Origin: Negaprion brevirostris
Lineage: Eukaryota
Direction: 5' to 3'
Assembly: GCA_030324005.1 (NCBI GenBank)
Contig: JARDVH010000160.1
Span: 16,407,204-16,471,203, forward strand
DNA length: 64,000 nt
Part shown: positions 1-64,000 of the stretch, one piece after another
Layout of the letters: every line of letters starts with the position of its first letter
Numbering within the stretch: the stretch's first letter is position 1
Translations under genes and position numbers: made by a program
Notes under the pieces: model-generated
What the model was told of the DNA's origin: nothing
What the model saw: the letters and a program-made list of their open reading frames with translations, nothing else
The model's database searches: none

Positions 1-115
1 CAGACACGAGGAGAATGTGCAAACTCCACACAGACAGTGACCCAAACCAGGAATCGAACCCAGGACCCTGGAGCTATGAAGCAGCAGTGCTAACCACTGT
101 ACTACCGTGCTGCCT
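1..115 (-). mobile_element. tRNA-derived SINE (HE1/V-SINE-like), 5' part
   Basis: Reverse complement of the ggcacggtagcacagtggttagcactgctgc...ggttcgattcc head. Confidence 0.85.
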
Positions 116-454
116 GGTTTTGAGAACGTTTGCCTCGTATCTATTTTTAGACTACATTTAATTAATATTTCTTGAGCTCTGTAACATGATATTTACTGCA
201 TTTATCTAAACATCATATTACTTTAACAAAACTAATCTGTACCCAACTTAAGATATGTTTTTTGATCTGGACTACAGGTTATGAAAATATATATATGTTG
301 CAGTGTAATATCAATATATAAATTATAATTAAAAGGCAAAATTAAATTAATTATATGCCCATTTTATGTAGAAATATAAAGTTAAAAAATACACAACTTA
401 AGGGGAACCAAATTGGCTACAAATTGCCTTTTCACATCTGAAATCTTGTTTGAA

Positions 455-1395
455 ATTAATATATATTAATGATCTAGATCTTGGTGTGCAGAGACAATTT
501 CAAAGTTTGCGAATGATACAGTACCTGGTCATGTCAAAAACTGTGAGAAGGACAATGTAAACCATTAAAAAGACATAGAGAGGTTGGTAGAGTGGGCAGA
601 GAGACGTCAAGCGAAGTTCAATGCAGCAAACTGAGATGATGCATTTTGGTAGGAGGAACATGCAGAGACAAAAGAATTTTACCCCTTATTTTCTAAAGGG
701 GGAGCAGAAACAGAGGGACCTGGGTGGAATGTGTAGATCATTGAAAGTGGAGAAAGCAGCTAATAAAGCATATAGTATCTGGGCTTTATTCATGAGGGCA
801 TAGAATACAAGAGCAAGGAACTTATGCTGAACTTCTACAAGACACAAGTTAGACCTCAGCTGGTGTACTGTGTACAGTTCTGGGTGCCACACTATAGGAT
901 GTGAATGCATTGGAGACAGTGCAGATAAGATTTACGAGAATAGTTTTGGGGTGATAATCTTCAGTTACAAGGATAGATTGAAGAGGTTGGGAGTGTTCTT
1001 TTTGGAGAGAAGACTAAGAGGAAATTTGATGGAGATATTCAAAATCATGAGGGGGCTGGACAGAGTAAATAGGGAGAAACTGTTCTCAGTGGGCCTGAGA
1101 ACGAGAGGGCACAGATTTAAAGTGATTTGCAAAAGAAGCAAGTGTGAAGCAAGAGAAGCTCTTTCACAGTGAATGCTTTGGGTCTGGAATGCACTGCCTG
1201 GGAGTATGGTGGAGGCAGATTCAATTGAGGCATTAAGGGGGCATTCGATGATTATTTGAATAAAAATAATACAGAGGAAGGCAGAAAAATTAAAAGTTAA
1301 ATTAATTTTAATTCTAAGTCACAAATGTTTATTTGGAGTGCCGATGCAGATACAATGGGTTGAATGGCCTCCAACTACGTCATAACAATTCAGTG
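455..1395 (+). mobile_element. CR1-type LINE 3' fragment (degenerate RT C-terminus)
   Basis: Remnants such as SYKDRLKRLGVFFLERRLRGNLMEIFKIMRGLDRVNREKLF...RTRGHRFKV, followed by a CR1 3' tail. Confidence 0.9.
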
Positions 1396-2279
1396 GTCTT
1401 GTGATTAAAAGTGAATACAAAATGGTAGGAAAGAAGTCTTCTCCTACTGGTGAGTGAAGGGTGCGACACAAATCACATTTGGCTAGTCTTAAGTCCATTT
1501 CTACTAGACGTAGCTCTACACTGAAAACATCAAGTTTCTCCACATTGATAAACTGCTGACTAGCACAAGAAAGTGTCAATGTTAACATGTTTTTTGTTAC
1601 AAATTGCATTCAATAGTATTTTAGGGTAAAGTTTGGGAAGTGCTATACAATAATAAGATAACAAATGGAATGTTTTATCAAATTACTGCCAAATTAGCTG
1701 TTATGTCTCTTTTTGTAAGTCAATTTCATGGATTTGAGCACAGAAATGGGGAAATTGTTTTTTTGCCAATTACCTCGTAGCCTCTTCCCTCTTTGCAGGT
1801 TCAAACTGGTTCTATGAACTTATGGTACCCAAAGCAAATGGCACAAATCCCCAACAAAATTTCAAGATCCTCTTGGGCATTTATTTATAGATTCAATGCA
1901 TAAATTAATGCTGAATGTCTAAAATTGATTCTTATTAAATTGTTGAGTAAGCCAATTAGTAGCAACCTGACCTATTTTATGATTTGATTCAGTAACGTTA
2001 GCTTCCTCTTCAGAAAACAAGAGCAGAACCTTTCTATTGACAGCCAGCATAGCATTTATTAAGACTGCCATTATGATTTCTCCACACTTAAAAACAGAGC
2101 CAACAATTTCTCCAAAAATTGTGAGTGGCTAGGAAATGCTAATCCCCACAATGGAGCTATCCAGGTCAAGTGTGCAGAATGCACCAACCCATACTCTTAT
2201 CGTACACTGATGAAAACTGGGGACACTGGGAATGGGTCTAGAAATCCCAGAACTGGGTTCTGATTAAAAAGTCTGTGTT

Positions 2280-2750
2280 GCCTGGGATGGAGCATTTGAG
2301 CTATAAGGAGAGACTATATATAGGGCTGGATTGATTTCTTTACAGCAGGGAAGATTGAGGAGTGGGGGGAAAGAGGACATGATTGAGGTGTATATGATTA
2401 TGACGGATATGGATAGGGTGGGTAGGAGTCAAGGCAGAGGTCAAAAATTCCCAATGAACACAAGAGTCAAAGGTTATTTGAGGTACCTGAAAGTAGGGCT
2501 GAGACCACAGCCAGATCAGCCACGGTCTTATTGAAGGGCCGAACAGGCTCGAGAGGCCAAATGGTTACTCCTCCTCCTAATTTGCATGTTGAATCATGCT
2601 TTTCGAAAGGAGATGGAATAATTACCTAAATAGGAATAAAGTACAAGATTATGGAAAAAAGAATGGGATTGAGTTGACCCTGTAAGAGTCAGCACAAATA
2701 CAGCAGGCCAAATAGCCTCCTCCTGTTCTATAACTATTGTATAATTCTAC
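2280..2750 (+). mobile_element. CR1 LINE 3' fragments
   Basis: DMIEVYMIMTDMDRV remnant; gatcagccac...gaacaggctcgagaggccaaatgg tail. Confidence 0.7.
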
Positions 2751-3709
2751 ATTGCTCTCAGTATTTGTTATTCTGGTAACAATAGGTAGATTTTTCCTTA
2801 AATATAGGAGAGCTTATCCAACATTTGGGATGGGTTTCAGAACTAATTACTAACAGGTGGTCCTGGGCTTATGACCTTTTAATTATGTTTTAACCAGTCT
2901 TGGAAACTTTTGTCTTTCCTGAGCAAATGATTTATTCTTTCCCTCTGCAGTCACGCTGTGATTTTGACAAATTAGTATATGGACAAATTGATACATCCCC
3001 TAGACTTCAAAAATACGTTGATTATCACAGTGTTAGAATAACGCCATTGGTAACATTAGGAGAAGCTAGTGAATCAAAGCTTTAATAGAAGAAACGAAAA
3101 AAATCACAAATATTTATTATTCAATTATTAAATAAATATTTAAACATATTTTTACTCTGGCTTTGCATTTTTTTATACTCTGATTCTGATCATCTTTTCC
3201 TGTTTTTATCCTTTTTTCTATTCAAGCTTTGATCCAATTTCTTCTTCTAATGTTACAAATGGCATTATTTATTCCTGATTTAGTTTACTTTACAATATTT
3301 ACTATCCACATCGCTTGCACTTTCACAGATCTGCACGTCTGAATGACACATCACAGGTAAAATGTTGTGTCTAATTAAATGAGAATGATAATTTTGTTAG
3401 CTCTGCGAGTGTAAAGACATTTGACTTATTTATATCATTGAATCAAACATGTCAAGCCTAGCATGGCTTTTGTTTAACAGAAATGCAGGGGTTTTTTTCC
3501 CCAGTTGACTTACCTTGGTGCCTATGAAAGCAAGCACTGCAAACCTAATTAACTTACCAATCCTTTCCATAATAATACTCTTCCCTGTAAAATTCTCTTT
3601 TACACGGGGCAGCACTGTAATACAGAGCACCAGACAATGAACCCATCTCATTGTTTCCCATTCAGTGATTTTCTGACCTTAGTCAATCCATCATAGTTTC
3701 ATGGATTAA

Positions 3710-4035
3710 TAGAATCATAGAATCCTACGGTGCAGAAGGAGGCCATTCGGCCTATTCAGTCTGCACCAATCACAATCCCACCCTGGCCCTATCCCCATAA
3801 CCCCACGCATTTACCCTAGCTAGACACCCTGATACCCAGGGGCAATTTAGCTTGGCCACTCCACCTAACCCACAAATCTTTGGAACTGTGGGAGGAAACC
3901 GGAGTACCTGGAGGAAATCCACGCACTTACGGGGAGAACGTGCAAACTTCACACAGACAGTACCCAAGCTGGGAATTGAACCTGAGTCTCTGGTGCTGTG
4001 AGGCAGCAGTGCTAACCACTGTGCCATCATGCCAT
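3710..4035 (-). mobile_element. HE1-like SINE, near full length
   Basis: tRNA head, V-domain (gtgggaggaaaccggag...tgcaaacttcacacagacag) and CR1-type tail (atagaatc)n. Confidence 0.88.
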
Positions 4036-4069
4036 TCTTCAGTCAAACACATTGAAGGATATAGAAATT

Positions 4070-5015
4070 GAAGCTGAATTTCACAGACAAGGAGGGAACA
4101 TGGTGGTTGACACTGTCACACCTCTGAGCAACCTGTTAAAGGTCATTAGTTCTTCAGAGTATTCATTGCATTAAGGGTTGAATTTGCCCTGCTAAGACAG
4201 GTAGTTCTAGTTGGGAAATTTCCTGACCTGCAAGGCAGTCTAGGCAGTCACAAGGGCTGTTGAGTGCCAACGTGGCAGCTCAGGTTTCAGGGACTTTGCT
4301 CCAGTTGTTTTAGTAGCTGTTCGGCCCTCCTGACACCCCTTCAGGCCCCCACTTAATCCCCAAGGTCCACAGTTGCTCCCATCCCTCCTCATAAACCTCA
4401 AGACCCCTTCACGGCAACTCATGACTCCCCCAACTCTATCTTCCATTTCTCCTCATGCTCTCATACCAATGTTAAAGCCACTCACCCAGTTTTCATCATG
4501 GGGAGGGGGGGGGAAGATATCAGGGGGTGATTCTTCCAAAAAAATTCTAATTGGCAGGAAAAATGGTGCATTTCCTGATTGTTTTTCAGTGGGAGTTCAG
4601 ACTCAAATCTCCCATGGTCTGTGGGAACGGGGTCTATTCACACCCAAGTCTGACAGTTCCGGAACTCTGCGCGTGTGCGGTGGTTCTGAACTGTCAGCCT
4701 CCTGTTTGCTGACCAGCTCGAATTGCTGGCCAGCCTGGGACCTTCATACTGCGGCCCTTCCATCCCCCCAGAGCCCAATTACAGCCCCCATGACCATTCC
4801 CAGNNNNNNNNNNNNNNNNNNNNNNNNNNNNNNNNNNNNNNNNNNNNNNNNNNNNNNNNNNNNNNNNNNNNNNNNNNNNNNNNNNNNNNNNNNNNNNNNN
4901 NNNCGGGGTCTTCCAGTAGTTCCCCGAAAGCATGGAGCTACTCTAAACCCTGCCAGAATGAAATTGTACCGGTGAGGTGGGAGATGCTATCGGGCCTGGA
5001 TAATTCAGCCCCCGG
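4070..5015. mobile_element. GC-rich TIR element (MITE / non-autonomous DNA transposon, possibly Harbinger-like)
   Basis: Termini gctgaattt.../...ataattcagcccc; GC-rich with an internal gap. Confidence 0.45.
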
Positions 5016-6389
5016 CCTGATATTCACATTTAAATTACATTACAAATAGATTAAAATCACTTACCTGGTCTTCCCACTGGTTTCCAATGTGGTCCTGACC
5101 GAGCCTGCTCTCCGGCAGTGGGAGATACATGCATCGGGAACGCATTCATGAATTGGCTCACACGCGCGTCTCCCAACCCAACAAAAAATTAGAGGGTGGG
5201 AATGGGCGAGTCGGGGGGGGGGGGGGCGCCNNNNNNNNNNGGGTGGTATTGGGAGCGTCGCCCCCCCCCCCCCCAAAAACCAGGAGTTATGTACAGAAAA
5301 AGAAACTTCCAATCTAATACATCTGTCAGTCATACAAACTTGATAATGAAAAAATTCTCTTCTTTGAAACGCATTCAAAGCTCTTAAATCTCAGGTCTCT
5401 AATGAACACAAACTTCTATTCAGATCCCACATCAAAGATTGCAAATATTTTAATAGCCATTTTAAACTATCAAACTGTGAACTCAGAATGCACTGCTGAG
5501 TTTTGACACTCAGCCAAGCATTCATAATGATAATATACTAGCCCCTGGGAAATTTTGGCAAGAGCTCTATTAAAACATCATGAACAGATGGTAATTTTTT
5601 AATAACCTCCACCAGATGTCCTGTCAATCTAAAAAGATCAGCAAACTTAATTTTAAACTTTGACAACATCAACCTCTTTTTCATTACACGTAAATAGAGC
5701 TCATTCACTCTTCAAGAACATTTACATCTATATCATCAATTCAAGACATGTATACTGCAGAGTAAGACCCTTGGAACATCCAAAATTGGATATTTTTGAA
5801 CGCAATACTCAGCTGATATGATCCTGTTGAGGTCAGATTCCTGTCCTGTGTGAATTATGCCTCACCAGCAAAGTTTGGCTCTGTCAGAATCATACTGGAA
5901 CTTCCACATCAGGGTTCTGCCCCATAATTTCTAAAAAGTCCACAGAATCTTCCCCATTCCACAACAGCCCAGTCCTAATTGTAGTGTTCTGACATTAATT
6001 ATCTTTGGACAGATAAGTAATCAATCCCTCTCAAAGTTTTGTTTTGCAGGTTTTAGTTGAAGTTGCAAGATCATATTTAACACATGCTCTTTATGCGATC
6101 TGTTAAATGGCAACTTGTGCAAAATTGGCAGGAATTTGTTTGAGAGATTTACATGTTGTCTTGTTCATTTAAATCTCCCCAGTCTCTGATTAATACTCTC
6201 AGAAATCAATCCATGTCCATGCATGTGTAATTGTCCTGGTCGAGACGTGATGGAAAATAAATCCATTTCCCAGTCAGCCTGACTGCCTTATAAATTTCTA
6301 CTTTTTCTCTATTTGTCAAAACGGACAATTGTTGGGCCGATAAAATGTTTCCAGCTGATCATATGCAAGCTTCCGCATGTTTCTGAGCA

Positions 6390-7412
6390 GTTAGAAAGTA
6401 AACAAAGGCGAATACATCACACGTCCTAGAATGTAACACTCCTTACATTGTAAAACAGTCCAGCCACGCCAACACAATGGTTTCACAGACAAGATATCTG
6501 CCCCAGGCAGGTATGAACAAAGGAGGTTGTTTGCAACTTCTAGTCTCCAATCTAGTGCTAAAACTCCAAGTGTTACCTGATCCAACACACAATAGCTTGG
6601 GACCGGGGGGTCTCATTCAACAACTTGAATGCTGTGTCTCCAAGAACAAAAAGAATCCTGACTCTGTAGTAAAATCCTCAAGGTTCCAGCACTGAGGAAA
6701 TACAGCCTTTGTCCAACATCTAGGAAAAATGGTGGGTAGTAAGTCACATGACCTCCCCCAAACTGTTAGAGATTATAATACTGCCCTGCAGACCTGAACT
6801 CGGGTAGTTATGCTTTGAAGAGATTCAGTAGCTCCAAGCGAGCAGCCTGTGCTGTCTATCATCTTACGACCAAGTAGGTGGCAACAGAAAGACCTCGGAT
6901 CCTTATCAAAACTGAAAACTACTGGATTAGAAGATTGGAATGTGTGTCTTCAAGACAAACTCAACTCCATGTGCCTTCTATCCTGGGAGAAGTTTCACTT
7001 CTGTAAAGACAGATCACCCTGAACAGTTAATCTCTCCTCTGAAGGAACATTCTATAAGACTTTTGATTCTGAAATGCGGACACATCTAAAACATTTATGG
7101 TTGTATTTTATTATGGACTGGACCTGAACCTTTCCTGTCCTTTATACCTCTTTATATTGTGTGAGTGTTGAAGGGAGAAATGTTGTGAAACCCCGTGTGT
7201 GTATGTGTAAAAATAAACCAACCACTTTATTTTAACTTACCTCGGGTTCGCTGTGCAAATCATTTATCGAGGATTGGTACACTCCAAGTTCAAGGGTTGA
7301 GGAAAATACACCAACATTTACAAAAGGGGGAAATTTAAAAAACTTAAGTTCATGGATGGGTAGTGAGGGGAGAAAGCAGGACTGTTTAAATTAACTCCTC
7401 TCCAGTCGATAA
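6390..7412 (+). mobile_element. Probable solo LTR
   Basis: ~1 kb block of distinct composition with gtcacatgac, a TATA-like tataat, (tg)n followed by AATAAAcc (~7212) and an end resembling ...cagtcgataac. No internal domains; boundaries uncertain. Confidence 0.4.
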
Positions 7413-10073
7413 CTGTAATCAAAATAAACAATGCAACATATCTTAATGAGACTATACCTGGGATATTCTATACAATCTGGACAATAGACTTTAGAGAAGG
7501 ATGATATGGCAAGCTTCCATTTATGAAAGATAACAGTCATGCAACAAACAAATCCATTTCATAAGGCATGTTTCCAATTGACACACCTTTGCTGATAAAG
7601 AGGCCAGGCCATAAGGGGCAGGTTCTTGATTTGATTTATTATTGTCATACATCTTAGTATACAGTGAAAATTATTTCTTGCACTCTATACAGACAAGGCA
7701 TACTGTTCATAGAGAAGGAAAGGAGACAGTGCAGAAAGTAATGTTGCAATCATAGCTACGGTATAGAGAAAGATCAACTTAGTGCATTGTTAGAAATTTT
7801 CAGAGTTACAATGAAGTTTTAGAAGCATAGAACAAGAGTAAAAAAAAGTAAAAGATAGAATTAGAAGGTATGCTGTGCACAACTTGCAAAAAGCCACCTC
7901 ACTCCAGGACCATCTTGAGAAAAAAAGGCGGTATGAGGCAGATTCTGCCATAAGTGCCACACATGAAGCTACTGTGTCATTATGGGCTGTTGTCGTTGGT
8001 GTCATCTGTTGCCAAGCCTTTTTCACCAATCGACTTTGTGATGGTCGATGTCAACCCATAGGAGGTGTAGCTATTTTCCTCTGTTGTCAGCTGGTTTCTC
8101 CCAGGTGCAATAAGCAATGTTCAAAGCCTTCATGCCAATTCTTGAAGTGGAGGAATAGAGACAACACTAAAGGATTCAGGAAAGAATGACATGAAAAACT
8201 GCAGGTTTTCGCTTCACCAGTTCTACAGAGACACTGAGGAAAATTAAGTGTATTCGGATTTAAAGAAAGGAAGATTAAGAGACTAAAGTAACGGATCAAG
8301 AAGTGGAAATAAGCCTTTGTGATCAGGATGAATCGAAGACCATCAATGTGTAGACTGCAGAGAAACAAGTGATGAACTTTTGGGACGAAACTTAGTGATG
8401 TTTTACTTCCCTTATGACTTTAACTCCAATGGTGTTCAATACCCTGAAAGCTCTGAAGATCTTTGATTTGTTATACCAAAGTTAAGGACAAATAAGACTA
8501 AAATTCTTTGCTACTTTCAAGCAAGCAATAGAGTTTTTTTTGTTGGCTTTTAATTTAATATATTTACCTTTAGCAATCTTTAAATAAAGTAAGACAATGG
8601 CACAAATTAGTGCATCTGTGTACTGGATGGTACAGATTTCTATCTGGAGTTATCCACACATGACCTTGATTAGACTGTCTGCAATAGAGACAGTTATTTT
8701 CCTATTGAGGAAGGAAAATAAGAGGGCAATTACCCTCAGGTCATTCACATGCTTTTTGTAACCTTGACTGAAAAGTGATGTTGGCAGAGGTCCAGGTCTA
8801 AGAGCTGGTCTGCCCTTAGGCCCAAAGAATAAGGTGTGGTGAGACACAAGATAACGTTTTTTAAAGAACAAAGAAAAACATGTTTAATAATGATTGGTTT
8901 AGTATATCTAGATATCTGTGAAAGGCAGTGGAGACAAACACTCGGGAATAATTCAACTTTGTAATTCCATGCTGGGAGAATTTAAGGTCTTTATTGGTCA
9001 AAATGAATCAATAGACATTCCTGATTGTTTATGCATGTCCACATGTCCTTAAAGATGTTTTTTAAAAAAATTATTGAAATTAATCATGCATAAATTTTCT
9101 TATGCTACTTTTTATTGAACTGAAGGTTAGATAAAAGCAATGCTGACCAAGATTTTGGAAAAAAAACTCAGAAAATGCTTCTGAAAAAATAAAGATGTTC
9201 GAAAAAAATAAAAATGCCCTAAGAAACACTGCAATGGAAACATTGATCAGTGTACAAATGCATTTCCCCAGCAGAAAAGGGATGACGAGAATCACGTACT
9301 GAAATCTCTCAGGATGAAAATTCCAATATATTTTTCATGACATCCTCTGCATAGTCAGAATGGTCAAAGAAGGTTTTTATTTAGACCCATAGTTCATCAG
9401 TCTATCATATGAATGGAAAATAAAGAAACGCATATTCTAAATAAAGATGTCTTTGACCCATATAACAAAGAATAATCTATTACATCTAAAGCTGGCTCTC
9501 TCCGAGGATCAGAGAATTAAAAGTACAAGGCATAGAGTCATACATCATGAAATGTGCATAGTTAGAATGGTTAATCGTTTAATTTCCAAGTACGGGATTG
9601 TACAATGATATTTGCTGTTCTGTCACACGCTAAATAACCAATTACAGTTTTGTCTCCCTGAGCTTATTATATTCCACTTTCTGCAGTACATACAAGGTAA
9701 ATTGTGAACTGACATTTTGGTTGCGATTAAGGCTAATCACGTCAGCTGCTCACCCTATTAAGTTAAAAGAGCCTTTGGATCAGAACTCAAAATAATTGGC
9801 TGTAATAATCGATGGATCCAGGGAATTGCTAGGTAAATGTGTGACATTGATTGTCCTATAAATGGAGACAGCAGGGAAACTTTGGGTAGAGGGCTTCTTA
9901 TAAGTTAGTAACACTGAGGAAGTGTTTCACAATAAACCACCTTGAACCTAAATGACCGAGTCTGGATTGATTTGTCCATGATGTGGAGATGCCAGAGTTG
10001 GACTGGGGTAAACACAGTAAGCAGTCTCACAACACCAGGTTAAAGTCCAACAGGTTATTTTTGGTAGTAAATG

Positions 10074-10110
10074 CCACTAGCTTTCAGAGTGCTGCTCCTT
10101 CATCAGGTGA
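10074..10110 (-). ncRNA. Minimal type I hammerhead ribozyme motif
   Basis: Minus strand TCAC CTGATGA AGGAGC AGC ACTCT GAAA GCT A GTGG: both core boxes, stem II, palindromic AGCT stem III and stem I CAC/GTG. Confidence 0.7.
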
Positions 10111-10136
10111 GCGAGAGTCAGGTGAGAACTCCCCAC

Positions 10137-10172
10137 TCACCTGATGAAGGAGCAGTGCTCCGAAAGCTATTG
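10137..10172 (+). ncRNA. Minimal type I hammerhead ribozyme motif (stem I weakened)
   Basis: TCAC CTGATGA A GGAGC AGT GCTCC GAAA GCT A TTG: perfect 5-bp stem II. Confidence 0.65.
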
Positions 10173-12366
10173 GTGTTTACGACCAAATAAACCTGTTGGA
10201 CTTTAATCTGGTGTTGTGAAACTTACTTGATTCATCCATTGCAGCCACTTGTTGGTAGTAACAATAGTAGCAGAAGATGAGCTTTAAGTTTGGTGATTGA
10301 CTGTGGAATATGAAGCCTTTTGTCTGTAACAATGGTCACAGAGGATGAGCTTTAAGCTTGGTGATTAACTGCAGAATATGTTTCAATCATCTGAGGGAAA
10401 ACAAGTGTATTGTTGCTGACAATTGAAATTATGGAATGGTGGAAGGTTGGTGGAAAATTTCAAGTTTTGACTGTCCACCATGTTTTTTTCTGACTCTGAA
10501 CCATATCAGCAATGGAAAGCTGAAGTTGAAATATGGACCTGGGTTATTTCCATATCGAAACTGAAGCAAAATACAGCATTAACATTATCGTTAGCATCCA
10601 AAATGATATTATGCAAGCAGAAAATCTTTAATTAAAGCTGAGGTTTCAAGGAGAATTCGACAAGCTCTACGGTATCTCATAAGGCATCAGGGATACAGTT
10701 TCAGCAAGGAGGTATGGTATATTATGAAAGAGAAGGCCAAAAAGAGTGGAAAGGCCTGGCAAGATAATAGAGAGTAAAAGGGAAATAGTAACTACACAAC
10801 ACAGTAATCAGATTGTTTGGGTCTATTCTTCATGGTTGATTGGTACAGACTATACATTCACAGGTTCTGAACAGCACATAGCAAGTGAGAAGACACTTCA
10901 CATACATGCATTGAGTCAATATAAGGAGCAGATGATGTTAGGCATAAGATTGACAGACTAAAAACAAGGTAATATTGAGGCATAGGATAATGTCATTTCT
11001 GCAAAAAGGGCAACTGCCTAAAACAGGCACAAAGGTAACATATATATCAGAAGGGGCCAGTGTGTGGAGGGATGTCACCACAATAGGGAGAGCTGGAAAA
11101 ACCTCTGGTAAATACCAAAAATTGGTTCACCCATGGAGTGTTCTTGTAACAATTGGTCTCTTTGGGACAATGTTCATTCAACAAAGAATGTAACTGAGGA
11201 AAGGCTGAATAGGTCAGGCCTGTATGAAAGAGAAGGGAAATCTCTGAAATACAATAGGTTGACAAATGTCAGACTGTTTCACAAGAAGAATTGTTTGCTC
11301 TACGAAATTACCAAACGTATCAAAAGAGGAGATGACTTATGTAATAATGAAATTAAAAACTAATTTCTGTTTTATAATGGCTTATGTACAGTTGGTAAAG
11401 GAATTATATATTTGGAAATGTGAGATAATTTATTTCTGTTTAGATTCAAAAGAATGTTCTTTTTTTCTTTCAAAACTTTAATTTAAAAACGAAGGGAATT
11501 TGTCAGTGTACTATTAATCACAGCGTATGGCAATTATCTTGTTAAGGGAATTGCTCGGTGAACATGTGACATTGATTGTCCTATAAATAGAGATTGGCTG
11601 GAACACTTTGGACGGAGAGCTTCTTGTAAGTTAGTAACACTGAGGAAGTATCTCACAATAAACTGGCTTGAACTGAAAAGACCAGTATGGATTGATTCTT
11701 CCATCGCAGCTACTTGTTGTGAGAAACAATTATAATGCCATGGCNNNNNNNNNNNNNNNNNNNNNNNNNNNNNNNNNAGAGCAGATAGCCTGTGGATTAA
11801 CATCTTATGTGAGTGTGGCACCATGAACATTTAAAGCCCACCCTCAATACTCCATTGGAGTGTCAGCCTAGATATTTGTGCTGACTCTCTGGAATGGGTG
11901 AGAGAGTTAGCAACTGAGTCACAGCTGATACTCAAAAAACATTTACAATGTTTCTACTACACCTAGTGACAAGAGCAAGTTTCTTAACCATTAGATTGAT
12001 TTTTTTTCCACAAAAATAGCATCCTTTTCTTTCTTGTACTAATCTAAAAATAATTTCAGTACTGTCTTAGAGTGCAACTTGCTTTCCAGCTGTAGCCATC
12101 TAAATATAGAACAAAACTGATCATAATTCCATCCAAATTAACCATTTTATAACAAAGACAGATTGATGGCATGGAAGATATGTCAGAATGCGGCAATGGG
12201 ATTACTCTATAGAGACTAATCTGAAGAACATTATTGCTGCAAAGTTTTAGACTGAGTTTCAAGGTGTATATAACCTATGCTATGCAATCAGGGTTGCTCT
12301 GCTACAACTTTTCTCAAAGTAATCTTGAGGTGAATTCAGACTGATTTGTGCCTTTGTCTCTTACAG

Positions 12367-12530
12367 TCCGCGGTTGTTGGCTAGTCTGTGTCGAGGTTCC
12401 ATCAGACACTGAAGCTCTGCATGGAACCAACATGAAACTCACCTGCATTTCCTGTATGAAGAGAGAAGAAGTGAATACAGACACCATGGTCGAATGGACT
12501 TACGTCAGTAATGATGGGAAGGAAATATCT
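12367..12530 (+). CDS. SCN3B: Sodium channel beta-3 subunit, coding exon (end of signal peptide, N-terminal half of Ig V domain)
   Basis: Bounded by tctcttacag| and |gtatgt; 164 bp. Translates (V)RGCWLVCVEVPSDTEALHGTNMKLTCISCMKREEVNTDTMVEWTYVSNDGKEIS, matching recalled human beta-3 VCVEVPSETEAVQGNPMKLRCISCMKREEV. Confidence 0.97.
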
Positions 12531-13604
12531 GTATGTTTCAGAATAAACACAAAAGTACAGATGCAAATAGATTATATGCTATAAAATTCCACCTTTTGGC
12601 TAAGATCAAGTGTAGTATTGACATGCTGTACTTGGTTGAAGTCATTAGGTTACATTTTAGCTTCATTTNNNNNNNNNNNNNNNNNNNNNNNNNNNNNNNN
12701 NNNNNNNNNNNNNNNNNNNNNNNNNNNNNNNNNNNNNNNNNNNNNNNNNNNNNNNNNNNNNNNNNNNNNNNNNNNNNNNNNNNNNNNNNNNNNNNNNNNN
12801 NNNNNNNNNNNNNNNNNNNNNNNNNNNNNNNNNNNNNNNNNNNNNNNNNNNNNNNNNNNNNNNNNNNNNNNNNNNNNNNNNNNNNNNNNNNNNNNNNNNN
12901 NNNNNNNNNNNNNNNNNNNNNNNNNNNNNNNNNNNNNNNNNNNNNNNNNNNNNNNNNNNNNNNNNNNNNNNNNNNNNNNNNNNNNNNNNNNNNNNNNNNN
13001 NNNNNNNNNNNNNNNNNNNNNNNNNNNNNNNNNNNNNNNNNNNNNNNNNNNNNNNNNNNNNNNNNNNNNNNNNNNNNNNNNNNNNNNNNNNNNNNNNNNN
13101 NNNNNNNNNNNNNNNNNNNNNNNNNNNNNNNNNNNNNNNNNNNNNNNNNNNNNNNNNNNNNNNNNNNNNNNNNNNNNNNNNNNNNNNNNNNNNNNNNNNN
13201 NNNNNNNNNNNNNNNNNNNNNNNNNNNNNNNNNNNNNNNNNNNNNNNNNNNNNNNNNNNNNNNNNNNNNNNNNNNNNNNNNNNNNNNNNNNNNNNNNNNN
13301 NNNNNNNNNNNNNNNNNNNNNNNNNNNNNNNNNNNNNNNNNNNNNNNNNNNNNNNNNNNNNNNNNNNNNNNNNNNNNNNNNNNNNNNNNNNNNNNNNNNN
13401 NNNNNNNNNNNNNNNNNNNNNNNNNNNNNNNNNNNNNNNNNNNNNNNNNNNNNNNNNNNNNNNNNNNNNNNNNNNNNNNNNNNNNNNNNNNNNNNNNNNN
13501 NNNNNNNNNNNNNNNNNNNNNNNNNNNNNNNNNNNNNNNNNNNNNNNNNNNNNNCTGGTAAATCGCTTCTGTACCCCAAGTTGATGAATTCATGGGAACC
13601 ACCG

Positions 13605-13900
13605 GACATGGTGGCACAGTGATTAGCACTGCTGTCTCACAGTGCCAGCAATCTGAGTTCGATTCCCATCTTGGGTCACTGTCTGTGCGGAGTCTGCACG
13701 TTCTCCCCATGTCTGCATGGGTTTCTCCGGGTGCTCCGGTTTCCTCCCACAGTCCAAAAAACGTGCTGGTTAGGCGTGTTGGCTATGTTGAATTCTCCCT
13801 CCGTGTACCCAAACAGGCGCAGGAGTGTGGCGACTAGGGGAATTTCACTGCAGTGAAACTTCATTGCAGTGTTAATATTTTTGACACTAATAAATAAAAT
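13605..13900 (+). mobile_element. HE1-related SINE with alternative 3' tail
   Basis: Head ggcacagtgattagcactgctg; tail gtgtggcgactagggg...ttcattgcagtgttaat...aataaataa. The same tail occurs at 21580-21860(-), 23935-23990(-) and 31040-31315(+). Confidence 0.85.
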
Positions 13901-16749
13901 TCAAAAAACTTTAGATAGCTCATTGCCAAGACGGAGAGAATGATGGCTGCATTACAGCGCAGCTGGATTGGCATTCTGCAACATGTGATCTCGGAACCAA
14001 GTCAAAAGGCCATTTTATTTGATGAACAATGCACTGTTTAACCAGAGCTGAGGACTGACGACACTAACAGGACAGCAGGCAAAACACCTGACCCATAATT
14101 TCATTTCCAAATCTCTGCTAGGAAAAAGCTGTTTGAGGCCTTTGCCACCGACTGCATCATCTGTTTTGTCCTCAGTATATTGAGGAAATTCATATTTTGG
14201 AAGATGAAGTTACATACTATTGACATAGAAAATACACATCAACTGTAGGTCTCTTAGAGATGTACTGTTTTGGACACCAAAAAATAACCAAGATATTAAT
14301 TATGCTCAGAGTTAATTAATTACATCCTTAATAAGACTTTCTTTTAATTCAAAGAAACTGATTGGATGGAAGTTTTATAATCATTTGTAAAAATCCCCAC
14401 ATTAAACAATTTTAATGCTGTCATTTCAAAAGCTATCCATGGTTGGCACAAGTTATCATTAAATTGGCAATCACATTCTATTTCAGGGTGGGCTATTCTT
14501 CTGTCAATGGGTAAGTTGAATGAGGAGGATTACTCTGTACCTGCGTCTGATGTTTTGGATCTGACAGACCTCAATACTAAAAATAGAAAAACATTCTATC
14601 TTCCAGCACTGAGGTCTTTCACCTGCTTAAGCAATGAAGGACAATGTCGTAAACACAATTTTAAAAAACACATCCTTTTAAAACATCATAGCCTTGAAAT
14701 TCATCAGCTCCCATTTTGAGGCACCTCAGACAGTAACAGCTGACAAGTGGGCAGCTCGGGAAGGATGGGTTTACCATTGCGATCGGGTTGGAGTTAGATC
14801 ACAAAAGAATATCGCAGGTATCTGCAGTATTGTTGTTGGGCAGGGCCTCAGATCTCATTCAGTGTGTGCAGGAGATGAAGAGGCAGGGGCCACAAGGTCA
14901 GTGTCAGGTGTGAGGCCCAAGATTTTAGGATTGACAAGCAGTGATGTTTATGGTAAGTACTTACCTTTAGGTCACAATTGTGGATCAAAGTTGAAAGGGA
15001 GCAGAAGCAGCCAAGACCCCTATTTATATATGTTAATTGCTTAACACCTTCTGATATGGGCAAAGGACATAGTGTTTTGATTGATCTTTACCAAAATGGC
15101 AGCCAGGATGGCCTGCAACGTAATGCTGGAAACAGAACAGCATCTGTGGCACTGAAAACCAGGGTATTATGGAACCAAGTCTCTTGCCCCATGGGGGACA
15201 GACTCTTCTGGTGAGTGAGTAAATGAGAATTATGATGGCTCTGAACTTTACAAATAGAGCAGATCCCAGGCTAAAATCACAGGTCCAAGCAGAATTATCT
15301 GGTATCAGCGAAGTGGTGATATAATTGTCTTTAATAAGTATCCAGTATTTCCTGATAGGAAAAGTAGATGCAGCTATCAGAGAAAGAATAAGATGAAGAG
15401 TAAGTTAAACCTTGACGTCCCTTTTTCAAATAGCTCACTGAAAATCAAAACCGAATTTAAAAATGTTTGCCTATCGAATGGGAATAGAGCCTACAAAACA
15501 GATTATCCTTATAATTATTAACAATTAGAAACATCAATTAAATATTGAAGGAAATATATTAAATTCTTCTCTTGTGGCCTTCAAATTATGTAGGTCATAA
15601 TTTGGTACACTAAAATTTGTGAATTGATTGTAATGTAAGATTATTAAGGCTTTTAGAATGAGGCAGAATTCACTGAACATATCATTTACTCAAACAAAAT
15701 CTTTTAAAATATCTAAGTCAATGCAGTGGCCATTCTGATTAGTCAGTATATATTTTTACTCTATTGTGTAGGTTATTTAATGAATATCTACAGCATAACT
15801 TAAACATTTCATTGCATGTAAATGTATAGATTAATGGGGATGTTGGGTTAGTGCTCATCACAGAGGAATACATACTGCTGACAATATACCACTAGTCTCG
15901 GCATGGATTACTCCCCAGCCAGTTGTGACACAGATTACATTTTTAATCTTCATGTCTGATGTATCAACTTAGAGTCAATTGATGCAGCGATAGAGAGAAA
16001 ATTTGCTTCAGACAGTAAACTTGATATGCAATCAGGTCACAGATGAAATTACAATCTTCTAACTGATTGCAATATCCAGTGTCCCATGAATATATTCTGT
16101 TACATTACTAAAGATGTCTATTAAATTACTGTAGGTATCATTTGTAAATATATTACTGCTTTAGCTTATAGTGGTGCTTCAAATGGCCTGTATTTTAATT
16201 TCTGTCCATCTTTCAACGTGGGTTTTGGTGGTCTGTATTCTTCAGTTTTGACCTTCAGGAATATTTAAGGGGATAGCTCCATTGGTTTATCAATGTCTTA
16301 TTAAGCAAGTCCGTACTTATATCATTGTATGAGCTTTTACTCACCTTGCCAGCCCTTTGTTAAAAGTCTCCAGAGCTTCCCAGTGGCTCAGCTACTTGGT
16401 TGTGGAATTGAGACTGATGGCAGGTTTATGCTTGGTTACATAATTTCATTGTGGTGATAGTTGAGGTGCTGGAATCAACTTTAAGGGCCCCAGGCTAGGG
16501 AATAATATGGTCGATTTCCCTGGTCCTCATCACCAAACTTAGTCCTGGGTGGAAGGAGTGTTATATCTATGTGCGAACATTAGGTGGAAATGGGATCTGG
16601 CTCAACTGTAACTTTACTCCATGGTCAGTCTCTCTATATTCACCATCTTGGTTTATTTGTGGTTGAGACAACTGCATCTCAGCAAGAATTGGCACCTTTA
16701 GAGTAAGGAGTGGTAATACTGAGAGGAAGAAAATTCTTATGTATAATCA

Positions 16750-16890
16750 AAGCAAATTACAGAAGATACTTGGTATTTTGAAGTAAAAACAGAAAGTTTG
16801 AGAAAAACTCAGCAAGTCTGCCAGTATCTATGGTGAGAGAAAGAGTTAATGTTTCGAATCCAATAAGACTCGTCTTCAGAATTGAAGAGT
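16750..16890 (-). mobile_element. Family B element half with hammerhead motif, just upstream of an SCN3B exon
   Basis: Minus strand TT CTGAAGA C GAGTC TTATTG GATTC GAAA CAT T AACTC at ~16843-16883. Confidence 0.6.
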
Positions 16891-16974
16891 TCTTTCGGTT
16901 TTTATTTAATTCTAAAGTATAACTTTGGCATTTTAGTAGTTCATCACCTGATGAAATCTGTGTCTTTGTGACAG

Positions 16975-17200
16975 ATTTATGAGTACAACGGAGAGCCACG
17001 AGAGGTAAAAGGACCTTATCAGGGCAGACTTCTGTGGAATGGAAGTAAAGATCTGCAAGATGTATCCATAACCATAGTGAATGTTACACTTAACGACAGT
17101 GGTCTGTATCGGTGCACGATCAAACGGTATTTTAATTATGAGATGCACAGACCTTCTGTAACAGACGTGAAAGAGGTGCAACTAACAGTGCATGAAGATG
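16975..17200 (+). CDS. SCN3B: Sodium channel beta-3 subunit, coding exon (C-terminal half of Ig domain)
   Basis: tttgtgacag| ... |gtgagg; 226 bp, in phase with the previous exon. IYEYNGEPREVKGPYQGRLLWNGSKDLQDVSITIVNVTLNDSGLYRCTIKRYFNYEMHRPSVTDVKEVQLTVHED; WNGSKDLQDVSI and NVTLNDSGLY are beta-3 signatures. Not in the ORF track because there is no start codon. Confidence 0.97.
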
Positions 17201-17544
17201 GTGAGGAGATTAAGTTCTGTGCGCTGAGAATTGCAGAATTTAATTCACAGCACTGATAATATTTCAACCTTTAAAAGCTACATGAATTTTGAGCATCCCG
17301 CAATGGGGAAAGACACTTACACGGTGCTGTTCTCAGCTTTGCACGTTTGGAAGCTCAAAACTCAATGTCTGTCCTGTGCTGATCTCAACTGAGGTAGCAG
17401 TTTGATGCTGCAATTGGGTTCAATGCCTTTGAGACAAAAATAAAGCAGGGAGGTCTTTTTGTTTGCTACCCAGTGACTTCCATTTTGTCCAATGGTGGAA
17501 CAGGTTCCTGATACTCTAACAGTAGTTTTGGTTTTCTTTACCAG

Positions 17545-17830
17545 CCTTGACCTTCGGTGACTGTCAGTGTGGAGTTTTCAACTTCTCCCCATGTCTGCAT
17601 GGGTTTCCTCCCACAGTTCAAAGATTTGCAGGTTGGGTGGATTGGCCACACTAAATTGCCCCTTAGTGTCCCAAGGTGTGTAGGTTAGGTGGACTAGCCA
17701 TAGTAAAACGTATCCAGGGTACGGGGAAAAAGTGGGGGATGGGGAGGGACTTAAATAATATACTTTTTCAAAGAAGTGGTGCAGTCTTGATGGGCCAAAT
17801 GAATTCCTTCTGCACAGTAGCGGTTCTATA
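17545..17830 (+). mobile_element. HE1-like SINE, 5'-truncated
   Basis: gtgactgtcagtgtggagttt...aaattgccccttagtgtcc...atgggccaaatg. Confidence 0.8.
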
Positions 17831-19266
17831 GAAAAACAAGCAGAGTCGAGGGAAGAGATTTCCAGTCGAGCGTTGGAAATCCAAATTTAACTTGAATCTA
17901 AAGACCCGGATGTGATACCAAACTATATGGAAATCAGAGATTAGAGCTTGAATTCTCTGACCTCGTCTACAGCTGGGATTCTCCAGTCCCCTTGCTAAGT
18001 GCCAAATTCTCCATTCTCTCTGGCAGCAGTGATGGGTCATATGGCATCAAAGAATTCCAGCTAGATGATAGAGCTGGGTGGAGGGGAATCAAATTCAAGG
18101 TCTTGATGGGAGAATGAGAAGGGAATAGGAAGTGTGGAGGATGAGGTATACAATTGCTGGTACAAAGGTGAGAGTGATGCAGCCGGCAAATTTAAAGACA
18201 CTTACCTGCCTATCCAGCAGACCCTCACTTTTGTTTAACAGCAGGTTTTATTTCCCCCCAACGTATGGGAAAAAGACAGCCAGGGTTAAATTTGAAATGA
18301 TGAATAAAAATAGGGCCGAGAGTTCATTACAATATTTAAATTGCCAACCCACCTCCAAGAATTAGGTAGGCTGCCCATTTCTCCTTCCTGTTTTGTTAAA
18401 CCAGGCAACGGGCAGGTTAGATGTGGGTTGGGTCAGGGAAGAGACTATTAAAAATTTAATACCCTCCCCCAACTCGATCCAAACTCAACAGTTTCCTGGG
18501 ATTAAAATTTGCCCCACAATTTAGGCTCAAGGATAACCACTTTTACTAGAGACCAAAAGGTTACAATGCCCTGTGAATGGTGCTTTGGCAAGAACAGCAT
18601 CTTCACAGGAGGATGTATACGGAAAGGAAGTACCATCATTAAAAATTTGGGAACGGCACCACAGTTTTTTTTCCAGGAAAGACAATGTGACATGAACATA
18701 CATGCAACAGGGAAAAGAGTACATTCTATCTTTCACCTGGATATAGCAATGATATCATTCAATTAAGTGGATTATCTGTTATTGTGAATATTCATCTAAC
18801 AGAAAATTACATTGAAATTCTTTGATCAAATTATAATTACAGGGCACTGAAGATGATTTACTGTTAATTTCTGAATGGCTAAACTGAGCTATTATAAGTT
18901 AATAGTGAATCATTATTGCCAGACATCCATATTAACTTATTCCATCATGCTATCAAGACTCTGTGATTTACAATCAACAAACAACATTGGAAACAAAGTA
19001 AATATTCTATAATTTCTTATTTATTTAGAATTTAAATAAAAGGAAAGATTGTGCAAAAATGGGAAAATTAGAAGATAATAGGAATAAGATTATATGAAGT
19101 CTTAAAGAAGTCAGCAAGCAAAGATAATGAAGAATAAGAACAAATAAGTAAAACTAAGCAACAGCCAAAGACGCATCGTCTCAAAATGAGTTTTTGCACA
19201 GGCATTAATACCCCTAAGGAAAAGAAATTACATTATCCAAGAAAAATTTGGATTCATTCACAGAAC

Positions 19267-19398
19267 ATGGCTGGAATTTTCCCAGCTCGCCTGCCCTAGA
19301 ATCAGGGTGAGCGAAGCTTGCAGAACAGCATTCTCCATTGGCCTTGGGTGACATCTTACAAGTCTCAGGTGGACGAGGGGGTAAAATTCCAGCTCATG
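19267..19398. mobile_element. Short MITE-like element; relatives at ~17945-18062, ~26563-26690, ~29605-29735 and ~61265-61390
   Basis: TIRs atggctggaatttt / aaaattccagctcat; ~120-130 bp, with a central ccatt..c..t motif shared among copies. Confidence 0.55.
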
Positions 19399-20619
19399 TA
19401 TTTGTTTGGAGGGTTAGATTCCTTTCTTCAAGTTAGAAGCTGTTCACTTGTAAGGTTAAAAATAAATACAGGGGCAAAATACATCTCCATGACCCAAAAC
19501 TTTATTTCCCCCCAAGGTATGGGAAACACAGACAGCCAGGGTTAAATTTGAAATGATGAATAAAAATAGGGCNNNNNNNNNNNNNNNNNNNNNNNNNNNN
19601 NNNNNNNNNNNNNNNNNNNNNNNNNNNNNNNNNNNNNNNNNNNNNNNNNNNNNNNNNNNNNNNNNNNNNNNNTCTAATAGGGCTAGATTCTGCTGTCAAA
19701 ATATTGATGGGGCAAAAGGCACCGCTGGTATTCATACAGAAATGGTGCAGCAACATCAGGTGAGGAATATGGTTAACAAACAAATAGCCAAATGCTACCA
19801 TCACAGTTACACCATCAACTTGTGGAAGTGGCATTTTGCCTCACTATTGACATGTAATGACTATGGTGAAATAGCTGTGTTTGCGCAGTACATAAGAACT
19901 AAATGTACTGCAGATATTTAGAGATAATAATTTCAAGTGTAAATACCTTTTAAAGCTGTAATAGCTACTTAATTACCTCTTTGACACAGAACACTAACTA
20001 ATACAAGTGTAGAGATCTTGTACCTTCAAATGTTTTGAACGTTTTGGGGAAGTTTAATAATGTATAATATTAAGTTGTTTTCTTTTCCCCCTCCTTTTAT
20101 CTAAGATTTTTCCCCCTCTCTTTCTCAACCTGATTTGATGTTGAATTTACACCCTTTACCTTTCTTCTCAGTTTTTCCACTGTTTATTTCCCATTCGTTA
20201 AATCTCATTTTTAAGGGGAGCCCAGGTTATTTTCCTTGTTTACTCAGGTCCCTGCTTGCAATGCCCTGCCACGATCAACTCACACTTTCAATAACTTTGT
20301 GGGTAAAACATTATTGAGATAAAGGATGGAGAAGCAAGATTAAATAATGACAATGCCATTAGATGTCAAGCTATTGCAACATGAAACACAGAAACTAGGA
20401 GCAGAAGTAGGCCATTTGGTCCTTTGAGCCTGCTATGCCATTCATTATGATCATGGTTGATCGCCCAACTCAATAGCCTGTTCCCGCCTTCCTCCCATAT
20501 CCTTTGATCCTTTTTGCCCCAAGAGCTGTGGTGAGTCATATAGATAAGGGAAGTCCCATGTTTGACCTTAGGCCTTTGCTATGACTGATGAGTTCAGCTA
20601 AGCAGCCATTGTGACATCC

Positions 20620-21515
20620 TCAGGCCTATCCATCTTCAGCTACTTCAACAATGACCTTCCATCATAAGGTCAGAAGTGAGGATGTTCGCTGATGATATAT
20701 TCAGCACTAATCATGGCTTCTCAAATCCTGAAGCAATCCATGTCAAAATGCAAGAAGGCCTGGACAATACACAGCTTCGGGCTGGCAAGAGGCAAGTAAC
20801 ATTTGTGCCTCATCAGTGCCATCTCCAACAAGAGAGAATCTAACCATCACCCTTGGCATTCAATGGTATTACCATCCCTGAAGCCTCCACAGTCTATGCC
20901 CTGGTAATTATTGTCCAAAAATTGAACTGAATGAGCCACAGAAACACAGTGTCTATAAGAGCAGCTCAGGGGCAAGGAATACTGTGGCAAGTAACTCACC
21001 TCCTGACTCCCCAGAGCCTGTCCAGCAACTACATGGTATAAGTCAGGAGTGTGATGGAATATTCCCCATATGCCTGGCTGAGTGCAGCTCCACCAACACT
21101 CAAGACACCCAATACCATCCAGGACAAAGCAGCCCTCTTGATTAGCATCTCTTCCGCAAACATTCAGTCCTTCCACCACTGATGCATAGTAGCAGTAGTG
21201 AGTACAATCTACAAGATCATGGCAGCAACTCAGAGACCTTAAACAGCCCCTTCCAAACCCATGACCTCTACCACCTGGAAGTTCCCCTCCAAGCAACTGA
21301 AGGTCCTGACTTGGAAATATATTGCTGTTCCTTCACTGTCGCTGGGTCAGGATCAGGGAACTCACTCCTTAACCATGCCGTGGATGTCCCCACACCACAC
21401 GAATTGTAGTGGTTTAAGAAGGCAGCTCACCTCTACATTCTCAAGGACAATTAGTGATGGGAAATGAGGTGGCCTAGCCAGCGACGTCTACATCCCATGA
21501 ATTAATCAAAAAAAA
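20620..21515 (+). mobile_element. LINE (CR1/L2 group) RT C-terminal and 3' end fragment
   Basis: aatgaccttcc...gatgttcgctgatgat (NDLP...MFADD) motif; ends in catcccatgaattaatcaaaaaa. A related piece lies at 31855-31935. Confidence 0.8.
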
Positions 21516-21579
21516 AACTACTGCAGCAGCCCTGGTGCCCAAGAGGAGAAAAGGGAAAACAGTGAAAGGCTTTTTTTTA

Positions 21580-21860
21580 AGTTTATTTATTTATTAGTCA
21601 TAAGTAAGGCTTCCATTAACACTGCAATGAAGTTACTGTGAAATTCCCTTAGTCGCCACATTCCAGCACCTGTTCAGGTCAATGCACCTAACCAGCATGT
21701 CTTTCAGATTGTGGGAGGAAACCAGAGCACCTGGAGGAAATCCATGCAGGCACGGGGAGAACGTGCAAACTCCACACACACACAGTGACCCAAGCCGGGA
21801 ATCGAACCTGGGTCCCTGGCTCTACGAGGCAGCGGTGCTAATCACTGCCTCCATACCACC
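21580..21860 (-). mobile_element. HE1-related SINE (alternative tail)
   Basis: Reverse-orientation copy of the 13605-13900 family. Confidence 0.85.
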
Positions 21861-22589
21861 AATAAAATGACTGCCTCACTGATGACCATGGAATATACGT
21901 TCATAATGTGGCCAAACAGGTTGATCATCAGTCTGTAAGTCCTTCCAACGGCAGTGGGCAAGAACGGGAGAGTTTCCTGGTTCAGCCATACTGCAGTACT
22001 TTGCCAAAGAGTAATCGTGGACCCATCCAACTGAAGTCAACAATCGCCAATGCCCTCTTAGGGCATGGAACCTGAAGGAGGAAGAGATGTTGGATGGGAA
22101 TGGGATCAGGCAGATTAAGTGGAAAGCGTTGGGAGTGTTGCCAGCAATGGTGCAATAACACACTCTCACTTTCATGTATTGAGAAGGAAAATGAGAACAG
22201 TTGCAGCTATGAAGTTGCAAAATTCTCGAGCTGATATCCTACATAACAACGACACAAAAAATTCCTTAAAGTCTCTCTTGATTGAAACACCTCAAGTAAA
22301 TCAGAGGCATTAAGTGTCTAATACTTTGTAGGTAGCCATTGATTTTAGCCATCATAATCCCAGTTACAGAGAGATCTCAGACTAAAGAGGACAAAAGTGT
22401 AGTAATGAAACGTATGTCTTGCACTCTGTGTATAACTCGTCTAGCATTCAATTACATTTCATGCTTTCAACTTAAACAGGACCTATCCCCACCACACTAA
22501 GTGGGAAAACAGGCTTCCCAGAAAGTTAGGATATAGAGCTTTGATTCTAAGACATGTCTAGCTGAATAAAGGAGAGGATTTCACATTGA

Positions 22590-22772
<183 letters not shown>

Positions 22773-24039
22773 TAAGTTACCTTAGGACACTGTACATATG
22801 TTATTTGTGCACATATTTTGAGTATGAGTTTTTTAAGATACAGCTAAGAAAATGTAATTTTTTAATGTCACTTCTGATATTCAATAGATTCAGATGGGAT
22901 GGGAGGTTTAGGGAGGATTTGAGGAAAAATTTTTTTACTCAGAGGGTGGTGACAGTCTGGAATGTACTGCCTGGAAGAGTGGTAGAGGCGGGATATCTCA
23001 TCCTTCAAAAAGTACCTGGATGAGTAGTTGGCACATTCAGGGTTATGGGGCAAGTACTGAGAAGAATAGAATTAGTCCATATTTGTTCATTGTTATTCAC
23101 TGGCTGCAGAACACAGGCACAATGAGTGTAATTTATATTCAGATGGTTCAGAACCAACCATATCTCCAGCTAAATCAAGCCTCTCTATTGTCTTTTCCAA
23201 ACTTGTAGTTTCACAATCTCATTTGAAAGGAAGTGAATAGTTACAGTTTTCTTTTTCAATATGTTAATCAGAGGTTACATTACTCTTGGGACCCCAGTGG
23301 TGTGCATGAATTTAATAATCGTGGCAAAACATCATTTAATGCCATTTTAAAAAGTCATGTTTTTCATAGCCAATGTTTTAATTGTGCTGGGGGCCGATGA
23401 GGAGCTCAGTAGGGAAGAAGAATGAGAATTGACATTTGGTCGACTCCTATTGAATCTGTTAAGGGGTTGGCAGCAGCCTGGGTCTCACAATCAATTGNNN
23501 NNNNNNNNNNNNNNNNNNNNNNNNNNNNNNNNNNNNNNNNNNNNNNNNNNNNNNNNNNNNNNNNNNNNNNNNNNNNNNNNNNNNNNNNNNNNNNNNNNNN
23601 NNNNNNNNNNNNNNNNNNNNNNNNNNNNNNNNNNNNNNNNNNNNNNNNNNNNNNNNNNNNNNNNNNNNNNNNNNNNNNNNNNNNNNNNAGTTACAGATAG
23701 TTCTCTGGCTTGGTAGGCATAGATGTGATCGGCGCAACTTGTGGGCCAAAGGGCCTGTTTGTGCGGTAGTGTTCTATGTTCTATCACATGCATCTCAGGT
23801 ATGCTTTAATTTCTAGGCCAGAGGATCTAGTCTGCTCACTAGACTTAGAGTCAGGCACTTAAAGTTATTCTCTTAAATTATTTTACTTCCCTCTGCTGTA
23901 GTTTGTTCAATAACATAAATGTTTTTTTCTGGTATCACAAGTAGGCTTACATTAACACTGCAGTGAAGTTATTGTGAAAATCCCCTAAGTTATTCTCCTT
24001 GTTATTGCTCAGTTTCAATATTCCTGGTTCCTTTCAGGT

Positions 24040-24357
24040 GACATGGTGGCACTGTGGTTCGCACTGCTGCCTTAGAGCGCCAGGGACCCGGGTTCGATTC
24101 CGGCCTCGGGTGACTGTGTGTCTGGGTCTGTGTCCCTGAGTCTGCGTGGGTTTCCTCTGGGTGCTCAGGTATCCTCCCACAGTCCAAAGATGCGCATGTT
24201 CGGTTGATTGGCCATGTTAAATTGCCCCTTAGTGTCAGTGTAAATTAATAGGGTAAATGCATGGGGTTACGAGGATAGGGTCTGGGTGGGATTGTCGTTG
24301 GTGCTGGTTCAATCAGTCAAATGTCCTCTTCCTGCACTGTAAGAATTCTCTGATTCT
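24040..24357 (+). mobile_element. HE1-like SINE in SCN3B intron
   Basis: ggcactgtggttcgcactgctgcc...gggttcgattcc...ctgcactgtaagaattct. Confidence 0.88.
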
Positions 24358-24548
24358 TTGAAGTCATACTACATAAAAGAGATGAGGGAAGATACTTCAT
24401 GGAGTTGAGTAGGCAATAACGAAAACCAATGTGTCTGCACTTAGCTGCTTTCAAGGCAGTGGTTAAATATATACACGCACATATATCTATATTCTGTTCA
24501 CAACATCCTGAAGATTCAAATTGATTTCCAATTCAATTATCATTACAG

Positions 24549-24615
24549 GACAGACTACCTGGCAATACCATCTGGAAACAAAGAGAATCACTCCACAGTT
24601 CCTGTGGAAGAGTAG
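24549..24615 (+). CDS. SCN3B: Sodium channel beta-3 subunit, last coding exon (cytoplasmic tail and stop)
   Basis: cattacag|G ACA GAC TAC CTG GCA ATA CCA...GAG TAG = TDYLAIPSGNKENHSTVPVEE*, compared with human SDYLAIPSENKENSAVPVEE*. A probable donor TTG|GTAAGA at 24648 lies 32 nt after the stop. Confidence 0.95.
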
Positions 24616-27229
24616 GAACTCATTTACTTTGGACAGTGGATCATTTGGTAAGAACACAAGTGGCTGAAATGAGATTTTTCTAAAACAAAATAAAGAATTT
24701 AAATCTGGAAAGTGAGAAAAGAAAGCTGGAGAATTGCCAGTTGGCACATGATATTTTAAGGGGAACGCTAAAATCTGTTTGAATTATTTACCTAGTGATT
24801 ATTTAATTTCTGAGAAAACCAGATCAGGGATTCAGGTACACACCAACAAGCAGCTGTGTTGTTGAAACAGTCTACATTTAAAATAATCCCACTCTCACAT
24901 TTTACACGTTAAGCTTATTTTCACACAGCAACACTCCAATTAAATGCAGGAAAAGTAATCTATTGTCCAAGAGAGCTACACACATTTGCAACTAGCCCCT
25001 ATCAAATGTAGTTCATGTCATGTTAGACAATTTTAATGTAATGCTCAGAGGAATAAAGATTTCAAAATAAGCAAGCAGAATAAATGAGAGATCCAGCATT
25101 GCACTGATCACAATGATTGCAGATCATAGATCAGATTGCAATCTTTGTGGATCTGAATACCACGGGTAGAACGTAACTGGTTAAGGATAATTAACAGTAG
25201 ATTGAGACTTCTGCTTCAGGGGTGAAAGAAGGAAATTCCAGATCTTCTCTTCAAAGTTTTCCATGTCTCAGATCAGTCTGGGAAGACGACCAGCGTAAGT
25301 TGTATATGGCCTGTTGGAAGAAGTGAGCTTGGAAAGCCAAACGCCCTCTCCTTTTTCCACATTTAGTTGTGTCCTTGTCTCCAGCCGCAAAATATCCAGG
25401 CGAGAGAAAATATAGATGTGAACTAAATTTGGAAAGTGACAAAAAGTGTACTGTTGTCTGCGAATACACTTTTTAAAAAAACAACAGCATGTGAGATAAA
25501 TCTTTCCACAATTGACAGCTTCTCTCATTCACTGGACTTCACTCTGATCGGTCTTCACCAGGTTTTCAACATCTGAACCAATGTGACATTTTTCCCAACA
25601 CTCTAAGTAAGAGTTTATTTCACATGAGAGGAAAGTAACTTACATCAGGGTGTATTCATGAGGTTTCTAGAATATGAAAATACACCTTGGGTTTTGAAAA
25701 TCAGCAGTAATTATCATTCTAGTACAGATACTGATTCATGTTCACTTTGTTTTACAATCTAGGCATGTGTTGTACTGATCTGATTTGTATGAATAGTTGT
25801 ATGAGGGAGCTGGACCTAGATCTTCAGGTGTTATCCAGTGGAACATTTCAGAGAGGTCATCAATTACAATCTCACTAGTGTGACAGAATTTTCAGAATAT
25901 ATGCAGTACATGAAATGTGAATCTGTTAATGCAAAGTTACATAATTTAATTGGTCTTTTCTGAATGTGTTCTTGCCGACACAGCTGGCATTAATGTACCA
26001 CTTCTGATCACAGAATGTGTTACCAGTCATTTATTATCAATGTGAGTGTTGTGCACAATGACATCAATTAAATCTGTGCTACCTAGTTAAAAGCAGACAA
26101 AAATATTTCTGATTTGTACTGCAGAAGGTGAACTGTTAGTTTGTCAAAGTGTGACCCTGGTGAATTTTCAACACAGTTTTCTGTTTCCAGGCTATACTAC
26201 CAGTACGCAAATGATATGCCCCATTAAGCTGCAGCTCCAGTTTGTATACATGGACCTGTAGTTAGCAAAGCTATCAAAAATCAGTGATTTGAACATTTAG
26301 TTGATAAATCAGGGTAAATTTATTACATTGACCTCTATTTTGCAGAATTAAACAATCAATTGCAAAGAAATGGTTTTGCTTCCACAGAATTAATGCTTAG
26401 TGCAAAATTCTCTGTTTTTATATTTAATTGGTGAACCTCAGAAACGTATACACCAAGTATACCAATGGTGAAAACTGCAACCTTCGGTTCTGACTGGTTT
26501 TATCTTTAATGCAGAGAATTTCCCAACCGTTAACTAAGAGAAAAATCAAACATATCAATATAAGCTGGAATTCTCCAGCCATTCACGTCCCGCCACTGCT
26601 GCTAGCGAGAATTTGGCACTCAGCCAAATCTTCATTCACCGCAGTGCGACCAGAGAATCCCATCTGGGGGTGAGGTCAGAGAATCTGATCTGTTGTCTTT
26701 GTCCTCACAGGTAAGAAGTGAGAAAATTACATATCAGAAACCCTCATCTCAAAGAGTTAAGCTAACCACGAATTTTGTGAAATATTTGCTTAACTAACGG
26801 ATGTGTTACAAACGAAAAAATGTTGGCTGAAAAGACCTGCCCAACTTCATGTTGCCTGGCTAAAACCCTGATAGGAAACTTCCTACTATCCCGACCCCTC
26901 CCAGCTAGCAGCCTTGTAATACACAGGATGAGGAAATAAAACTGAAATGAAACGAGGTCAAACAGGATTAGAAAACTCTTCTCTAACCCTCCTCAGATAG
27001 TCATAATCAGACCAAGATATCACATCAACCATGGTCACGTGAACTGTTAAATCTCTTACCTTTAATCTTTTGTGATCATTGCCTCAACAAAGAACTGGCT
27101 GGTTTAAATTTTCAGCATTTGTGGTTCTGCACATTTCTTCACTTCATCTTCTTTCTAAGGAAATAGCATTTAATTGTATTAAATAGAAAGAAATCAATCG
27201 CAAAAGATTTTTACTTTGTTATGTTAAAG

Positions 27230-27645
27230 TTTAATAGAAATGCTGAACTACATTGGCTCTGATTAAGCAACGCTTCAATTTTAAGATTCCCATCTTGGTT
27301 TTCAAATCTTTTCATGACCAAGCCCCTCCTTATCTTCATAACCTTCTTCAGCCCTGCAGTCCTCTGAGATTCCTGTGCCTCATCAATTCTGCCTGTTGTG
27401 ATTCTACTTTCAGCTGCAAAGGCCTGAAACTCTGTACTTCTTTTCCTCAGCCTCTTTTCCACTCAACCTCTCCGTCCAACTTTAGAATGCTCCTCAAAAC
27501 CTCTCTTCAATTAAGAGCCTTTGCTCATCTGTCCTAAAATTTAAGGAGGCTTGGTGTTTAAAGTTCATATGATAATACTCCTGTGAAACTTCTTGGGAAT
27601 GTTTATTATGTTAAAGGTGCGATATTAATACAAATTGTTATTGTA
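27230..27645 (+). mobile_element. L2-type LINE 3' fragment
   Basis: QRFNFKIPILVFKSFHDQAPPYLHNLLQP, a typical L2 ORF2 C-terminus; tail ttaaaggtgcgatattaatacaaattgttattg. Confidence 0.8.
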
Positions 27646-29169
27646 TACCTAGTGGGCTCTTTCCATAGAATTATGAAATGCTTCTGGTAGTTTCCTTGCT
27701 GTGAAATATGAGTGGAATGTAGATTTGGTACCTTGTCCAATTTCCCTCTCTTCTCAAAGTCAATGACTGACTTTTATTTGTTTAGGTTCTGCAACCCCCA
27801 GGAAGATCAGCCACTAGCATTACTATCAACTGAAATGTTGTGAAGCAGAGAAAAACATGTTTATAGAATTCTTTGGTTTGGATTTCATGCAGCCTTTTCT
27901 AATGTCCTCACAATTTATAAACCATAGGCAAGTTATCACCTAAAATCTGAGGTATCTTTTACAAAAAGGTCTTTGTGCATCATTTGAACTTTTTAATTTC
28001 TAATTTTTTTGGATTAACCAACTTCCAAATTTAATGGCCAAATGGTTTTGCCAAATGAGGATTTGGATAGATTTAATTCCCAGTTGATAGCCTAGATATG
28101 AGTATATTTGCAAATGGTGTGTAGGCTCACCCAAAGTCCATTGGCTTGTTTTGAGTTTTATTAGAATTTTCAGTTCACATCATTGACAAATAATTTTATT
28201 TTTTCCACGAAAGAATCGGACACGAGTTCTTTACGTCATTTCCTGCTCTAAATCGCATGCATTTGGCCACAATTTAACGACGGGAAGTCTGCTGAAATCG
28301 CTGGAATATTTCAATTATCAATCTAGTGGTGAAAGAGCGGGGTGGGTGCGGGGGTGGTGTGGGGGTTGTATTGTATTGTGATGTGATGAATAATTTAAAG
28401 TCAGTTTCAATTTTTTTGATTGTCTGTGTAATTTTGAGGCCTATTAATGACCATCATCTTTTAGCCATCAACACTTCTTTTGCAGAAAAGTGTTAAAAGA
28501 GCTAATTGCTGAAAATTTTTATAAGAAGCAGTTACTCTCAGTAGTTCTTTTATGGTACTTGGACACACTGCTAATCAAGTGTTATTTGTGAGTATGATGT
28601 TTCACATTGCAAATGTGGAGATCACACATTGGTTCTATTCTATGGGCTGGTACATCAAATTGCTGCACTTCCTAAAATATGACATTTGTTAGTGTTATCA
28701 TTTACATATGTCTAATTAAATAGCTAGGAGAGAGAATTGAAACCTACTTACACAGCAACACTGCAGTAAGCAACAGTGAAGTAAATAAGAGGCAAAGGAG
28801 TGCGATTTAATCCAATTTGTTCCGTATTAAATCGCTTTTCCACGCCAGTTTAGTAGACTGCAATTCCTTCATAATGTTTTCAGTTATAAAACTAGCTCAT
28901 GTTGAAACAATTCATATTTTTCTAATGTCTTAAAATTGTACTCACACATATTAGTCCTTTGTCTTTGAATTCAATATAAAGAGCCTCCAACTTATTAATT
29001 ACTTTGATTACCTTAACCACTCAAGTTTCCCATTTATGCACTTTTTCAAATATTGTTAGTAATCTAAACATTGTGAGGCTAATCTTGTAAAGTGACAAGT
29101 AACATCTAAAACAAACATCTTTCTTTATACCATCTCAATGCGACAGCAAGCATTTGGAGTTGTAGTTTC

Positions 29170-29497
29170 ATAGAAGATTTCGTAGAATCGCTAAGTACAG
29201 CACGAGGCCATTTGACCCATTGAGTCTGTACCGACCACAATCCTACCCAGGCCCTATTCCCGAACCCCACACATTTAGCCCGCTAATCCCCCTGACACTA
29301 AGGGGCAATTCAGCTTGGCAATCAACCTAACCCGCACATCTTTGGACTGTGGGAGGAAACCTGAGCACCCGAAGGAAACACATACAGACACGGGGAGACT
29401 GTGCAAACTCCACACAGTCAGTGACCCAAGACCGGAATTGAACCCGAGTCCCTGGCGCTGTCAGGCAGCAGTGCTAACCGTCATGCCACCATGCCAT
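29170..29497 (-). mobile_element. HE1-like SINE
   Basis: Same structure as 3710-4035. Confidence 0.88.
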
Positions 29498-31039
29498 CCA
29501 TGGTGTAGTTACCGAAGGTGGGTGTAGCATACAAAGTATAATCCAACTTTCAAAGATTTGTATAGCTATAGAAATAAAATTTAACAAATTGTATAGAACA
29601 CAATGGGCATGATCTTACCTGCCGTTCATGACACACTCCCACTGCAATGAGGTCAGAGAATTTGGTGGCCAGCCAAACCTCTGTTTAGTGCAGCGGGATG
29701 GGAAAATCTCACTGACCAACATAACATTCGGGCCTTAGAGTGAAGGAGATCTTCATCTGGAAATAATTAAAGATATTGTGGAAAAGCACACATTTTCATA
29801 GCCTAAAATAATTTCAGAGACAGTACAAAGTCTGATTTTTGATAACAACAGTTATATATCAATTCCACATAGATGGCAGGTTATGCTTAAATCTAATAGA
29901 ATTTTTAAATAATTCCTTGATCATTAAAAACTAGCTATTAAACAAGGTAACTGACACAGATTGCTGAGGGTTGTGGACGAATGTTGTAGCAGCAGTTTTC
30001 AAGAAATCAGTGTCAGACTTCTGGTTTTGTGAACCCTGGCTAAAGATCCTCATCATTATTGACATGCCCCCTTGTGTAGAACCATCACAGTGAAAAGTAT
30101 TCTCAAGAGTCAAGAGTCTCAAATGTCAACAAAGAATGACAAAGAAGTTGATAAAGAAGGGTAGGATAAACTATGAAGCTGGGCTAGCGCTTAATATNNN
30201 NNNNNNNNNNNNNNNNNNNNNNNNNNNNNNNNNNNNNNNNNNNNNNNNNNNNNNNNNNNNNNNNNNNNNNNNNNNNNNNNNNNNNNNNNNNNNNNNNGAT
30301 CAGCCATGATCTTATTGAATGGCGGGGCAGGCTCGAGGGGCTAGATGGCCTACTCCTGCTCCTATTTCTTATTTCTTTCTTATGTTCTTATGAGTGTTGA
30401 CCAGAAAATGCTTATAAATCTCAGTAAAATACTATCATGATTTGGAAAATCACAACAAATGATATTTAGGATTTGAGAGTCAATTATTGAACTTCTAGGC
30501 TAAACTTACTCAAAGTAATACTGTTAAAGATGGTAAAGAAAGACCATGCATTTTTACAGCACCTTCCACATTGTCAAGGTAACCGAAAGCACTCCACAAA
30601 CAATGACTGATAGGTAAATGATGAACGATGCCCAAAATTGCTTATTTTGATCAAACCAAATACCTTCACCCAAAGTTAAAGACGGTCAGCAATTAGTGCC
30701 AGTTATTGCAATTCAGGGGCATTGATTAAATTCTGCCATGCATTAACAAGGATGGTAGAATTTTTTCCCCCAAATCGAGATAAGCAGACTGACATAAAAA
30801 TATTATTCTGAAATTAACTCACTTCAAAATAGTAATGAAATAAAAATATTTAGTAATTAAATGTGTAAATTGTACATTTAATATTAACAATACAGCTTCA
30901 GATAAAAATGAAGTTAATTGTTCTTGACTTGAAAATTCTATGGTCAATTTATTCAACTGTAAATTGATATAATTTTACTGCATCAAGATTGGTGTGATCA
31001 GGTCATTTTTGCATGGCATGCCATTCTGAGTATGATAGG

Positions 31040-31315
31040 GGTGGCATAGTAGTTAGCACTGCTGCCTTAACGCCAGAGACCTGGGTTCGATTCCTGGCTT
31101 GGATCACTGTCTGTGCAGAGTCTGCATGTTCTCCCAGTATTTCCTCTAGGTGCTCTGGTTTCCTCCCACAGTCTGAAAGACGTGCTGATTAGGTACACTG
31201 GTCATACTAAATTCTCCCTCGGTGTACCCAAACAAGCGCCAGACTGTAGCGACTAGGAGATTTTTCACTAATTTCATTGCAGTGTTAATGTAAGTCTACT
31301 TGTGATACTAAATAA
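31040..31315 (+). mobile_element. HE1-related SINE (alternative tail)
   Basis: Same family as 13605-13900. Confidence 0.85.
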
Positions 31316-31935
31316 ACCTAAATTTAACATTTTGGGTTCAGTTTTGCCTTGCTGGGTTTATTGGCTATTTGAAATGTAATGTTTGAGAGGTGACAAAGGG
31401 ATATGAAAACCATTGTCTCGTCATAAAAAGATGTGTACCTTTTCACTTTCTCTCTTCTCCTCAGTGATGCTTTTTTTTGTTCTCCTCTAATCAGTTGCAC
31501 TGTTTTATTGTTTGTTTTTAAGGTCAAGCTTATCCACAATTTGAAAATTTGTTAGATGAGCTCACAGAGTTAGATGCACAGAGCTTACAAGTTATTTTAC
31601 TGAAGCTCAAGGCTTGGTGAATTTAAACTGGAAAAGGAACATGCAATTAAAAACAAACACAAAGAGGTGCCAATTTAACATTGGGAATTTTGTCTTCATT
31701 AAGAAAAGGTATGTCAGTGCCAAGCAAGGGAGCTTTGAGCATCAAATATTAGCATCAAGCAGATTGAGTTCCCAGAACCCGTAACCCCCCCCACCACCTA
31801 AAAAGACAAAGGTGGAAGGTGTATAGGAAGATCCAAGTTTCCAATCAGGACATACCATCCTGACTTGGACATTTATTGCTGTTCCTTCATTGCCGCTGGG
31901 TCAAAATCTTGGAACTCCCTACCTAACAGCACTGT

Positions 31936-32144
31936 AAGAAGTCTCACAACACCAGGTTAAAGTTCAACAGGTTTTATTTGACATTACAAGCTTTCAGAGT
32001 GCTGCTCCTTCATCAGGTGAATGGAGGTGAAGGAGCAGTGCTCTGAAAGCTCGTGATTTCTAACAAACCTGTTGGACTTTAACCTGATGTTGCGAGACTT
32101 CTAACTGTGCCCACCCCAGTCCAATGCTGGCAACTCCACATCAC
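31936..32144 (-). mobile_element. Palindromic Penelope-derived element (family A) with hammerhead motif, inserted in a LINE fragment
   Basis: Exact 11-bp TSD aacagcactgt at 31925-31935 and 32145-32155. Minus-strand motif TCAC CTGATGA AGGAGC AGC ACTCT GAAA GCT T GT at ~31984-32020; the plus-strand copy lacks CTGA. Confidence 0.8.
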
Positions 32145-32259
32145 AACAGCACTGTGGTAGTACTTCACGTCGTTTGTGTATGCTTTAAACTGGACCAGCA
32201 GATGGGGACCACAACAGCTCAGTGACTATCACTGTTAGCTGTGCAGATACATGGATTTG

Positions 32260-32530
32260 GGCCAGTGTCTGTGGGAGTTTGTGCATTCTCCCTGTGGTTG
32301 CATGGGTTTCCTCCGGGTTCTCCGGTTTCCTCCCACACTCCAAAGATGTGCTCTTAGGCTGATTGGTGTAACAAATTGACCCGACGCTATTCTCCCCTGA
32401 ATCTGGCTACAATAGGGGTACCATTCGCATACACACAGGGCAAGATAGTTGGAGGAAAATGCTTTGTTAAAATGGCGGTGCAGGCTCGTTGGGCAGAACG
32501 ACCTGTTTCCCGTGCCGGGTTGTTCTTTGT
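32260..32530 (+). mobile_element. Diverged V-SINE copy
   Basis: gtctgtgggagtttg...gggtttcctccgggttctccggtttcctcccac. Confidence 0.7.
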
Positions 32531-34159
32531 TCCTTGAAATTTTCAAGGCTGAGAACGATGGTTTTTAACCAAGAAGTTAACCAAGAAGGGATACGGTGAG
32601 ATGTCAGGAAGTGTTCTTTTTTCCCTTTCACAAATAATGTTAGTAAATGGCAGAGCAGTTTCGAAGGGCTGAATGAAAGAATCCTATTCTGATTGTCTGT
32701 GGATTAGTAAGTCCTCAGGCTTTGGAACTCTCTTCCTGAAAGGGAATATTAGCAATGTTTTTGAATATTTTTGAAGAAGACGATGATACTTTCTTGGGAA
32801 GCAAGAGGTGTTTGGCTTTCATGTGTGGGTGGAATGCAGATTTGATATTCGCATCAAGTTAGCACGAACAGATGAAATTGAGGAGTAGGATCCAGGAGCT
32901 GAACGGTAGACAGATGTTCCTCATTCGCTTGCTCACACAATAGTCAGAGAGATAAAACTTTCCTTTTCATTGGCTTCAATGAGAGACCTCTTATTTTAAA
33001 AGTTGCCATCTGCTTTTTGATTCTAACTGCAATGGAAGCATATTGTGCCCATGCACAATGTCAAAACCCCACAATATCTTCAACTTTCCTATCAGATCGC
33101 CTCTTACTATTCTAATTTCTAGTCTGTATATGCCTAACCTATCCAACTATATCCATTCGACTGTCCACACACATGAGTATGCACAACATTTCTCAGATGG
33201 CCACACCAGTTAAAGTGCTGCAACTTGCAAGGCCTTGACCATGGGTTGGAGTGTGACATTAAAAGGAGTGACTAATTCCATTTTACTCTGTTGTGGTCCA
33301 GCTCAGAGTCAATGTGTGAGACGTCCCTTTCTGATCTATCACTTTTGAATTGTTACAGGTTTTATGAGGGTTCTGTCAACTGAAAGGGTGTGCATAAATT
33401 GTGTTGGAGATAATTCTGGTTAAATAATGTTTCTCTTTTCGCCAGCATCATAAACATGCTGGACAGATTTCTTTTCAGACACATTAAAATAAGAAGATAT
33501 TAAATATTACGAGGTTGAGCGGATTAATAATTCAACTATTTTGAAGGAAATAATCCTCGAGATTGAAGAAATTTCGACCACACAGAGGGTTGAAATAAAA
33601 CATGAAGAAAGGGACATGAGGTTGAGTGAAGGATACAGGCCATAAAGTCACTTATGACTGCTAATATGGGAAATTTTACATGTGTTTCTGAACGCAATTT
33701 TCTCACGTCACTTCGCTCTCTCTCGTATTAATCTCCCGGAAATAATATCTCTGAACAATGTGAGGGTAAATCCTTTCTTAGCAGGTTTGGACATGCTTGT
33801 TGCTGAATAACAGCAGTGTAATATTTCCATTCGTCCTGCTTCTGGCACCTCTCTTGTATCAAGACAAGGATCATTATTACTCCCGGAACATCCATAAAGT
33901 CACCCGTACAAAAGGTTTGAAAGACTGACATTACAGTCTGACAACGTGTGACAGCAATATCCATAACTGTTTCAATTCTCTTCAGTCCAATTGTACACTG
34001 TCAATCAATATTCATACGTTTTAGCAAAATGCATGGACCANNNNNNNNNNNNNNNNNNNNNNNNNNNNNNNNNNNNNNNNNNNNNNNNNNNNNNNNNNNN
34101 NNNNNNNNNNNNNNNNNNNNNNNNNNNNNNNNNNNNNNNNCCTTGATCCGAACTCAGAA

Positions 34160-34373
34160 AAAAGCTAAATGTTGTAGATGCTGGAATTTAAAACAGAAAT
34201 ACAAAATACTGGAAAATCTCAGCCGGTCTGACAGCATCTGTGGAGAGAGAATGGAGCCAACATTTCGAATCTGGTCATCTGGATGACTGTGGTCGTTGAA
34301 ATGTTGGCTCTATTCTCTCTCCAAAGATGCCGTCAGACCTTGCTGAGATTTTCCAGCATTTTGTGTTTTTGTT
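34160..34373. mobile_element. Palindromic Penelope-derived element (family B)
   Basis: Inverted arms (ctggaaaatctcagc..tctgacagcatctgtggagagagaa / ttctctctccaaagatgccgtcagacc..gctgagattttccag). Exact 13-bp TSD tccgaactcagaa at 34147-34159 and 34374-34386. Confidence 0.75.
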
Positions 34374-36704
34374 TCCGAACTCAGAATGTTCTGCAGAGAT
34401 CTTTACAGTTTCATTCCAAGCTTTCTTTGGCAGATTGCCAGGTTTTCAAACATGCTGGGACATAGCATGATCAGATAATGCTCATTTCTCGCTTTCCCTT
34501 CTCATATTCCTTTGCTGTTAGAAGAGATACTTAACCAGAAGATAATTGCATCTAAATAACAAAAGAAGCTAAGATCAGTGAATAAGTCAACCACGTTCAT
34601 TCCTATACACTTCCAACTATCTGATCTCAATGCAATCTAGGTGTAGACCTACAGACAATCTTGTGGCCTCAATGTCTGTCAAATAACGTATGAGAGAGGT
34701 GAAAACAAAATTAAAATATTTAATTTTCAATATCTTGTAGTTCATGATTGTTATTAGATTGCAGTAATGTGCGTCTTGCAAGCAATTAGGAGCAGTTTCG
34801 AGTTTTTTGTTTTGGTTTTTATGCTCACTAAGGGCCTGTTCCACTTTAACTGGATACTGAAATTAAATCGAGACTAGATTCAACTGCAAATTTTATTGGG
34901 GCTTTTAGAATGCAGAAAAAACAGATTGCATATGCATTCATTCCCAAAATCCAATGTTAAAGTGCATTTAGATATTTCAGTTGTACACTGAGCTTTCACA
35001 GAGCTGTGCTTATCAATGTTCATATATACAAACAAGCAATAGGCCATTCAGCCCCACGAGTCTACTTCACCATTTAAGAAAATTATTGCTGATCTGATAG
35101 TAACCTCAAATCTGCATCCAGCCTACTCCCAATAACCTATTACCAAGAATCTATCCCCCCTGCCTTAATATTCAAAGACTCTGTTTTCACTGACTTTTCA
35201 GGAAGAAAGAGTTCCATTATATTGATATCAAGAACAGAAGAAAGGAAGGCAGAAATTAATGGATTGGTTTAAATAAATACTGTGGTTTAGAATTGTATGT
35301 TTATTGGAAGACATAATTCATATTTTCTACCTATAAAAGTTGTACATTATTTTGTAGATTGCCAAGTTGGAGTTAGTTTTCAATTATAGTCCATTAGACC
35401 ACAACACAGAGGAGTAGAATTAGGCCCATCAAGTCTGCTCCCCATTCAATTGTGGTTGATATTTTTCTCATCCCCATTCTCCTGCTTTTTCCCCACAAAC
35501 CCTGATCCCCTTATTATCTATCTATGTCTTAAAGACATTCAATAACCCAGCCTCCAAGCCTTCTGCGGCAAAGACTTCCACAGATTACACCTCTCTGGCT
35601 GAAGAAATTCCTCCTCATCTCTGTTTTAAAGGATTGTCCCTTTAGCCAGAAGTTGCGTCCTCTGGTTCTAGTCATGATTCACAGTAGGATCCAACCTTCT
35701 CCAGGCAAAGAGTTGATCAAACTTAGACATAAGTGAAATGAGGGAAAGAAGAACAGACAGGATAGTCCTTTCCTACACTGAAGTGTGCATTGTGGCCGCA
35801 CTTGCCGACAGTGTGCTTTACCCAGTATTAACCACATGCTGGTCCCTTCCAGCTTTCTTGTTAATGATAGTAACATGGATCTGAAGGGAGTTACAAACAA
35901 CAGGAATTGCTAAACATAGCAGAAATTACAGCAAAAAACACAACTTGTTTTAGAACAAAACTTTGTGGAAATCTTGGTAATCATTTGAACAATTAAAATA
36001 TTCTAATTAATGTCATTGTCAACATTTGAAAGTTTGTTAGATCTATTCCTGTGAGCTGACCTACTGCATCTGCCCCCAGAGAATGAGGTAAGCATAATAT
36101 TTATAGCATTCCTCAACAGCTTCTAACTCAGATCAACTTTATGTTTGCACTCCATCCTATATTTAGATTCTCTGGTGACTTTAAGAGTCAGCATTACTGA
36201 AAGAATGCCAAGGCAACTAAATGTCAACCAAAAGGAATAATGCAATTACACTCAGGAGAACTGTGTAGATCTCATGTCACTGGGGGTGTAAATGGCTGCC
36301 ATTTAAATTTCTAATTTTGTGGTTTGCTAAGTGCGTATATTCTCTGCAATATTATCCCAGCATGAGACATACCGATAGTTTTCTAATGCTGAGAAAGTGG
36401 ATCTTTGTTTAGCATTTTCAAAGACTAAAACTGAGAGCCTTCTTATTCTCGGTTTTCTTGCTTTCTGAACAGCTTATTGTTTTTCCCCACCCTCGAATGA
36501 AACCTAGGGTTGCCAGAAGACTCTTCTGAAGGTAGTTATCGCATACTCGCCACCATCCTCCCTGCACCCCCCTCCCAAATCATCAGCTACAGTTTCAGGA
36601 TCCAGTAAGTGCTGTTTGACAGGTGTGGCTGGACACTAATTATCCAGGAATAATAAGAAAAAGTGCTAGAACTCGGCATCAAGTTAATGTTTTGTGTTCA
36701 ACAG

Positions 36705-39700
36705 GAGTTCAGGATCTGTTACTGGTGTACAGGTGAAAGAAAATCAAGCAATTCCCTCAAATATAAGCCAAGAAAACTTGCTGTTCATAATCCCAATCAA
36801 CCATAGAGGGAATGAGTCCATAGAGACCCAATTGTTTAAATAGCAGGTGCGCTAAAGGACGTGTTGGGAGTTCTCCAATGCAGAAGCTAGAATGAAGCAA
36901 CCTATGTAGCTAGAACAATATTCCATTCATATTGCACCTTGCTCAAGGCACAGGTCTAAGAGTATTTTCAAAGCAGAACATTAAATGAGAAAGGTGTATC
37001 CATTGATGCCAAGACTTCCAACTGACAGATGTTAAAATACCCACCGTTTTGCTTTGATCTATAGGTGCTCCTGAAACATATGCTGGCATCAAGCTAACCA
37101 TGTGCTCAGTTAGTTAATCCAGCTTGCCATCCATTTTTAGTGGCGAACTTAATTTTGAAATGGTCTGTTGTATCTTGATTCGTGAACATAAATGTTCCTG
37201 GAAAGATAACTATTTGCTTTACAATTGGAATTTGCATTTTACTATCAGAAAATTATAGCTGAGATCAGGTAACCTTGAAATCTTAAATTTCTAGCAACTG
37301 CACTAACCCCCATTTCTGAGTGGAGGCGTAATGGAAATAATTATCTGGTTGCGTGTAAAACAGACTATACCAGCTCTGTCTTCACTGTCATTGGTACTCC
37401 ACATTGCACAACTTTCTATTGAGGTAGACCATTCCCTCAGTAGCACTCGCCAATAATATATTTAAGAGCCCCAATGTCAAATTAAAGTATACTGAAATCA
37501 GATGGACTGAGGGGCCAGAAGCCTCCTTCACAAAATGCATCTCTGATTGTCTTACCGGAAAATCCACAAACTACAAGTAAATAACTTTCATGCTCTATCA
37601 TTTGCACACAGGCAATTAAAATAGGATTCCTTGAGGCCAACCATGCAAAGAAAAATTGGTGGAGGTATCTCATTACTCAGTGGTCCCAACCCTTGCTTTG
37701 ATGAACAAGACATTAAGTTGGTATCAACAATTTCCTTTTCAGCTAATTTTTTTAACACTACATAAGTTATCACTAACTCTGATTTGAAGTACTAACTTCT
37801 AGTCAATAAACTGTTTAATTAATTGTGGAAATTACCTACACTCAAATGTCTAAACATTCAATGGAATGAATACTCCAGTGTTGCTGTTCATCAAGTTTTC
37901 TGTGCAAGTCAGATATTATTTCTGGACAATGCTAAAAATCGTGAGATAATTTTTTGTGTGGGGGGTGGGGGGATGAAAACAATCCCTTTTCTACCCCACT
38001 GAAGCATAGCAAGTTGGAATCTAGCCCATTTTTGGAACCTAGCCCATTTTTGTATATACTGTGTTTATTTCTGCATGTGATTGTATTTACGTGGGATATG
38101 GTAGCATTGAGATTGTAGTTCACAAGACATGATGCTGCACATTCCAAGAGCCACTCATCAAGCTTCTTTTCAAAACTGGTGTGTCAGCTGGAGGAATGAT
38201 GGCATCATTTTCAAGAGACCCATCAGGGTCATTGGCAAGGCTCCTCTCTGTGGATTAATATTTGATACTAACTTAATTTTACACAAAAAAAAGAGACATT
38301 GAAAGAAAAAATCCATGGTGACTACAGCAATGAACTAAGTGATGTCAGTGCCATAGTCAGGTGATTTGTGTTCTGTGACAGAGACTTATTATTGGTCATC
38401 TGCTCTCATTTGATTGACACATGATCTGTGTAAATATTTACCATGGCTGTGGATCTGAGGGCAGCTGGAGTAATTTCCTTGGATCTTGCCTGGAAGATCA
38501 AAGTTACAGTGTGGTGTGGAAGAAGCTCCAGAGAAAGTTGTTGAGAGTTTCCTCCACCTGATTCCATTTTAAATGGCAAGTCTATTTTAAGTGATTGATG
38601 AAGAATCTGGAACTTCACAACATTAATATCAATGAGCCATGAAGGTGGAGCTTGAGCAGCTTATAATCATAGGCAGCGATGACATTATTGTCTTGAAGAC
38701 ACCACCAGGATTTTATTTGGACATATAATACTTACGGTTGGTAGTGACAACATTATTTCAGTTCTTCACTGACAATGTTAGGAATCATGGTGGATATTGA
38801 GAGTGAAAGCAAAATAACCACAAAAATTAAAGGATAAATAATTGTTACAATCATATTTGTTCTATTGCGCTATGATTCTAAATTGGTTGTTTTCTTCTGG
38901 AACTAATTTTCCCTAAATATTAAGGATTTCTGTCATACCAGCTGTGCTAATTACATTGAGGTTGTGGTCTACTTAACTGGATAATGATTTTAAAATGTAA
39001 ACTGCTTCTTGTTGTTATACATTTTAATTTACCATGTGCTTTGAAATATTGTAGGAAAAAACAGGTGTTTTGTAATGTGTTATGAGGGTGAAAGTGTATA
39101 TATATTATATATATATAGAGCTGTAAACAAAATAATTGAAAAGTAGAAAATAGTTCATGAATTTTAGATTCAGGTTATTTACAGAAGTATTAACTTGTGA
39201 GGAAATGACTCTGATAAGCAATTGATTTAAATCCCTTACTTGCCAGCTCGTTCAGAGTAAAAGGTGATGAAGTGTGAAAAGCTTTAGTAACAAAACCCTG
39301 ACTCTACAAGGTTTTCAATTCTTGTTTTGTGTGTTTAAAGTACTGATCCTGACTTTTTCAGGTTCCATTTTATGCGGTGTTCTGCGAAACTCGCTACAAT
39401 TTTTTTTATAAAACACAAGCTGCCTGGCTTCTGAATGCTGTTATAAATGAGGTGGAGTTTACACTGTAAAATCCAGGTTTATTGCATCAATATCAGCCTA
39501 ATTCAATCCACCTGGATTTTATCCTGCCTACAATAGAGTTCTGAACATGGAAAGTCTTTGAAAGAATTGATAGCTCTCCATGAAAAGTTATCACCTATTC
39601 TCTGGAATACATTGTGCTACCAAAAAAAGACTTTGGGACACCAACCACTTAATTATGTCAACTGTATCAAATTGAATTACAACGTAAGAACAAATGTAAT

Positions 39701-40540
39701 ATTTGAAATGACTTTGCTGCCTACTTTTTCTAATTCTTAATTTGTTGTGGACGATCCAAATGTAATTGTTTGGAAATTATACTGAGTGTCTGTTCAAAGC
39801 AGCAGTGTGTACTGATAAAAGTCATGGTTTCACTGTTCCATTGTCTGTCCCCACTGATACCAAACTTGTGTTCAACTGCAATAATGGAGTGGCTCACAAG
39901 TGCAATAATGACACAGGAACATTTACAGAATTAGCCTTTCACTAGTCTATATAACCATTCCAGGCCTTTGCAAATTATGCCAGCAAGGGACTTTTGTGGA
40001 ATAATAGATACAACTTGGGACCAATTCCTCTTCCATGACTTTTCTTAAATTGAATTTTGATGCCAGTATAAGTCAATTAAACATCCGCTGGAAAATGATG
40101 TCTATGATCGTCATCTTAGGTACTTTTGAGTCAAATGTGGTTGCAGATAAATGATTCAAAGCAGGTTTACATGATTTGGAATTAGCTAGCTATGCAGAAG
40201 GACTTGCTGTTTGGTTGAGTAAATTATCTAATTTTTTGACAGAAAATTATTTAGTTGAAATGCAAGCACCTATGTGGACAGTAATAAGAACTGGCAAGAA
40301 ACGGGATAATTTACTAAATATAACCCATTAAAAATGGGTCATTGTTGATTCAAAATATGCATTTTTACAGTTTTTTTTTACATTTTGACACTGGCCAGTG
40401 ATTAGTATACTGATCACTGTCCTGGCACAATGCTGCTTTTCAGATTCTCTGTACGGTCACAGTTAATACTGATTCACAAGATGTATTACTGTATATTTAT
40501 ATTGTGTTTTCCAGTGAAATAAATGTCTTTACAGCTTTAA
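36705..40540 (+). other. SCN3B: Candidate non-coding terminal exon (long 3'UTR) of SCN3B
   Basis: Acceptor-like ttttgtgttcaacag| at 36704. The ~3.8 kb stretch has no recognisable SINE/LINE, unlike its flanks, and ends in a TGTA/T-rich tract with AATAAA at 40518-40523. Mammalian SCN3B has a separate long 3'UTR exon. Inferred only. Confidence 0.45.
40518..40523 (+). terminator. Candidate polyadenylation signal for SCN3B
   Basis: AATAAA preceded by tgtattactgtatatttatattgtgtttt, a typical 3'UTR end context. Confidence 0.45.
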
Positions 40541-41452
40541 ACCATGATTGTGTTCCACGAATGTCCCATTAAGGAGGGTTTTAGTTAAAACAAGCTTTAT
40601 TGGGAAATCATTTGAAAATCAAATTGAATATAAAGCAGAAATCCACATGTGGCAGGCTCATGAACCCTCTGTAAAATTAGTTGAGAAGGAGCAAGTTCTG
40701 GATCTGCTCAATTCTTCTGTGGCCCCAAATAACAAGTACATTCTTGAAATATCCAAATAGTTTAAAAAGAAACACCTACCTCTGGAGGCACAAAAAGCAT
40801 GAGTGTTTCTTAACTTCACAATTGCTGAGATTATCCACTCCCGTTCCAACTCTAATCCCACCTTTGACCCGATTTGTCTGTCAATGGAGGCCACAAGATT
40901 GAACTTCAGGTGACCCCAGACCTCTAGTGGACTAAATGTCTGCAGTGTCACGTTTGGGTCCAAAATCAATCCGGACAACTATCAGGTCCATAATTTATTT
41001 AAAATGTTTCTAACATTCTACGGTATGTCTCCAAAAAGCTTAGGTGTTGGGATCCTCAGCTTCCTGAAGGTTCCAGAAGATATACAGCACAGGAACGGGC
41101 CATTCAGCCCGACCAGTCTACACTGGTGATTATGCTCAAGCTGAGCCTCCTCCCACCTTTTCTCATCTAAAATCTACCATCATAACCATTTCCCTTTCAT
41201 TACTTCTTGTGAGTTAGCGAGATGAAGAGATTCGATCTGCTTGCAGTCTGTAGCTCACAGCATCAATCTGAACCTACAACTCTCAGAATTTGAATTTATT
41301 TTGACAGCAATCAGGTCATCTCCAGAACATGCTGAAACTTGTCATTTTTAAGCCTTATATTTCCTTCCTTTTTGGCTAACCATAGCAAATTGTGGATTGA
41401 GAAGAACAAACGCCAGGAAAATAATTAGAAGCGAAGAACAAATTTAAGTACA

Positions 41453-41770
41453 TCATAGAATCCCTACAATGCAGGAGGTGGCCATTCGACCCATCGAGTC
41501 TGCACCAACCACAATTCCATCCAGGACTTTTCTCCATTACCCTACTTACTTACCCCTCCCTGACACTAAGAGGCAACTTAGCATGACCAATCAATCTAAC
41601 CTGCACATCTTTGAAATGTGGGAGGAAACCAGAGTAGCCGGAGGAAATCCACGCAGATACAAGGAGAATGGGCAAACTTCACACAGCCAGTCACTCAAGG
41701 TTGGAACAGACCCCAGGTTCCTGGCACTGTGAGGCAGCAGTGCTAACCACTGCCCCACCATGCTGTCCAG
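41453..41770 (-). mobile_element. HE1-like SINE
   Basis: catagaatccctacaatgcaggagg...gaggcagcagtgctaaccact. Confidence 0.88.
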
Positions 41771-41929
41771 CAAGCCAAGTGATATGCTAGCATTTGTTGT
41801 AAAAGAGGAAGTTCTGATGTAATTATATAGGGTTTTGGTGGGACCACACGTGGAACACCATGCACAGTGCTTGCTCTAGAGTCAATTATAAAGGATATAA
41901 AGGACACCTAGAAAATATCAATGGGATTA

Positions 41930-43200
41930 GACAAAGTCAACATGGATTTCTGAAAGGGAAGTCATGTTTGAAAAGCTTACTGGAGCTTTCTTGAGCATGT
42001 AACAAATAAAATAGATAAGGGTGAAACATGGATAAGGTATATTTGGATTTTCGGAAAGCTTTTGATAAAGTCCCACCTATGATGTTAGTGTGCACGTGAT
42101 TACGGGTAATATATTAACATGGATTGAGAATTGGTTGACAGATAGGACAGGTAGAGTAGGAATAAATGGGTCTTTTTCAAAGTGGCAGGCAATGACTCGT
42201 GAGGTCCCACAGGGATCAGTGTTTGGGCCCCAGCTATTCACAATATACATCAATGATTTGAATGAGGGAAGTAAAATATCTCCAAGTTTGCTGACTGTGG
42301 GAAGGTGAGTGGTGGGGAGGATGTTGAGAGGTTTCAAGGTGATTTAGATAAGTTAAGTGAGTGGGCAAACACATGGCAGATGCAGTATAATGTAGATAAA
42401 TTTAAATTATTTACTTCAGATGGAGAAACAGAGTGGCAGAATATTAATTAAGTGGCAATAGTTTGGGAAATGTTGATATATAAAGAGACTTAGGTGTCCA
42501 AGTACACCAGTCACTGAAATCAAACATGCAGATACAGCAAGCAATTAGGAAGGGAAATGGTATGTGCGCCTTCACTGCAAGACAACTTAAGTATAGGAGC
42601 AAGGATTCATTACTGCAGCTTACAGGGTCTTAGTAAGACCACACCTAGGCTATTGTGTGCAATTTTGGTTTTGTTACCTAAGAAAGGATACACTTACTGG
42701 AGAGATTCATCAGACTGCTTCCTGATTGTCGTATGAGGAGAGTTTGGGTTGACTGGGTCTGAATTAACTGGAATTTAGAAGAATCAGAAGAGATCTAATT
42801 GAAATGTATCTAATTCTGACAAGGTTGTACACACTAGATGCAGGGATATTTTTTCCTCTGGTTGTGGGGCATAGAACAAAGGGTCATAGTCTCAAGATGA
42901 GGGTAGGCCATTTAGGACTGAGATGAGGAGAAACTTATTCACTCAGAGGTTGGAGAATTTGTGAAATTTTCTACCACAGAAGGCTGTCAAGGTCAAGTTA
43001 CTGAATATATTTAAGGAGGAATATATTTAAGGAGGAATATATTTAAGAAGGAATTAGATTTATACACTCTAAAGTTTTCAAAGGGTATGGGGACAACGTG
43101 GGAGCATGACATTGAGATAGCATATCAGCCATGATCATAGTGAATGGTGGACCTGATTCAAAGGGCCAAATGCCCTCTTCCTGTCCCTAATTTTTTCTGT
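41930..43200 (+). mobile_element. CR1 LINE fragment (RT domain to 3' end)
   Basis: QHGFLKGKSCL, YLDFRKAFDKVP and GNILTWIENWLTDR...VPQGSVFGPQLFTIYINDL; degenerate. Confidence 0.92.
43003..43054 (+). repeat. Short tandem repeat (~13 bp unit x3-4) inside CR1
   Basis: gaatatatttaaggag repeated with slight variation. Confidence 0.8.
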
Positions 43201-43389
43201 TTTTAGAAGGACTACAACTAAATTCCTCTAGCTTGATTCCTGGGATAGGAATCATGTATGAGGAGACCTTAAGTAGAGTGGGGGTGTTCTCTGGATTTAG
43301 AACAATGAGAGATGATCTCATTAAAATGGAGTTAAAGTAGAAGATCAACTCGGAGGGTCATATGGCTCATGCTGGTTCTTATTTCATGT

Positions 43390-43565
43390 GTTATGGCCTT
43401 AATATCTCACCCAACAGACTCCACTTCAAGCAATGTTGGATTCCCTCAATATTACGTTGGAGTGTCACCTTATATTCATACACTGAAGCTCCGGATTGAG
43501 ATTTAAATCAATATCCTTGCTACTTAAGAGATAAGAATTCAATCTACTGAATGAAGCTGATCACC
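43390..43565 (-). mobile_element. Old DeuSINE-like (SacSINE/AmnSINE type) fragment; similar piece at ~11840-11935
   Basis: ttccctcaatattacgttggagtgtcacc, resembling ccctcaatactccattggagtgtcagcc; Deu-domain-like by recollection only. Confidence 0.45.
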
Positions 43566-45201
43566 TGACCTGAATTTGTTTTAAAGAATATAAAATATTA
43601 ATATAAACTAAAGCAAAAACTGCTCAACATATTCTGAAGTAACTTCGCTGAACTATACAAGATAAAAGATGACGGAGTTGTTTATTTAGAAAGGTCACCA
43701 AGCTCTGCATGTGACAAATAAAACATTGCTTTTATTGAGTGGTTTTATTTTGTATTTTTCAGTACATGACTGCAGTTGCCGTAGTTCTTTTATCCGATTT
43801 TATTCTCGAAACTGAAAACACTGCATTAAAAAACATTGCAAGCCCTGGAATCATTGCATCATTATTCAAGCCTGGAAGGAAGCTTTGAACGAAAATGATA
43901 AATTTATGCTGCTTATTCAAGTGGAATCTCTTCAGTTCAGTGCACAAGTGTTCTGAGAGGAGGAATAGATGTAAAATATTTTGTTTAAGCTTTATTAATT
44001 TTGGCCTTATTTCTGAAACCTGTACCCTAAGCAAATCTTCTAAGCCCAATTAAAAACACTTGGTTTACTGTTTTGTGCAGATCATACAAACACCTTGCCA
44101 AATACTTCAGTGGAAACATGCACCTTTTCTAGTTCCAAGACTCTATTTAACCAACACCACAGAAGATGATAGATTAATATGAAAGCCTGTTGCTCTATTC
44201 ATTAGGTTTAAATATTTTACACACTCGAGATAAGGAACCCATTCTGAGTCTTATTGACTGCAGCAGGTTATATGAAATCTGCATTCTCCTTCAATGATCT
44301 GATTCCTTCTTTATTTCTTTATGGGGTGTGTGTGTTGGCAGCTATGTCACCATTGCCCTCAATAAGATGGCAGTGAGCTGCCTTCATGAAGTGCTGCAGT
44401 CTCTGTGACTTGCTGGCGAAGATGCAAAACAAAGCAGTCCATAATCAGAGTGATTGTCTGATCAATTAGATATTTAATCTCCCTCTTCCCTTTCAAAATA
44501 TACTAAGATTCCAAGGGCCACTTGGAGAAGTAACGAGAAATATGTTGACTGAAAATTGTAAAGCTGGGGGAAGTGCAGGATGTGTTTGAGGCAAATAGTT
44601 TAGATACTTCCAAAACAAAACTGGATGAGTAGATGATAGAAAAAGGAATTGAAAGATACGCTGAAAGATTGAGACATGGCAGATGGAAGGAGAGACACTT
44701 CTACAGTGTTAACACCAAGACAGAACAGGGGGCAGAATCACCTGTTCCTGTATACAGTTTTCAGTAATTCCATGCTACTCATCAGCTGAGAAAGATCTCT
44801 CCTGTATTTTGAGTCATAGAGGTGAACAGCACAGATTTTTTTTTGTTAAGATTATTTAATGTGGGCCAGGTATAATTGCCACTTCAGATGCAAAGTGATT
44901 TCAGCAGGAAATCATCCAGCAATAGGGATAATAACTTAATAATGGGGATTTTGGTGAACAAGGAGGAAAAGTAGGTCAGTAGAGAGGGAGGGAGTGCTTA
45001 AGCACATCTACAGCTGCAGAGGTATCGCAGCAAACTCAAGGTCAAGGAATACAGGCAGTTTTGAGAGTGTATTTATAAGTGGAACCACATGGAACATATT
45101 CCTGTAATTTATATCAGCAGACTCCATTCTATGGTATGAAAGAAAAGTATTTGTGCCAACTTAATATATATTTAATAGATTTGCCTCTTGACATTATCTC
45201 C

Positions 45202-45414
45202 CGTTATATATATGAGATGTTTTGACCAGTAGTACTAACAAAAGAAATGATAAGGTGCCACACTGTGTTTTAAACCAACTCAATGCAATTTTATTTAAGA
45301 GCTGTTGCCAGATTGAAGTCCAACATGGGAGAGAGATAAAATCCTGCGAATGCCTCTGGTCGCAGCACATCAATGGACTAATCGCAGAGTTGCACTGCTT
45401 TCCAGTACATAACA
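45202..45414 (-). repeat. 3' LTR of Gypsy element
   Basis: (c)gttatat...tacataaca termini, adjacent to the PPT. Confidence 0.85.
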
Positions 45415-46755
45415 TCCCTCCCTTTTACTTTAGTAGTATGACAACAAAACATTTAAACATTAATGATTACCCATCATTATCAAGTATTGTTATCTACATA
45501 CGTGCAATTAATATAAGTGTCTTTTTGGTGGACATCAATTTTATTTTGATAAGATATGGCTTTCCAAAGTCTGACCTCTGACATCCTCGGGAGCCTGACA
45601 GATCAGCGCATGCACAGTGGGCCGCTCAGCTCTATGTTGCTGGTCTCTCCAGCGGGAAAGGCCCTGTCCTCTGATTTTTCATGCAATTCTCACTCGTGCA
45701 CACTGCAAGATTTGGGAGATTTATTTTGAAACTCTGGCTGAAAAAAACCAGCATGATTTACTCCAGTTTTTAAGCAAATTTGACATTTAGAACGTTTTTG
45801 GGAGAATGGTCCCCAATATACTAATGTATATTGGTATACACTGAGATTTGATTTTGTCCTGAAAAGACAATCTCATGCTGTTCTGATCTCTGATTCTTGA
45901 TCTCGTAATTATGTGCTGACAATATCAATGCCCTCTTTGTAAATGACTTGTCGTTAATGATAGAATTCCCTGGTATGGGCCAAAAATGGTTGTCAATGGC
46001 CTGTGGTTGGTCAACAAAGTAGATTGTCTGCCATACAGGTACTGGTGAAATCGTTTAATGCCAAAAAGGTTGTTGAGCGCTTCTTTCTCAAGGTGTGCAT
46101 AGTTTTCTTCCTCACTCGATAATGATCGAGACGCAAACGCTATTGGCTGTTCCTCTCCAATTGCTATGAGACGCAACAGTACCCTTCCCATAGGATAATG
46201 CATAGAGTAATACATCACATGCTAGTTGAATTTTCAACTCTGGGTGGACAAATACCTCGGATTGCTGGAGCACATTTTTAATTCCTTTATACGCACTTTC
46301 ACACTCTTTCAACCAATTCCATTGTTGGTTAGCACACAAAGTACGAAGTGGCTTTCATAGTATTGCAAGATTTAGGATTAACTTCCCACAATAATTGATT
46401 TGGCCCAAAAGTGATCACGACTGTGACATGTTCTGTAGTCTTGGCACTTCTAGATTACTGCCATTTTCTTACATTCTTTGTGGAGGCCATACTTGTCTGT
46501 TGTTACATGACCCAGATAGTTGATGGATGATTTGAAAAACATCACATTTTTCTTTCTTCACATGTTCCAGATGCTCCAGTATTTACTCTAAGTTGTGTAA
46601 ATGTTCAGCTCTGCATGTGATTAGAATGTTGTCCAAATAACACTGGACACCACTTAAGATTTGGTCCTATTGATTTCTGGAATATTGTCAGTGCCAATGT
46701 TATTCCAAATGGTAGGTGCTTATGTTGGAACAATCCCTTGTGAATAACAATTCTT

Positions 46756-46909
46756 GATGAAGAGATGCCAGCGTTGGACTGGGGTAAACACAGTAAGAAG
46801 TGTGTGCCTTTATATGCTCTGTTTGTGATCAGAACTCTCCACTCACTTGACGAAGGAACAGCGTTCCGAAATCTAGTGGCGTTTACTACCAAATAAACCT
46901 GTCGGACAG
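46756..46909 (+). mobile_element. Family A Penelope-derived element (non-palindromic form) nested in the Gypsy RT
   Basis: Exact 11-bp TSD taacaattctt at 46745-46755 and 46910-46920. Removing it restores the RT segment LLRIVIHKGLF. Carries CAC tTGACGA A GGAAC AGC GTTCC GAAA TCT A GTG. Confidence 0.8.
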
Positions 46910-48254
46910 TAACAATTCTTAACAGTGGTTGCAGCTCAGTTGTCACCCTCATTTGGAAGTATGCCTTGGGCAAGTTTATCTTGCTGAACTGTTGACCACC
47001 AACCAGTCCAGCAAAGAGGCCCCCGATTAGTAGCAAGGGGTACTGGTCGCCACGCAGTACTGGATTTATCGTTGTCAGAAAGTCCTCACAGATATGTACA
47101 AAACCATCAGATTTAATANNNNNNNNNNNNNNNNNNNNNNNNNNNNNNNNNNNNNNNNNNNNNNNNNNNNNNNNNNNNNNNNNNNNNNTTTGGTTTAATT
47201 GCATTAGGCACAGTTCTTGTCTTGAAACATCTTAGGTTGCTATCAGGTTTTATCTTAAGCTTTGCCTCCACTCCAATCATGGATCCCAGGATATTCTTGA
47301 ACACTTTTGTATATTTCTCCAGAAGTCTTGGTGCCATGTTCTTGCTGAAAACTAATTGTTAATTCCTCCCCAGTTCAGCTTGATTTTGTGTAACCGTGCT
47401 CTTCCAAAGATTGCAGGAAAATTTCCCTTTACTACGTAAGAGGCAATTTTGCTGTTTGACCAACAGGTTTTACTTGAACCATGATATATCCTTTCAGCGG
47501 AATTACCTCCACAGTATAGGTTTGCAGGATTACATTTGGCAGTTTATTAAAAAGTATTTAAGCTTCAGATTGTATATGTTTTCTGGAAGAAGTGATATAG
47601 CAGCTCCCAAGTTTACTTCTTGTCCATTTAACTTTGGATAAACCCAGAACTTTTGTGTATCGTCTTTCATGGATAGGGCACCTAGCTTCAGTTCTTGGAT
47701 CTTTTCTAGTTCGGTATCATCTTGGAAATTTTTGTCCTCATCAGATATTTTGTAGACCCCTTTGTTTTAGATCATGTGTTCTTGCATTTGCAGGGTCGGA
47801 GAAGTCTGTCAAATCCTACATGCCCTAGTTATGTGGTCTTTCTTGCCACAGCTTCTACATTTATTTTCTCTACACAAGATTCATGTGGAGTGGCCCGCCT
47901 CAGCACACGTATGGCATGCTTGCATTTTAAGAGATTTCTTCTTGTCCGCTCCTACCTTGTGTACTTTGGCTCCAGCTCCAATTTTGGCAGCTTGTTATGG
48001 CCAATTCCATGGACACCACAATATCAATCGCAAGTTTTAGTGTTAAAAGAGCTTTCGATTAGCAAACCTCTTTTAATTGCTTCATTTCGAAGTCCACAAA
48101 TAAGTCTCTTTCACAGAGTGTTTTTGAGAGTTGAGCCAAACTCACAGTTTTTCACTTTCACCTTCCCCCCCCCGTTGCCAGTTTTATCTTTAACAACTGA
48201 GTTTTCATTGAAGATCCTTCTGAAAAACCTCATCATCGCCAGTCTTTATCTTGT

Positions 48255-48471
48255 TGTTATATATTAGATGTTTTGACTGGTAGTAGTAACAAGACAAAAT
48301 ATAATAAGGTGCCACATTGTGGGTTTTGAACCAACACAATGCAGATTTATTTAAGAGCTGTTGCCAGATTGAAGTCCAACATGGAAGAGTGATAAAATCC
48401 CTTGAATGCTTCTTGTGACATCACAGCACATCATGTAACTAAACACACAAAGATGCATTGCTTTCCAATAC
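48255..48471 (-). repeat. 5' LTR of Gypsy element
   Basis: Diverged direct repeat of 45202-45414, adjacent to the PBS-like motif. Confidence 0.8.
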
Positions 48472-48509
48472 TTGCCATTGAAGTTTCATTGCACTCCCAT
48501 TCTTAATTG

Positions 48510-48750
48510 GAGAGGCAGTGGCGAAAGTAATATTGTTACTGGACTAGTAATCCAGAAACCCAGAGTAATTGCTCTGAGGATTCAGATTTCAATCCTTCCA
48601 GGGCAGGCGTTGAAATTAAAATTCAGTAGAAAAATTTGGAATGAAAGTCTAACAATGACATTGAAACCACTGCCGGTTTGTAAAATGCCACCTTGTTCAC
48701 AAATGTCCTTTAGGGAAGGAAATCTATCATCCTTATCTGGTCTGGCCAAC
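48510..48750 (+). mobile_element. Second tRNA-derived SINE family; reverse copy at ~49755-50095
   Basis: gcagtggc...ctggactagtaatccaga...tcctttagggaaggaaatct matches the reverse copy agatttccttccctaaagga...ggattactaatccagt. Confidence 0.7.
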
Positions 48751-50559
48751 ATATTCCATCATTTTATACACAGCAGTTTTATCCAACATCAGAGGTGGTA
48801 AGAGTTTTAATTTCACATTTAAAGCTAAATATTTCAGTGACGTATTTACAAAGGGCACTAGGAAATCAGAAATTAAAACGGAAAATGCGAGAAAAACACT
48901 GCATGTCCATCAATACATGTAAAGAAAAACATAGGTATACTTTTCACATAGAAATAATTTGCAATTGCATTTTCTTTGTATTTGAAGTATCCATAATTAA
49001 GGTTTTAATATTCTAAAGCCAGGGTGTCCTTTCAACATGCTGCAATAGACTGGCAGTGATTGTGCACAATACCTCTTCCAGACTATAGATTGTTCAATCC
49101 ATTGCCAATGCATTGGCCAGTTCAATCTATCACATATGCTATCACTGTGCCAGAGATCAAACACCCATTTTCTAGTGAATAAGGCAAAACGTCACTTACC
49201 ATTTTGGTGCTGGTCCAGTTACAGATACCATCTGTTGTTGACAACTTCAATGAGATGTGAATTCTTCCACAATGCAGATCAATTCTGCTAAGCTGTTGTG
49301 AATTGCTTTTAATTCCTCTCAGCTTCATTTCTTATCTGTTATGGAAAATCACTTACAGCAACGTTACAATAATAGAACAGTGAAAATGATGACAGATAGG
49401 AAAAGTCACCATTAATTACATAGAACTTACAGCAGAAGCTAGATACAAGCCTTTGGACTCAATATTCCAGGCCTCTATTATTCTTCATACTAGCCTTCTC
49501 CCATCCTCTTCACCAAGCAGTATATCCTTCTATTTCTTTTGCCCTCATATACTGCCACTTAAATGTGACTATCAGCCTTAACTGTCCACTGTAATGTTGA
49601 GTTTCATTTTCAAATTACTCTCTGGATAAAGATGTTTTCCTGAATTCTCTATGCCATGCTCACAGATAACAATTATATGGTGTTATTCCTGCGCCCCCCC
49701 CCTCCGCTCCCAGACAAGCAGTTTTCAAATCAACAGAAAGTTTTTTTTTGTCTTCACTTTTTCATGAGATGTGGGCATTGCTGGCAAAGCCAGCATTTGT
49801 TGCCTTCCCTGATTGCCTTTGAACTGAGGGCAGTTAAAAGTCAACCTCAATTTCTGTGGGTCTAACACAGACCAGGTAAGGACGGCAGATTTCCTTCCCT
49901 AAAGGACATTAGCGAGCCAGATGGGTTTTTACAACCATTGCAAATAATTGACATGGTCACCATTTATGACTATCTTTTTTCTCCAGATTTATTAATTTAA
50001 TTTAAATCCTACCAGTTGCTGAGGGGGGATTTGAACCCATGTACCCAGAGCATTAGCATGGGGCCATGGATTACTAATCCAGTGACATTACCACCAATTG
50101 TTCCCAGTCATCCCTCCACTGTGAAGTCAACATATATTNNNNNNNNNTCACTCTTGACTGACAATTTTGTTTAAGAAATCATGGACTCCTATAATAAAAC
50201 AGAGGAGGCCATTTGGCCCATTGTACCAATGCCAGTTCTTTGAAAGTTCTTGAATTAATCTGCCCTTTCCCCAAAGACTTTCTTTCTCTTTAAGTACTGA
50301 TCCAATTCACCACCCTTTCAGTAAGTGTTTTTCAGATCACAACAACACAACAAAATGCATAATGTTTTACATAATGAGCTGATTGTCATACAACGAGATG
50401 ATTTCCGTATGTGGAAATAAAGGTATCAATATGCAGACATTTGAAGAGATCTCTGAGCCATACAGGCAAATTGACAGATATATCCAGTCTGCTCCGTAGA
50501 ATTGAGAGTTCTGAATTTCTGGTGTCCTTATCAATATCTACCTATATTGTTCTAATAAA

Positions 50560-50960
50560 ATGTCATTGACCTGAAATATAAACTTGTTTCTCCTTTCATA
50601 GGCACTACCTGACCAGCTGAGCAACACTGAACTTTGTTCAGAAAATGCTGGAAAATCTCAGGTCTCTCGAAACATTCTCCACCCACAGATGCTGTCGGAC
50701 CTGCTGAGATTTTCCATTTTTGTTTCAGAATCCAGCACCTGTAGTATTTTGCTTTTAACTGCACTTTTTCATTCTGTGCAGTCTGTTCATTTGAATATAC
50801 ATCTATAATTTTTTTGAGGAATATCTTAAAGGGAACAAGTCTGAGTGGCCTGCATAGTACTTTCTAGTTGCTGTGCAGTCACCAAGCTTACGTGCTACTG
50901 AGTATTTCCAACATTTTCTATTTTGTTTCAATTTACAGCATCCGCAATATTTTGTTTTTA
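50560..50960. mobile_element. Cluster of family B element fragments
   Basis: aaatgctggaaaatctcag ... cacagatgctgtcggacctgctgagattttcc at 50641-50760, with related pieces at ~50560-50630 and ~50895-50960. Confidence 0.6.
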
Positions 50961-51669
50961 GTCCTTGACTGTGCTATGGACTGGTGGGATCTGTAGTTGT
51001 GTCTCTAAATTCCCATAATACACATTTCCGGATCCTTTGGGGAAGATTTCAGATAGAATTGCTAGGGTGAAAGGAAAGATTATAGCGGCTTACAGGGCAA
51101 CTCTGGTGAACCTGTAAGCATATGACCATCTTTTCTTAAAGGGTAAAATTATACCACAATTGCTCACAGTAATCAGATGCAGCCTGTTAAGAACAGAATC
51201 AAGTCCTGAAACTCACCAGTGTGATTTGTGAACTACTGGGGAATCATAGACTGTCCTGGATGTCATACAACTTCAAGCTGGATTTTAAAATTGCTCAATT
51301 ATAAAATCTCTGCACTATTCTCATTTGCCCTTCAAATGTTTTGGTAGCACCAACAGCTTGCAAAACATTAAAAAAAATTGGTTTTAAGTGTTGCCTGTAT
51401 GTATTTGAACCGAGAACTTTTATGATAATGTAAAGTACGATTCAGCCTGCGCAACTCGGGTGCTGTTACTGCAATATTCTTTCCAGGTTCTGAACTTACA
51501 CTGATACTGCAACAACTGCAAGATGGTGAATGGATTACAAAATTTAATAAGGGAGAAATTGAGATTTCAGGATGTACGTCAATTGGTGGCAAGTTATCCT
51601 GCATTCAGATTACCAGATAATTCTCAATCAGGAATGAGTTATTGTTAGTGCTAGACTGTGATTATTCAA

Positions 51670-52390
51670 TTAGACCATAATATTTAGAGCAGAATTAGGT
51701 CATTCAGCCCTCAAATCTGCTCTGCCATTCATTCATGGCTGATAAGTTTCTTAACCCCATTCTCCTGCTTTTTCCCCTAACCTTTGAGCCCTTCACCTAT
51801 CAAGAACTTATCTCTATTTTAAGTACACTCAATGACCTGGCCTCCAGAGTCTTGTGTGGCAACAAATTCCACAGATTCACCACCCTCTGGCTGAAGAAAT
51901 TCCTTCTCATNNNNNNNNNNNNNNNNNNNNNNNNNNNNNNNNNNNNNNNNNNNNNNNNNNNNNNNNNNNNNNNNNNNNNNNNNNNNNNNNNNNNNNNNNN
52001 NNNNNNNNNNTGAAGAAATTCCTTCTCATCTCAGTTCTAATGGTCATCCCTCTACTTTGAGGCTGTGCCCACAGGTCCTAGTCTCTCCTACTATTGGAAA
52101 CATTTTCTCCATGTCCACTCTATTCAGGCCTTTCAATATTCTGTAAGTTTCAATGAGATCCCTCCCTCATCTTTCTAAACTCCATTGAGTACACACTTAG
52201 AATCCTCAAACGCTCTTCATGTCAAGCTTTTCATTCCTGCGATCATTTTTGTGAACCTCCTCTTGACTCTCTCCAAGGCCAGCACATCCTTCCTTAGATA
52301 TGGGGCCCAAATTGCTCGCAATCTTCAAAATGTGGTCTCACCTAAGTGTAATAAAGCCTCAGCAATACATCCTTGCTTTTGTATTCTAAT
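51670..52390 (-). mobile_element. CR1 LINE 3' fragment spanning a gap
   Basis: Reverse CR1 tail and ORF2 end (ttccacagattcaccaccctctggctgaagaaattcc). Similar fragments at 35030-35210, 35395-35670, 20380-20520, 22890-23050 and 30130-30395. Confidence 0.85.
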
Positions 52391-52876
52391 GTATGATTCC
52401 CATAGCACCTCAGCATATTTTATGCTTATATGAAACAGTGAACAATATATTTATTTTAAAATCAGGCTGAGATTGTTATAAAGTCAAAAGTGGTTCATGA
52501 AAAGTCAGTAATAATAATTTTCTCTTACATGGCTAATTTCCAAGTTGACACATCCAAAAATTATAAAACAATATTGAATCAAAATGATATTCAGTATAGT
52601 ATCTTTTTAAAGAAATATGGACAACAATCCTGCATTTATCAGCCAGTTAAAAACTTCATCCTTGTAAACCCTTTTCCCTGATCAAGCAGATACAGAAAAA
52701 TAAACTAAGATAAACAGGACTGAGAATGGGCCACATGTTGGGACCATGAAAATCTCATCACCCATTTGTTAAACCTTGTATTTACAGGTAAAAATAAAGA
52801 CTCAGGTGTCCAAGAGTAATTTCCAACATTAGTGAGGAATAAAAGACAAAAGTATTAGGCATTTTTTTCAACACTT

Positions 52877-52882
52877 TTTATT
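52877..52882 (-). terminator. Candidate distal polyadenylation signal for GRAMD1B
   Basis: Minus strand reads ...aaggtatgAATAAAaagtgttg, preceded by a U/GU-rich UTR-like tract. Confidence 0.5.
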
Positions 52883-54751
52883 CATACCTTGTGTCTACTT
52901 TACATTAACTTACATGTGGGTTGCCATAGTAACCTAAACTCTAGTAGGCAAGGTTATTAAAACTAAACCTGCGCACAGCGCAGAGTTTACAGTTAAGTTT
53001 CATATATGGAGATCAAAACAGTTCTAAAAAATGTACCTTATATTTGAATGCACATCGTGATACTTTGTTACATAATGTCAGGCATAGTCAAGCCACACAA
53101 TCCAATTTTACCTCATTCCATCTGATGATGGCTGCATAGCCTACAGGCTAGTGTTAGGTAGCATCAGATGTACATGCATCTCATTTAAAAAAGAAATATC
53201 TGCCTGGAGTGGGCACCATGTTTATTTCAACTAAATTACACTATAGTACAGCATCAATAGTTAGCAGAAACCCTATTCAATGGGAAGGTTCATTTCAAAA
53301 GGGGATTTTTCTTCAGCACCAGTTCATTCCCCATGCATTCTACAAAGTTTACTTAATTAAAATAATGGGATAATGGAATCAATTTGCATTTCCAATAGAA
53401 CTTCTACTGTCATCTTGTACACATGAAAAGCTTTTGCACATTCGTCAATTAGTAACATAGTAGAGCTAATAAAACAACAATTAGCTTCTTTTTAATGGAC
53501 TCCAACCGTTGCAGTAAATACATTAATTTGTTCAATTCCCCATGCACCTTGTCAGTTTAAAAATCCTAATGCAACGATCAATTACAACTACTTTTGTGAT
53601 TCTTCGCATTATTTAAAACCAAACGACAAGTGGAATGACCCACATGAGGCAGACACTGTCCCTTTTAAACTATCATATTCACATTTCAAAATCCTGTGAA
53701 ACAAGTGATCATCGTTCAATGTCTTGTAACACGACGGCAATCAGTTTAATAAAAAATTCTTACCACACAGTCTGAAAATGTACAGCCCATAAAACTCCCC
53801 TCAACAGCAAATTCCTTTAATGCATTTTGAATAATAAAGAGAATTCAACATTTTGACATCAGTATGATTTGACTCTGCAAGACTTTATATGGGCTGTCTA
53901 TTTTCTTCTGAAATAATACTATATTTGAGTTCAAGGAAAAGAAAACACAACAATACAGCTTCTACCTTGAGTAATAAGAATTAATGACGAGGATGACTGC
54001 TGTGCATTAACAGTACACGTAATTGATTTAACAAATAGGTGTGCAACAAAAACAACCATTGCAATGTATGCAGCAAGAAATGGTGAAAAAAGTAATTTCC
54101 ATAGCCTAAAAAGTCAGGTGCACCTATATTTGGGGGGGTGATTGGGGGGGTGGGGGGAGNNNNNNNNNNTGGCTGATGCCCCAACCAATCAGACTGGGGG
54201 GGTGGGGGCAGGCGGAGCACGAGCAGGTGGCTGGAGTGTAAGGCCAGGTCCCTGCATTAGATGTTCAGACCCAAGGTGCAACTGATATTCTCACAGGCCT
54301 CATTAACATTGCATGGTGAGCGGGTAAAAAAAAAATCTCACCAGCCCAGCAACGCTAGTCAGGCTGCTGTGACAAGACAGTTGATGGCTGAAAGAAGGTG
54401 ATCAGGTTGGAAGCAGTGGTCAGGGGTAGGATTGGGGGATGGTTCAGAGTAGGAGATAGCGCCAACAACCAATGTTGGAAAGCAGCAACTTTGAATGGAG
54501 TGAGGGCTGAGTGGGAGGAAGCAATGGCTGATATTCTTTTAATGTTGAACGTGGGGTCAGGAGCAGGATTCCCAACTCCTCCGACTTCCATATTCAGGTA
54601 AGTGAATTTTAAAGCTTAACTTGTTAGTTGCACAAGAACAGGTGGCGCCTTTTGGACTGCCTGCAGTGCTGCATGTAACATCTGTTTCACCTGAGTATAG
54701 CTGGTGCCAGCACTGGCTGACTCAGGACAAAAGAATACATAAGCAGCCTAC

Positions 54752-54960
54752 CGTAGATGCTGGAAATAGGAAATAAAAACAGGAAATGCTGGAAATACTC
54801 AGCAGGCCAGGTAGCATTTGTGGAGAGAAAAAAGAGTGTTAACATTTCAGGTCAATGATGTTTCATCAGATGAAAGACCTCCAAGCTGAAATGTTAAGTT
54901 TCTCCCCACCACAACTGCAAACTGGCTTGCTGATGTTTCCAGCATTTTCCATTTTTACTT
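54752..54960. mobile_element. Palindromic family B element within the probable GRAMD1B 3'UTR
   Basis: Inverted arms aaatgctggaaatactcagcaggcc...ggagagaaa / tttctcccc...ggcttgctgatgtttccagcatttt, with a central tttcatcagatgaaa. Confidence 0.7.
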
Positions 54961-57900
54961 TGGAATAAACCAATCTGCAGTGGGGCCCGAAGCAAAAGTT
55001 AGGCCCCTCATGAAAATATAATTTTTGATCTTTTCTAAAATGGCAAATTTCCATCTTGAAATGAGTGTGCACATTCTGCCTATCCGCTGTATTAAACTCA
55101 AGAGGCTGTGCGTCCAAATTTCTAGGGCCATACGCGAGAGGTAATACCACATAAAGGGCCACAAACAGCATAGCTCTTACTGCTATTAGAAATGGTGCTT
55201 AATTTACCTTGATCTGATTTTAGTTTCAGATTATGCTAAATTTGGGAATGACTGAAAGATGTATACTCAATCATGTTTAACCATAAAATGCAAAAACAAA
55301 GAGACAAAAGGTGGACAAAGTGCATGCCCCAAGAATTTGAATCTGAGTAAAAGAGGTAATGCATGTGCCAGTGGGTCCTAAACACTCAAGCACATTGCAT
55401 CTTTTGCAACAGTGGACATGATTTCTGCAAATGCATTGTAGCTCTAAGTAGTATCAATATATTGACATTTCAAAAATGCCACATGAATACAAAATGATTA
55501 GAAATAACTGCTTTCAAAATGTTTACTATAATTCAGTTGCCCAAACCTATTTTACCATTGCTCAATACTTTTAGAATTCTATTGGTCACCAGTTATTTTC
55601 AGGCACAGGGATCACTTTACCACCTCCATTACATTATGATTATTATATCATGGTAAAATACACTGTGCTACCTTCTAGAAAGGAATTTTGAAACATAATC
55701 AAATCATCCTTCACTCAAAAGTATCACTTGTTATGCAGATTAAACAAAGAAATAAAACAAACAGATAGCCAGTAAATTCCATCATGTAAATAAATACAAA
55801 AATCTACTTATATCAAATATCCAGTCGGATTTACTATTCCAACCCCGATATTGCTTTAAAATTTGTCCTAAAATCTTGGATGATCCTTGGATTAACATTT
55901 TACAACTTCTCAAACAAGATAGCCATAGGATACTTCGTAAGGGTAACCCACCAAGAATGGTGCTGCCCATCTATATTTTAAGCAAAACAATAGCTTAGTT
56001 CTGACGGGAGTAAATTTTTATTCTGACTGCTTCAACAATGTCATGTGAGGAGTTCAAATTTGATCCACAGACTATTACCCAGCCGTTGTACAGCAATTTA
56101 AATTCTGTGCATTTTATTCAAATGCACAAATCTCTTCTGATAGATACAGGCACGCACGCACAAACAAACTCACTCACCACACTCATGGCTAAATATACTC
56201 TCAGGCCCACATTATTATTTCTTGATCCTGACACTTTTCTCAAATACCACTCAACTGATTTTTGGTGTTACACATAATGTAAACTCTAAAAACAAAACGA
56301 ACCAAATGTGTCTTGGCTAGTTTAAAACCAAACAGTTTCAACTCATAATATGCTGGCAATCCTATACAATACCAAGCACAGACACAAAAATAGTACAACT
56401 TCTGTAAGCAACTGAACAGAGTGGAGATATCCAAAATTACTTTCCTGCAGTGCAAGTCTATTTTTTTTTACTAATTTTGAATTCCGTTCCATGAATTGAA
56501 AATATAAACTCAAATTTAAAGGCAACACAAAATGTAGCAATGAGCTCAGAATTAAAAAAAATAAGTTATTAATTTAGCACATAAAGGAAAAAGCCTGTGC
56601 TCATCAACATGATACTATATGGAGTGATCAAAAACACAAACCTATCAAATCTGATGAGTGACATTACTGCAAACCATCTGCTACTTGATTCTATCAGTCA
56701 CGTCGAATGTGGATGTGGTATGACCAAAAGCAAGCTGAGTGTGGTATTTATGAGAGTGACCTGTTCACAGAATAACATGATCCCATAATTAAGTTCAAAA
56801 TGGATTTGTCATTATTTATCAAAACATCCAAAGTTATTAGAATTGGTCATTGCCTTTTTCAATATTTCTTACGATTTAAGTGGATGGTGGAACTTAAATC
56901 GGACTACGCCTATCCTTAGAACAAACTATTGTGAGCTTATTGATAAATTGCACTGAAATATTCTGTCAGTAGGTGACAACAGTGCACTGGTATGTACTTG
57001 GGCATGTGTGTGCATACTTAGAATGCAAACAAATCTCTGATCTCACACATCTCNNNNNNNNNNCAATATTGTTATATAATTTCAGATTGATAACACAAAC
57101 TCTGAAGCTAATAGAAAGGTTTGTTCCGTTTAGAAAGCAACTTTTTAAGTCATTTCAGTCATATTAAAGCACCTTATGTTTGATATCAAATCTTACTGTC
57201 TCTGACTGCATTGAAATGGTACATATTGGCAGCTATGTTGTGAATCTAGCAATTATCCACACAGGAACACTCTCAAGTAAGATGTGCTTAGGGAGTTAGT
57301 TGCTGGAGTCCAGTTTCTTTCAAAACCCTAAAGTACATAGTTCTTCCTCCAGATTTCATTACAAGTCTTTGAAATTTCAGTTTTCACAAGACTCATAAAA
57401 TAGCATTAATACAATCCACAGTTCTGGGGAAAACCAAGTTACCATAAATTTCATGTGAAAAACATCCGATGACATGTTTTACGAGTCAGTCAGAATTCAA
57501 CCTCCACTCCTTTCAATTTGTCCCAACAAATTTTAAACACATTAGGTCAGGGCAGCCCATTGAAATGAATGCTCACAATACTGGTCAGTCTTCTAACAAA
57601 ATGAAAAAGCATATCCAATTCAGCACCTATCAACCATTGCACTATACTTTTCAATTCTGTCAGCTCATAGACAAGCACAATAATATATTATAAATAAACT
57701 ATTTAAATATCATTTTTGGACTATATTAGTCAGAGATCATTTATTCCATCACAAACAGTTCACAGATGAGCATTCAATTCCGGGATCCCATTTTTGATAA
57801 TTGTATCCTAATGGGCCATATTGTTTTCAGAATTCACATTGAATTTGTTTTATTCTTGTACAAAGAGTGGATAGTTATCTACCAATGTCTCCTTAAAGTG

Positions 57901-59254
57901 TCAGCATGCACAAATTCAATGATGATATTGGGGCTTGAGTGGATTAAAGTGCTTGGCTGTTGTCACTTCATTTTATTAACTCTCTGCCCCTATTCCATCG
58001 AGCAGCATGAGTGTTCCTGCACCATGCTCTTGTTATCACAAATATCTCTGTTCTAATGAGCCAATCACATTGAAATTTGGTCACTACAGATTATATCCTT
58101 GACTCCTCTGTATTTAGCATGCACAGAGTAAATTTTCTGTTCTCTAGAGAGAGACTTCAAAAAAATGGCAACTCAGGCCAAATCCATAACTTTCTTTTAA
58201 TGAAGTGTGGCTCATTGATTCCTGTTGGGAAATGAAAACTCATTGTCAGACAGGGGCAACATTATATGTGTATATAAAAAAATTGTACTAATATGTAGTT
58301 TTTCAAGTTTCTACGATACAACTGTAGAAATAAAAACTGACATGCCATACTGCTGCAGCACAGCTAAACGTGCCAACACACATCTCAGCTGCCTTGCACT
58401 TCCCTGCAACTGCCTCAGCATGTTAATGGTACTGATGATGAAACTCTCATCTGCAACTAACTGTTACCATTTCAACAAAGAACACGGAATGCTTCACAGT
58501 CAGGTTCCACACATGCACTCTGCGAGCATCAGGTGAGAAATCTGCAGCTTTTAGACATGCTGTAATGAGAGTTACAGAAGAGACACACTTTTGCCCTATA
58601 TATTCTGGGACCTGCCTATGATAGATTGTTTAGTCTGTATTTACAATAATAAATATCTAAGTCAGTCCATCAGGATTCCAGTTACTTTCTGTAGTTTTTT
58701 TTCAATTTTCTATTATACAACTGTAGAACTAAAAACTGATCAGACTGACATGCCATACTTCTGCAAGTCATTTGTAACTTAGAATGTCTTCAAGTTTTAT
58801 CAATACAGATATTCACAGTTTCTTTTTCCATTCACTCTGAGCCAGAATCAATACATTTGATTAATTTTGTTAATAATGTGTATAAGTGGTGTTTTCACAG
58901 GCACAATGGCCTGTAATAATTTCAAGATCCTCACCCTGCTCCTGTTTGATGAATACCTTAAATACAGAGCACACTGGACTTCAATTACATGTCTTCCACA
59001 ACAGAGACAGCCCAAAGATTATTACATGCATTTGTTACATGTTAAAGCTTACAGTACAACATTCTAGGATTTACAACATGAGTGTGTAGGCAGATTAGCG
59101 TGGCTGCTGTCTTCCCATGATGCTTCAGTGCTGTCAGAGCCTAGTTCTGCTGCAGTTTCTACTCGGTACAGGATCTTGATTTTGTCAATTTTGATTCCAC
59201 TGACTGGGCAGCAGTCTGGAGGTCCAACTCAGCCTGTGGTTCCAGTGTCTTTTT

Positions 59255-59297
59255 TAATATATATATATATATTTATATAATTTATATATATCTATAT
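59255..59297. repeat. (TA)n-rich microsatellite just after the GRAMD1B stop
   Basis: aatatatatatatatatttatataatttatatatatctata. Confidence 0.85.
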
Positions 59298-59333
59298 TGC
59301 ACACTATTCCCTCTTCGGCCTTTGTAATGCCCA

Positions 59334-59420
59334 TCAGTGAAACCGATCTCGCTTGTCTGTTTCAGAACTGTAATCACGCAAACCGATGCCCTTTTGTAGA
59401 GTTATTAACGAGTCTCTCAT
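59334..59420 (-). CDS. GRAMD1B: GRAM domain-containing 1B, last coding exon and stop
   Basis: Minus strand catcctacag|ATG AGA GAC...CAC TGA = MRDSLITLQKGIGLRDYSSETDKRDRFH*, compared with human MKDSLINLQNGIRSRDYTSESEEKRNRYH*. Confidence 0.95.
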   Translation of the reverse strand: MRDSLITLQKGIGLRDYSSETDKRDRFH

Positions 59421-60969
59421 CTGTAGGATGAATTTTTAAAAAAATAGATGAAATTCCATAGTCTTTCTGAGCATCTCAATTTTCAGCATCATATTCACAT
59501 AAGGGGGTCTGAATGCAGCCTGGCTGAGGGCCAGGTCTTCAGGATGAAGCAGATGCCCAGATTCCATTTCTGCCAACATAATGTACATTTTTAACAAAGG
59601 TAGTGTATATTAAAGGGAAGCATCAGTGCTGATGGCACCCTAACTGAATCAGGGATAAAACTGAAGCAACAGTTTTCATGAAGAACCATTTGCTAAACAC
59701 TTTAGGGATGATTTGTGAGGCAAACATCATTCAGGTAGTATTCTTTAAAGATCAGTTCCACTACTTGGTAGTAGTTTCTTCACAGATTCTTCTACAGCCT
59801 TGACATTTGAATGGAAACGCGGGAAAAATTCTGATTAGGGAGACGCAACAATGTTAAAATTTAATAACAGCTAAATATGCAATAACTTTCCTCATGCTAA
59901 TAGCTTAGTGCAAATCATTTTACAGACTTTGCAAGGGTTAATCCTTCATCACATCAGACTGAGATGAAATTTTGAACTGACAATCTCTGGCAAGCAGGAA
60001 ATGGGCAGATTCAGAATCACAAATCTCTCATCAGCTTCAGCAGTTATTTTTGTAAAGGCCAGATTGACATGGATGTAAAGAGTTTCAGGATTCACGGCTG
60101 CTGAGATGTGTGCAGCCACGTGTTTAAGATGCAGAACGTGATCACGTAAGTTTTCACTCCAGTAAAGTCTGCAGATATGAAAATCTGTTCCCTTAAATTT
60201 ATTGGATTTTGTATTTAGAACAAAGATGATGTTGGTGCTGGCAAGTGGAACACTTATTCATTTCAGTCACCTAAGTTGACTTTCCCAATGGGCCTGTTGT
60301 GCCAAGAGTGGAAAGCTAGTAGAAGCTATGCTCTACTGCATCACCATCTTCCTGCCATTTGCTGCTGACCTAGTCTGATAAAATGTAGGTTGTAGTGTTA
60401 CAAGCAAGCACACGTAGGCCATGCACAATCTGCACAGACCTGCTAAAGTTCTACCCAATAATATATTTCAGTGCTAATGTCAGAGAAGCACCTCATTGCA
60501 TCAAGTGTGTCATTTTTAATTTGCTAGCCTCCTGGGGCCCCTCTGAGAGCGGATGACAATTTAATGATAATTCATGCCAATTTGGGTGCAGTTTATGAGT
60601 CACTGAGGAGTGAATGAAGGCTCCCCAAGTTAATTTTATATACAATGTTTCAAACCAATAGCCAGTAGAGACTTTCACCTCAGTGTGGACTTGCTCCCAG
60701 AACCCAGAGATCAAAAGCCAGTGAACAAAGGACTAATTGCTCAGCCCTCCATAATGATGATATGATAGAAAATTGGTTTAGGGTTAATAATGCATTGTAA
60801 TATGGCATAAAAATGCAAACATTTGTAGTCAACTCTTATTGTCTTTTAAAAATACTACTGGGAGCATGGAACGTACTTGAGTAAATTTTCAAAACACCAC
60901 TGAGTCTTGGCCCACTGACGGAGCTTCAGTGGTCCCAATGCTTGCATTAGTAAATAAGAAATAAGTCAC

Positions 60970-61090
60970 CTGATCTAGAAGTACTACTGATGATTTTAAA
61001 ATCTCTCTCCATTTCTGTAGTTCAGTATCATGGTAACGCTGTTGTGACTCTAATAACTGGGCCCACTCCACCTGTGACTGGGGAAGTTTG
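60970..61090 (-). CDS. GRAMD1B: GRAM domain-containing 1B (Aster-B), penultimate coding exon
   Basis: Minus strand ttccatacag| ... CAG|gtgact; 121 bp. KLPQSQVEWAQLLESQQRYHDTELQKWREILKSSVVLLDQ, matching recalled human LPQSQTEWAQLLESQQKYHDTELQKWREIIKSSVMLLDQ. Confidence 0.96.
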
Positions 61091-61989
61091 CTGTATGGAA
61101 GAAAAGAAACAAGTAAAAGGCTTTGGCTGTGCCAGTACTTCCAGCCTAACCAGATTACGTACAGGATCACAGAATTTCTAACGCAAATTACACTATGTGC
61201 AAGTCAGATTTCTGTGACTATTTGTGCTGGTTTAAGAAACTAGCCATTCCAACAGAAACTGATAGCCGAAAATTTCCCCAGGGAAATCATAGTGAGTGAG
61301 GCAGAAAGTTTGGTGGACCATTTAAAGGTTCATTGAACTCGGGTGGGAATTTCTGGTCTTGGGGTGTGCGCAGCTGGAAAATTCCATCCTATGTCTCTGG
61401 TCAACTTAATCACTATAACAAGTTTTCATTAATTTCACTCATTTGTAACCCCTCAAGCTGACTTTTAAAATTAAACTTTTTTACGAGAACTTTAAAGATT
61501 TTTAAAAAAATTATAAAGTATTTAATTTACCTCAAAACTAAGAACACATCATTCAGATGGTACATCACACTGCATTGTTTCCACTAAGTCATTTTTAGTT
61601 ATTTAAAATTAGGTTATAAGTGGTAAACTAAACAATTCCAATTAAAAATGTTCAGTTTTATGACAAACACATATTCAGCTGNNNNNNNNNNNNNNNNNNN
61701 NNNNNNNNNNNNNNNNNNNNNNNNNNNNNNNNNNNNNNNNNNNNNNNNNNNNNGCCAACACTGCATCAAAAAAAAGCAGTAGAGTTCAGCAACTGCTGAA
61801 GTCATTATTTTACACAGTCTCATATAAGTGGGCTCTGTCAGGAGAAAAATATAGACAATACCTCTCCTGGAGCCTGATCCCATGCCACGTAGTGAGACTC
61901 TGTGTTGTATATTCCAACATCCATAGCTTATAAAATAACATCATATTCAGAAATACTAGTAACACCAAGCTGTGGAGAGAACAACAGTT

Positions 61990-62500
61990 AACATAAGAAC
62001 TAGGAGTAGGAGTTGGTCATATCGCTCTTTGAGCCTGCTTCATCGTTCAATACAATTGCAGCTGATCTTCTGCCTCAATTCTACATTTCACTACTATCCT
62101 CCCCATATTCCTTAATTAGTTTAGCATCCAAATATCTATTAATCTCTGTCTTGAATATACTCAAATTACTGAACATCCACAACTCTCTGGGATAGAGAAT
62201 TCCAAAAATCTGTAAGCATTTGAGTGAAGAACTTTCTTCTCATCTCAGGCCTAAAAGGCTGACCTCTCATTCTGAGACTACGACACCCAATTCTGGCCTG
62301 CCTAGGTGGCTCAATCTAGAGAAGATTTGTTCCACTCCTTGTAAGACAAGTACATTCTTTTTTAAGTAAGGAGACCAAAACTGTGTATACTAGTCCAGTT
62401 CTGCTCTCACTAAGGTTCTATTTGATCCCAATAAGACTTCTTCATTCTTACATTCCCTTTGTAATAATCACTAATGTAACATTTTCTTTCTTAATTGACC
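61990..62500 (-). mobile_element. CR1 LINE 3' fragment in GRAMD1B intron
   Basis: acataagaactaggagtaggag...gagaattccaaa...tttcttctcatctcag...ggagaccaaaactg. Confidence 0.8.
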
Positions 62501-64000
62501 TGCAATGTCATCCTAAAAAATGAGATTAGGAAGGTGTGTATAGACTATGGAAAAAAGATAGATAAAGAACAATGAATGCTCAGCATTACCCCTGTGTATT
62601 TACTGGCTCTGGTCCAAGGGCAGGCAAAAACATTAAAGGTATCTTTGAAAATGATTCCTTTAAGCGGTTTAATTGTTCTTGTGCAATTTCATAGAAGTGT
62701 CCACTGTCTCACTTAGGTTATTTCAATGTTACGATGAATTAAACTTTAAACCCTGAATATTGCATAAAGAATTTTATTTGTCCTTCATCAATTCTCTCCT
62801 TTCTTCAAGGTGTTCCCCAAACAGAGTGATAGCTTCATGGATATCCATCATCCCTGGCACACTGTTCAAAAGCTCATTTACATAGGATTACATTACAGTG
62901 AACATACAGCACAGAACAGGCTATTCAGTCCACTCAGTCCATGCTGTCGTTCATAGTCCACTCTAGATTCCGCCCACTTTTTTTCATCTAAGTCTACAAT
63001 TGTAACACTTCTTCCTCTTATATTTGTCTAGTTCTCTTTAAATGCATTTCTATTGCCACAGGTTTATACAATGAACACTGTAAAGAGCTAGAATCAGTCA
63101 TCAGTACTACAAATCTATCGTTCTTAGCTCTGTTTTAATTTTTTAAAAAGGCAAAATGTAAAAGTTAGCATTTTATTACAACAAAATCTGAATAATAACT
63201 GCTGCAGTTTGAGTTTCCCAGTGAGATACAGGTTTTCAGAGCAAACTGTCTATTACTTTAAAATCCCATTTAACCTTATTTAAACTGGATATCATCTTTT
63301 CTTTAAACTGATGTTAATTCTAATGAGTTTTAATATGCATTTAACAAACCACTTCGCCTTTTTTTCCTTCTGGAGTGCAAATATTATATAGAAAAGGGAA
63401 CTGAAGAGAATGCAAAAGAACTACAGTTGTACCTTAAACAGATCCTAAAGGGAGCAGTAAACAGAAAAGGAAAATAGTGATCAGAAAGGAAAACTTCAGA
63501 TGTTGAGTACAATGAGGTTTGAAGTAATTACTGAAGCTTGCTGTCTCAAATGAAAAGGTTCATCATTTACAAAGAATGCATCAATCAGCATAAATAGTGG
63601 ACCAAATTCGAAAGCAAATCAAATCAAATGAATTGACTTTGTAAAGAAACTTGACTAGAAACAAATTTAAGTACAGTAGTTTCAGCTACAGATGCTGTGT
63701 CCTGGCTTATAAATGACCCAGAAATTGCCTTACAGCAGCTTTTAAACATCCTTAGACAGTACAATATACAACAGAATCTTAACCCATTTCAGGTTTGGAG
63801 TAGATTGATCCCTTTGAGAAAAATACCAACAATTCCTGTACTAATCAAGGACATTCTCTGAAAGAATGTTACGCAAATGATTGAAGCTAAAGGTAATTTC
63901 ACAATCTCATATACCCAGTGACACCTTCATCCATTGGGAACATGAACTGGTGGAGAGGCTATTGCTTCCTACACCATTCTTTGACCTACATTTCACGTGA

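Follow-up and report, generated by a model that had tools for sequence, protein, structure and literature searches.

The window analysed here is a 64,000-nucleotide stretch of the Negaprion brevirostris assembly GCA_030324005.1 (contig JARDVH010000160.1, positions 16,407,204 to 16,471,203 of the forward strand). It carries an SCN3B exon and, upstream of it, a 248-bp insert at 9980-10227. A preliminary description had placed this insert in an intron-like region upstream of the first detected SCN3B exon. Although the SCN3B identity of that exon is upheld (E 1.1e-26), no convincing candidate for the SCN3B signal-peptide exon was found, and because that exon is not placed, the intronic location is unproven. 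The features discussed below, in window coordinates, are as follows.

9968-9979, no strand: left TSD copy, TGATTTGTCCAT
9980-10015, minus strand: 36-nt extension at one end only, assigned as the "tail" of a Penelope-like element (PLE); the same one-ended extension occurs in copies B and C
10016-10118, minus strand: left arm, assigned as a 5'-truncated pLTR copy, sense on the minus strand
10071-10110, minus strand: hammerhead motif (minimal type I) in the left arm, with an intact core and a helix I of 3 bp plus G.U
10119-10124, no strand: junction filler; with its neighbours (10118-10126) it repeats a 9-mer of 10103-10111
10125-10227, plus strand: right arm, assigned as a tailless 5'-truncated pLTR copy whose sense strand is plus
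10137-10173, plus strand: hammerhead motif (minimal type I) in the right arm, with both its core and its 5-bp stem II intact
10228-10239, no strand: right TSD copy, TGATTCATCCAT
11545-11730, plus strand: paralog of the flank, 82.6% over 161 nt, representing the empty site; it has the target motif once and lacks the insert
31925-32155, minus strand: copy B, a tailed fold-back with a TSD of 11/11, one of whose arms breaks off within the hammerhead core
46745-46920, plus strand: copy C, a tail end of 46 nt in inverted orientation, fused to a longer sense piece that does not overlap it; TSD 11/11, one diverged core

A fold-back insertion with a one-sided tail

The insertion and its TSD of about 12 bp, as first described, are real. 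Folding of both strands identifies the insert as a fold-back (z about -17.7), with MFE values of -151.4 and -147.2 kcal/mol (z -17.7 and -17.4) on the two strands, a stability that no shuffle reached on either strand (0/200 each). Complementarity is 90% between 10023-10061 and 10185-10223 and 87% between 10060-10111 and 10136-10187, and the arms differ in 15 of 96 columns, nine of these differences being transitions, several at CpG. The element, first called "palindromic", is as a whole asymmetric: the 36 nt at 9980-10015 have no partner arm. The two TSD copies are identical at 10/12 positions, or at 11/13 with one extra T counted, and a comparable match arose by chance at 5 of 60,427 positions. 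Because the nearby flank paralog represents an empty site with a single copy of the motif, a TSD of 12-13 bp is confirmed. This paralog sits 1.6 kb from the insertion. The final three nucleotides of the left TSD (9977-9979) also match the family end, which suggests microhomology, and the filler is likely a templated, microhomology-joined junction.

Hammerhead motifs and their predicted folding

CTGATGA...GAAA cores lie at 10141-10165 (plus) and 10106-10082 (minus), and both arms hold the CUGANGA(H) and GAAA core elements together with a palindromic helix III stub (GC/UA) and an NUH site, whose H is A, C or U across the copies seen and never G. The preliminary description had read each arm as CTGATGA-[GGAGC-loop-GCTCC]-GAAA-GCT-H-GTG; the cores stand, but neither arm has that exact motif. 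The plus arm has all 5/5 stem II pairs, including G10.1-C11.1, yet reads GCTA^TTG as the result of a private G>T at 10170, which turns the closing pair of helix I into C-U. The family base at this position is G (98,346 of a depth of 106,283 in run X1), and this majority restores C-G. In the minus arm, by contrast, the closure of helix I beside the cleavage site is paired and stem II is weakened (GGAGC/ACTCT), with a G.U at 10.1-11.1 and a C-A mismatch. Each motif is thus damaged. The back-to-back arrangement in which either strand carries a core holds as one hammerhead per strand, not two.

The bare core pattern is not rare (6 in the window versus 2.3 expected). The relaxed form of a structure-aware descriptor gave three window matches, all of this family, against three across 200 shuffles together; the strict form gave one match against one in 200 shuffles. 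An Rfam search of 9000-11200 returned no hammerhead family among 18 matches up to E 10. Stem covariation (a two-sided change in 1 of 9 pairs, equalled by 129/500 shuffles) is uninformative with only four window arms. With its descriptor fit well above chance, the motif agrees with the published minimal consensus, and its assignment to the type I hammerheads of Penelope pLTRs was borne out. As in the minimal hammerheads of metazoan PLEs (PMC4209133), it combines CUGANGA plus one extra base, GAAA and a G-started stem II with a palindromic 2-nt helix III, an NUH site and a helix I of 3-4 bp; among the rows of Fig. S3 compared there, that of the painted turtle is by eye most alike, and cartilaginous fish are absent from Table S1 and the Fig. 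S3 rows compared. Unlike those hammerheads, both motifs of the present copy are damaged. Opposite-strand hammerhead pairs are themselves already published: dual minimal hammerheads on opposite strands, 100-700 bp apart and tied to truncated PLEs, were reported in 2014 (Cervera and de la Pena, PMC4209133).

The element, first called "retrozyme-like", is not a retrozyme. Animal non-LTR retrozymes (PMC7229834; Li et al., bioRxiv 10.64898/2026.07.22.740005) are likewise short and non-coding, with type I hammerheads and kinship to PLE pLTRs, but they are built of direct tandem repeats, with circular RNA released between two ribozymes on the same strand, whereas in the present element the pair is inverted and each strand has a single core. 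The direct tandem units that a retrozyme requires are not present at the locus, and the motif is the minimal form, with a helix I of 3-4 bp, not a canonical hammerhead.

The folding results are equilibrium predictions, which a protein could override by remodelling the RNA; the ribozyme of PAc (Poseidon of Anolis carolinensis), for one, is protein-assisted (PMC11167929). Within these terms, the arm-arm duplex is predicted at -80.6 kcal/mol, whereas the local folds come to -11.5 and -6.3. Stem II has a predicted probability of 0.0 for either strand, whether the full element or a transcript still being extended is folded; for the left arm the value is about 0.26 alone and 0.0 within the element. 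Whichever strand is read, the antisense arm is transcribed first, and on both strands the predicted pairing of the core exceeds 99% by 8 nt after its first base appears, before stem II exists. Both ribozymes would therefore be locked in the hairpin, with neither able to cut. Cofolding the two isolated arms as a trans-dimer gave MFE structures other than a dimeric hammerhead, a weak result with unmodelled cores. If transcribed, the element would likely yield a long ADAR/Dicer-type hairpin rather than cleaved RNA.

The preliminary description had also raised a switch between hairpin and ribozyme, which these predictions do not support. A functional dual-polarity switch of this kind, possibly acting on SCN3B RNA, could draw on the intactness of both catalytic cores, on the position of the element 2.1 kb upstream of an SCN3B exon and on its presence in at least one other organism, where record 20 of run X3 bridges the right junction (in run X7 one contig enters the element by just 26 letters, the rule for presence being 31, and run X14 has no such contig, neither run counting for or against presence). 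It is nevertheless extremely improbable: on either strand the antisense arm is made first and stem II is predicted to be absent, both arms are damaged, the minimal hammerheads of PLEs are poor cleavers even in dimeric form, and a single core per strand means that no dimer can form in cis.

Copies, family ends and variable junctions

All three window copies have a one-ended tail and each has a different junction; two cores are kept in only one of the three. The fold-back-plus-tail layout recurs in copies D (TSD 13/13) and E (TSD not clear), both of a second, unrelated-looking repeat family. Four runs yielded 56,478, 60,447, 93,641 and 32,820 contigs, and depth, which here is contig depth and not copy number, rises from about 7-10 on the unique flank to 2.6e5-5.7e6 on the element. 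The outer ends of the family are sharp, at 9977-9979, where its loose ends peak, and just after 10224, and the flanks beyond them are mixed (agreement 0.33-0.35 and 0.45).

The interior behaves differently. The centre is strongly depleted, with a depth in the hundreds to low thousands versus 1e5-1e6 at the outer arms, and the internal joints number 778, of which 15 are listed. Among the 14 arm-skipping joints in that list, none keeps both cores, three keep only the left, four only the right and seven neither. The listing is biased, in that several joints cluster at 10056 and 10182-10185, where alignments are interrupted by differences private to this copy, and joints preserving both cores skip only a few bases and may have been tabulated separately. 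In many copies just one core survives, or neither, and the fold-back point varies from copy to copy. The idea of a non-autonomous family with a dual-polarity design is accordingly not sustained.

A related possibility is that the fold-back unit is itself a non-autonomous palindromic retroelement, transcribed as such and returned to the genome by PLE proteins. The family is vast, with short visible copies, the pLTR alone suffices for mobilisation in trans (PMC3846280), and depth at 10119-10122 is 347-640 in run X1 against about 7, so that, at some 50-fold over the single-copy level, some other copies must resemble this centre. A re-mobilised unit would be expected to show one shared centre, however, and the family has hundreds of joints, a centre depth 3-4 orders below that of the outer ends and three different junctions among three window copies, which makes self-propagation unlikely. 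More doubtful still is a narrower version in which a subset of the stubs propagates in this way, with a Penelope protein unwinding the hairpin and the hammerhead of the transcribed strand cleaving in trans-dimers; if true, this would be a two-way ribozyme element, distinct from tandem retrozymes.

The long inverted arms and the TSD would also suit a MITE-type DNA transposon or a microRNA precursor with an incidental hammerhead motif, and weak Rfam microRNA matches were obtained (best E 9.2e-5). These matches reflect the hairpin only, and all 18/18 Rfam matches fall far below gathering scores. A DNA transposon calls for terminal inverted repeats at both ends and a fixed interior; here the inverted repeat stops 36 nt short of the left end, the centres vary and copy C has no matched arms. 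Together with the above-chance fit to the minimal hammerhead descriptor, this leaves the MITE or microRNA reading very improbable.

Probable Penelope-like identity and proposed origin

With a probability of roughly 0.87, the insert consists of the head-to-head, 5'-truncated, hammerhead-bearing ends of a very abundant repeat, likely a dead-on-arrival PLE insertion; its mirror half probably arose as it integrated, and its ribozymes are predicted to be hairpin-locked. Published EN+ PLE units comprise an inverted pLTR with an optional tail and an 8-10-bp TSD (Arkhipova et al. 2013, PMC3846280), or an inverted 5'-truncated copy with a tail of 30-40 bp on one side only (Craig et al. 2021, PMC8557442). 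The elements here share the head-to-head truncated copies, the one-ended tail, the short TSD and the hammerhead. A type I hammerhead lies in the terminal repeat (pLTR); the adjacent inverted 5'-truncated copy is found in copies A (the 248-bp insert) and B, and copy C is an inverted, non-overlapping variant; the tail measures 36 nt, with two outer ends family-wide; and the TSDs match at 10/12, 11/11 and 11/11 positions. They differ in that the arms are only about 100 bp, the ORF is lost, and the TSDs span 11-13 bp versus 8-10 bp in the rotifer examples of PMC3846280. Mobilisation by Penelope machinery, as first suggested, is likely.

Because no ORF with RT and GIY-YIG domains could be tied to the pLTR, PLE identity rests on the layout and the hammerhead type. 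Pfam searches of 20 of the 317 ORFs of at least 55 aa, those at exons and beside copies, gave no RT or GIY-YIG, only Ig/V-set matches and one sub-threshold Plk4 match. Exact-pattern scans for longer ORF-bearing copies had no match in metagenome or viral contigs, and neither did an exact scan with the tail pattern in genome contigs; an 18-base pattern matched bacterial sequence 47 times, never over more than 30 aligned bases, and these matches were attributed to chance. No description of this repeat family was found in the open literature, but Repbase/Dfam or the supplement of Li et al., which covers one chondrichthyan genome, may name it. The insert is likely an ordinary stub of a kind of element already known.

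In the study of Frangieh et al. 2024 (PMC11167929), both strands are cleaved and extended by a PLE protein that starts at two sites on either side of the tail. These two RT starts of PAc match the two outer ends seen here, and targets are AT-rich in both systems. The PAc ORF starts inside stem II, whereas the corresponding ATG frame of the plus arm is closed by a stop after 8 codons, so the ORF start would have to lie elsewhere. We suggest that a PLE protein makes a staggered cut of 11-13 nt and that each of the two nicked target ends primes reverse transcription of pLTR RNA, one from the distal end of the tail and the other from a point about 36 nt inward, aided by target/RNA microhomology of a few bases. 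The two cDNAs would terminate early and be fused head-to-head through microhomology, with a short templated filler between them; filling of the gaps would create the TSD, and two cores would result only if both arms chanced to run past the core. The arms have since decayed independently.

Two-ended priming is less certain than the family assignment, because Arkhipova et al. (PMC3846280) prefer self-priming on an antisense template for such inversions and Frangieh et al. (PMC11167929) saw PAc initiate without target homology, unlike the copies here, which have 1-7-nt matches at their ends. Copy C and these short target/template matches nevertheless point to two-ended priming, in three copies only. 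For deciding whether PLE inverted ends arise by self-priming or by priming from both cut strands, so abundant a family, in which TSDs are clean and the junctions vary between two fixed outer ends, offers a large natural record against which models can be counted.

The single copy near SCN3B is a decayed insertion and matters little. Palindromic repeats in frog are heavy ADAR targets and a lizard Penelope is heavily edited (PMC5625713), and self-complementary stubs in very large numbers could supply much of the double-stranded RNA that these genomes produce.

The fold-back insert and its setting

The 248-bp insert at 9980-10227 (copy A) is a real fold-back insertion. Its left, minus-sense arm (10023-10111) and right, plus-sense arm (10136-10223) are 87-90% complementary, and both strands fold far more stably than 200 shuffles (z of -17.7 and -17.4). 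The insert is asymmetric, as 9980-10015 has no partner arm. The target-site duplication (TSD) pair, TGATTTGTCCAT and TGATTCATCCAT, is identical at 10 of 12 positions, against a chance rate of 5/60,427. The flank is a low-copy repeat whose paralog at 11545-11730 lacks the insert and carries the target motif once, directly confirming the boundaries. On these grounds the insertion with TSD reported in the preliminary description was upheld. The target repeat (9820-9979 plus 10228-10290) had a contig depth of 120-850 versus about 8, and the empty paralog lies 1.6 kb away. Immediately right of the insert, 10258-10380 contains a pair of direct 55-nt copies that are 85% alike and lie 68 bp apart. Other features of the window are listed below.

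Genes and other repeats in the window
about 12367-12530, +, SCN3B exon
16972-17200, +, SCN3B exon, confirmed by a separate search
about 22630-22770, +, SCN3B exon
1-112, 3694-4035, 13605-13908, 17552-17683, 21572-21860, 23924-24357, 29163-29500, 31040-31327, 32257-32367, 41452-41769, copies of a ~300-bp interspersed repeat

The first of these exons opens at a splice acceptor and lacks a start codon, which means that another exon precedes it; that exon was sought in the window and not placed. The frame at 60889-61203 (-) is a candidate for the C-terminal coiled-coil exon of GRAMD1B, a neighbor of SCN3B in other vertebrates; a Pfam search of this frame gave no match. The ~300-bp repeat is SINE-like in size, with about ten window copies that are 70-85% alike. 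Short frames at 831-1172 (+) and 20655-20840 (+), which look like decayed CR1-type LINE ends, likewise had no Pfam match.

A Penelope-like insertion layout

Two further members of the insert's family (copies B and C) and three of a second, different family (copies D, E and F) lie in the window.

Fold-back copies in the window
31925-32155, copy B, fold-back with tail, 11/11 TSD; one arm ends inside the hammerhead core
46745-46920, copy C, inverted 46-nt tail end plus a longer, non-overlapping sense piece, 11/11 TSD
34147-34386, copy D, fold-back with one-ended tail and degenerate hammerhead-like center, 13/13 TSD
54752-54962, copy E, same layout, CTGATGA...GAAA on the minus strand, short junction palindrome, no clear TSD
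50626-50767, copy F, same layout and degenerate hammerhead-like center, shorter

Only one of copies A, B and C has two hammerhead cores. Copy C lies in or beside a decayed frame at 46605-47231 (-) with weak Ty3 reverse transcriptase likeness (E 0.16) and no Pfam match. Because the second family shares the fold-back-plus-tail layout, the design is generic.

The published insertion unit of Penelope-like elements (PLEs), as described in PMC3846280 and PMC8557442, comprises the terminal repeat (pLTR), an adjoining inverted 5'-truncated copy, a 30-40-bp one-ended tail and a short TSD. The insert shares an inverted truncated copy, a one-ended tail, a short TSD and a hammerhead-bearing repeat, and by these four structural features it is likely a truncated fold-back PLE insertion, in agreement with the Penelope link proposed earlier. 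Opposite-strand minimal hammerhead pairs, 100-700 bp apart, were linked to truncated PLEs already in 2014 (PMC4209133). The insert is a known kind of feature. A search confined to the open literature found no description of its repeat family. Pattern scans of three public collections and Pfam on 20 window ORFs yielded no RT/GIY-YIG ORF linked to the repeat. Retrozyme membership, also suggested earlier, was rejected, as the defining direct tandem repeats are absent at the locus.

Contigs of four public runs gave 32,820-93,641 records per run on 9500-10700, with a depth of about 7-10 on unique flank versus 2.6e5-5.7e6 on the element, values that do not represent copy number. A contig from another organism (organism B) spans the right junction, indicating that the insertion is older than the split from that organism. 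In two further runs, X7 had a contig extending just 26 letters into the element, short of the 31-letter minimum, and X14 had no such contig.

Origin of the fold-back

Sharp outer ends of the family occur at 9977-9979 and just past 10224, offset by 36 nt and followed by mixed AT-rich flanks; a variable junction and a TSD are also seen. The long end coincides with a minus-strand ATG at 9977-9979, a position that would be compatible with an ORF starting where the tail ends. There are 778 internal joints; among the 15 listed, 0 of 14 arm-to-arm joints keep both cores, in a listing shaped in part by alignment breaks at 10056 and 10182-10185. Depth at the insert center (10119-10122) was 347-640 in X1, one of the public runs. 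Copies A, B and C have three different junctions, and the 9-mer at that of the insert (10118-10126) repeats 10103-10111.

In Anolis, the PLE protein cleaves the two strands and extends each of them, with reverse transcription starting at two sites bracketing the tail (PMC11167929). For the insert, each end of a staggered cut would have primed cDNA synthesis, from the end of the tail in one case and from an inner site in the other, and both cDNAs would have ended early before being joined through microhomology. Both-ends priming fits the short target/template matches in a sample of three copies: CAT at the long end of A, 6/7 bases at the short end of B and TAAC at the short end of C. For this step, the inverted half might alternatively derive from self-priming on an antisense template (PMC3846280).

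Hammerhead motifs and predicted folding

Each insert strand has one motif fitting the minimal type I hammerhead consensus (Fig. S3 of PMC4209133): CUGAUGA, one extra A, a 5-bp stem II, GAAA, palindromic GC, UH and a short helix I. With a structure-aware descriptor, three relaxed matches were found in the window, all in the insert's family, versus three in 200 shuffles combined; an Rfam search at the insert found no hammerhead match. Neither motif is as clean as the preliminary description has it. In the plus arm, position 10170 carries T instead of the family's G (98,346 of 106,283 in depth, run X1), and this breaks the helix I closing pair beside the cut site. Stem II of the minus arm contains a G.U at 10.1-11.1 plus a C-A, and its predicted probability is about 0.26 when the arm is folded alone. 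The arms differ in 15 of 96 columns, including nine transitions, several at CpG sites, a pattern that looks like independent neutral decay. Two-sided change affects one of nine stem pairs in an alignment of only four rows, a value reached by 129 of 500 shuffles. In copy C, stem II carries a two-sided G-C to A-U change (46851-46863) alongside altered core bases, which may represent a subfamily variant or decay.

The proposed switch between a hairpin and a cleaving fold is not borne out by folding predictions. With the arms head-to-head, transcription of either strand yields the antisense arm first; at the center the arms are about 24 nt apart. Predictions for growing transcripts have the CUGAUGA core >99% paired 8 nt after it first emerges, before stem II is made, and give stem II a probability of 0.0 from then on. 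Over the motif, pairing between the arms is predicted at -80.6 kcal/mol, compared with local folds of -11.5 and -6.3. A cis dimer is excluded by the single core per strand, and even dimers of minimal PLE-type hammerheads show weak cleavage. The insert RNA might be refolded by a protein, by analogy with the protein-assisted ribozyme of PMC11167929, but nothing in this analysis favors the switch. Both motifs of the insert are worn and likely inactive. The cleavage-site base among family copies is A, C or U, as would be required of an active hammerhead in the source elements.
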